Assembly: GCA_041661045.1 (NCBI GenBank) | Contig: JBAZVE010000001.1 | Coordinates: 420,001-452,000, forward strand | Reading direction: 5' to 3' | Length of the DNA: 32,000 nt | DNA from: Candidatus Saccharimonadota bacterium | GTDB taxonomy: Bacteria; Patescibacteriota; Gracilibacteria; UBA1369; 2-02-FULL-48-14 | Part shown: positions 1 to 32,000 of the stretch, piece after piece | How the letters are laid out: every line of letters starts with the position of its first letter | Position numbering within the stretch: the first letter of the stretch is position 1 | Made by a program: the position numbers and the translations under genes | The notes under the pieces: generated by a model | The model's database searches: none | Seen by the model: the letters and a program-made list of their open reading frames with translations, nothing else | What the model was told of the DNA's origin: nothing

Positions 1-13
1 CGGAGACACTGAT

Positions 14-42
14 TTGATGCCGAAACATATCTGGTTTATACT
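14..42 (+). promoter_or_regulatory. sigma70-like promoter of ybeY, predicts a leaderless transcript
   Basis: TTGATG (14-19), 17-nt spacer, TATACT (37-42). ATG at 49 lies 6 nt after the -10, with no Shine-Dalgarno sequence between. Confidence 0.45.
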
Positions 43-48
43 GCGGTC

Positions 49-474
49 ATGATTGAACTTATCTTTGCCAATGAGGCAAATGACGCCATTGATGCCCACA
101 TATTTGAGACGCTTTTGGCGAGGCTCCCGGAAGTGATGGGGCGCTTGGATTATGAGGACCTTGAACTTTTGCTCACGGATGACTCGACCATTCACGCCCT
201 CAATAAACAGTATCGTGGAAAAGACAGACCTACAGATGTCTTGTCTTTCTCTTTAGAAGACCCTGTCCACTTGGGCCAGTTGGTCATTTCTGTGGATCGA
301 GCACGAGAGCAGGCCGAGCAGATTGGACAGTCTTTGGAGGAAGAACTTCGGTTCTTGTTTGCCCACGGTGTTTTGCACCTTTTGGGCTACGATCATGAAG
401 AGCCCGAGGAAGAAAAGGAGATGCTCGAAAAAACTTATGCACTTTTGGGGAGGTCCGTTTTGGGTCAACCCTGA
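49..474 (+). CDS. ybeY: rRNA maturation endoribonuclease YbeY
   Basis: 141-aa ORF with the zinc-binding signature HGVLHLLGYDH near the C-terminus. Size is typical of YbeY/UPF0054. Confidence 0.9.
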   Translation: MIELIFANEANDAIDAHIFETLLARLPEVMGRLDYEDLELLLTDDSTIHALNKQYRGKDRPTDVLSFSLEDPVHLGQLVISVDRAREQAEQIGQSLEEELRFLFAHGVLHLLGYDHEEPEEEKEMLEKTYALLGRSVLGQP

Positions 475-722
475 ACTGGTTCGCCCAGGAGAACATTCAC
501 AAGGGCAAAGCTAACGAGCAGAAAGACAATAGCTGCAGCAGGTACAACGCAAAAGAGTAATGCTTTTTTGAGCAAATTCTTGCGTTTCTTTTGGTCTTTT
601 TCGATGAGCCCAATGATCAAAAAAACGGGGCATGCAACGCCAGCCACTATGGTGCTTAAAGTGATAAGGATGCCTAGACCACCGAGGATAAAATTTAGAC
701 TGGTCAAGATGCTTTCTTTCAT
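465..722 (-). CDS. small membrane protein, 2 predicted TM helices
   Basis: 85-aa ORF with two long hydrophobic stretches separated by a basic loop (KDQKKRKNLLKK). It fills the gap between ybeY and guaA. No family recognised. Confidence 0.5.
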   Translation of the reverse strand: MKESILTSLNFILGGLGILITLSTIVAGVACPVFLIIGLIEKDQKKRKNLLKKALLFCVVPAAAIVFLLVSFALVNVLLGEPVQG

Positions 723-732
723 ATAAAAAGGG

Positions 733-2553
733 TTACTCCCACTCGATGGTGGCGGGGGGTTTGTTGGTGATGTCGTAGAAGACGGCGGAAATTTTTGGGT
801 CTTGGAGGAGAGTGGCGGTCAGTTCGGCGAGCTCCGGCATGGGGAGCTGGGCAAAATGTGCGGTCATGGCTTCCTCGGAAACGATGGGGCGCAGCACCAG
901 GGATTCTTTGCCGGGTGTATTCACGGAGAGGGGGAGCAGCACGGTGGGCATTTGCCACACTTCCCGTGCGCGGCCGATTTCTTTGAGCCAGAGCATGGCC
1001 AACTTGTCTGCTTTTTGTAGCGTTTCCACCCGGGATTGCGTGAGAGATCCGGGCGTGAAATGCAGGGCCGTGATGCCTTGAGGTGCCAGGGTGTAGAGCA
1101 CGCGATTGATTCCCGGGAAGCGATTGGTGAGCGCCGGGGCGAGTTGCGCCAGTTCTTCCCAAGTGGCGGGGCCTGAAAGGGCCAGTGGGTGACGGTAGGT
1201 TCGGAAATCACCCTGAACCCCAACGGATTTGATGGGAAGGATGCGGGCGGACAGGGCACTGTTTTTTTCTTTGAGGAAGTTTTGGATGGCGGCCTCCAAA
1301 TCTGCGGGGTGCTCGGGCCAGTCTTCCGCTTCGGCGCACAGGATGCGCACCGCCAAGCCGGGGCCCGGGAAGGGGTGGCGCCAAACAAGCGAGGCCGGGA
1401 GGCCGAGCTTTTCGCCCACTTCGCGCACTTCGTCTTTGTACAGGTCTTTGAGGGGTTCGATGACGCGGCCTTGTTTGATGAGCTCTTCTATTTCTGGCAC
1501 ACGGTTGTGGTGTGTTTTTATTTTTGAGGAATTTTTGGTGCCGCCGGATTCAATGGTGTCCGGATAAATGGTGCCCTGGCCCAAGAGCCAATGTTCCGGG
1601 TTCAGTTCCAGTTGCGCAGCCATTTTGCGTTGAATTTCCAAAAAGACGCGTCCGATGATTTCTCGTTTCTTTTCTGGTTCATGGATTCCTTCAAGGGCCT
1701 TAAAAAAGTCGTTTCTGCCATCGTAGACATGAAGGTTCTGAATGCCCTCCGCGTGCAGGGCTCCTTCCACTTCTTCTCGCTCGCCGCTGCGCATAAAGCC
1801 GGTGTCCACAAAGAGGCCGTACACTCTGTCTTGCCCCAGGGCTTTCACCAGGAGTACAAAGGCCACGGTGCTGTCCACTCCGCCACTGATGAGCATGAAG
1901 ACTTTACGGTCGCCCACTTGCTCCTGGATGGCCGCGGCCGCGTGATCCACAAAGTTGCCCAAATTCCAGTCTCGCTCCGCGCCACAAATGTCCAAAAAGT
2001 TGGCGAGCAGAATGGGGCCTTTCACGGTGTGCACTACTTCGGTGTGAAATTGAATGCCGTAAAAATTGCGGCGAAGATCTCCCACGGCGGAGTAGGCGTC
2101 ATCGGTGGAAGAGGCGAGGATTTCAAAACCTTCGGGCAACTGGGTGACTCGGTCTCCGTGGCTCATCCATACCTGCGTCTCTTCCCCTTGTTCAAAGCCG
2201 TCGAACAAAGCCTCATTTTTTTGCACGGTGATTTTTGCTTTTCCAAATTCACGGCCCTGCCCTTGGCCCGGCTCCACTTTCCCCCCGAGGAGATGCGTGA
2301 GGAGTTGGTGTCCATAACAAATACCCAAAATCGGGATCCCGAGCTCAAACATACCCGCGGGCGCCGTGGGGCTGCCGGCTTCGTAAACCGAAGACGGGCC
2401 TCCGGAAAGGATGATGCCTTTGTACTCTTTTAAAGACTCGGCGCTTGTGTCTGCGGGGTCCAAAATTTCACTATAAACGCCTAGCCGACGAATCCGCGTG
2501 GCAATGAGATGCGCGTACTGACTTCCGTAGTCGAGAATGGCAATTTTATTCAT
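733..2553 (-). CDS. guaA: GMP synthase (glutamine-hydrolysing), long form with expanded C-terminal region
   Basis: GATase motif GICYGHQ, ATP-PPase P-loop SGGVDS and C-terminal KPPATIEWE. Start placed at ATG 2553 (MNKIAILDYG), which fits the conserved N-terminus and a -10 box 7 nt upstream. The ORF track extends to 2562. Confidence 0.93.
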   Translation of the reverse strand: MNKIAILDYGSQYAHLIATRIRRLGVYSEILDPADTSAESLKEYKGIILSGGPSSVYEAGSPTAPAGMFELGIPILGICYGHQLLTHLLGGKVEPGQGQGREFGKAKITVQKNEALFDGFEQGEETQVWMSHGDRVTQLPEGFEILASSTDDAYSAVGDLRRNFYGIQFHTEVVHTVKGPILLANFLDICGAERDWNLGNFVDHAAAAIQEQVGDRKVFMLISGGVDSTVAFVLLVKALGQDRVYGLFVDTGFMRSGEREEVEGALHAEGIQNLHVYDGRNDFFKALEGIHEPEKKREIIGRVFLEIQRKMAAQLELNPEHWLLGQGTIYPDTIESGGTKNSSKIKTHHNRVPEIEELIKQGRVIEPLKDLYKDEVREVGEKLGLPASLVWRHPFPGPGLAVRILCAEAEDWPEHPADLEAAIQNFLKEKNSALSARILPIKSVGVQGDFRTYRHPLALSGPATWEELAQLAPALTNRFPGINRVLYTLAPQGITALHFTPGSLTQSRVETLQKADKLAMLWLKEIGRAREVWQMPTVLLPLSVNTPGKESLVLRPIVSEEAMTAHFAQLPMPELAELTATLLQDPKISAVFYDITNKPPATIEWE

Positions 2554-2560
2554 TGCCTGC

Positions 2561-2589
2561 ATTATCGGGCCTTATTGCAGAAAAGCCAA
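2561..2589 (-). promoter_or_regulatory. promoter of guaA (leaderless configuration)
   Basis: On the minus strand: TTGGCT (2589-2584), 17 nt, GATAAT (2566-2561), 7 nt, ATG 2553. Confidence 0.4.
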
Positions 2590-2591
2590 GC

Positions 2592-3422
2592 CTAAGCAGC
2601 TTTCTGGACTTCTTGGGTCACATTTCGCAAAGCACGCACGCCCCTAAAGGGATTCGCAATGTATGCAAGGTCCTCCTTAGAATCACCCTCCGCAGCCTGC
2701 CAAAACCATGCCTTGCCGCGCGCGGCGCTATCGGAGAGCCATTCTTCTCTAGTACTGCCCGTTGAAAAGAGTCCAAGGTTCTGGAGCGCTTCGAGCATTG
2801 CTTTATTAGCCATTTGTAGGCCGACTGCACCGTTCTGATGAAGAAGATTTAGGATATTTTCGGCACTGAGAGCCGTACCTATGCCCATCCTGTTTTCTTG
2901 TCTTATCTTAGCTCCCGCCTCCGTGGCGGTAATCCAAACTCCGGCGTCACCCTGTCCGTTGGGTCCTTTCCTGCTTGGCGCACTTTCCATGAGATAAGTT
3001 TCACCATTAATTTGTGCAAGTACCAAGTAGCTTCCCTGCGTTTCTCGTGGCTTTAAGGCCTTGATGGTATTGAGCGTATCGAGGGAAAGCTGGGTTTCTC
3101 CGCTCCCCAGGCGGGTGAGAAATGTGTCTAAGGCTTCCGGGGAACCAAATCCAAAGTTGTTGTGTTTTGTGGCGAGCGCACGCATCCTTTCTGTTATTGT
3201 ACGCACTGATTCTGGACATTCGCAGGCTGTTTCTTTCATGAGCTGAGGGGCGCCTAAGGCCGCGGCCACTCCACCTTCTACAAGCTCGAATGTCTTCTCA
3301 ACTGGAGTTCGGTTGGCGGGGAGTTCTGGGGCGCGGGGTCCCTCGATTTCTGGTTTTTGTTCTTCGGTGGGTATTCCTTCAGTGGTGGTGAGTTGTCCCA
3401 TATTGGTTAGTTTAGTTCCCAA
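2592..3422 (-). CDS. hypothetical protein
   Basis: 276-aa ORF with protein-like composition and no competing ORF. No motif recognised. Start is either TTG 3422 or ATG 3401. A perfect TTGACA lies at 3450-3445 upstream. Confidence 0.6.
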   Translation of the reverse strand: MGTKLTNMGQLTTTEGIPTEEQKPEIEGPRAPELPANRTPVEKTFELVEGGVAAALGAPQLMKETACECPESVRTITERMRALATKHNNFGFGSPEALDTFLTRLGSGETQLSLDTLNTIKALKPRETQGSYLVLAQINGETYLMESAPSRKGPNGQGDAGVWITATEAGAKIRQENRMGIGTALSAENILNLLHQNGAVGLQMANKAMLEALQNLGLFSTGSTREEWLSDSAARGKAWFWQAAEGDSKEDLAYIANPFRGVRALRNVTQEVQKAA

Positions 3423-3493
3423 GCCTAAAAGCCTTTTGTGGATTTGTCAATACCTCCAGGTTCGGTTTTTGGGTTAACCCAAGTTTTTCTGGA

Positions 3494-5329
3494 CTATTCG
3501 GTGATCGGCTCTTCCTCGACGGGCACTTCCTCCTCTGGGACTTCCGATTCTTCCGGCTCCTCCGGCTCCACAAGATCGCGGAGGACTACGGTGAGGGTGC
3601 GGGGGTTTGGGGTGATGGCGTTGCCGCTGCTGTCTGTGAGGCCGCGGAGCGTGATTTCGTAGCGTTCCTCAATTTGCTCGGTCATGCCGGAGGTGGTCAA
3701 AATAACAGCGGAGCCGTCCACACGGATGTTGGTGAGGGTGAGGGCATCGGTCACGGAGGAGTCAGAGAAATCCGTGTCGAGGATTTCATAATTGGCGGGG
3801 TCTTCGCCGTGCTGGGTGTTCAGGGGCTCATTGAACACGATGGTGATTTCGTTGAGCGCAGTGATTTCGTGGCTCACGACTCTGGGGGAACTCTCGTCAT
3901 CCAAAAGAGAAAAACTCAATTCGGCATCCGTGAGAAGAGCGCCCTCAAAAATGCCGAGATTTTCGCGCACTTCAAATGAGGAGGATTCCATGCTCACGCC
4001 TTGGGGGAGATGCACAAGCACTCGGTAGCGGTCGCCCAAGGTTCCGGGCTGTTTGTGCAAATGCAGGTGGTAAACCCCCTCGCTCCACACATATTCTGGG
4101 AGTTCGTAGCTGTAAGAGTAAGAGACCGATTCGCCGGGCTGTAGATTCACCATTTCTCCCAAAACCAGAACATCCTCACGATCCTCCGTGATCTCGCCTC
4201 CGTTTTCAATGTTGGCGCCAAGAGGAATCATGGTGCGAAGGTAACTGGTGTAAGGCCCGCTCAAAGGAATATTCCAGCTGCCTTCGTGCGAAAGGGTGAC
4301 GGTGACTTTGCCTTTGACCACGGGGTTGCCGAGCACATCGTTTTGACCGGTGACTTCGAGTTCGTATTGGATATCCCGAGTGATGTAGCGATTGGATTTC
4401 ATCCCACCATAGTTGGCGTCGTTGATGGCCAAAAAGTCTCCGCTGTCCGACTGAGGTAGAGCTCCATCCCAGTTTCGAGCGTGGAAAGATTTTTGGAGTC
4501 CACTGCGGGTGAAGCTGGCGAGCAGGTGTTTTTCTTCAAAAGCCTGGGCGGTGAGATCCCGGATGGTGAGCAGACGCCAAGGAAGAATGATGCTTTTAAA
4601 CAGGATTTTTTTGACGATGGGGCTGGTGATGTTTTTGCGCTCGGCCAAGGCCTCTTCGTTGTGACGGTCGATGTCGGAGACCACGGATGAAAGCGTTTCG
4701 AAAAGATTCTGCTCGGTGAGTTCGTATTCTTCGATTTTGAGGGGCTCGTAAAGTCCCACAAGTTGTTCCAAAAAGGTAAAGTCGGCCGCGATGACGCCGG
4801 AGACGCGGGCATTGGGCTGAGTGAGTTGGTAAAACTCAATGAGTTCGTCTTTGGCGATGGTGAAGTCCGGGTCAAAGTTTGCGTCGCGGAATGTGTGTCC
4901 TTGATAGCCTTCACCTGAAAGGAGCGCACTCAAAATGAGCGGGGGTTCGATGAATTCGTGATCGTCGATTTCGCCGTAGACATCGTGAAATTCCAGGCCG
5001 GAAAAGAGCCCGTGACTGAATGAGAGTTCGCCGTAAGTGGAAATAAAGCCGCCGGTGGGGCGCAGTTCGTAGTTGTTTTGAAAGAGTACAAGGTAGGTGC
5101 GATTGCCAAATGGAAAACCGGTGAAGCCCGCCGTGCGCCAAAACATGAATCGAAACGGCCCCATGAGCAGCCATACAAAAAAGATGAGGATGGCAAAGAT
5201 GGCCAGAGCCCATTTTAGGACGCGTTTGGGTAGGGATTTTTTGCGTGAGTGCGCAGCGGTTTCCGTTCGTTTGTTTTCGTGAAAGTGGGAGGGGGTGTAT
5301 CCGCTGGTGCCGTAAGAAGGGTCGAACAT
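3494..5329 (-). CDS. DUF4012 domain envelope protein with Ig-like C-terminal region and acidic tail
   Basis: 611 aa. N-terminal TM helix (WALAIFAILIFFVWLLMGPF) followed by YLVLFQNNYELRPTGGFISTYG, the hallmark of DUF4012. The C-terminus is Ig/SbsA-like (ITIVFNEPL..ANYEILD) and ends in EEPEESEVPEEEVPVEEE. Confidence 0.8.
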   Translation of the reverse strand: MFDPSYGTSGYTPSHFHENKRTETAAHSRKKSLPKRVLKWALAIFAILIFFVWLLMGPFRFMFWRTAGFTGFPFGNRTYLVLFQNNYELRPTGGFISTYGELSFSHGLFSGLEFHDVYGEIDDHEFIEPPLILSALLSGEGYQGHTFRDANFDPDFTIAKDELIEFYQLTQPNARVSGVIAADFTFLEQLVGLYEPLKIEEYELTEQNLFETLSSVVSDIDRHNEEALAERKNITSPIVKKILFKSIILPWRLLTIRDLTAQAFEEKHLLASFTRSGLQKSFHARNWDGALPQSDSGDFLAINDANYGGMKSNRYITRDIQYELEVTGQNDVLGNPVVKGKVTVTLSHEGSWNIPLSGPYTSYLRTMIPLGANIENGGEITEDREDVLVLGEMVNLQPGESVSYSYSYELPEYVWSEGVYHLHLHKQPGTLGDRYRVLVHLPQGVSMESSSFEVRENLGIFEGALLTDAELSFSLLDDESSPRVVSHEITALNEITIVFNEPLNTQHGEDPANYEILDTDFSDSSVTDALTLTNIRVDGSAVILTTSGMTEQIEERYEITLRGLTDSSGNAITPNPRTLTVVLRDLVEPEEPEESEVPEEEVPVEEEPITE

Positions 5330-5338
5330 AGGGGGATT

Positions 5339-5377
5339 GGGGCTTGAGGCGGTGGGTTGAGGACGGTGGGTTGAGGC
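5339..5377. repeat. tandem ~14-nt repeat (GGTGGGTTGAGGnC), about 3 units
   Basis: GGTGGGTTGAGG occurs at 5351-5362 and 5365-5376. A degenerate unit GGGGCTTGAGGC lies at 5339-5350. The array sits directly upstream of the DUF4012 start codon. Confidence 0.7.
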
Positions 5378-5632
5378 GGGTGCCCGGTAGGCTTGTGAGG
5401 GGCGCCGCTTGGGCTTGCCTCCATCATAAACGGCCTGATCGGGAAGGTCTAGCAGAGTTTTTTGTGGCGGAGGCGATGGTTGAGAGGGCGGCGATTGGGC
5501 CGAGCGAATGGTATGGCGGCGCCCAAAAGGTGACTACACCCTCACCGTGGTTTTTGTCATGGGGAAAGGAGCATTTGAACCTGTTAACGGGGTGGTTTTG
5601 TGATAGAATGGAGTTTCAATAACCCCCTCGCT

Positions 5633-6451
5633 ATGACCGACATTGAACTCTATAGAAAAGCTAAGTTTTTTGGAAAGAATGCTCTCTTGTGGCGGAGGAA
5701 GTTTATGGGCTTGCTGCCGGAGGTGCAGCGGAGGCGACTCTATGAGAAGCGCGGCTTCGGGTCCATTTTTGAATTTTCTTTTAAGTTGGCCGGTTTGAGT
5801 GAAGAGCAAGTGAGAAGGGTTTTACAGCTGGAGAGGAAGTTTGAGGGGGTGCCTGTTTTGAAGGAGCTGCTGGAGAGTGGAGCAGTGAGTGTGAATAAAC
5901 TGGCGAGGGTGGCTTCTATTGCGACTGTGGCGAACCAGGAGGACTTGGCGGAAGCGGTGAGGGTTTTGCCCAAAAGCGCAGTGGAAACTTTGGTGAGAGA
6001 TGAGCGATTTCAAAAATCAAATGGCTTATTTAAGCCACAAATTGAAGTAAAATCTGTGCCCGGGCACTTGAACTTGGATGAAAAAGTTGTGGGCCGCCTG
6101 TTGGAGCTGCAGGGGAAAGGCATAGACCTCAATGCAATGATGATGGAAATGTTGGACCGAAGGGAGCAAGAAATTGCAGAGGAAAAAGTGGCTATTGCGG
6201 AGGATTTGCCTGAAACGCAGTCGCGACATGTGCCTGTGCGAACCAAGAAAGTATTGCGGAAGGAACACGGCACTAAGTGCTCCATCGCCAGCTGCAGGAG
6301 GCCGGCGGAACAGCTGCACCACACGCAAACCTTTGCCCTGAGCCACCGCCACGATCCGCACTATCTCGCGCCGCTCTGTAAAGAGCACCACATTTTGGCG
6401 CATTCGGTAAATCTGAAAGTGTGGGAGAGAAGGGTGGAGGCGATCAGTTGA
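5633..6451 (+). CDS. HNH endonuclease domain protein
   Basis: C-terminal HNH-type motif CSIASCRRPAEQLHHTQTFALSHRHDPHYLAPLCKEHHILAH, with a helical N-terminal domain. ATG 5633 is preferred over GTG 5600. An extended -10 TGATAGAAT lies at 5601-5609. Confidence 0.8.
   Translation: MTDIELYRKAKFFGKNALLWRRKFMGLLPEVQRRRLYEKRGFGSIFEFSFKLAGLSEEQVRRVLQLERKFEGVPVLKELLESGAVSVNKLARVASIATVANQEDLAEAVRVLPKSAVETLVRDERFQKSNGLFKPQIEVKSVPGHLNLDEKVVGRLLELQGKGIDLNAMMMEMLDRREQEIAEEKVAIAEDLPETQSRHVPVRTKKVLRKEHGTKCSIASCRRPAEQLHHTQTFALSHRHDPHYLAPLCKEHHILAHSVNLKVWERRVEAIS
6020..6073 (+). repeat. 54-nt double-hairpin repeat, copy 1 (in frame within the HNH gene)
   Basis: AATGGCTTATTTAAGCCACAAATTGAAGTAAAATCTGTGCCCGGGCAC matches 27849-27796 on the minus strand at 40 of the first 48 nt (hand alignment). 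Hairpins are TGGCTTA-TT-TAAGCCA and GTGCC-CG-GGCAC. Confidence 0.8.
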
Positions 6452-7106
6452 TCACCAGGGAGTCGAGGATTTTTTGAATGGCCTCTGCCTCTTGATGATT
6501 GGCACCCGTGAATACTCCAATGAAAAGATATTCGGTGGCGTTCGTTTCCACTACAAAGGTCTCGTCTTGACACTGGATGGCTTCGTAACCTGAGGATTCT
6601 GCTTGAAAAGCGCTTTGACCACCCAAGGTCAATGCTTGCAAACTTCCGCCCAGCATGCCCATGCCACCTTGCTCGCTGTAAAGATTTGCGCGGATGAAGT
6701 CCTCAAACGACAAATTGCCGTCTTTTGACATGGGGAGGGTGAATATCAGATGAGCTTGGCCCTCTTGGCAACCATCCATTATGGGCAGCTTGGAGAGGTC
6801 AATGCGGTAAAACTCTAGGGATCCATCCATCTCAAAGGTCCAATCGGCGGGGAAGTCGAATTGAATGCCGTAATCGGGATCATTGAAGGTTTTGTAACCA
6901 TCGCCATCTTCGTCGGTGGGCTCCATTTGTGCAAATTTTTCCTCAGCCGCTTCTCGATCTTCAGTTCTCTCTTCTCTGGTTTCGGCAAGTTTCTCATTCA
7001 TGGCTGCTTCGTCTTGAGCCGCCTTTTCATCAAACGATAGTTCGGTGTTTTGCTGGCAGGCCGTGAGTAGAAATGTGGCCAAGAGTAGGGTTGAAAATAT
7101 TTTCAT
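6444..7106 (-). CDS. lipoprotein, unknown function
   Basis: N-terminus MKIFSTLLLATFLLTAC is a signal peptide with a lipobox Cys. An acidic linker follows, then a globular region. Confidence 0.75.
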   Translation of the reverse strand: MKIFSTLLLATFLLTACQQNTELSFDEKAAQDEAAMNEKLAETREERTEDREAAEEKFAQMEPTDEDGDGYKTFNDPDYGIQFDFPADWTFEMDGSLEFYRIDLSKLPIMDGCQEGQAHLIFTLPMSKDGNLSFEDFIRANLYSEQGGMGMLGGSLQALTLGGQSAFQAESSGYEAIQCQDETFVVETNATEYLFIGVFTGANHQEAEAIQKILDSLVIN

Positions 7107-7115
7107 ATAAATGAG

Positions 7116-8705
7116 TTATTTCTTTTCTGCTTTCTTCGCCTTCTTCATTTTTTCCCTAGCTTTTTCGCGCATTTTGTTCTCAGCTTTTACATTTTCTTCC
7201 AGAGGGCGCATGAGGGGGAAGAGCACGCAGTCGCGGAGGTTGTCTTGATGTGTGAGCAGCGTGATGATGCGGTCGATTCCGCCGCCCCACCCTGAAATGG
7301 GAGGCATTCCGTGTTCCATGCAGTTCACATAATCCAGATCCACTTCCATGGCTTCTTCATCGCCGCCGGCACGGGCCAGGGCTTGGTCTTCGAAGCGTTT
7401 CTTTTGGTCCACGGGGTCCACGATTTCGCTGTAAGCATTGATGAGTTCCCAAGTGTTCACGAGCAATTGGAAGGTTTCACACACCATGGGATTTTTGTCG
7501 CTACGGCGAGCGAGGGGTTTGGTGCTGGCCGGGTGATTGATGACAAAACAAGGGTCCACCAATTTTGGCCGGCTGACTTTTTTGTAGAGGAAGTCGCAGA
7601 GGTTTCCGTAACCCATGGAGTCCATTTCATCGATCTGAATTTTCTTAGCCTTTATGGCCGCGCGCAGGGCGGGGGCATCGTCGTAGTGTTCATAAATATC
7701 GATGCCGCTGTCTTTTTTGATCATTTCTCCAAAATCCAGGCGGGGCCAAGGGGCTTTGAAGTCCACGATGCGGTCTTCACCGTCACGACTGCGGATGGTG
7801 ACTTTGGTGCTTCCAAACAGTTCTTTGATGGCGTGGGTCAACATTTCTTCGGTGAAGTTCATGTTGTCCTCGTAATTCCAATACGCCGCGTAGTATTCGA
7901 GCATGGTGAACTCCTGCAGATGCGAGGGGTCCATGCCTTCGTTGCGGAAACATTTGGCGAATTCGTAGACGCGTTCAAAGCCTCCCGCGATGCAGCGTTT
8001 TAAGTACAGCTCAGGGGCGATGCGAAGGTAGACATCGATGTCCAAGGCGTTGTGGTGTGTGGTGAACGGGCGGGCGGTGGCGCCGGATGCGGTGGAGGCA
8101 AGCACGGGAGTTTCCACTTCAACGAATCCATGCCCATTGAGGTATTCGCGAACCAGTTGGATGAAGCGGCTGCGCATCAAGAATCTTTGCATGCTTTCCT
8201 CGTTCATAATGAGGTCGAGGTAGCGTTGGCGGTAGATCTGCTCTTGGTCCTGAATGCCGTGCCATTTTTCGGGGAGGGGGTTCAGGGTTTTTCCGAGGAA
8301 CGACCACTCGCTCACCAGCACCGTGAGTTGACCGTGTTTGGTGTAAAATAGTTCTCCGCTGACACCCACAAAATCCCCCATGTCCAATTTGCGCAAAAGT
8401 TTGTACGCTGCGGGCGCGATCTGCTCCATGAAACAAATTTGTACGGTCCCCGTAAAGTCTTTGAGGTTTGCGAAGGCGAGACGGCCGTGTTCACGAAAGG
8501 TCATCAGGCGGCCACGAATGGTCACTTGGGATTTGGGGCCTTTATCGGCCAGAATTTCATCCACGGTTCGCGTCTTTTTTTCACCGAGCTTGGTGGCCGC
8601 CTCAATCGAGTGCGTGCTTTCAAAACGGGAGGGGTAGGGGTTGATGTCGAGCTTGCGAAGCTCCTCCGCTTTTCTTAAACGATCCTGGTATTCTTGAGAA
8701 CTCAT
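7116..8705 (-). CDS. lysS: lysine--tRNA ligase, class II, with Lys-rich C-terminal tail
   Basis: Class II motif 2 FRNEGMDPSHLQEFTMLEYY, motif 3 region GWGGGIDRI, and a LysRS-type N-terminus (RLRKAEELRKLDINPYP). 529 aa. Confidence 0.95.
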   Translation of the reverse strand: MSSQEYQDRLRKAEELRKLDINPYPSRFESTHSIEAATKLGEKKTRTVDEILADKGPKSQVTIRGRLMTFREHGRLAFANLKDFTGTVQICFMEQIAPAAYKLLRKLDMGDFVGVSGELFYTKHGQLTVLVSEWSFLGKTLNPLPEKWHGIQDQEQIYRQRYLDLIMNEESMQRFLMRSRFIQLVREYLNGHGFVEVETPVLASTASGATARPFTTHHNALDIDVYLRIAPELYLKRCIAGGFERVYEFAKCFRNEGMDPSHLQEFTMLEYYAAYWNYEDNMNFTEEMLTHAIKELFGSTKVTIRSRDGEDRIVDFKAPWPRLDFGEMIKKDSGIDIYEHYDDAPALRAAIKAKKIQIDEMDSMGYGNLCDFLYKKVSRPKLVDPCFVINHPASTKPLARRSDKNPMVCETFQLLVNTWELINAYSEIVDPVDQKKRFEDQALARAGGDEEAMEVDLDYVNCMEHGMPPISGWGGGIDRIITLLTHQDNLRDCVLFPLMRPLEENVKAENKMREKAREKMKKAKKAEKK

Positions 8706-8718
8706 GTGGCTAGATTAT

Positions 8719-10095
8719 TCAGTAAGCCGCTTCCGGTGTAAAGGCTCCTTCTACCGTGTGCTGACGGTCGATGTCGAAAAAGCGCATTTGCTCCTTCTTG
8801 AAGAGGAGTTCGGCACGGCCGGTCATACCGTGGCGGTGTTTGCGAACAAAAATATCGGTCATGCCCTGGCGATCGGTGTCTTCTTCATAATAATCTTCTC
8901 GGTACATCATGAGCACCACATCCGCATCTTGCTCAATGGCTCCGGACTCACGGAGATCGGAAAGTTGCGGGATTTTGACGGGCCTTGATTCCACTGCGCG
9001 GGAGAGCTGAGACAAGGCCATGATCGGCACATGCAGTTCTCGTGCGAGTTGCTTGAGAGATCTGGAGATTTCTGAAATTTCCTGCACGCGGTTGGTGATG
9101 GAGGTGCTGCCCTTTCCAATCGACATGAGCTGGAGATAGTCCACAATCAAAATGTCGAGGCCGTTTTCCATTTGTAAACGCCGTGCCTTGGCCCGAAGTT
9201 CCGCAATGGAAGCTCCGGGAGAATCGTCGATGAACATGCGGCAGTTGTTGAGTTGATCCATCACTTGTCCCATGCGCATAAAATCTTCTTGAGTGAGTTG
9301 GCCGGTTCGCATCTTCCAACTGTCCACGGCAAGCATGGACACAAAAAGTCGTTCCACCAATTGTTCTTTGGACATTTCGAGCGAAATAACACCCACGGTT
9401 TTCCCCTTGAGTGCGATGTTGAGCCCCATGTTGAGGGCAAAAGCGGTTTTTCCCATGGAGGGGCGGGCCGCCAAAATAATGAGATCGGAGGCTTGAAGCC
9501 CGGTGAGGATGTGATCCACGGATTGGAAACCTGTGGAGAGTCCTTTGTATTTTTCGGCCGCTTCGGGATCGTGTAGATCTGAAATTTTTTCGTAAGTTCC
9601 CGCCAAAATGTCTTTGATGTGGACGAAGCGATTGCGCAAAAAGGTTTGAGAGACTTTAAAGAGTTCTTGCTCCGCTTGATCCACCAACTCGTCCACTTCT
9701 TCCCCCTCTTTGTACCCCAATGCGGCGATGGAGCCTCCCGCACTGATGAGTTTTCGCAGAGTGGATTTTGATTTTACGATGGTCGCGTATTGGAAAACAT
9801 GGGAGGCCGTGAGCACCTCATTGCTGAGTTCTTCGAGGTAGCTTTGCCCTCCCACTTCATCCAACTTTCCGTTGTCTTTGAGCCAAGTGTGCACGGTGAG
9901 CAGGTCGATGGGGGAGCGTTTGGTGAACAACTCCATCATCCCTCCGTAAATGATGCCGTGAATATCGTAATAAAAATCCTCGGGATGCAGCATGTCCGCA
10001 ATCTTAAGGATGGCATTTTTTTCAATCATAATACTGCCGAGCACGGATCGTTCGGCTTCAATACTGTGCGGCGGAATGCGGATGTCTTCGGGCAT
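8719..10095 (-). CDS. dnaB: replicative DNA helicase DnaB
   Basis: N-terminal PPHSIEAERSVLGSIM, Walker A ARPSMGKTAFALN, Walker B LIVDYLQLM. 458 aa with no intein. Confidence 0.95.
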   Translation of the reverse strand: MPEDIRIPPHSIEAERSVLGSIMIEKNAILKIADMLHPEDFYYDIHGIIYGGMMELFTKRSPIDLLTVHTWLKDNGKLDEVGGQSYLEELSNEVLTASHVFQYATIVKSKSTLRKLISAGGSIAALGYKEGEEVDELVDQAEQELFKVSQTFLRNRFVHIKDILAGTYEKISDLHDPEAAEKYKGLSTGFQSVDHILTGLQASDLIILAARPSMGKTAFALNMGLNIALKGKTVGVISLEMSKEQLVERLFVSMLAVDSWKMRTGQLTQEDFMRMGQVMDQLNNCRMFIDDSPGASIAELRAKARRLQMENGLDILIVDYLQLMSIGKGSTSITNRVQEISEISRSLKQLARELHVPIMALSQLSRAVESRPVKIPQLSDLRESGAIEQDADVVLMMYREDYYEEDTDRQGMTDIFVRKHRHGMTGRAELLFKKEQMRFFDIDRQHTVEGAFTPEAAY

Positions 10096-10174
10096 AGGGG
10101 GGAGACAAGAAGGCCGGGCGATTGCCGGGCCGGGCCTCCCAGTTTGTCATAAGTACCTTGATCGTGCAAGGGAG

Positions 10175-10180
10175 TAAAAT
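10175..10180 (+). promoter_or_regulatory. -10 box (TAAAAT) 6 nt upstream of the yraN ATG
   Basis: TAAAAT, then GGGAAT, then ATG 10187. No convincing -35 element. Confidence 0.3.
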
Positions 10181-10186
10181 GGGAAT

Positions 10187-10531
10187 ATGGAAAATTTTGG
10201 TTTGGAAATGGAAGAGCGGGCGGCGCGGTATCTGGAGACGGTGCGGGGTTGGCGTTTACTGGAGAAGAATGTGAGGTTTAGGGAGGGGGAGATCGATTTG
10301 ATTATGGAGGCTTCCGGGGGGCTTCGATTTGTGGAAGTGAAGGCGCGGCGGAATGAAAAATTTGGGGGTGTTGTTGAAAGTGTAACAACGCGAAAAATTC
10401 AGCGGCTGAGGAAGGCGATTTACAGATGGCGGGAGCGGTCCGGAGACTGTCGATTTGGGCAGATTTATTTTGTGGGAATTTTGGTGAGCCCGCGGGGAGA
10501 GTTCACAATAGAGGAACATTTTATTGAATAG
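10187..10531 (+). CDS. yraN: YraN family (UPF0102) endonuclease-like protein
   Basis: 114 aa with GEIDLIM....RFVEVKAR, typical of UPF0102. Confidence 0.85.
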   Translation: MENFGLEMEERAARYLETVRGWRLLEKNVRFREGEIDLIMEASGGLRFVEVKARRNEKFGGVVESVTTRKIQRLRKAIYRWRERSGDCRFGQIYFVGILVSPRGEFTIEEHFIE

Positions 10532-10548
10532 GCGCTGAGCGCGAAATT

Positions 10549-12081
10549 ATGGCGGTCATTTTACCTTCTTATTGTTTGCAGGGGCTCACGGTTTTGCCGG
10601 TGAGTTTGGAGCTGAGCGTGAGCGCGGGCATGCCGATTTTTTCCATTATTGGAATGGCGGGGACGAGTGTGCAGGAGGCAAAAGATAGAGTGCGCGGCGC
10701 CTTGGTGAGCAGCGGATTTAAATTTCCGCTTACACGAAAAGTGGTGAACTTGGCGCCCGCAGATTTGGCGAAACAGGGGAGTCATTTTGATCTGCCCATG
10801 GCGCTGGGCTTTTTGGTGGAGAGCGAGCAGCTGCGGGCGCTGCCCGCCGGAGTGTGGACCCTGGGAGAACTGGGCTTGGATGGCTCGCTCCGCGGGGTGA
10901 GCGGCGTGCTCCCCGCCCTGCTTTTTGCTCAGCGGTGTGGCGCGACTGAGGTGATTGTGCCACGAGAGAATTTGAGGGAAGCCGCTCTGGTGAAAGGGCT
11001 ACGGGTGCGGGGAGCGGAACACTTGCGGCAGGTGGTGGACTATTTTGAGGGGAAGGATTTGCCCATTTTTGAGGAGGGAGCGGTGGGGCTTTTGGATGGT
11101 GCGGGCTTTGGAGCCCGACTCGGCGGTGAGGAGGCCTTCCATTTGGATTTTTCTGATATTTCCGGGCACACCGCGGCCAAACGGGCGCTCTTGGTGGCGG
11201 CGGCAGGAGGTCATCACCTTGCCATGAACGGCCCTCCGGGCAGTGGAAAAAGCCTTTTGGGCGAAGCCTTTGCCTCCATTCTGCCGCCGCTCAAAGAGGG
11301 GGAACTTTTGGAGGTTTTGCAAATTCATTCCGTGGCGGGGCACAACCTTTCTCACTTGTCTTTGCGGCGACCTTTTCGTGCCGTGCACAGCCGAAGCACA
11401 CGCTACGCCTTGCTCGGTGGCGGCGCCTCCTTGGCGCCGGGGGAGGTGAGCTTGGCGCATCACGGAGTTTTGTTTATGGATGAATTCCCGGAGTTTGATC
11501 GCGAGGTTTTGGAAGCTCTGCGAGAACCGCTGGAAGCTCGCGAACTGCACTTGCGTCACGGCAAGCGGAGCAGCGTCTACCCCTGCCAATTTCAACTCAT
11601 CGCCACCATGAATCCTTGTCCTTGCGGTTACTATGGCGACCGTGAAAAGCCCTGCAGCTGCACGGCGGCGCGGGTGGCGCAGTACCAACGAAAACTTTCC
11701 GGTCCCTTGCTCGACCGCATTGATCTGAACATCGAGGTGCCACGCCTGCCTTACGAAGATTTTCGCCTGAGTGCGTTGGAAGACTCCGCAACATTATTGG
11801 GCAGAGTTGTGGACGCGCGCGAGCGGCAGCGAGCGCGCCTTGCCCACCACGGGATTGAATGCAATCAAGCCATGACCCCGCGCCTTTTAAAGGAGGAAAA
11901 ACTGGACCTTAAAACGGAAGATCTGCTCAAGGTCGCTGCAACCCGCCATGCGCTTTCCGGGCGGGGTATTCATCGCGTGCTCAAAGTGGCCCGCACTCTT
12001 GCCGATTTGGATGGCAAAGACTGGATTGAAGTGGGCCACATGATGGAAGCCCTGCAATACCGCGTACGAACGGGCACTTGA
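10549..12081 (+). CDS. comM: Mg-chelatase-like ATPase ComM/YifB
   Basis: 510 aa with a Lon-like N-domain, Walker A GPPGSGKS, Walker B VLFMDEFPEF and a Cys cluster NPCPCGYYGD..CSC. Confidence 0.92.
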   Translation: MAVILPSYCLQGLTVLPVSLELSVSAGMPIFSIIGMAGTSVQEAKDRVRGALVSSGFKFPLTRKVVNLAPADLAKQGSHFDLPMALGFLVESEQLRALPAGVWTLGELGLDGSLRGVSGVLPALLFAQRCGATEVIVPRENLREAALVKGLRVRGAEHLRQVVDYFEGKDLPIFEEGAVGLLDGAGFGARLGGEEAFHLDFSDISGHTAAKRALLVAAAGGHHLAMNGPPGSGKSLLGEAFASILPPLKEGELLEVLQIHSVAGHNLSHLSLRRPFRAVHSRSTRYALLGGGASLAPGEVSLAHHGVLFMDEFPEFDREVLEALREPLEARELHLRHGKRSSVYPCQFQLIATMNPCPCGYYGDREKPCSCTAARVAQYQRKLSGPLLDRIDLNIEVPRLPYEDFRLSALEDSATLLGRVVDARERQRARLAHHGIECNQAMTPRLLKEEKLDLKTEDLLKVAATRHALSGRGIHRVLKVARTLADLDGKDWIEVGHMMEALQYRVRTGT

Positions 12082-12106
12082 AAGGGTGATACACTTGTGT
12101 TACACT
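12078..12106 (+). promoter_or_regulatory. promoter/operator of the relBE-like operon
   Basis: TTGAAA (12078-12083), 17 nt, TACACT (12101-12106). Direct repeat TACACTT at 12090-12096 and 12101-12107. ATG at 12121. Confidence 0.45.
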
Positions 12107-12120
12107 TAACCTGATTATCC

Positions 12121-12357
12121 ATGAATCAAACTCTTATGCCAACCTCAAAAAAACGCCTCAATTTGACTCTCCCTGAAGACTTGGGGGAGATGCTCGTTGG
12201 ATTTGCCAAGCGAGATAATATGCCTGTAGCGCGCAAAGCCATTGAGCTTATCGAGACGGCGATTGAACTCGAGGAAGATGCCATCTGGGCACAAATTGCA
12301 GAGGAAAGGGATCAACCCGGCGTGAAGTATATTTCCCATGAAGACGCCTGGAAATGA
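12121..12357 (+). CDS. type II antitoxin (RelB/ParD-like)
   Basis: 78-aa acidic protein. Its stop overlaps the toxin start as ATGA. Position and size are typical of an antitoxin. Confidence 0.7.
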   Translation: MNQTLMPTSKKRLNLTLPEDLGEMLVGFAKRDNMPVARKAIELIETAIELEEDAIWAQIAEERDQPGVKYISHEDAWK

Positions 12358-12638
12358 AATACACTCTTGAATACCACCCGCATGTTGTCAGCGAAGATAT
12401 CCCTCGACTTGGCTCTAATAAGACCCTCGTCGAAAAAATTATTCTAGCCAAACTCACTGAGCACCCTGAACATTTCGGCCAACCTTTAACGGGCGTTTTG
12501 AAAAATTACCGCAAACTACGCGTGAGCTCCTACAGAGTCATTTTTAGGGTGAACTCAAATATAGTGACTATAGAAAAAATCGGACATCGTTCCACCATCT
12601 ATAAAGAAGCCATTAAACGGTTGATGAAGAACTTGTGA
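12354..12638 (+). CDS. relE: type II toxin, RelE/ParE family
   Basis: 94 aa. The YRKLRVSSYRVIFRVNSNIVTIEKIGHRSTIY core resembles RelE/ParE. Confidence 0.8.
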   Translation: MKYTLEYHPHVVSEDIPRLGSNKTLVEKIILAKLTEHPEHFGQPLTGVLKNYRKLRVSSYRVIFRVNSNIVTIEKIGHRSTIYKEAIKRLMKNL

Positions 12639-12660
12639 TGGAGTCCTTTGCAATATCCGC

Positions 12661-12689
12661 TTGCGCTTCGGGCTCAAGCACGATACATT
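12661..12689 (+). promoter_or_regulatory. promoter of carB (leaderless configuration)
   Basis: TTGCGC (12661-12666), 17 nt, TACATT (12684-12689), 7 nt, ATG 12697. Confidence 0.4.
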
Positions 12690-12696
12690 CACTCCG

Positions 12697-15600
12697 ATGA
12701 GCCCCAAAAAAACCAAGCTCAATCTTCCCAAGAAAGTTCTGATCCTAGGGTCGGGCGCTCTGAAGATCGGTGAGGCGGGGGAGTTTGACTATAGCGGATC
12801 ACAGGCCATTAAGGCTCTGAAAGAAGAGGGGATCCGGGTGATTTTGATCAATCCGAATATCGCGACTTATCAAACGAGTCGTGGCGTTGCGGATGAGGTT
12901 TATTTTTTGCCGATTACGCCTTATTTTGTGGAGAAAGTGATCGCCAAGGAAAAACCTGATGGTCTTTTGCTTTCGTTCGGTGGACAAACGGCGCTCAACT
13001 GTGGAGTGGCTTTGGAGGAAGCGGGTACGCTAAAAAAATATTCAGTGCAGGTTTTAGGGACTCCGGTCTCCTCCATCATCAAGACCGAAGACCGTGAGCT
13101 CTTCAATAAAGAACTTCAAAAAATTTCTGTGGCCGTGCCCCGGAGCGTGGCGTGTACCAATTTGTCTGCGACACTGACTGCGGCTCGTGAAATTGGATTC
13201 CCACTCCTCATTCGTGCGGCCTTTGCGCTCGGCGGAAAGGGAAGTGGCTTTGTGCATAATGAAGAAGAACTTATAGAAAAAGTGAATTCCGCTTTTGCGT
13301 ATTCCCCACAAGTGCTGGTGGAAGAGAGTCTTAAAGGCTGGAAAGAGGTGGAATATGAAGTGGTGCGCGATGCTTATGACAACTGTATTACGGTGTGTAA
13401 CATGGAGAACTTTGATCCGCTGGGAATTCACACCGGAGAAAGTATTGTGGTGGCCCCTTCACAAACACTGAACAATTCCGAGTATCACATGCTGCGAGAA
13501 ATTGGAATCAAGGTGATCCGCCACCTCGGAATTGTGGGGGAATGCAATATTCAATATGCGTTGGATCCTGAATCCACTCGCTACCGAGTGATTGAAGTGA
13601 ATGCACGCCTATCTCGATCTTCCGCGCTGGCTTCCAAGGCCACCGGCTACCCTTTGGCTTATGTCGCCGCCAAGCTTGGACTCGGCTACAGCTTGCCGGA
13701 ACTTCGCAATGCCATTACCGGCGTCACCACCGCTTGTTTTGAGCCTTCCCTCGACTATATTGCCCTCAAAATTCCCCGTTGGGACCTGGATAAATTTCGA
13801 AAAGTTTCGCACCAAATTTCCAGTGAGATGAAATCGGTTGGAGAGATTATGGCGCTGGGGCGTAGTTTTGAAGAAGTCATGCAAAAAGGGCTCCGCATGC
13901 TGCAAATCGGTTTGATTGGACTTACGGAAAATGAACGGCTCAACCTCGATACCGAAAATCTGAAACAAGCCATCGCTCATCCCACGCCCAAACGGATCAT
14001 TGCGATTGCGGAAGCGCTGCGAGACGGCTGGGAGATCAAAGAAATCACCAAACTTTCCGGCATTGATCCTTGGTTTTTGGGCAAACTCAAAAATATTGTG
14101 GACATGAGCACGCGATTGGAAAAAGAAGAGCTGACCGAGGATTTGCTCCGCAGCGCCAAACGGTACGGATTTTCCGACAAGCAGATCGCCATCGCTAAAG
14201 ACATGGAGGAAATGGCGGTGCGAGCGGTGCGCAAAAAATTAAAGGTGGTTCCGTGCATTAAACAAATCGACACGCTGGCCGCCGAGTGGCCCGCCAAAAC
14301 CAATTATTTGTACGCGACCTATCACGGTGAAAAAAATGATGTGTCGTTTGGAGGACGAAAAAAACGCGCGATCGTTTTGGGCAGCGGAGCGTACTGCATC
14401 GGATCCAGTGTGGAATTTGATTGGTGCAGCATCAATGCCATAAAAACCCTCAAAGCCAACGGCTACGAGACCATTATGATCAATTACAATCCGGAGACCG
14501 TTTCCACCGACTACGACATGTGTGACAAACTCTATTTTGATGAACTTTCCCTCGAACGGGTGCTCGATATTTACGAACTCGAAAATCCGGAGGGCGTGGT
14601 GGTTTCCACGGGTGGGCAAACGCCCAATAATTTGGTGATGAAACTTGACCAAGCCGGGGTGAAGATTTTTGGAACTTCCGCCCACAGCATTGATCAAGCG
14701 GAAAATCGTCACAAATTCTCTCAAATGTTGGATAAGTTGGAAGTGGATCAGCCCAAGTGGAAAGAGTTTGCCGATACGGAAAAGGCGATTGGTTTTGCCG
14801 AAAGCGTGGGTTATCCGGTTCTTGTGCGGCCTTCGTATGTGCTTTCCGGAGCGGCGATGGCCGTGGCGCAGAATGGTGAAAATCTTAAGGCTTACTTGGC
14901 CAAGGCCGTGCGCATTTCCAAAGAGGCTCCTGTGGTGATCACCAAATTTGAGCTGGGTGCTAAAGAAATTGAAGTGGATGCGGTGGCACAAAACGGCGAG
15001 ATTATGATTTACGCCATTGCCGAACACACGGAAAATGCCGGCGTGCACAGTGGAGATGCGACCATTGTTTTGCCTCCGCAAAAACTCTACTTGGAAACCA
15101 TCAAACGGATTCGAAACATCACCAAGAAAATCGCGAAGGCTTTGGAAATCAGCGGGCCGTTCAACATTCAATATTTGGCTGTGAACAATGATATTAAAGT
15201 GATCGAGTGCAACCTTCGTGCCAGCCGCAGTTTCCCTTTCAGCTCCAAAGTGACCGGTTACAACTTCATTGAAATCGCCACGGAGGCCATGCTTGGAATC
15301 GCCAAGAAAAAAGACTACAAAACGCTGGATCTGGACTTCGTTGGTGTTAAAGCTCCACAGTTTTCTTTCTCTCGCCTCAAGGGGGCGGATCCCGTGCTTG
15401 GAGTGGAAATGGCTTCCACCGGAGAGGTGGCGTGTTTTGGGGATGATCTGCATGAAGCCTTTTTCAAGGCCATGCTTTCCACCGGCTTTGAAGTCCCCCA
15501 TAAAAATGTTCTGATTTCCATTGGAACGATTGAAGACAAGGCGGACTTTTTACCGGCCGCCCGCAAGTTGGCTTCCAAAGGGTTCTCCTTGTTCGCCACT

Positions 15601-15903
15601 CCCGGCACCGCAAAAGTCTTAGAGGATGGCGGCCTCAGTGCCACAGTGGTTCACAAAATGGACAGCGATCTGCACCCCAACTTCAGTGAACTGATCCGTA
15701 AAGACAAGGTGGACTGGGTCATCAATATTCCCCGTAACACCTCGCACGAAGAAATGACCGTGGGTTACACCATCCGCCGCTTCACCATCGACAACAACAT
15801 CCCCCTCACCATCGACCTCAAAGTCGCCAAACTCATGGTGGACACGCTGGAACGCTACACCCTAGACGATTTGGCTATTGAGCCTTGGAGTCATTATGTT
15901 TAG
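12697..15903 (+). CDS. carB: carbamoyl-phosphate synthase large subunit
   Basis: Two ATP-grasp halves (KKVLILGSGALKIGEAGEFDYSGSQA and KRAIVLGSGAYCIGSSVEFDW) plus an MGS-like C-terminus. 1068 aa from ATG 12697. The ORF track TTG at 12661 is probably the -35 box. Confidence 0.95.
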   Translation: MSPKKTKLNLPKKVLILGSGALKIGEAGEFDYSGSQAIKALKEEGIRVILINPNIATYQTSRGVADEVYFLPITPYFVEKVIAKEKPDGLLLSFGGQTALNCGVALEEAGTLKKYSVQVLGTPVSSIIKTEDRELFNKELQKISVAVPRSVACTNLSATLTAAREIGFPLLIRAAFALGGKGSGFVHNEEELIEKVNSAFAYSPQVLVEESLKGWKEVEYEVVRDAYDNCITVCNMENFDPLGIHTGESIVVAPSQTLNNSEYHMLREIGIKVIRHLGIVGECNIQYALDPESTRYRVIEVNARLSRSSALASKATGYPLAYVAAKLGLGYSLPELRNAITGVTTACFEPSLDYIALKIPRWDLDKFRKVSHQISSEMKSVGEIMALGRSFEEVMQKGLRMLQIGLIGLTENERLNLDTENLKQAIAHPTPKRIIAIAEALRDGWEIKEITKLSGIDPWFLGKLKNIVDMSTRLEKEELTEDLLRSAKRYGFSDKQIAIAKDMEEMAVRAVRKKLKVVPCIKQIDTLAAEWPAKTNYLYATYHGEKNDVSFGGRKKRAIVLGSGAYCIGSSVEFDWCSINAIKTLKANGYETIMINYNPETVSTDYDMCDKLYFDELSLERVLDIYELENPEGVVVSTGGQTPNNLVMKLDQAGVKIFGTSAHSIDQAENRHKFSQMLDKLEVDQPKWKEFADTEKAIGFAESVGYPVLVRPSYVLSGAAMAVAQNGENLKAYLAKAVRISKEAPVVITKFELGAKEIEVDAVAQNGEIMIYAIAEHTENAGVHSGDATIVLPPQKLYLETIKRIRNITKKIAKALEISGPFNIQYLAVNNDIKVIECNLRASRSFPFSSKVTGYNFIEIATEAMLGIAKKKDYKTLDLDFVGVKAPQFSFSRLKGADPVLGVEMASTGEVACFGDDLHEAFFKAMLSTGFEVPHKNVLISIGTIEDKADFLPAARKLASKGFSLFATPGTAKVLEDGGLSATVVHKMDSDLHPNFSELIRKDKVDWVINIPRNTSHEEMTVGYTIRRFTIDNNIPLTIDLKVAKLMVDTLERYTLDDLAIEPWSHYV

Positions 15904-16505
15904 TCTTCCGGGAATAAATTGGGGGCGAAGAGTCCCTGGAATGTCCATACGGCTTCCCTCAGTTCTGCTTCTTGATCTACACCTGGATAGAATTTGGCGT
16001 CTCGATTGGTGGAACAAACCATTAGTTGCCGTGGAGGTAAATCACAGATGACCTGAGTCGTGCCGCGAACAAAAGCGACTGATTTGCCTGTATTCTGCTG
16101 AATGGTATAGGCCGGGATCATCTCACTTGTTTCTGGATTGAGGTCGGCTCGCACCATTCGGCTTACTGAGTAAAAGCCGTCACGATCTTCGGGACTGGGG
16201 TTTACCACTTTAAGATTATAGATCGCCACTCCCTTGCCATCTTCCGTTGGTAGTTCGAAGGTAGTCCCGTCATCCTTATTTTGCAAATGAGCGCTTCTGT
16301 CCCTGAGAATATCAGCTTCTGTAATCAAAATGGAGACGATTGCTCCTATATCTTTTGCGTGGGCTACTAACTCTTCACTGCTAAGGGCAATGGGTTGCTC
16401 CTGGCGAGGCATGGCTTCCGCTTCTTGAGGTTGGGATGCTGCCAAGGCAAGGAGGAGTGGAGCAAAATCAAGTTTTCCCATGGAGTGTTTGTTAGAAGGT
16501 CTCAC
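15900..16505 (-). CDS. hypothetical protein, possibly exported
   Basis: 201-aa ORF lying 4 nt downstream of the AbiEi-like gene. The internal start MGKLDFAPLLLALAASQPQEAEA (ATG 16481) looks like a signal peptide. No motif recognised. Confidence 0.55.
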   Translation of the reverse strand: MRPSNKHSMGKLDFAPLLLALAASQPQEAEAMPRQEQPIALSSEELVAHAKDIGAIVSILITEADILRDRSAHLQNKDDGTTFELPTEDGKGVAIYNLKVVNPSPEDRDGFYSVSRMVRADLNPETSEMIPAYTIQQNTGKSVAFVRGTTQVICDLPPRQLMVCSTNRDAKFYPGVDQEAELREAVWTFQGLFAPNLFPED

Positions 16506-16509
16506 TCAA

Positions 16510-17127
16510 TCACTTTTTGCCTTTTGGGTCAAATGAACGGCGGGTGAGGAGGAGTAAAAAGCGCTGTGTGCGGGGAGGAAATTGTTTTGCGAGTTCAAAA
16601 AGTTTTTCGAGGGAAAGGGGCTCCAAGTTGATGCGCCGTAAGTCCACGCTGTAACGGCCGAGGGAGTGTAAATAAAGCAGGTCAAGCAAGGCTTTTTCGG
16701 GTGTGGCGATGGTGAAGGTCATTGCGCCTTTTGCAAGGGTTTGAGTCGAAAAAAAGAGGTTTTTGGGAAGGTGATGGTATTTCCATGTGAGGTGGCCCAC
16801 TTGTTTTTCGGTGCTGCGCTGAAAGCTCACGGCTTCGATGTGGTGGGCCACGCCGGGCAGCACGCCGTAATACGCCAGCGCGGTGGTGAAAGAAAGGTAG
16901 GTGTTTTCTTGAATGAGTCCGCTGAGCTCCAAAATATCTTCCCGTGAGAAATGTAAAAAAGCTTCTTTAAAGCAATAAAGATCTCTTTTGAGGCGGAGGA
17001 AAATTCCCTTTTTGGCGTAGCGGGCGCAAAGCACACGAGCGGAATCCGCCTGGATGCCGAGTTCATTTTGTACGGTTTTTGTGGAGAAAAACTTGGGGAG
17101 CCCCTTGGCCAATCGAAGAAAATGCAT
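16510..17127 (-). CDS. AbiEi-like (type IV TA antitoxin-type) winged-helix protein
   Basis: The N-terminus LPKFFSTKTVQNELGIQADSARVLCARYAKKGIFLRLKRDLYCF fits the AbiEi_4 pattern (wHTH then G.l.Rl.rG.Y). Start moved to ATG 17127 (MHFLRL), which lies 6 nt after a perfect TATAAT. Confidence 0.5.
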   Translation of the reverse strand: MHFLRLAKGLPKFFSTKTVQNELGIQADSARVLCARYAKKGIFLRLKRDLYCFKEAFLHFSREDILELSGLIQENTYLSFTTALAYYGVLPGVAHHIEAVSFQRSTEKQVGHLTWKYHHLPKNLFFSTQTLAKGAMTFTIATPEKALLDLLYLHSLGRYSVDLRRINLEPLSLEKLFELAKQFPPRTQRFLLLLTRRSFDPKGKK

Positions 17128-17133
17128 GAAAAC

Positions 17134-17142
17134 ATTATAACA
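17134..17142 (-). promoter_or_regulatory. extended -10 promoter (TGTTATAAT) of the AbiEi-like gene, leaderless configuration
   Basis: The minus strand reads TGTTATAAT (17142-17134), then GTTTTC, then ATG 17127. Confidence 0.45.
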
Positions 17143-17199
17143 CATTATTAATTTCAAATATAGAAAGTTAACATTTTTATATCTTAAACACTTTTTCGT

Positions 17200-17229
17200 T
17201 TGCCTTTTGGTGAGGTAGGGGTGTATAAT
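17200..17229 (+). promoter_or_regulatory. strong orphan sigma70-like promoter
   Basis: TTGCCT (17200-17205), 18 nt, TATAAT (17224-17229). It points into a region with no long ORF. Confidence 0.5.
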
Positions 17230-17254
17230 TTATATGTTGTTATTTTGGAACTGG

Positions 17255-17275
17255 CCGCTGAAAAGCGGTTTTTTT
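17255..17275 (+). terminator. intrinsic terminator 1
   Basis: CCGCT-GAAA-AGCGG hairpin (GNRA loop) followed by T7. Confidence 0.5.
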
Positions 17276-17376
17276 ATCCCCCAAGCGGGCTCTCATGACC
17301 TTCAATAATTCACAACTCGTAAACCCTCGACCCCGAGCCTAGTCTCGAGGGAACTTTGTGTTTGCGTAAACCTTTC

Positions 17377-17402
17377 CCCGAGACGAAATCTCGGGTTTTT
17401 TT
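17377..17402 (+). terminator. intrinsic terminator 2
   Basis: CCCGAGA-CGAAA-TCTCGGG hairpin (7-bp stem) followed by T7. Confidence 0.6.
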
Positions 17403-17503
17403 ATGTTTATTTTCATTTTAAAGCCATGGGTCCGAAGACTACCCCGCAAGGGGTTCCTATCATCATGATTGTTTTGTGAATTTTATTCTTAAACTTTTAA
17501 AAT

Positions 17504-18268
17504 ATGAGGAATCTAAAAATTGGCTCCATTGGGGCGCAGGGCCACATGGGTAAAGCTTTCGGAAACCGTTTTAGAGAAATACAAAAGCAAGGGCTCTTGG
17601 AAGGCTGGGAACTGCATGAATCCACCGGCCACGATAATGTGAAGCTGGCACGCACTGTGGATCTTTTAGCCTTAATGGTTAGGCCCGACCGCGTGGTGGA
17701 GGCTCTTGCGGGCGTACAAGGAGCTACTCGCGAAGGGGCCGGCCTCCTCTCTTTTGCGGGAGCGGTGCCTTTGGACTTTTTGCAGTCTCGTTTCAATGGA
17801 GAGGTGGGGCGAGCCATGGCGGATCTCAACTTTGAACAAGCCATGCGCTGCGGGGGTGATGAGCGCATGAAAACTCTAATGGATGCGCTGAGCGAAGATG
17901 AGTGTTTGGAGACGGCGGATGAATTTGCCGTGGACCAACACACTACGCTGGTGGCCTGCAACCCGGGTATCAGCGCGTGGCATTTTTTGAAGAATGAGGC
18001 CCGAGCGGAGGCGTGGCTCAGGGCTCACAATGAACTCACTCATGAAATGCTGGGTGTGTCTCGGGATGCCATGCAACGGCTTCAAGCCAGAGTGCTGCGC
18101 GAAGGAAACTTTGCAGCGAAAATTAAGGAAGTGGCCACTAAGGGTGGCGTCACTGAAGCGATGGTGAACGCTTTGGAAGCGGCCCAGGGCGATGTGACTA
18201 TTTGCGACCTATTTCAAGTGGGCATGGACAAAATTGCCGAGGCAGACGAGAAGTTCCAAGGCCACTAA
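17504..18268 (+). CDS. pyrroline-5-carboxylate reductase-like oxidoreductase (divergent ProC)
   Basis: 254 aa. KIGSIGAQGHMGKAF aligns with ProC KIGFIGCGNMGKAI. DLLALMVRPDRVVEAL aligns with DIIFAAVKPGIM. VATKGGVTEAMVNALE aligns with CSPGGTTIEAVRVLE. The match is divergent, so the function is tentative. Confidence 0.55.
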   Translation: MRNLKIGSIGAQGHMGKAFGNRFREIQKQGLLEGWELHESTGHDNVKLARTVDLLALMVRPDRVVEALAGVQGATREGAGLLSFAGAVPLDFLQSRFNGEVGRAMADLNFEQAMRCGGDERMKTLMDALSEDECLETADEFAVDQHTTLVACNPGISAWHFLKNEARAEAWLRAHNELTHEMLGVSRDAMQRLQARVLREGNFAAKIKEVATKGGVTEAMVNALEAAQGDVTICDLFQVGMDKIAEADEKFQGH

Positions 18269-18330
18269 GATTTCACCTTGTCGGCTGCAACCTGTGTGAG
18301 TTCCTCCACTTGCGCGGTTGCAGCGATGAG
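18265..18330 (-). pseudogene. vapC (PIN toxin) 3-prime gene fragment
   Basis: The minus strand reads LIAATAQVEELTQVAADKVKS*, compared with intact VapC LIAATAQVEGLTLVTADKDF. About 43 of 54 nt are identical to 19766-19713 by hand alignment. No N-terminal part is present. Confidence 0.6.
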
Positions 18331-18335
18331 TTTTT

Positions 18336-19061
18336 TTATTCCACGGCGTAGGCCACACGAATATTGGCGCCTTCCTGTTTGATTTTGCGAATGGTCATGT
18401 GCCCAAGGTCGCCCATTTGATCCACATGCGTGCCGCCGCAAGGAACGCCGAAATCACCGTAATAAACAATGCGCAGGGGTTTGCCGGGACTCAACGAGGG
18501 CGGGACTTGAAAGCCACGGTTTTGAAGTTCCTCGGCAGACACAAATTCAATGCGCGTTGGAATGTTTTCTTGAATGATTTCATTGCAAGTTTTTTCAATT
18601 TCAGTGAGAAGTTCCTCTTTGTTCATTCCTTCCAAGCTACCCTCGTATTCAATATACGGTCCATCGGGGAAGTGGTAGCCTTTGCCCGGAATCCAATCGA
18701 TGTTCAGCCGTTTGAGCGCCAGATCCACGACATGCCCGCCGGAGTGGAGGCGGCGATGCAGGGCACGGCGACTTGGCTCAATGTGAAGTGAAACGGCATC
18801 GCCTTCGGCAAAGCGTCCGGATGTGAAATGCCCGATGTGTTTGATGAGGCCATCCAAATAACGCACTTCGTCCACCTCAAATGAGGCGGCGGCGGAAGTG
18901 ATGCTGCCTTTGTCGTAAGGTTGGCCGCCGCCTTGAGCGTAAAAAAGAGTTCGATCAAGAAAGACGATAGTCTTCCCTTCACTGTCCAGCACGGATTGGA
19001 CCGTAGCTGTGCCTTCGGTGGCCGCCATGTCAGACATGTAAAGCAGTTCAGTGGGTTCCAT
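18336..19061 (-). CDS. alaX: alanyl-tRNA editing protein AlaX (AlaX-M type)
   Basis: 241 aa with the HxxxH (HSGGH) and CxxxH (CGGTH) zinc motifs of the Ala/Thr-tRNA synthetase editing/SAD domain. Confidence 0.85.
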   Translation of the reverse strand: MEPTELLYMSDMAATEGTATVQSVLDSEGKTIVFLDRTLFYAQGGGQPYDKGSITSAAASFEVDEVRYLDGLIKHIGHFTSGRFAEGDAVSLHIEPSRRALHRRLHSGGHVVDLALKRLNIDWIPGKGYHFPDGPYIEYEGSLEGMNKEELLTEIEKTCNEIIQENIPTRIEFVSAEELQNRGFQVPPSLSPGKPLRIVYYGDFGVPCGGTHVDQMGDLGHMTIRKIKQEGANIRVAYAVE

Positions 19062-19175
19062 AAGGAGTCGGTTTATGTGAACTTAATCATATTGTTTCTT
19101 GATTTGTTTGTGAAGCTAAGCTTAACGGTTGCAGCCCAATCGGGTGTATAGTGAACCCACTTGATCCCATCGCTT

Positions 19176-19658
19176 ATGAAAACTCTTTTCACCTTTGGAC
19201 TTGGTGCTTTACTTTTGTTTTTTCTCGCGGCTTGTTCGGCTGTCCCCGCACCCAGATCCACCGATTTTTCAGTACGACTCTCCTACACGGAAACCGAGGT
19301 CGGAGAGGATGGCCACTCCACCACGCGCCGTTTATTCATCGAAGACGATAAGTTCACCTACTCCTCCGGAGATTGGGAAGAATCCTTCATTTTAGTTGAA
19401 GATAAACTGCAGGCCATCACTTTGCTGATTCGGGAAAATGGCTTGATGGTGTCCCGCGAAGCCACGATTTCTTCCGGAAATCCGTTGAAGAGTTTTGATA
19501 TTACTTGGGACTTTATTTTGCAAGGACAAAGCTCCATTGGGCATCTGATTGGAGAGCCTGGGGAAGCGGGGGAGGTGATGGGTGAAACGCCGCTGCCCGA
19601 CGAGGGCGTCTTCGCGGTAGAAACGCTGTTTGACTACATAGAAGACGAAGTGCTGTAG
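19176..19658 (+). CDS. lipoprotein, unknown function
   Basis: MKTLFTFGLGALLLFFLAACSA is a signal peptide with a lipobox. ATG 19176 is preferred over the TTG at 19161. Confidence 0.7.
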   Translation: MKTLFTFGLGALLLFFLAACSAVPAPRSTDFSVRLSYTETEVGEDGHSTTRRLFIEDDKFTYSSGDWEESFILVEDKLQAITLLIRENGLMVSREATISSGNPLKSFDITWDFILQGQSSIGHLIGEPGEAGEVMGETPLPDEGVFAVETLFDYIEDEVL

Positions 19659-19666
19659 CAAAGAAA

Positions 19667-20038
19667 TCAGGCACGGATCAAGTTCACTTTGAGCCCTTTG
19701 ATTTTCTTGAAATCCTTGTCCGCGGTGACCAGGGTGAGCCCCTCCACTTGCGCGGTCGCGGCGATAAGGAGATCTTTGAATTTGAGCTTGTACTGTTTTT
19801 GGAGTTTTACTGCCGCTTCGACGATTTCCAGACGAATATCCAAGGGTGCTGTCTCTTTCAACTTGCTTCTTATCTCCTTTTCCTCCGCTTCACTACGGGC
19901 TCCGACCAAGAACTCAAAATGTGAGATCACGCTTGTAAAAAAATACTCTCGATGAAGGCTGAGCAGAGTACTTGCAATACTTTCTCGCCCTTCAAAGAGA
20001 TAAATGAGGATGTTCGTGTCTAAAATATATTCTTCCAT
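19667..20038 (-). CDS. vapC: PIN-domain toxin VapC
   Basis: 123 aa with N-terminal ILDTNILIY (catalytic Asp) and C-terminal LIAATAQVEGLTLVTADKDF. Confidence 0.88.
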   Translation of the reverse strand: MEEYILDTNILIYLFEGRESIASTLLSLHREYFFTSVISHFEFLVGARSEAEEKEIRSKLKETAPLDIRLEIVEAAVKLQKQYKLKFKDLLIAATAQVEGLTLVTADKDFKKIKGLKVNLIRA

Positions 20039-20277
20039 CAGATGTAGTCAAAAAGATCGGCCTCCGGCCTTTTAATTCCCTTTATGGGATGTTTTTGAAT
20101 GTCTTCCAACAGTCGCTCAAAAGGCGTTTTGGCTCGCTTCCGCTTCCTCAGTTTGATTTCGAGCATGTGATCTTCGTCCAATTTCACTTCAATCATGTCC
20201 ACTTTCTTTTGAAGCAGTTTGTTCTTTAAAGCCTTGTAGTTGCGGAGCAATTCGCGATTGGTAATAACGAGGTTCAT
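20038..20277 (-). CDS. VapB-type antitoxin
   Basis: 79-aa ORF immediately upstream of vapC with a 1-nt TGATG stop/start overlap. Confidence 0.65.
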   Translation of the reverse strand: MNLVITNRELLRNYKALKNKLLQKKVDMIEVKLDEDHMLEIKLRKRKRAKTPFERLLEDIQKHPIKGIKRPEADLFDYI

Positions 20278-20309
20278 GCCCCCATGCTAGCATTTGTCTG
20301 ACAAAAGTG

Positions 20310-21116
20310 TCAAACAAGTTGAGAGAGCACCGCGTCAAAACTGCTGTCCCAATTGACCAGCGTTTTCCCGGTCATATCGCCTTCGGCGAGACGGAATTTT
20401 GGTGTGGCCGATTCTGTTTGTGCAGCGAGATAAAACTTTTTCCCATTTTGAAGGGTGAGCTCGTAGGCCTCCAAACCCAGATGGGGGAGGCTTTTGTCCT
20501 CCAACATGAACCCAGCGATTTTCCCGAGCTTGAGTCCCTCGTCCAAATTGGCCCGAAGCGGTTTATCGCCTCGGCTGGAATCCACTTCTCTCATAAGAAC
20601 CATTCTGGAACTCTCTGCTTTTTTTGTGACTGCAGGCGCCCCCGGGATATTGTCTTCCACTTCAAGGCTCGCGATTTGATAATTCGGAGTTCCGTTTTTC
20701 ATTGTCTTCCGCATCAAGGTGACTTTGTTTCCAAAAATACTCAATTCGTCCCCAGGATTCAGCTGAGGATTTGCTTCGTGCAGCTTACGAATCAACTGCG
20801 CGGAAACCGCCAGACTGGCGGACAGGGCATCCTGATCGGAGTAGCCGCCCACTTCCTGATAATATCGTTTCACCAAAAACGAGAGCCCGCGGTCGCCTTT
20901 TTGAGGATCAAAACGCAAATGAGCCCTCCCCGTTTCCTGAGTGGGCAGTGCAAGTGGAACGCTTTTTTTACGAAGCATCTCAAGCTTTGTGGCCGCCTTT
21001 TCAATGGGATCTGCTGAAGTGAAAAGGCTGTTTTCTACGGCGTTCAGGTGCTCGGAAGAAGGCATGGTGGCGTGAATAAATCCTTTAATTATACAATATA
21101 TGTGTTGTTTTGCCAA
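20310..21116 (-). CDS. hypothetical protein
   Basis: 268-aa ORF with normal protein composition. The opposite-strand 236-aa ORF is Cys/His/Phe-rich and was rejected. The start may be ATG 21065 (MPSSEHL). No motif recognised. Confidence 0.6.
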   Translation of the reverse strand: MAKQHIYCIIKGFIHATMPSSEHLNAVENSLFTSADPIEKAATKLEMLRKKSVPLALPTQETGRAHLRFDPQKGDRGLSFLVKRYYQEVGGYSDQDALSASLAVSAQLIRKLHEANPQLNPGDELSIFGNKVTLMRKTMKNGTPNYQIASLEVEDNIPGAPAVTKKAESSRMVLMREVDSSRGDKPLRANLDEGLKLGKIAGFMLEDKSLPHLGLEAYELTLQNGKKFYLAAQTESATPKFRLAEGDMTGKTLVNWDSSFDAVLSQLV

Positions 21117-21166
21117 GGGCTTGCCGGTTCTTTCAACACTTTGGGTAAATCAAGGAGTTCGCAAAA

Positions 21167-21220
21167 ACATATGTGCGCACGCACAGATTTTTCTTCGATC
21201 GTTGTTTATGCGAACTTATT
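21167..21220 (-). repeat. 54-nt double-hairpin repeat, copy 2 (degenerate, intergenic)
   Basis: TGTGCGCACGCACAGATTTT (21172-21191) is identical to 27801-27820. About 37 of 54 nt match the dxr copy overall, and the hairpin-1 half has decayed. It overlaps the stop codon of the 335-aa gene. Confidence 0.7.
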
Positions 21221-22223
21221 GAACTTCACCCACTATGAGGGAAAGGTCTTCTCTAATAGCGCCAGTCCAGTACTTTAAATCTTCTGGAGAGATCCCGTCT
21301 CCCAGCCTTCGGTATACCCCTGTCTGGAGCTCGCGGTTGAGAGTGAGTTCCCTCTCGGTTTCAGGTCCAATGTTCCCTATGAAGACAAAGCCGTGTCTCT
21401 TATCTTCTTCGCTCAGAGCCCCTGCTCGTGCTTTGGCGGATTCAATGGCCTTATCCCAACTGTCATAAGGCCCATAATGATTGAAGAATCTGGAGCAGCT
21501 CTTGTCTTCTTTATCTGGGAACAGATCCGTACAGTCTGTACTTTGGAGTGCGGCCAAATATATGTCTTCTGTTTCTCTATAGTCGGGGTCCGCGAGCATT
21601 GCGGCGTAGTCTTCCGCTGCTTGGAGCCAAACTGCGACTTGTCCTTTTTCTTCGGGAGAATAGGCCTTAAGATGGGCTTCAACATGGGGCCTTGCCCAAG
21701 CCCAGAGCTCTTCCTGTTTCTCGCGATCATGCCCCACTCCACCTTTTGCAAGTCCGTAGGATATACCGACTCCCGGGCCTTTGATTGAAAGATCTTGCCC
21801 CTTTGTGAAGTCTTCGCGCCGGGTGCTATCTAGAACTGCTGTGACCATTTCATGCCACTCCACTGAATCGGGAGTGAGGATGGTTTTTCCCCCACTATTT
21901 GTCTTTACTCGTGGCTTGTCCACCTTCGGAGCTGGCATGAAGTCCTTTACGCCGTCGCAATCGTCGTCTTTCCCATTGGGGTCGATATCTGCTTGGGAAG
22001 GGTTGATCAATGGATCGGCATCATTACAGTCCCCCGGCTGTTTTGCGAGCCGCCCCGTATGCTTTCTCACTTCACCTACTGTTTCTATTCTGTCTCCAGT
22101 CCCATATCCATCCTGATCTGCGTCTAAATAAAAATTGCCTCCAGCGGCTTTAGTTTCATCAGTATCTGAGCAGGCGGGCCCGGACAGTGTTGCCATGAAC
22201 AGGGCAGCTTGGGCTAATTTCAT
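21216..22223 (-). CDS. secreted protein with MopE-like putative metal-binding motif
   Basis: N-terminal signal-like MKLAQAALFMATLSGPACSD. DADQDGYG...DCNDADPLINP...DDDCDG fits the putative metal-binding motif (PF11617-like). The C-terminal 220 aa are unassigned. Confidence 0.6.
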   Translation of the reverse strand: MKLAQAALFMATLSGPACSDTDETKAAGGNFYLDADQDGYGTGDRIETVGEVRKHTGRLAKQPGDCNDADPLINPSQADIDPNGKDDDCDGVKDFMPAPKVDKPRVKTNSGGKTILTPDSVEWHEMVTAVLDSTRREDFTKGQDLSIKGPGVGISYGLAKGGVGHDREKQEELWAWARPHVEAHLKAYSPEEKGQVAVWLQAAEDYAAMLADPDYRETEDIYLAALQSTDCTDLFPDKEDKSCSRFFNHYGPYDSWDKAIESAKARAGALSEEDKRHGFVFIGNIGPETERELTLNRELQTGVYRRLGDGISPEDLKYWTGAIREDLSLIVGEVQ

Positions 22224-22293
22224 AAGAATGAATGGGGAATAAAACGAGTTGCTAGTTTGGCATGTTAAGCCCAGTCTGTCAAGTTCTTGCCCC

Positions 22294-22321
22294 TTGCCGA
22301 AGATGAGGGATCTTCTAGTAT
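22294..22321 (+). promoter_or_regulatory. promoter of recR (leaderless configuration)
   Basis: TTGCCG (22294-22299), 16 nt, TAGTAT (22316-22321), 6 nt, ATG 22328. Confidence 0.4.
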
Positions 22322-22327
22322 AGGCGC

Positions 22328-22936
22328 ATGGATTTCCTCCCCGAATCGATTGTGCGGCTTATAGAAGAGTTTCAGCAGCTCCCGGGCATTGGGCCCAAGA
22401 GTGCGCAGCGCTTGGCTTTTCATCTTTTAAAAGCTTCGGATGGGCGGCTGGAGGGGTTTGGGGCGGCGGTGAAGGGTCTAAAAGACGGCGTTGTAAGTTG
22501 TTCCACCTGTTTTTCACTCACCACGGAAAACCCGTGCCGCATTTGCAGTGATGCGCGGCGCGATCAGGGAGTTTTGTGTGTGGTGGAAAGCACGCTCGAT
22601 TTGATCGCTATAGAAAAAACCGGGGAGTACCGCGGACTGTATCATGTGCTGCAAGGCAAACTTTCGCCTTTGGATGGGATTGGGCCGGAGGATTTGCGGG
22701 CTTTTGAACTTTTTGAGCGCGTTTCAGCAGAGGGGAGCACTGTGCGAGAAGTGATTTTGGCTCTCAACCCGGATCTGGAAGGAGACACCACGGCTTTATT
22801 TTTACGACAAAAACTGACGAGTTGGGGGGAGCTGGCCGTGTCCCGCATTGCGCGCGGCATTCCGAGCGGCGGAAATTTGGAATACACCGATGACGCTACT
22901 CTGATTCGGGCAATGCAGGGAAGGCAGAGTATGTGA
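22328..22936 (+). CDS. recR: recombination protein RecR
   Basis: HhH segment LPGIGPKSAQRLAFHLL, C4 zinc finger CSTC..CRIC, Toprim domain. 202 aa. Confidence 0.95.
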   Translation: MDFLPESIVRLIEEFQQLPGIGPKSAQRLAFHLLKASDGRLEGFGAAVKGLKDGVVSCSTCFSLTTENPCRICSDARRDQGVLCVVESTLDLIAIEKTGEYRGLYHVLQGKLSPLDGIGPEDLRAFELFERVSAEGSTVREVILALNPDLEGDTTALFLRQKLTSWGELAVSRIARGIPSGGNLEYTDDATLIRAMQGRQSM

Positions 22937-23546
22937 GGCTCATGGGGCGCCCAAGGAAGTCACAGAGTTGTTTCCCTATCGCCCTACCGGCCTCTAAGCG
23001 GCGGTACTCAGGAGGAACGATAAGAAGATCTGCATCAAAGCGCGTTGTGATGTTACCAATGGTGGAGGCGGTTCGTGCGGAGATATTGCGAATCTCAGCC
23101 ATCTGCAAGTCGTCTCCGTCATATCCTGCAAGGAAATTCTGAAGCTCTGTTTGTACTGCCAAGGTTTTTCGTACCCCAAGATAGAGTTCTACTGCCCTTT
23201 TCACAACCATCATTGGAGTGCTGGAAAGGATGCGCCACTCTGGGTTACTCCCACCAGGAAGATCTAAGTTCCAGAGCCTGTCCACTTCGGCATTCAGTCC
23301 ACTGAACCTCACTCCATCCGTCTGCGTGGGGATACGCCACTCGATTTTGCTTAAATGGGGTTCTTTAAGTCTATTTAGAAAGATCTGAGTGGCTTGGATC
23401 CTTTCCCTCTGCTCCTCGGGTGAGTCATAGGTAAAAAGTAGCCCCCGCACGATATCTATCAAGTCCTCGAGCTCCGGCGCCGTTACGGGTCTTAATGGGC
23501 CGAGAGTGGCGTACACGGATGGGACATAGTGGACGGTTTCTCTCAT
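22896..23546 (-). CDS. hypothetical protein
   Basis: 216-aa ORF with no recognisable motif. It has a 41-nt convergent overlap with the recR 3-prime end. Confidence 0.5.
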   Translation of the reverse strand: MRETVHYVPSVYATLGPLRPVTAPELEDLIDIVRGLLFTYDSPEEQRERIQATQIFLNRLKEPHLSKIEWRIPTQTDGVRFSGLNAEVDRLWNLDLPGGSNPEWRILSSTPMMVVKRAVELYLGVRKTLAVQTELQNFLAGYDGDDLQMAEIRNISARTASTIGNITTRFDADLLIVPPEYRRLEAGRAIGKQLCDFLGRPMSLTYSAFPALPESE

Positions 23547-23583
23547 TGCTCTTGGTGTTCGGGCCTGGAATCATCCGCCAATT

Positions 23584-24333
23584 TCATTGTTTTGGCAAGC
23601 CCGTCTGCAGATGAACGAAGGCCCCACCGGAACCGGTGAGCACCGTGGTGGGATTTTTGAAAGAGAGGTCCGAGAAAATTTGTTCAAAGTCGTTGTGGAG
23701 GGGGAAGGGGAGATCGAGGGCTGAGAGGGTGGCGAGACCCGGCGCGGTGGATTTGAGGCCGAGGCGGTCCCATTTTGCAAAGGCTTCTTTGGTGGAAACG
23801 GGAATGCCGGTGAAGCCCACTTCGAGGTGGAGGGCGGGCGGAAGTGGGGGGAGGGGGGCGAGGATTTCGCCGTAATGGGTTCCGCGAGCCACGGCGAATC
23901 CGGAAAGAAAAAAGGGTACATCCATGCCGATTTGCATTCCAAGTTCCAGAAGCGTTTGCGCGGAGAGATTGAGGTTTTCGTGGGTGTTGAGATAGAGGAG
24001 CAGGGCGGCCGCGTCGCTGGAGGCACCGCCGAGCCCGGACTGGATCGGAATGTTTTTGTGGACCGTGATGGTGTACGAGTAAACGCGGCCCGTGTGCGCT
24101 TCAAGAACGCGGAGCGCTTTTATAAGTGTGTTGTCTTCGGGATCGATGCCGTCTGCCGGGATGAAACGGATGTCGCTTGCGTGGCCCACGAGGGGCGCGG
24201 TTTCGATTTCAATTTCGTCTTGCAGGGCTTCGTAGCGCGCATACACCGTGTCCAGTTCGTGGTAGCCCGAAGCGTCCTTGCCCAGAATGGCGAGGTACAG
24301 GTTCACTTTGGCGGGGGCGAAAATTGTGGTCAT
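23584..24333 (-). CDS. ispE: 4-diphosphocytidyl-2-C-methyl-D-erythritol kinase
   Basis: GHMP kinase with N-terminus APAKVNLYLAILGK and ATP motif PIQSGLGGASSDAAA. Confidence 0.92.
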   Translation of the reverse strand: MTTIFAPAKVNLYLAILGKDASGYHELDTVYARYEALQDEIEIETAPLVGHASDIRFIPADGIDPEDNTLIKALRVLEAHTGRVYSYTITVHKNIPIQSGLGGASSDAAALLLYLNTHENLNLSAQTLLELGMQIGMDVPFFLSGFAVARGTHYGEILAPLPPLPPALHLEVGFTGIPVSTKEAFAKWDRLGLKSTAPGLATLSALDLPFPLHNDFEQIFSDLSFKNPTTVLTGSGGAFVHLQTGLPKQ

Positions 24334-24491
24334 TTTCTATACGCCAAGAAAAAAAATACGATGGAGGTCATGAGCGGGAGAATTGAAAAAGCTTGAAGTT
24401 CAGCGAGATGAGCGTTGTTGCTCCCCACCACCAACATTCCTACGGTGAGTATGGCTGAAAGCAGTCCGAGCTCAGGAAAATATTTTTTCAT
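24330..24491 (-). CDS. small membrane protein (53 aa), not in the ORF track
   Basis: Hand translation: MKKYFPELGLLSAILTVGMLVVGSNNAHLAELQAFSILPLMTSIVFFFLAYRK*. It has two hydrophobic helices. The ATG lies inside the last 7 codons of ispDF, and its TGA overlaps the ispE ATG as ATGA. Confidence 0.5.
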   Translation of the reverse strand: MKKYFPELGLLSAILTVGMLVVGSNNAHLAELQAFSILPLMTSIVFFFLAYRK

Positions 24492-25596
24492 GATTTGTAT
24501 GAAGCGTGACTAACGCAAGGCACCGCAGGCCCTCTCCACGGCCGAACGGAGTGAGGTCTTCGCCAGTGTGGGCGGAGATATGAATTTGAGAAGCTTCAAT
24601 CTGTAAAATCCTCCCTAGGGAGCTTTTTAAGGCCGGAGCGATGGGGTCTATTTGAGGGCGGCTGCCTTCCAAAGAGAGTGAAATGTTTTGGATGGAGATG
24701 CCCTCGAGCAGGGGCTCCAAATAATCTTGGCTGTCGAAGTTGCCCCCGAGCATGAGCGGGTCCGCCACTTCGGAAAAATTTGTCCCCTTGGCCTGAGCCA
24801 AAGCGCGGCCGATGGCGTGCAAAATAATGTCTCCGTCCGAATTGGCTTCCAGTGCCGGACAGTCGGAAATCGAGAGGCCGCCGAGTGTGAGCGTACCGGT
24901 GCCGGAGAATCGATGAGAATCTTCACCAAGAAAAGTTTGTGAGGCCCTCTCACCCTTGTCGAACATGTGCTCCAAATCTTCTTTCGTGGTGATTTTTTTG
25001 TTGTCGGGGTGGGCGGGGAGAATTTTTACGGGAATAAAGTCGAGAAGGGCGGTGCTGAGATCCGTGGAATCGGACAGTGCGCTTTTATTCAAAATATCCT
25101 GAAGAATGTCCCCACGAACGGCCTGTGGCGTTTGCATGAGACGAAGTTTTTCGCGCGGGATGCTTGCGGTATAAAATCCATTTTCCACTTCCAATACCGT
25201 GTCGACACACTCGTGTGAAACTGCCGCAGCCCCATGTATTTTGGCGGCTTCCAGCACTGCTGAAATTTCCTCGTTGGTCACAAAAGGATTCGCGGCGTTG
25301 TGATCCAGCACCACCGTGCGACTGTCCACACTTCCCACGGCCACCAGCCCTCGCTTAAATGATTCCATGCGCGTCTCTCCACCACTCACCACCTGTGTTT
25401 TTTCGTTATTCAAGAACGGCAGAAAGCGCAATTCTTCTCCCTTGGGCACCACCAGTACGATGTGGTCGATTTCCAGGTGATTTGAAAAAGTTTCATAGGC
25501 CCGCGTCCAAAGTGGCTTATTGCCCACAAGCACCCATAATTTATTTTGCCCGGCTCGCTGAGACTTCCCGGCGGCCAAAAGAATGACGGTGTTCAT
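24472..25596 (-). CDS. ispDF: bifunctional IspD/IspF (MEP cytidylyltransferase / MEcPP synthase)
   Basis: N-terminal IspD signature ILLAAGKSQRAG. The C-terminal IspF half has GEDSHRFS and SDGDIILHAIGRAL. Confidence 0.92.
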   Translation of the reverse strand: MNTVILLAAGKSQRAGQNKLWVLVGNKPLWTRAYETFSNHLEIDHIVLVVPKGEELRFLPFLNNEKTQVVSGGETRMESFKRGLVAVGSVDSRTVVLDHNAANPFVTNEEISAVLEAAKIHGAAAVSHECVDTVLEVENGFYTASIPREKLRLMQTPQAVRGDILQDILNKSALSDSTDLSTALLDFIPVKILPAHPDNKKITTKEDLEHMFDKGERASQTFLGEDSHRFSGTGTLTLGGLSISDCPALEANSDGDIILHAIGRALAQAKGTNFSEVADPLMLGGNFDSQDYLEPLLEGISIQNISLSLEGSRPQIDPIAPALKSSLGRILQIEASQIHISAHTGEDLTPFGRGEGLRCLALVTLHTNHEKIFS

Positions 25597-25616
25597 GTGG
25601 ACAAAGACTTAGAGAT

Positions 25617-25973
25617 TTATCTCCTGGGTACACCTACAAACTCTCGTTTGAGCCCTTCTACTGAGCGCTTGTGAATAGATTGGAGATCTTCAATGCGGAG
25701 CCCAGCTATTAGCCTGCGGATTCCTTGCTCGACAGATTCCACTCCTTCCAGCGTTCCCATTCGTTTATTAAAAATATTTTCAGCCAAGACCCTTTTAAGA
25801 GTTAAATCCAGATCCGTGCGAGCATTGATCTTTTCTTGATCTTGCTTGGGAAGCTTGCTGAGGGCGGCGTTTAAAAGTTCTTGGAGGGCTGCATTGATTG
25901 ATCCATGGGAGTGATCTACGGCCGTGGCGGCTTCCGCTGTGAGCGGGGCAGTGGGCTGCGTGTTGATTGACAT
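25617..25973 (-). CDS. hypothetical protein
   Basis: 118-aa helical-looking ORF 20 nt upstream of ispDF on the same strand. No motif recognised. Confidence 0.5.
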   Translation of the reverse strand: MSINTQPTAPLTAEAATAVDHSHGSINAALQELLNAALSKLPKQDQEKINARTDLDLTLKRVLAENIFNKRMGTLEGVESVEQGIRRLIAGLRIEDLQSIHKRSVEGLKREFVGVPRR

Positions 25974-26068
25974 ACTTGTTTGGTTACGGTTTTGAATTCT
26001 ACTGCTTGGGGGCTTTAAACCGCAAGGGCTATTGCTGAATTCGATTTTTGTTGGTAAATTTCCCTGCG

Positions 26069-26488
26069 ATGGATGAAAATTCTCCCGGCGATGGCGTACA
26101 GTTGAATCAAATGGTTAATTTGGCTGTTTTGACGGGTGCAGAGATAGAGCCAAGCACTCCGGAAGAGGCTGCGCAGCTCCTTCGTATACTGCAGTCTTAC
26201 TGCACTGCGGTGGCAACCGTGGCGGCCGGAGATTTGGCGGACGCAGATGCACGAGTAGCGGCGGCGAAGATGGAGGCTGCTAGGGCTCAAGAGGACAAAA
26301 TGGTGGCCCAACACAAAGCGGCACAAGCACTCGTGGCACTGATAAGGGAAAAACAGACTTTGATCGCTTTGCGTGCTGCGATGGATGAACTTGATGCTGA
26401 GCTTAGTGGGACGCGGAACCTCCTTACGAAATTCCGTGTCTGCTTAGCGTTTGTTGAAAGATTTCGGGTTTTGTTGAATCCTCGCTGA
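26069..26488 (+). CDS. hypothetical coiled-coil protein
   Basis: The Ala/Glu/Gln-rich heptad-like region (AAAKMEAARAQEDKMVAQHKAAQALVALIREKQ) suggests a coiled coil. ATG 26069 is preferred over TTG 26048. It competes with two minus-strand ORFs that look spurious. Confidence 0.45.
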   Translation: MDENSPGDGVQLNQMVNLAVLTGAEIEPSTPEEAAQLLRILQSYCTAVATVAAGDLADADARVAAAKMEAARAQEDKMVAQHKAAQALVALIREKQTLIALRAAMDELDAELSGTRNLLTKFRVCLAFVERFRVLLNPR

Positions 26489-26496
26489 TCCTCTTT

Positions 26497-26862
26497 ATGA
26501 AAAATACTTTTCTTCGTTTCCTTTTTGCTTGCGCTGCCTGGCTGACGGTTGTTTTGATTTTCGTTCTTCTGCCGCTTGGTTTTAATGTGTACGACTCTTA
26601 CCCCGCTTTTTCCGTGAATATTTTCTTCCTTCTTTGTCTCCCTTTTTTTGCGGGTGGCAGTGTGTTCCAAGCAATTTTTCGAGGAAAACTTCGAGCGGTT
26701 GGCTTTTTGTCTTTTTTTATCGTCCCCATCCTCCTCCTTTGGTTTGCCGTTGGGCTGCCGAATGGACTCCATGGATTTGAATTCTTGGTCATAGCTGCGC
26801 TAACCCTCAGCATCGGCTCCTCTACTTTCCTTGGAGCTTATGCGTACCGGCGGTTCGGATGA
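26497..26862 (+). CDS. membrane protein, about 4 TM helices
   Basis: 121 aa, strongly hydrophobic throughout (FLFACAAWLTVVLIFVLLPLGF...). It has a 63-nt convergent overlap with the dxr 3-prime end. Confidence 0.6.
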   Translation: MKNTFLRFLFACAAWLTVVLIFVLLPLGFNVYDSYPAFSVNIFFLLCLPFFAGGSVFQAIFRGKLRAVGFLSFFIVPILLLWFAVGLPNGLHGFEFLVIAALTLSIGSSTFLGAYAYRRFG

Positions 26863-28005
26863 ATGATGGGTGATCTTTTCATGAAACTCCAGTAGCTCCT
26901 CCAGAGTGCTCGGAGGCGTTTCCCAGAGCCAGCGGTCCAGGCCGGCTTCGATGAAATCATAAATCCCAAGGAAGGTCATTTCGCCGCGAAGAAAACGGGC
27001 CACGGCGATGTCGTTGAGGGCATTTAAAATGATGGGGAAGTTGGGGTTGCCCGCGTGAAGCTTCAGCCATTTGAGGGGGCGGAAGGTCTCGCTGTCGGGC
27101 GGGGTGAAATCCATTTGGCTTTTGGGCGCGCGCTGGATGGGCCAGGGGCATTTGGGCTGTTCGGGGTAGTGGAGGGCGTAGGAAATAAACAGCCGCATGT
27201 CGTTTTGTGTGATGTGCATGCGGGTGGCGCCGGTTTTTGTGTGCACCATGCTGTGCACCAAACTTTGGCGATGGACCCTAATGTGGATGTCTTTGAGCGG
27301 AATGTCGAAGAGATTGTGGACCTCGTAGACTTCCAGCACTTTGTTGATGAGAGTGGCGGAATCGATGGAGACTTTTGGGCCCATTTTCCAGGTTGGGTGG
27401 GCGAGGGCCTGGGCGGGTGTGACGAGGGCGAGGTCGGCGGTGGTTTTGCCAAAAAATGGGCCGCCGGAGCAGGTGAGGGTGACGGAGGAAATTGGGTTGT
27501 TTTTTGTGGGTGCGGCTTCAGTGAGGAGTTGCCAAATGGCGGAGGCTTCGCTGTCGAGCGGGCGGATTTCGGCGCCAGTTCTTTGCGCTTCCGCTCGGAG
27601 GAATTTCCCTGCGATGGCGAGGGATTCTTTGTTGGCGGAGAGGAGAATTTTTGGGCTGGTCGGTGTGGAGGCGCGCACGGCGGCGAGCGAAATGGCGAGG
27701 CCGTCGAAGCCGGGCACGGCATTGACGACGAAATCGGCGCGAGCGATGAGGTCGGCGACTTGCTCGGGGGTGGGTGCGAGAAAAGCTCCGCGTGGAAATC
27801 TGTGCGCACGCACAGATTTTGCCTCGATTTGTGGCTTACTTAAGCCATTCTCATTTAAAAACTCACCAGCTTGTTCAGCCAGTAGTTCGGCATTTTTATG
27901 CGCCGTGAGTCCCACTACTTCAAACTCACCTGGGAAGGCACGGAGCACCTCCAAGGTTTGCTTACCGATGGATCCGGTGGAGCCGAAGAGGGCTAGGGTT
28001 TTCAT
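26800..28005 (-). CDS. dxr: 1-deoxy-D-xylulose 5-phosphate reductoisomerase
   Basis: NADPH site LFGSTGSIGKQTL, LSANKESLA, and DSEASAIWQ (compare DSEHNAIFQ in E. coli). 401 aa. Carries the 18-codon repeat insert at residues 53-70. Confidence 0.93.
   Translation of the reverse strand: MKTLALFGSTGSIGKQTLEVLRAFPGEFEVVGLTAHKNAELLAEQAGEFLNENGLSKPQIEAKSVRAHRFPRGAFLAPTPEQVADLIARADFVVNAVPGFDGLAISLAAVRASTPTSPKILLSANKESLAIAGKFLRAEAQRTGAEIRPLDSEASAIWQLLTEAAPTKNNPISSVTLTCSGGPFFGKTTADLALVTPAQALAHPTWKMGPKVSIDSATLINKVLEVYEVHNLFDIPLKDIHIRVHRQSLVHSMVHTKTGATRMHITQNDMRLFISYALHYPEQPKCPWPIQRAPKSQMDFTPPDSETFRPLKWLKLHAGNPNFPIILNALNDIAVARFLRGEMTFLGIYDFIEAGLDRWLWETPPSTLEELLEFHEKITHHSSEPPVRISSKESRGADAEG
27796..27849 (-). 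repeat. 54-nt double-hairpin repeat, copy 3 (in frame within dxr)
   Basis: The sense strand reads AATGGCTTAAGTAAGCCACAAATCGAGGCAAAATCTGTGCGTGCGCACAGATTT. Hairpins are TGGCTTA-AG-TAAGCCA and AAATCTGTGCG-TG-CGCACAGATTT (11-bp stem). It encodes NGLSKPQIEAKSVRAHRF. Confidence 0.85.
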
Positions 28006-28049
28006 AAATTGGCTTGTCTACTTCTTTGAAGCCAATCATAAACCCAAAA

Positions 28050-28078
28050 TTGCCCATCGCAAAAAGCTTATGTAAACT
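28050..28078 (+). promoter_or_regulatory. promoter of the small membrane protein gene (leaderless configuration)
   Basis: TTGCCC (28050-28055), 17 nt, TAAACT (28073-28078), 7 nt, ATG 28086. Confidence 0.4.
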
Positions 28079-28085
28079 TGGTCTT

Positions 28086-28352
28086 ATGAAAAATCGCCCT
28101 TCTCTACTCAGGGTTGTCGCTGGCCTCCTTTTGTTGGGGCTGGCTGCCGTGAGCTCATTTTTCTCGTATGTGGTGTTCACCTTTGCACACTATCTCAGCA
28201 AACTTCCCGAACTGGGGGAGACCAAGCTTTGGGATGAAAGCGCAGCGAGCACCTATGACGCCTCGGGACCGCTATTCTACTCGAGCCTTGGCGTGGTGAG
28301 TGCTTTGCTTGTGATCGTTTTGATCATCTGCACCTGGCGAATTCTTAAGTAG
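28086..28352 (+). CDS. small membrane protein, 2 TM helices
   Basis: 88 aa from ATG 28086: MKNRPSLLRVVAGLLLLGLAAVSSFF... plus the C-terminal helix VVSALLVIVLIICTW. Confidence 0.6.
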   Translation: MKNRPSLLRVVAGLLLLGLAAVSSFFSYVVFTFAHYLSKLPELGETKLWDESAASTYDASGPLFYSSLGVVSALLVIVLIICTWRILK

Positions 28353-28407
28353 TGGCCGCAATGAGCCTTGGGATTTTCTTGATCATTTCAGTGAAAAAAC
28401 ATGCACA

Positions 28408-29505
28408 TTAAATACTATTTTGGACTGTAAAAACAAAATTCCAATCCTCTGGCTTATCAGAATTATTGAAACTCACTTGTGTCAGTTTGCCTTCCGTAAG
28501 CCAGTTTTTTGGTACTTTTTTCAGGCGTCTTGAAAGTTCCTCCAGGCAATTTTGTAGAGGGGGCGGGCTCTGATAGGCTGACCACAGCTCCATGAATTGA
28601 GCTAAAACTGGAATGACCAACTGTGGCAATAGGTCCTCCGACACTGTCTCAGTGTGCTCGTCACGCTCAGAATCAGTAATTGGATCGTTCAATTCAACCC
28701 AATAAACAAAGTTATCCTTCTTCCTCACACCCTCGCGCAATTTACTACGGTCAGCGGGGTCCATTAACACAAGGTCTCTTTCTGTAAGTCGTCCCTGACA
28801 AAATTTTAATGAGTTGAATCCCACGGCTTCTAATGATCGAGCCACTGCAAAGATACTATTGGGATTTAGCGTGTAACCTGCGCTCCTTAATAAGGTGGCC
28901 AGCTCTGCTTTTCCGGTCTTCTTCCCCTTCAAGGAATTCTGAATCACTCGTAGCAGTACATGAAACCTAGCGTCTTGATGTGGGAGTAGATTCCATATTT
29001 CTGGACATGCTCTAATAGCCTGTTGCTCCTCAGAAGAAAGGTCTTTTAAAGAAAGGTGTGGAGGTTCACCCCGTCCTGGTAGCCTCTTATCTCTTTTATC
29101 TATAAGAATTTTATTTGTACGAAGCCTAGCCAAAGCTGCGTTTATCCCCATAGAATCAATTTTTGCATCACTCAAATAAGGGCCATCATTATCTAAAACC
29201 GCTTCCAATGCTTGGAGGTCAAGTCTACGAAGAGGGATCTCTTCCCGTTCTTTATCAACACCTAATCGACTCATACACTCCTGAACTGCCAGCAAATATT
29301 CCTTACGGGCTTGAACGATTTCCGTATGGTTTACTATTGCCTCTAAGTCAGGATATCTCTCGTGGATTTTTGCTAAACCGGTCCCCCTAGCTAAAGCCAC
29401 CCTAACCTTCCTTACCAATTGCGGATCTAAAGGAATTCCCCCTCCCTCAAGAGCTCCATCACACGCTTGCCTCAGCCCATCATATGTGGCACTTATTGTC
29501 CTCAT
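28408..29505 (-). CDS. hypothetical protein (cassette gene B)
   Basis: 365-aa ORF, helical-looking and lower in GC than its neighbours. Its start overlaps the upstream stop as TAATG. No catalytic motif recognised. Confidence 0.65.
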   Translation of the reverse strand: MRTISATYDGLRQACDGALEGGGIPLDPQLVRKVRVALARGTGLAKIHERYPDLEAIVNHTEIVQARKEYLLAVQECMSRLGVDKEREEIPLRRLDLQALEAVLDNDGPYLSDAKIDSMGINAALARLRTNKILIDKRDKRLPGRGEPPHLSLKDLSSEEQQAIRACPEIWNLLPHQDARFHVLLRVIQNSLKGKKTGKAELATLLRSAGYTLNPNSIFAVARSLEAVGFNSLKFCQGRLTERDLVLMDPADRSKLREGVRKKDNFVYWVELNDPITDSERDEHTETVSEDLLPQLVIPVLAQFMELWSAYQSPPPLQNCLEELSRRLKKVPKNWLTEGKLTQVSFNNSDKPEDWNFVFTVQNSI

Positions 29506-30560
29506 TAGCGATTCAAATTAAGGGGCACATCAAATGAGGCGCGAAATCGTAGGTCGGGCCTTGGATACGAAACTTTTTCCGCAGTCGTTTCGAGTAATCT
29601 AGTATCTGTATATGAGTGGGATCTGCTGTAGGTGAGGGGGCCTATTTTAAATTTTTCCGTATATCCTCTCGCTCTCGTTTCGAAAACTTGCTTGGCCTTC
29701 ACAGTAAGAATACCTAACATATCTAAGCAAGGCATGCGTAAGTCCGGGCGGAAATAACCAATAATAGCGGCAAAATGGCTGGGGCTCGTCCACCTTGCAC
29801 CCGTCCTGTCACTACCCCAAGTGTAGCCGAACTCATAAAAGCCTTCTTCATCTAGGAAAGTGGGGTGAAGTTCCGTTTTTTCTTCGGTGTCCGCTCTGTC
29901 ATCCCGAAACTTAATATCAAGTGGTTTCCCCTCACGGAGCCCAAGAGCCGTTAAAGTTGCCCATGTGTGGATGTCTGTACCCCTTATTCCATCTCTTCTC
30001 TTTTTTTCCCAAAAGATCCTAAACCTATCGTCTGAAGTAAGACTAGAATCATCCCATCCTTGAGGTTTTGTGACGGACTGGGCTCCATGGACTAATTCCC
30101 CAAACCAAGTAGGGTTTTGCACTCTCGATGGGGGCGGAGATAACCTAATGTTACGAAAGCGTTCTTCGCCTTGTGGCTGCCTATTATCAGCTAAATAAGA
30201 TCCTATCCATTGATCCTCTGCATCCAAATCTAAATCTTGTTGTGGGCTTGCTTCAGTCCCCATTCTTCTGGGCTGCCCATTCACTAGTCTTGTAACAAGA
30301 TCAAGTCTATCTCTTGGAGAGACCAGCTTGTTTTGATACATAACTTCAGCCCCTCCCTCCCTCAAACTGTCAATCGTCCCTTTCGAAAGAGCCCCCTGCA
30401 TCGTACGAATGATATGATCTATAGTCTCTTTACTCCCAGGCAGGGTTGGCACACCAGGCTCCCCAAAGAGACCGGCATTTGCTTCTCTTGAGGACTCAAA
30501 TCCAGTTTTGACGATATCCTCTACCTGATCCTTATCAGTTGAATTTAATTGTGGTGACAT
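29505..30560 (-). CDS. hypothetical protein (cassette gene A)
   Basis: 351-aa ORF, low in GC, with a polar and probably disordered N-terminal third. No motif recognised. Confidence 0.65.
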   Translation of the reverse strand: MSPQLNSTDKDQVEDIVKTGFESSREANAGLFGEPGVPTLPGSKETIDHIIRTMQGALSKGTIDSLREGGAEVMYQNKLVSPRDRLDLVTRLVNGQPRRMGTEASPQQDLDLDAEDQWIGSYLADNRQPQGEERFRNIRLSPPPSRVQNPTWFGELVHGAQSVTKPQGWDDSSLTSDDRFRIFWEKKRRDGIRGTDIHTWATLTALGLREGKPLDIKFRDDRADTEEKTELHPTFLDEEGFYEFGYTWGSDRTGARWTSPSHFAAIIGYFRPDLRMPCLDMLGILTVKAKQVFETRARGYTEKFKIGPLTYSRSHSYTDTRLLETTAEKVSYPRPDLRFRASFDVPLNLNR

Positions 30561-30570
30561 GGTTAACTAG

Positions 30571-30599
30571 GAATTAAGAATTAAGAGCGAGGAGCGAGG
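30571..30599. repeat. two adjacent tandem heptamer duplications in the cassette 5-prime region
   Basis: GAATTAA-GAATTAA followed by GAGCGAG-GAGCGAG on the plus strand. They lie between ATG 30560 and a TATTAT -10-like box (minus strand, 30609-30604). Confidence 0.6.
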
Positions 30600-30611
30600 G
30601 TCGATAATACG

Positions 30612-31706
30612 CTACTTCGTCTTTTTGTCAATAAGTCTGAGCAACTCCGGCACCAAGTCTGCTTCGGGGACATTGGCTTTGTAGAGTTCGCCTTTGTAGT
30701 AGAGGGCGCCGGCGTGTTTGCCGCCGGCGATGGCAAAGTCGGATTCTTTGGCTTCGCCCACACTGTTTACCACGCAGCCCATCACGGCGATGCGCACGGG
30801 TTTTTTGAGATGGCGCGTGGCTTCTTCCACTTCGTGCACCATTTTTGGGAGATCCACTTCGATGCGGCCGCAAGTGGGGCAGGCGATGATGTCCGGTTCC
30901 TTGCTGTAAAGGCCGATGGATTTGAGAATGCTTTTGCAGACCTCCACTTCTTTCACAATGTCGTCGGTGATGGACGCGCGGATGGTGTCGCCGATGCCTT
31001 GCATGAGCAGCGTTCCGATGCCGAGGGCGTTTTTAACGGTGCCGGGGATTAGGAGGCCGGCATGGGTGACGCCGAGGTGGAGTGGCGGGGCGTCCGGGCG
31101 GTCGGCGGTGGCTTGCGCGAATTTTTGGTAGGCCTCCACCATCACGGGGACGCGTTCACTTTTAATGGACACGGCGAAATTGGTGAAGCCCAGATCTTCC
31201 ACAAACTTAACCCAGCGCAGGGCGGATTCGGCCAGAGCCTCCGCCGTGGGGGCGCCGTGTTTTTCCCACAGGTCTTTTTCAAGGGAGCCGGCGTTCACGC
31301 CGATGCGCATGGCGGCGTTCTTTTTTTGCGCGAGCAGAATGACTTTTTCAAGATAAGAGCGGTCAAAAAAATTCCCGGGATTGATGCGGATTTTGTCCGC
31401 GCCGTAGTCGAGCGCAGCGATGGCGAGGCGCGGGTCGAAATGAATGTCCGCCACGATGGGGAGTTTGGTTTTTGCTTTAATCAGCGGGATGGCTTTGGCC
31501 GCATCAAAACTCGGCATGGCCAAACGAATGAGGTCGCAGCCGATGTCTTCCACGGTTTTTATTTCGGCCACGGTGGCCTCGATGTCCTCCGTCTTTCCCA
31601 TGCACATGGTTTGAATCGCCACGGGGTGCTCACTGCCAATTTTAACTTGGCGCGCGGGATCCACACCGATGGTGCAGGTTCGAGTTTTGCGTCGGGGAAT
31701 GGTCAT
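30612..31706 (-). CDS. ispG: 4-hydroxy-3-methylbut-2-en-1-yl diphosphate synthase
   Basis: GcpE family. N-terminal TIM-barrel part (VKIGSEHPVAIQTM). C-terminal Fe-S ligand context is CPTCGR and GCVVNSVGE. 364 aa. Confidence 0.93.
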   Translation of the reverse strand: MTIPRRKTRTCTIGVDPARQVKIGSEHPVAIQTMCMGKTEDIEATVAEIKTVEDIGCDLIRLAMPSFDAAKAIPLIKAKTKLPIVADIHFDPRLAIAALDYGADKIRINPGNFFDRSYLEKVILLAQKKNAAMRIGVNAGSLEKDLWEKHGAPTAEALAESALRWVKFVEDLGFTNFAVSIKSERVPVMVEAYQKFAQATADRPDAPPLHLGVTHAGLLIPGTVKNALGIGTLLMQGIGDTIRASITDDIVKEVEVCKSILKSIGLYSKEPDIIACPTCGRIEVDLPKMVHEVEEATRHLKKPVRIAVMGCVVNSVGEAKESDFAIAGGKHAGALYYKGELYKANVPEADLVPELLRLIDKKTK

Positions 31707-31712
31707 AATAGG

Positions 31713-31740
31713 ATTAAAGCACAGAAAGGGATAAAGACAA
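31713..31740 (-). promoter_or_regulatory. promoter of ispG (leaderless configuration)
   Basis: On the minus strand: TTGTCT (31740-31735), 16 nt, TTTAAT (31718-31713), 6 nt, ATG 31706. Confidence 0.35.
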
Positions 31741-31815
31741 GCCTCTTCACCTGAATCTGGTTTTCCAAGAGGTTTAAGTTTTGTTAGATTAAAGCCACTT
31801 TATCCACACCAACAT

Positions 31816-32000
31816 ATGAAAAAGTACATTATTTTTGCTCTTGCCGTTTTGGTTTTGGGCGGCCTTGCTTATGGATTTACTTCCGGCGCGCTCCTCCAGG
31901 GCCGATTTGGGCCCTCAGGTGAACCTGGCATCTCTGCCGTTGAGCTGGAAACATGTGCTGTCTACAGCGTTATGGGAACAACGCTAACCACGAGCGCAAA
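31816..32000 (+). CDS. exported or membrane-anchored protein, 5-prime partial (runs off the window)
   Basis: ATG 31816 opens MKKYIIFALAVLVLGGLAYGFTSG... with no stop codon before the window end. Confidence 0.5.
   Translation, partial: MKKYIIFALAVLVLGGLAYGFTSGALLQGRFGPSGEPGISAVELETCAVYSVMGTTLTTSA

Follow-up and report, generated by a model that had tools for sequence, protein, structure and literature searches.

We found that a 54-nt repeat in the 32,000-nt stretch of DNA analysed here (the window) carries a palindrome, H2, whose two variable base pairs track two residues of the HNH-type protein in whose gene the repeat lies. The explanation that we consider probable, judging from gene and protein sequences, is that this nuclease would recognise a site within the gene that encodes it, and that the copies found elsewhere would derive from there. 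An earlier note on this DNA had raised this only as an alternative, namely that the segment is native to the HNH family and was copied elsewhere, and it had treated a functional link between nuclease and repeat, resembling REP/RAYT, as speculation. Both ideas are now the ones best supported by the evidence.

Copy 1 of the repeat (6020..6073, plus strand) lies within the linker-coding region of the HNH gene, in frame, as codons 130-147 (NGLFKPQIEVKSVPGHLN), and copy 2 (27796..27849, minus strand) lies in frame in dxr (NGLSKPQIEAKSVRAHRF); they score 69.6 and 74.9 bits, respectively, with a covariance model. As the note had reported, the two host genes are unrelated, the reading frame is the same in both, and our realignment of 6020-6067(+) with 27849-27802(-) again gave 40 identical nucleotides out of 48 (83%). 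Hairpin 1 has the same 7-bp arms, TGGCTTA and TAAGCCA, in copy 1 (6022..6037, plus strand; arms 6022-6028/6031-6037) and in copy 2 (27847-27841/27838-27832, minus strand), with the loops TT and AG, also as described before. Over 15 copies this stem is near-invariant in sequence, while the loop varies and the codons are fixed. The third copy that had been claimed holds up in one half only. Copy 3 (21167..21221, minus strand) has an intact H2, GTGCGTGCGCAC, at 21184-21173, of the same type as that of the dxr copy, and its H2 half (21199-21169) has 90% identity with the dxr copy and scores 28.6 bits (E 1.5e-4); the hairpin-1 half, by contrast, is degenerate, with about 14 of 28 positions matching by manual count. 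This copy overlaps the stop codon of the ORF at 21216-22223(-) and is otherwise intergenic. A pattern search of the window with both halves, allowing up to three mismatches, returned only the sites reported here and had no matches in 100 dinucleotide-preserving shuffles.

H2 is a perfect palindrome of the form xTGCyCGy'GCAx' that pairs with itself through its centre, across 12-22 nt. In copy 1 it is the 12-nt palindrome GTGCCCGGGCAC (6056..6067, plus strand; GTGCC-CG-GGCAC), of the type associated with K114 and R62. In copy 2 the core GTGCG-TG-CGCAC (27813-27802, minus strand) extends to a 24-nt dyad, AAATCTGTGCGTGCGCACAGATTT (27819-27796), in which the sole break is a G.T at the centre. The compensatory change between these copies, which had been noticed before, is real and is general across the family. 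Pair 7-18 is GC in 18 copies, UA in 6, CG in 3 and unpaired in none, and pair 11-14 is CG in 12, AU in 8 and GC in 6, where most DNA copies were retrieved by patterns fixing part of H2, a bias that affects neither L029-L032 nor any of the protein-level counts. At the protein level, the outer pair of the HNH peptides reads V..H in 39 and L..Q in 41 as against 8 mixed, and the inner pair reads PG in 36, RA in 33 and HV in 15 as against 9 mixed; in dxr proteins the outer pair is concordant in 24 and odd in 2 (L..R and A..Y).

These counts bear on whether the encoded peptide, NGLxKPxIExKSVxxH, is itself a conserved short functional motif of its host proteins. All genic copies use one frame, and N, G, P, E, K and S are kept. 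However, the amino acid changes follow the palindrome exactly (V..H with L..Q; PG, RA and HV), and synonymous codons are fixed against background usage, with CCA in 14 of 15 (background 0.17) and AAG in 12 of 12 (0.28). The earlier note had reasoned that the same peptide written in unrelated codons would mark an ancestral protein sequence; what we found is a fixed set of codons. Furthermore, some copies are intergenic, the HNH model is disordered nowhere but in this peptide, and the element is dispensable in dxr among close orthologues. A role of the peptide as such is extremely improbable, and the codon and palindrome data have already effectively refuted it.

The note had also proposed selection on nucleic-acid structure. 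The preference for nucleic acid over peptide stands, but hairpin stability is not the constraint that the data point to, since H2 pairs through its centre and tracks residues of the HNH protein. One possible role at the RNA level is that both hairpins form in the mRNA or 3' UTR, where they terminate transcription, affect transcript stability or bind a protein. Consistent with this, the predicted fold of the dxr copy is stable (-21.9 kcal/mol, z -4.1), hairpin 1 shows G.U-compatible changes, and the genic copies are all in the sense orientation. Copy 3 also scores as a terminator on both strands, several intergenic copies lie about 60 nt or less from a stop codon, and termination may be a secondary role of intergenic copies; genic copies are without terminator context. 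By contrast, H2 pairs 11-14 and 12-13 would leave a loop of 0-2 nt, which is impossible for an RNA hairpin, and the HNH copy and copy 3 fold no better than shuffled sequences (z -1.0 and +0.7), so that the dxr copy alone beats its shuffles and hairpin stability was rejected as the constraint. Intergenic copies occur in both orientations, and the coupling to Arg, Lys, Gln and Asn described below resembles the readout of duplex DNA. Rfam gave no match to the window at gathering score and only sub-threshold chance matches locally, such as the histone 3' stem-loop, and a known RNA family was rejected on these grounds. We regard an RNA-level element as very unlikely. Recognition of duplex DNA by a protein is the best reading, because of the central pairing and because the base pairs track two HNH residues; H2 is thus most likely a dyad-symmetric double-stranded DNA site, which fits its sequence better than an RNA stem-loop does.

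In a set of 270 HNH proteins, the inner variable pair of H2 can be predicted from residue 114: lysine goes with CCCGGG in 85 of 85, glutamine with CG[C/T]GCG in 65 of 67, and asparagine, arginine, serine, threonine or cysteine with CACGTG in 40 of 42. Residue 62 predicts the outer pair in the same set, with arginine accompanied by G...C in 79 of 82. In the window gene, codon 62 (AGG, Arg; 5816..5818, plus strand) and codon 114 (AAA, Lys; 5972..5974, plus strand) are the positions that track the outer and the inner pair, respectively. Mutual information with H2 was 1.416 bits (z 74.6) for position 114 and 0.754 bits (z 42.7) for position 62, against a median z of 0.1-0.3 for all remaining protein columns; as a control, the remaining variable positions of the element and the presence of hairpin 1 gave z values of 10 or less. 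Coupling of the protein to hairpin 1, the spacer or flanking residues was rejected, as none of them rose above background.

The coupled states appear to have changed together many times. On a neighbour-joining tree from the rest of the protein, we counted 72 changes in centre type, 74 in residue-114 class and 76 in their joint state, numbers that tree error may inflate. Among nearest neighbours, residue 114 differs in 95 of 98 cases when centre types differ and in 2 of 90 when the centre is the same. Arg62 is written with five different codons across genes, and the coupling is therefore to the amino acid; pairing of codon 114 or 62 with H2 at the nucleotide level was rejected on this ground and because differing codon positions change. 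Codon 114 lies 39-126 nt from H2, and codon 62 about 240 nt from it in the window gene. Given the proximity of codon 114, module exchange between paralogues could transfer both together, but residues 116-123, which lie between residue 114 and H2, are variable yet uncoupled, which argues against joint transfer, as does the distance of codon 62. The coupling is a statistical one, and we infer from it that the protein recognises the site.

The HNH-family gene of the window (P0001, 272 aa; 5633..6451, plus strand) encodes an N-terminal helical domain (residues 1-129), a disordered loop contributed by the element and a C-terminal HNH domain. A homologue search returned the protein itself at 100% and 1039 homologues. 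PHROG HNH families match residues 209-258 (E 1.5e-6), and the Cys and His residues of the HNH (beta-beta-alpha-metal) catalytic motif (C216, C221, H229, H230, H240, C249, H252, H253 and H257) do not vary within the family. The gene product had no Pfam match, DUF222 and HNH included, and the family had no sequence-level match in PDB, Pfam or NCBIfam. In the full-length AlphaFold model, the sole stretch with pLDDT below 50 is residues 130-145, the peptide encoded by the element. The N-terminal domain modelled alone reached a pLDDT of 97, and its top ten PDB matches in a fold search were all ParB or Noc, with non-significant E-values (0.06-0.9). Neither Pfam nor NCBIfam detected a ParB/Srx CTPase domain, and the N terminus is a single long helix in the model.

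The element is a conserved hallmark of the linker in this family of thousands of members with 4,722 representatives, and it occupies one fixed position even where the neighbouring linker is unalignable. Each family member examined has an intact cognate palindrome inside its ORF. Genomes have many paralogues, with at least nine site types in the family, and the gene cassette has its own promoter region. In the window genome, paralogues with 80-85% identity to P0001 are split between K/PG and Q/RA. The linker ranges from 15 to 190 aa, the surroundings of every site are an indel hot spot, and duplicated and partial palindromes are present in both the HNH genes and dxr.

These features recall ParB-parS and Noc-NBS. 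A parS site is said to lie within spo0J, as reported by Lin and Grossman in 1998, and H2 likewise sits inside the gene of its own protein. parS and NBS are palindromes of about 16 bp with CACGTG (parS) or CCCGGG (NBS) at the centre, bound by HTH dimers in which a few residues set specificity, and they differ at the position that corresponds to the inner variable pair in H2 (PMC7383237). H2 centres include both of these sequences, the best, though non-significant, fold matches of the N-terminal domain are ParB and Noc, and here too a dyad-symmetric duplex site varies together with a few residues at particular base pairs. Unlike ParB and Noc, the HNH family has no detectable sequence homology to them and no N-terminal CTPase domain of the ParB kind, is fused to HNH, and comprises numerous paralogues in each genome, with no fewer than nine types of site. 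The sequence of the outer half-site also differs, being TCTxTGC here as against TGTTTC, and H2 is tied to a second hairpin and spreads into ORFs.

The similarity raises the question of whether the protein is purely a regulator, that is, a ParB/KorB-like DNA-binding regulator or roadblock that binds H2 in its own gene (autoregulation) and in a small regulon of MEP-pathway genes and terminators, with no cleavage and no part for the nuclease in copying. ParB family proteins bind dispersed palindromes, and parS inside spo0J is reportedly a case in point. The residue-base coupling and the putative ParB/Noc-like fold would suit such a protein, as would the presence of dxr and ispE in one operon, although the co-occurrence of these two is a sampling effect, loci having been fetched around dxr. 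A regulator would not, however, account for the invariance of the catalytic Cys and His residues or for the indel hot spot at the sites, with linkers of such different length and with duplicated or partial palindromes in HNH and dxr alike; the large number of paralogues of diverse specificity is more suggestive of selfish genes than of regulators. A pure operator is therefore rather unlikely, in our view.

We next consider where copies occur. A genome scan yielded 16 loci, 13 in Peregrinibacteria-type MAGs and 3 consistent with chance (about 4 by our own estimate); copies were also found in metagenomes, and in the searches made the family is confined to Peregrinibacteria (CPR) genomes. The hosts, all with the element in one frame, are the multi-copy HNH family, dxr, a serine hydrolase and ispE (H2 half only). 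In the window, dxr (26800..28005, minus strand; identified by Pfam) has the element between 'EF' and 'FLAP', and at this site its orthologues have the complete element, H2 alone, a pair of H2s or no insert. In ispE, H2 is present in two species and absent from the ispE genes of the window and of L028, and in the serine hydrolase the Pfam Ser_hydrolase match is split by the insert. Density is low: 228 kb contained 2 extra copies, and another 93 kb contained no solo copy of full length. A padded-query search with the peptide profile for more host proteins gave only two small ORFs, and GTGCTCGAGCAC in a long ORF of L026 was rejected as a copy and judged native or a chance match. Phage origin was rejected, as there were no matches in viral contigs. 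Solo copies as relics of decayed HNH genes were rejected as well, because flanks with the element masked have no homology to HNH proteins.

This distribution could also be that of an independent selfish palindrome similar to a Rickettsia palindromic element (RPE) or MITE, mobilised by some transposase, landing by chance in HNH genes, dxr and other loci and persisting inside ORFs only when inserted in the frame that lacks stops. The element is found in unrelated genes and at intergenic sites, with flanks that lack HNH homology; presence varies among dxr orthologues; and element frames +1 and +2 contain TAA. RPEs are known for in-frame fusions, have palindromic repeats in unrelated genes, metabolic ones included, encode a conserved peptide in tolerant regions of proteins, measure about 150 bp and comprise ten families with 44 insertions in R. 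conorii (PMC10969869). The present element is likewise an in-frame, peptide-encoding repeat in several unrelated loci. It differs from RPEs in its 54 nt (against about 100-150 bp in described families), in its few copies (2 extra in 228 kb against tens per genome), in its unrelated sequence and CPR host, and in co-varying with a partner protein; we know of no partner protein for RPEs. An unrelated passenger would not have H2 variants that track host residues 62 and 114, nor would it be expected at a fixed position across the HNH family. The low density also speaks against it. We saw no terminal inverted repeats or target-site duplications of the kind that define MITEs, the hairpins being internal palindromes and not mutually inverted ends; CAAAAT, which precedes both hairpins, was rejected as a target duplication or as the end-points of H2-only deletions, because its spacing is 31 nt and out of frame. 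The independent RPE-like element that the earlier note had favoured is thus quite unlikely, given the absence of such ends and duplications, the low copy number and the conserved hallmark in the HNH linker.

Short two-hairpin mobile repeats, intergenic and occasionally coding, are also found as double-hairpin elements and GC-cluster palindromes in fungal and algal mitochondria; these are organellar, unrelated in sequence and without a demonstrated co-evolving protein partner. REP/RAYT is similar in that short palindromic repeats are coupled to a nuclease gene of the same genome, paralogues pair with repeat variants, and intergenic copies lie near gene ends. RAYT, however, is an HUH/Y1 enzyme that acts on single-stranded hairpins and is flanked by REPs, whereas the protein here is of the HNH type with its site inside the gene; and unlike REPs, which are extragenic, imperfect and high in copy number, H2 is a perfect palindrome of the duplex type, low in copy number, with most copies genic and in frame.

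To return to a nuclease that reads a site in its own gene, the 54-nt unit would be the site cassette of a large multi-copy Peregrinibacteria protein family in which a helical, putatively ParB/Noc-like DNA-binding domain is joined to a nuclease domain of the HNH type. H2, which makes up the 3' half of the cassette, would be the duplex site (AAATCT)xTGCyCGy'GCAx'(AGATTT), most likely read by a dimer of the N-terminal domain, with residue 62 (together with 91, 93 and 94) reading the outer pair x:x' and residue 114 (with 115) the inner pair y:y'. We infer that the HNH protein physically binds H2 from this correspondence in sequence. The cognate site of each protein would sit in the disordered-linker stretch of its own gene, so that protein and site switch together. 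Cassettes outside HNH genes, whole or as H2 alone (dxr, ispE, the serine hydrolase and 3' intergenic positions), would be ectopic; those in ORFs may survive only if the host protein tolerates a disordered peptide read in frame and without stops, and those past stop codons look like bidirectional terminators. The tethered HNH domain might cleave near the site, and break repair or gene conversion from HNH genes might spread and renew the copies.

A multi-copy, selfish-looking nuclease cassette with its own promoter region is also seen in HNH homing endonucleases and in the actinobacterial REP13E12/DUF222 HNH genes, and the putative sequence-specific recognition and plausible gene-conversion-like spread resemble those of homing endonucleases. 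Unlike homing endonuclease genes, which interrupt or abut their target and destroy it, these genes have an intact cognate site inside the ORF, and unlike REP13E12/DUF222 genes they lack a Pfam DUF222 or HNH match. A site in the protein's own gene is awkward for a model of cutting. Hairpin 1 and the spacer, strongly conserved yet uncoupled to the protein, also count against the proposed explanation; our guess is that they form a fixed cleavage site or second contact. It is possible, although we hold it to be doubtful, that this is an undescribed selfish system in which a ParB/Noc-like reader joined to an HNH cutter keeps its own palindrome in coding sequence, diversifies protein and site into many orthogonal specificities per genome, and seeds the 54-nt cassette by cutting and repair, even in frame in essential genes.

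If the proposed recognition is true, the gene sequences alone would yield a near-deterministic code from amino acid to base pair (K/Q/N at one position, R or non-R at another), a natural and self-documenting one with dozens of independent switches. Having apparently switched about 70 times in one family, it would be a rare natural experiment on the evolution of DNA-binding specificity. A concrete partner and a testable mechanism would become available for in-frame palindromic insertions, which have posed a problem since the Rickettsia palindromic elements. The same recognition would explain the recurrent hypervariable linkers and odd peptide inserts in CPR housekeeping enzymes (Dxr and IspE), and would point toward a compact nuclease family that is programmable and palindrome-specific.

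In support of the proposed origin of the copies, the window dxr copy and copy 3 bear the H2 type of the resident paralogues P0003 and P0004. Against it, the dxr H2 type agrees with that of a resident HNH gene in only two of three complete genomes, judged from incomplete lists of paralogues. Genome-specific homogenisation was rejected, because H2 types are equally mixed within and between genomes. As a separate observation, KPQIE in the window genome is common to dxr and to three of the HNH paralogues, a hint of homogenisation only.

The 54-nt repeat reported from the sequence alone was borne out. The copies in the HNH gene (5633..6451, plus strand) and in dxr (26800..28005, minus strand) agree at 40 of 48 nt (83% identity; 6020-6067, plus, against 27849-27802, minus) and share one reading frame, as the earlier note had claimed. 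When the window was searched with half-element patterns allowing up to three mismatches, only the reported sites matched, with no hit in 100 shuffles. The arms of hairpin 1 (TGGCTTA/TAAGCCA) are identical in both genic copies and their loops differ, and hairpin 2 (H2) carries the proposed compensatory change, the HNH copy reading GTGCC-CG-GGCAC and the dxr copy GTGCG-TG-CGCAC. Support for the third copy (21167-21221, minus strand) was partial: its 31-nt hairpin-2 half is 90% identical to the dxr copy, but the hairpin-1 half is not kept. This copy overlaps the stop codon of an open reading frame (21216-22223, minus strand) and has a terminator-like score on both strands; intergenic copies may have an additional role in transcription termination. 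Dxr was identified by Pfam. The HNH protein (start 5633, 272 aa) matches PHROG HNH families at its C terminus, with no sequence match in Pfam, NCBIfam or PDB. An Rfam search gave no family match for the element; a sub-threshold match of hairpin 1 (6018-6057) to the histone 3′ UTR stem-loop (17.3 bits against a gathering score of 34) was judged to be chance.

Fixed codons and peptide changes dictated by the palindrome support the earlier proposal that constraint acts on nucleic acid rather than on peptide. Within the element, Pro is encoded by CCA in 14 of 15 copies (background 0.17), Lys by AAG in 12 of 12 (background 0.28) and Gly by GGC in 13 of 13, and this fixation was also seen in copies retrieved without specifying hairpin 1. 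Conservation at the nucleotide level also covers hairpin 1 and the spacer. H2 DNA has the form xTGCyCGy′GCAx′, with an outer pair of G-C, T-A or C-G, an inner pair of C-G, A-T or G-C, and perfect self-complementarity extending outward from the central CG over 12-22 nt. Among 100 HNH proteins, the residues set by the outer pair were V..H in 39, L..Q in 41 and mixed in 8 (seven L..H, one V..Q), and those set by the inner pair were PG in 36, RA in 33, HV in 15 and mixed in 9; in Dxr, 24 outer pairs were concordant and two were odd (L..R and A..Y). Compensatory pairing is general, but an RNA-type hairpin does not fit, because a pair beside a 0-2-nt 'loop' is impossible in RNA and, among the window copies, only that in dxr folded better than shuffles. 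The symmetry of H2 therefore points to a feature of duplex DNA.

The HNH family is large (1039 members in 90%-identity clusters; 4,722 representatives at 50% identity), with at least six paralogues in the source genome, which is 1.32 Mb and of Peregrinibacteria type (CPR), and at least nine in another. Because paralogue homology begins at a conserved promoter-like leader and stops near the stop codon, the repeated unit amounts to a self-contained cassette some 1.1 kb long. The leader (about 130-170 nt; window 5529-5611, and upstream of HNH genes at loci L018, L023 and L026 of genome JBBAAK01/Ga0265292) contains a small inverted repeat (5529-5546, GGTGA...TCACC) and, at 5591-5611, an extended -10-like TGTGATAGAAT. 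Just upstream of the cassettes lie short tandem repeats whose sequences vary between genomes: GGTGGGTTGAGG twice at 5353-5376 in the window, and units of about 22 nt of GTGCATTAATTGGCGCCGAAA at L018 and L023. The protein linker, from the motif VRDE to the next conserved helix, has a length of about 15 to 190 residues and is unalignable. In 150 representatives, it nevertheless contained an exact H2 peptide in 90 and the hairpin-1 peptide in 46, with fixed spacing between the two; judged from these sequences, the element is a characteristic feature of the family. In the AlphaFold model of the window protein (mean pLDDT 88.9), the sole low-confidence stretch, 130-145, is exactly NGLFKPQIEVKSVPGH.

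We asked if the H2 variant of a gene can be predicted from any column of its protein; from two columns it can, almost deterministically. Lys at residue 114 accompanied the centre CCCGGG in 85 of 85 proteins, Gln accompanied CG[C/T]GCG in 65 of 67, and Asn, Arg, Ser, Cys or Thr accompanied CACGTG in 40 of 42 (mutual information 1.416 bits, z 74.6). Arg at residue 62 accompanied an outer G...C in 79 of 82, and Thr, Leu, Asn, Met, Val or Ala accompanied C/T...G/A in most (0.754 bits, z 42.7); position 94 sharpened the outer-pair prediction, with Gln in 30 of 30 cases going with the L..Q type. Shared ancestry does not explain this coupling, because the median z of all other columns was 0.1-0.3. 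In a tree computed from the other columns, centre type changed 72 times, residue-114 class 74 times and their joint state 76 times; the corresponding numbers for outer type, residue-62 class and their joint state were 49, 39 and 52. Residue 114 differed in 95 of 98 nearest-neighbour pairs with unlike centres, against 2 of 90 with the same centre, and paralogues in the source genome with 80-85% identity to the window protein fall into K/PG and Q/RA types. Simple linkage is argued against by residues 116-123, which lie between codon 114 and H2 and are variable yet uncoupled. Since Arg62 uses five codons (AGG, CGT, CGC, CGA and CGG), the coupling is to the amino acid and not the nucleotide. For the controls, namely the loop residue, four spacer residues, the residue following H2 and whether hairpin 1 is present, association stayed at background. 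Twelve genes with DNA sequence conformed to the code, and one site, at L005, was a hybrid (K114/H115 with centre CACGGG). Proteins with T62 and A94 (P0023, P0028, P0035, P0042, P0043 and others) have asymmetric L..H sites, one half of each type, and have the appearance of transitional forms between R62/A94 (V..H) and T62/Q94 (L..Q). Seven near-identical paralogues at L018-L026 (JBBAAK01/Ga0265292) carry an odd-length perfect palindrome, CTGTGCC-C-GGCACAG, with one central base fewer, the peptide KSVPGT and Arg at 114, and may form a further specificity class. Contacts of Arg or Lys with G:C and of Asn with A:T are common in the major groove.

The N-terminal 129 residues gave a confident structure model (pLDDT 97, pTM 0.85), and each of its ten best PDB fold matches was a ParB or Noc structure; one of them, the Noc DNA-binding domain in complex with its site, had a TM of 0.63. 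As the E-values were only 0.06-0.9, we take a ParB/Noc relationship of the modelled domain as a lead and not as a claim of membership. There is nonetheless a close parallel in the sites: four residues determine preference for parS (TGTTTCAC-GTGAAACA) over NBS (TATTTCCC-GGGAAATA) or the reverse, and these two sites diverge where H2 has its variable inner pair (PMC7383237).

A scan of a single genome for each species, with a pattern that all three window copies fit, yielded 16 loci, 13 of them in Peribacteria, Peregrinibacteria or 'Gracilibacteria' MAGs and three in unrelated phyla, consistent with an estimate of about four chance matches. A second pattern found 10 further loci in metagenomes, most from one genome. 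Viral contigs yielded none. Beyond its seeds, the covariance model picked up just two copies in 228 kb, and an unfiltered search of another 93 kb turned up no full solo copy, so the element is a low-copy family. Its hosts are many HNH-family members, dxr of two species, ispE of two species (H2 alone) and a YdeN-type serine hydrolase, in which the element splits the Pfam match and has a second H2 after it; strand and frame are identical in every genic copy. Intergenic copies lie in either orientation, for the most part at stop codons or no more than about 60 nt away. Flanks of copies outside HNH genes showed no HNH homology. Two intergenic variants (L022, 885-939; L019, 6410-6433) have a changed yet self-complementary H2 (GCGTCTGCCCGGGCAGAC...) with flanking pairs switched too (TCTG to GTCTG); of the two, that at L022 overlaps the stop codon of a gene with a Bro-N domain.

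Our Dxr alignment comprised 84 proteins, 80 of them orthologues of Peregrinibacteria type and four distant. Between 'EF' and 'FLAP' the site has five states (full element, H2 only, as SVHVH, SLPGQ or SLHVQ, two H2 units, remnants, or nothing), which are interleaved on a tree of the rest of the protein. In DNA of four dxr orthologues, palindromes lie at the same place with different sequences. Against solved Dxr structures, the element peptide falls in a region otherwise shortened in CPR enzymes; Peregrinibacteria Dxr lacks most of the canonical strand-helix segment after 'EF', with the element at the shortened junction. In ispE of two lake Peribacteria (L029, 13684-13707; L030, 6822-6845), H2 alone, TTGCCCGGGCAA, is in frame (ESLPGQ) and takes the place of the loop ADGIDPA present in the window and L028 enzymes. 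A public gene call at L029 (13411-14211), on the strand opposite ispE, is probably spurious.

These data argue well for dimeric binding of the N-terminal domain to H2 in duplex DNA, and for each HNH gene carrying the cognate site of its own protein. More tentatively, the tethered HNH domain might cut nearby, as suggested by catalytic residues that are invariant across the family and by indels, duplications and partial palindromes around every site, in HNH genes and dxr alike. Repair of such cuts would place copies of the cassette, or of its H2 part only, at ectopic positions and renew them there. This could account for the repeated changes at the dxr site, for sequence in dxr and ispE being replaced and not simply gained, and for the existence of both full and H2-only forms. 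The dxr and third copies of the window carry GTGCGTGCGCAC, the type of the resident paralogues P0003 and P0004 (Q114, R62), and the dxr type matched a listed resident type in two of three complete genomes. Such a system resembles REP/RAYT in concept, as a nuclease with its cognate repeat, ParB/Noc in site recognition and Rickettsia palindromic elements in its in-frame insertions, but lacks defining features of each. Literature searches on palindromic sequences in Peregrinibacteria and on HNH genes of the REP13E12 kind returned no description of one.

Separately, the window contains a 55-nt direct repeat with 80% identity (18276-18330 and 19714-19768). Its second copy lies within a PIN-domain gene (19667-20038, minus strand), and the repeat possibly reflects a further toxin gene, or part of one, related to it.

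Follow-up and report, generated by a model that had tools for sequence, protein, structure and literature searches.

On its minus strand, the stretch of 32,000 nucleotides analysed here (the window) carries an open reading frame (ORF; 26800..28005) whose 401-aa product is 1-deoxy-D-xylulose-5-phosphate reductoisomerase (Dxr), encoded within the MEP gene cluster gcpE-dxr-ispDF-ispE. The protein scores above cut-off for the three Dxr Pfam domains (PF02670, PF08436 and PF13288) and matches Dxr entries of the PDB down to E = 6e-57, and residues D151, E153, S180-G182, H203, K222 and E225 are invariant among 46 aligned Dxr orthologues. That dxr is essential in the source bacterium is an assumption of the initial annotation. 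The AlphaFold model (mean pLDDT 90.1, pTM 0.88) shows coil for residues 50-73, which lie between helix alpha2 (39-49) and strand beta3 (74-76); pLDDT drops below 50 from 57 to 67. This predicted disordered loop contains the segment that concerns us here, an in-frame copy of a palindromic repeat. The initial annotation of this DNA had located the segment after the first beta-alpha unit of the Rossmann fold; the model places it directly after the second (strand 28-35 and helix 39-49), on the face of the NADPH-binding domain opposite the nucleotide site. To judge from the model, the loop is probably surface-exposed and compatible with the fold.

As first described, residues N53-F70 (NGLSKPQIEAKSVRAHRF) are encoded exactly by a 54-nt element, which ORF translation, repeat search and nhmmer map to 27796..27849 on the minus strand (27849 to 27796 in the direction of dxr). 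The element consists of two hairpins joined by a spacer. Hairpin 1 (TGGCTTA-AG-TAAGCCA; 27832..27847, minus strand), which had been overlooked, encodes (N)GLSKP, and the A-rich spacer CAAATCGAGGCA (27820..27831, minus strand) supplies the codons for Q-I-E-A. Hairpin 2, a 24-nt palindrome with the 11-bp stem already recognised (AAATCTGTGCG-TG-CGCACAGATTT; 27796..27819, minus strand), encodes K63-F70. When the 54-mer is folded, both hairpins form, with an energy of -19.5 kcal/mol (z = -3.8) that none of 200 shuffled sequences equalled. Among 13 aligned copies, the stem of hairpin 1 is conserved (90.1% paired) and its loop tetranucleotide differs in nearly every copy; the spacer is nearly invariant in copies from differing genomes and loci, and only the inner TGTGC-N4-GCACA of hairpin 2 is general across the family. 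Frame +1 is the sole frame both open and cysteine-free in all eight copies examined; frame -2 is likewise open in all eight, but encodes cysteine. In the frame used, the peptide is free of stops and cysteines and is hydrophilic. A search of Rfam with 27600-28050 at E <= 10 returned no match, which rules out a known RNA family as the element's identity. On the sense strand, the stem is not followed 3' by the T-run of an intrinsic terminator, so that the dxr copy causes no premature termination signal.

The element is repeated within the window. A second full copy in the same frame (NGLFKPQIEVKSVPGHLN), with the variant GTGCCCGGGCAC as its hairpin 2, lies at 6020..6073 (plus strand) inside an HNH-like ORF (P0121, 272 aa; 5633..6451, plus strand) that belongs to a multi-copy family; the match to the dxr element extends over 48 nt (6020-6067, 83%, opposite strand). 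An intergenic half copy made of the spacer and hairpin 2 (21169..21215, minus strand; 31-nt match of 90% at 21169-21199) directly follows the stop codon of the ORF at 21216..22223. With nhmmer, the three window copies gave E-values of 1.7e-9, 2e-8 and, for the half copy, 0.021. Two full copies and one half copy in 32 kb, where the pattern search of the window predicts 0.00 chance matches, bear out the description of the dxr segment as an in-frame, stop-free copy of a repeated palindromic element. The same expectation rules out chance and low complexity, and perfect palindromes of at least 12 nt are in no general excess in the window (8 versus 8.2 expected). We likewise reject an att site or island boundary: the copies do not flank an island, and what separates the one at 21.2 kb from the one at 27.8 kb includes the core genes recR, ispE and ispDF.

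Outside the window, all copies were found in Peribacteria/Gracilibacteria metagenome-assembled genomes: in Dxr (L005), in HNH-like ORFs (L002, L012, L016 and L020), in an alpha/beta hydrolase (L003) and between genes (L004, L006 and L007). Dxr, the HNH-like protein and the alpha/beta hydrolase all read NG[LF]xKPxIExKSVxxH in one frame, which makes no more than three host families among the copies found. A 48-aa concatenated peptide query yielded no candidates for further host proteins, and an nhmmer scan of the relatives' loci gave no further match at E < 0.01 beyond the ascertained copies, except for one partial match in L011. As far as the databases searched reach, the element is confined to Peribacteria-type CPR bacteria. 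It is a low-copy element and not an abundant dispersed family, the genome-wide number being extrapolated from the loci read.

Among the host genes, the HNH-like family stands out. We found 1006 homologues of P0121, including at least six paralogues on the source contig of 1,316,577 bp, and the element segment occupies a single aligned site in 119 of 120 homologues, with the full peptide in 91 and hairpin 2 only in 28; the remaining sequence escaped the regular expression but reads RLPGQ. In P0121, the element peptide corresponds to residues 130-145, within a linker (115-145) predicted by AlphaFold to be disordered (pLDDT below 50). Eight residues (C216, C221, H229, H230, C249, H252, H253 and H257) are invariant in the family, and NCBI names the paralogues 'HNH endonuclease signature motif containing protein'; it is from this Cys/His pattern and these names that we regard the protein as a putative nuclease. 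It has no Pfam or NCBIfam match and no significant match in the PDB, either by sequence profile or by Foldseek (best E = 1.3). The DUF222/HNH '13E12 repeat' proteins of mycobacteria, a multi-copy and suspected selfish family, also combine a helical N-terminal part with a C-terminal HNH-type Cys/His motif; the likeness is one of description, and the HNH-like protein has no Pfam DUF222 or HNH match at E <= 10. We know of no internal palindromic segment in the DUF222/13E12 family. The best explanation of the distribution is that the inter-domain linker of the HNH-like family is the main residence of the repeat, the share of all copies that it holds being an extrapolation.

At this position of Dxr, every state is found among relatives: some have the complete element, some a trimmed one, some just the second palindrome, and others nothing. 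The segment was not found in Dxr outside Peribacteria-type CPR bacteria and is also absent from many close orthologues, and distant CPR Dxr proteins read EF-[SG]A-x3-LG without it; in this point, the initial interpretation is supported. Its size had been put at 18 codons; compared with the nearest short form, the difference is 14 codons. In the window, the codons are GAG TTT | TTA AAT GAG ... GCA AAA | TCT GTG, and L008 reads GAG TTT TCT GTG; the hairpin-2-only orthologue P0011 lacks 42 nt (L50-K63; 27817..27858, minus strand), and the nearest short orthologue keeps the hairpin 2 codons S64-F70. The 18 codons thus include hairpin 2, yet this 11-bp-stem hairpin is retained without the rest of the element in Dxr of P0011, P0015 and P0043, relatives that would have counted as free of the insert. 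The alignment of the flanks with EFS and PRYAVMD of Escherichia coli, taken at first as anchors of the insertion, proved coincidental on comparison with orthologues: PRGAF, just after the element (27781..27795, minus strand), is a further indel of five codons that are absent from the closest orthologue, P0003.

A private and recent colonisation of this genome is contradicted by at least 16 Dxr orthologues of 62-82% identity that carry the element with an identical EF-L junction. This junction (L encoded by TTA) is common to all full and partial Dxr forms, and graded remnants occur (EFLKSVPGH, EFLPKSLPGQ and EFSVHVHTF); shared junction and remnants together point to a single origin in Dxr. The repeat is old, low in copy number, shared with related species and located mainly in the HNH-like genes, and so not a fresh invasion in the style of Rickettsia. 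The Dxr tree requires at least 11 changes of state in 100 of 100 bootstrap replicates. Some sister orthologues, such as that of L021 (EFSATAH; TCT GCC ACC GCC CAC), look ancestral rather than like deletion products, and a clade supported by 97% of bootstraps unites P0004, which has the full element, with P0016 and P0017, which have none. Because of these ancestral-looking sisters and this mixed clade, some of the Dxr states may be independent gains or allelic replacements.

Taken together, the initial observation is confirmed and its interpretation partly supported: the element is a protein-coding palindromic repeat of a new form, shorter and rarer than those known, tied to an HNH-like gene family and to a CPR lineage. 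To our knowledge, such repeats are textbook matter only for Rickettsia. On balance, we lean towards the view that the segment of dxr is a translated passenger copy of an old two-hairpin repeat whose main home is the linker of the HNH-like family, and that this copy was later trimmed or lost. An ancestor of part of the lineage would have received the element in the loop that joins alpha2 to beta3 in the NADPH-binding domain of Dxr. The most likely routes are a MITE-like insertion or transfer from a copy in an HNH gene, through illegitimate recombination or template switching. The peptide has neither stops nor cysteines in this frame, is hydrophilic and falls in a disordered loop; the element would for that reason have been tolerated, probably with no effect on catalysis to judge from the model, and it would since have been trimmed or lost many times. 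A few secondary copies lie in dxr, in the alpha/beta-hydrolase gene and just past the 3' ends of genes, and the symmetry of the arms would be kept either by selection for the hairpin or by template-switch homogenisation of the inverted repeat.

A classic selfish element of the RPE/MITE type, in which a mobile palindrome moved in trans by a transposase entered dxr, an ancestor of the HNH-like genes and other sites, with only in-frame insertions surviving, is an unlikely account, although several observations fit with it. The element is hairpin-forming and repeated, and it uses one frame in three unrelated protein families. Stand-alone intergenic copies from different genomes are about 90% alike with consistent ends, which fit an independently mobile unit as well as the capture of a gene fragment, and three of the four intergenic copies lie just 3' of a stop codon, as do many MITEs and REPs. 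L003 and L004, alone among the copies, have a short direct repeat, GGCAAA(A), at the boundary of hairpin 1, and no consistent target-site duplication is seen among the copies. Terminal inverted repeats are also absent: each end belongs to a local palindrome of its own, and AATGGCTT at the 5' end and GCACA at the 3' end are not reverse complements. Copies are very few: with a strict 27-nt pattern, 185,579 representative genomes gave six, at one or two to a genome, and the JGI metagenomes also six. Most copies occupy one orthologous site in one gene family. No transposase was seen in the window and L020, some 52 kb out of the 1.32 Mb of the source genome, nor in the relatives' loci read. The viral database IMG/VR held no match to the pattern, and a phage origin was rejected on that basis.

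Rickettsia palindromic elements (RPEs; Ogata et al. 2000, 2002) are presented in PMC10969869 as hairpin repeats read in frame in unrelated conserved enzymes, roughly 100-150 bp long and present in tens to hundreds of copies per genome. Here too, a hairpin-forming repeat is read through in unrelated conserved enzymes, in a single frame in every host protein, in regions predicted to be exposed or disordered and compatible with the fold, and in a reduced-genome bacterium. It differs in measuring 50-54 nt, in numbering a handful of copies per genome, in having two separate local hairpins and not one long palindrome, in residing mostly at one site of one multi-copy HNH-like family, and in its CPR host, which is not Rickettsia, the likeness being by description. 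Assignment to the RPE type holds for hairpin formation, for the shared frame in unrelated proteins and for the predicted position on the fold, and fails on abundance and length. REP/BIME elements and terminator-like MITEs (e.g. the pneumococcal SPRITE; PMC10969869) are similarly short GC-rich stem-loops just 3' of genes; like them, the half copy scores as a bidirectional terminator, its positions 21172-21185 being positive on both strands in a terminator scan, and paired changes preserve the stems. Unlike the present element, whose best-conserved copies are translated, these families lie outside genes and in abundance, and REPs need a RAYT transposase, of which the same 52 kb showed no trace.

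The HNH-like protein could itself drive the copying, a scheme to which we give a low probability. The nuclease would nick or cut palindromes resembling hairpin 2, and repair from an HNH-gene copy, or strand switching, would write the adjacent 14-19 linker codons into the target. A precedent in outline is offered by phage T4, in which the HNH gene mobA and the 50-nt insertion of gene 60 form a mobile cassette: there too, an insertion of about 50 nt containing a hairpin sits in an essential gene, is linked to an HNH-type selfish gene and leaves the protein intact. The T4 insert, however, is bypassed by the ribosome and has the nuclease gene next to it, whereas the present one is translated, and among the 12 neighbouring ORFs at eight dxr loci none resembles the HNH-like protein; a cassette of the gene 60 type, with a nuclease gene beside dxr, is thereby ruled out. 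The segment is nearly universal in the multi-copy HNH-like family, and the Dxr and HNH-like genes show the same series from full to trimmed to hairpin 2 only. Their states agree within a genome in three of four cases. The source genome combines a full Dxr copy with mostly full HNH copies; the AAB383 genome has SVPGH in Dxr and hairpin 2 only in the HNH-like P0161, P0189 and P0196; and IPG41 pairs LRAQ in Dxr with KSLRAQ in its HNH-like protein. Only four such paired genomes were sampled, and CAZROM01 has the full element in an HNH gene (L002) but none in its dxr (L021). The putative nuclease activity rests on the Cys/His pattern and the names, against which stands the lack of any Pfam or NCBIfam match and of any significant fold match.

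Dxr of P0043 bears on the scheme in two ways. In its favour, this gene has acquired hairpin 2 as the exact palindrome TCTGTGCCCGGGCACA with no change of length relative to SAPAY relatives, which also tells against a plain insertion or loss. Against it, the palindrome arose through 7-8 changes that are no denser than those elsewhere in this gene pair of 81% identity, and short-patch conversion was rejected on that ground. The strongest form of the scheme, in which the HNH-like protein recognises the hairpin-2 palindrome and copies its own linker-encoding 42-54 nt into palindrome-bearing genes, would amount to fragment homing, a previously undescribed selfish system; it appears to us doubtful. 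If true, new loops would be written in this way into core enzymes such as Dxr across the Peribacteria.

Conservation at the nucleotide level bears on whether the element is kept for a function, for example as a peptide tag, as a site bound by a shared factor, or as an mRNA hairpin that governs how stable the message is or how fast it is translated. Between the window and the L010 Dxr, 14 of 14 shared element residues are codon-identical; outside the element, the corresponding share falls to 55.6% (P = 2.7e-4), and this conservation of synonymous sites could reflect a function rather than mere passage. The stems covary: in the 13 aligned copies, hairpin 2 shows changes on both sides at 4 of its 11 pairs, and its covariation score of 0.153, for which shuffling gives 0.066, was attained by none of 500 shuffles. 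Hairpin 2 also persists where the remainder has been lost, and the intergenic half copy resembles a bidirectional terminator. We nevertheless consider selection for a cis-element or peptide module in dxr quite improbable. Many close orthologues do without the element although Dxr is otherwise well conserved, Rfam has no match, and in either host the models predict a disordered peptide. G.T and A.C mismatches number 8 and 4, a strand bias too unclear to separate RNA from DNA. Moreover, symmetry extends across the very centre of the palindrome (CCCGGG, CGCGCG or CACGTG), which indicates a DNA-level process, since an RNA hairpin loop needs no such symmetry.

That the segment is an artefact or ordinary sequence, be it a chimeric assembly, a coincidental match or an ancestral loop of Dxr, is very improbable indeed: whole-family HMM alignments can absorb it into the longer stretch between alpha2 and beta4 of other Dxr proteins, but an independent Logan assembly (SRR18595301) is 100% identical over 14,206 bp (window 16800-31005), which excludes a chimera, no chance match is expected, many independent samples yield orthologues with the segment, its DNA is found again in genes unrelated to dxr, and distant CPR Dxr proteins lack it.

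Our preferred reading, a passenger copy of a repeat at home in the HNH-like linker, may be joined to a mutational process. Template switching at quasipalindromes is able to give rise to hairpins of this kind and to preserve them (PMC8794818, PMC8604942, PMC7202029); it explains arms that change together up to a perfect palindrome centre, coding changes of several nucleotides, and hairpins that arise or are kept without selection. It is a mutational process and not an element, and it leaves unexplained the arrival of the 42-nt part made of hairpin 1 and spacer in unrelated genes. The present system is a tractable one in which to ask which of the two, selection or template switching, preserves hairpins within genes. 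It shows that conserved enzymes can be reshaped by small pieces of structured DNA in reduced genomes other than those of Rickettsia, and it calls for caution in annotation, since lineage-specific loops in CPR proteins may be derived from repeats and not adaptive. The symmetry of the DNA is visible, in an unusually clean form, in the proteins of two unrelated families. V pairs with H (58 cases) and L with Q (45), against 10 for L-H and 1 for V-Q, and the centre reads PG in 51 sequences, RA in 44 and HV in 17, with mismatched centres in 7.

In the window, dxr (26800..28005, minus strand) belongs to a MEP-pathway cluster made up of gcpE, dxr, ispDF, and ispE, then recR, and encodes a protein of 401 aa. 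The three Dxr domains of Pfam are all present in this protein, solved Dxr structures match it at E-values as low as 6e-57, and its catalytic residues are invariant across the orthologue alignment. The source genome and its nearest relatives, the latter labeled Candidatus Peribacteria or Peregrinibacteria, are CPR bacteria with genomes of ~1.3 Mb. As the initial annotation had proposed, Dxr residues 53-70, NGLSKPQIEAKSVRAHRF, are encoded by a 54-nt element (27849..27796, minus strand), the last 24 nt of which form the palindrome of hairpin 2 (AAATCTGTGCG-TG-CGCACAGATTT). Hairpin 1 (27832-27847, minus strand; TGGCTTA-AG-TAAGCCA) had been overlooked, and folding of the 54-mer yields both hairpins (-19.5 kcal/mol, z = -3.8). 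Misassembly had been named as a concern; since run SRR18595301, assembled independently by Logan, gives the identical sequence over 16800-31005, a chimera is excluded within the reach of the tools used.

A second copy (48-nt match, 83%; 6020-6067, opposite in orientation to the dxr copy) lies in an HNH-like ORF (5633..6451, plus strand), and an intergenic half copy (31-nt match, 90%) lies at 21169-21199. No chance matches are expected in the window, and a scan with an eight-copy profile found these three places and no other. The HNH-like ORF has 1006 homologues, including at least six paralogues on the source contig; in an alignment of 120 homologues, a single site holds the full peptide in 91 and only the second palindrome in 28. 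Because the segment is nearly general at this site, the 54-nt repeat is mainly part of a multi-copy gene family, one that looks selfish. In an AlphaFold model, the element peptide (residues 130-145) falls inside a disordered linker (115-145); the protein is helical on the N-terminal side of this linker and bears invariant Cys/His residues on the C-terminal side. The protein has no significant match in Pfam, NCBIfam, a PDB profile search, or Foldseek, so the putative HNH label rests on the Cys/His motif and the NCBI names of paralogues. Approximately 100 nt upstream of the ORF (5525-5626) are 75-77% identical to the regions upstream of homologues in one relative (L002) and elsewhere in the source genome (L020), and could represent a leader or promoter conserved in the family.

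Among 81 Dxr sequences (CPR orthologues and outgroups), 16 contain the full peptide, 4 a trimmed form (e.g., EFLKSVPGH, EFLPKSLPGQ), 9 the second palindrome only (e.g., EFSVHVHTF, SLHVQTF, SVPGHKGL), and 52 no element, distant orthologues reading EF-[SG]A-x3-LG. These states bear out the proposed insertion into Dxr, with boundaries other than those first drawn: at the codon level, the nearest short orthologue, P0011 (GAG TTT TCT GTG CAC GTG CAC ACT TTT), keeps the palindrome and lacks 42 nt (L50-K63 here). The PRGAF following the element, previously lined up with PRYAVMD of E. coli, is an indel of 5 codons in its own right, absent from the closest orthologue. The EF-L junction is common to all full and trimmed forms, which argues that Dxr acquired the element once and that internal deletions came later. 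The tree of Dxr sequences nevertheless requires at least 11 state changes in 100/100 bootstrap replicates, and the full form P0004 is sister, with 97% support, to two ancestral-looking orthologues (P0016 and P0017; TCT GCC ACC GCC CAC); independent gains may account for some states, as may exchange of alleles among related species.

In the AlphaFold model of Dxr (mean pLDDT 90.1), residues 50-73 form a coil in which pLDDT drops below 50 at 57-67. Since this loop is flanked by helix 39-49 and strand 74-76, the insertion site is predicted to lie after the second beta-alpha unit, not just after the first Rossmann unit as originally placed. By the usual topology of Rossmann folds, a loop that runs from helix to strand, as this one does, would be expected on the side away from the nucleotide.

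Pairing in the two helices amounts to 81.6% over 13 DNA copies, and the covariation score is 0.153 versus 0.066 in shuffles (reached in 0/500). In the HNH family, residues pair as V-H (58), L-Q (45), L-H (10), or V-Q (1), and centers as PG (51), RA (44), HV (17), or mismatched (7); Dxr follows the same pattern (V-H 12, L-Q 16, mixed 0). The center hexamers are CCCGGG, CGCGCG, and CACGTG, so the symmetry runs through the would-be RNA-hairpin loop, the central tetranucleotide being self-complementary in 9/13 copies. Hairpin 1 varies as would an ordinary stem with a free loop. A DNA-level process, for which template-switch homogenization of inverted repeats is a candidate (PMC8794818, PMC8604942, PMC7202029), fits the symmetry of the palindrome no worse than selection on RNA structure does; the asymmetry of wobble pairs fails to discriminate between the two. 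Two second-palindrome units stand in tandem in some copies, at L003 (4236-4973), the locus with the alpha/beta hydrolase, and in seven proteins (P0023, P0032, P0037, P0039, P0153, P0158, and P0174), as in SVHVH..LPGQ (GTGCACGTGCAC ... CTGCCCGGGCAG), and the 12-14-nt palindrome may duplicate on its own.

A strict 27-nt pattern, searched in one genome per species (185,579 species), gave six copies, all in Peribacteria/Gracilibacteria MAGs. Six were also found in JGI metagenomes (two on contigs already among the genome matches, two in new HNH-like genes, two doubtful) and none in viral contigs. The hosts of the repeat are Dxr, an alpha/beta hydrolase whose match to Pfam Ser_hydrolase falls into two pieces, HNH-like ORFs, and intergenic sites, most of them immediately downstream of a stop codon. 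Every coding copy uses a single strand and frame. Since three to four of the six possible frames lack stops, stop codons by themselves do not dictate this choice. Frame +1 is the sole frame both always open and cysteine-free, and the stop-free, in-frame reading of the element stands.

On balance, we lean toward reading the repeat copy in dxr as a translated passenger: it would have been copied into the gene once, from or alongside HNH-gene copies, would be tolerated in the disordered loop, and would then have been trimmed repeatedly. An independently mobile element seems unlikely. The nearest known system, the Rickettsia palindromic element (RPE; PMC10969869), is likewise an in-frame, hairpin-forming repeat in loops, and this part of the initial RPE-type assignment stands; the copy number and length, however, do not agree with RPE membership, and the element differs from MITEs in having no inverted termini. 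No account of an element of this kind, in Peribacteria or elsewhere among CPR bacteria, turned up in the part of the literature covered, in line with the novelty first claimed. Nuclease-driven homing of a fragment by the HNH-like protein, also improbable in our judgment, is hinted at by the concordance of element states within three of four genomes; no HNH-like family member adjoins dxr in eight loci. Least probable is a functional cis-element. Synonymous sites are more conserved in the dxr copy than in the rest of the gene (codons identical at 14/14 versus 55.6%, P = 2.7e-4, in a pair not ascertained by DNA pattern), which suggests constraint or homogenization with other copies. The dxr hairpin lacks a T-run on the sense strand and therefore should not terminate transcription.

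The intergenic half copy has the look of a bidirectional terminator and may divide two transcription units; just downstream is a near-consensus sigma-70-like promoter (21088-21116, minus strand; TTGGCA-17-TATAAT, 11/12 matches). A 55-nt direct repeat (18276-18330 and 19714-19768, 80% identity) is unrelated to the element. Between gcpE (30612..31706) and dxr, a low-GC block (28014-30560; 0.42-0.48, compared with 0.55-0.62 for the body of dxr) contains two ORFs without a Pfam or NCBIfam family. In relatives, this slot holds other cargo (AbiEi/AbiEii at L011; other hypothetical genes at L008, L009, L018, and L021) and has the appearance of an integration hotspot. A convergent ORF of 121 aa (26497..26862, plus strand), which gene calling on the Logan contig recovers too, shares 63 nt (26800-26862) with the 3' end of dxr, and the last ~20 residues of Dxr are modeled with low confidence (mean pLDDT 56 at 391-400, 49 at residue 401). 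Finally, Dxr residues 151-155 (27541-27555) read DSEAS in 44/44 CPR sequences of a 46-sequence alignment and DSEH in both outgroup orthologues (P0086 and P0114) and in the aligned solved structures, a lineage-wide, active-site-adjacent substitution at the position of E. coli His153.
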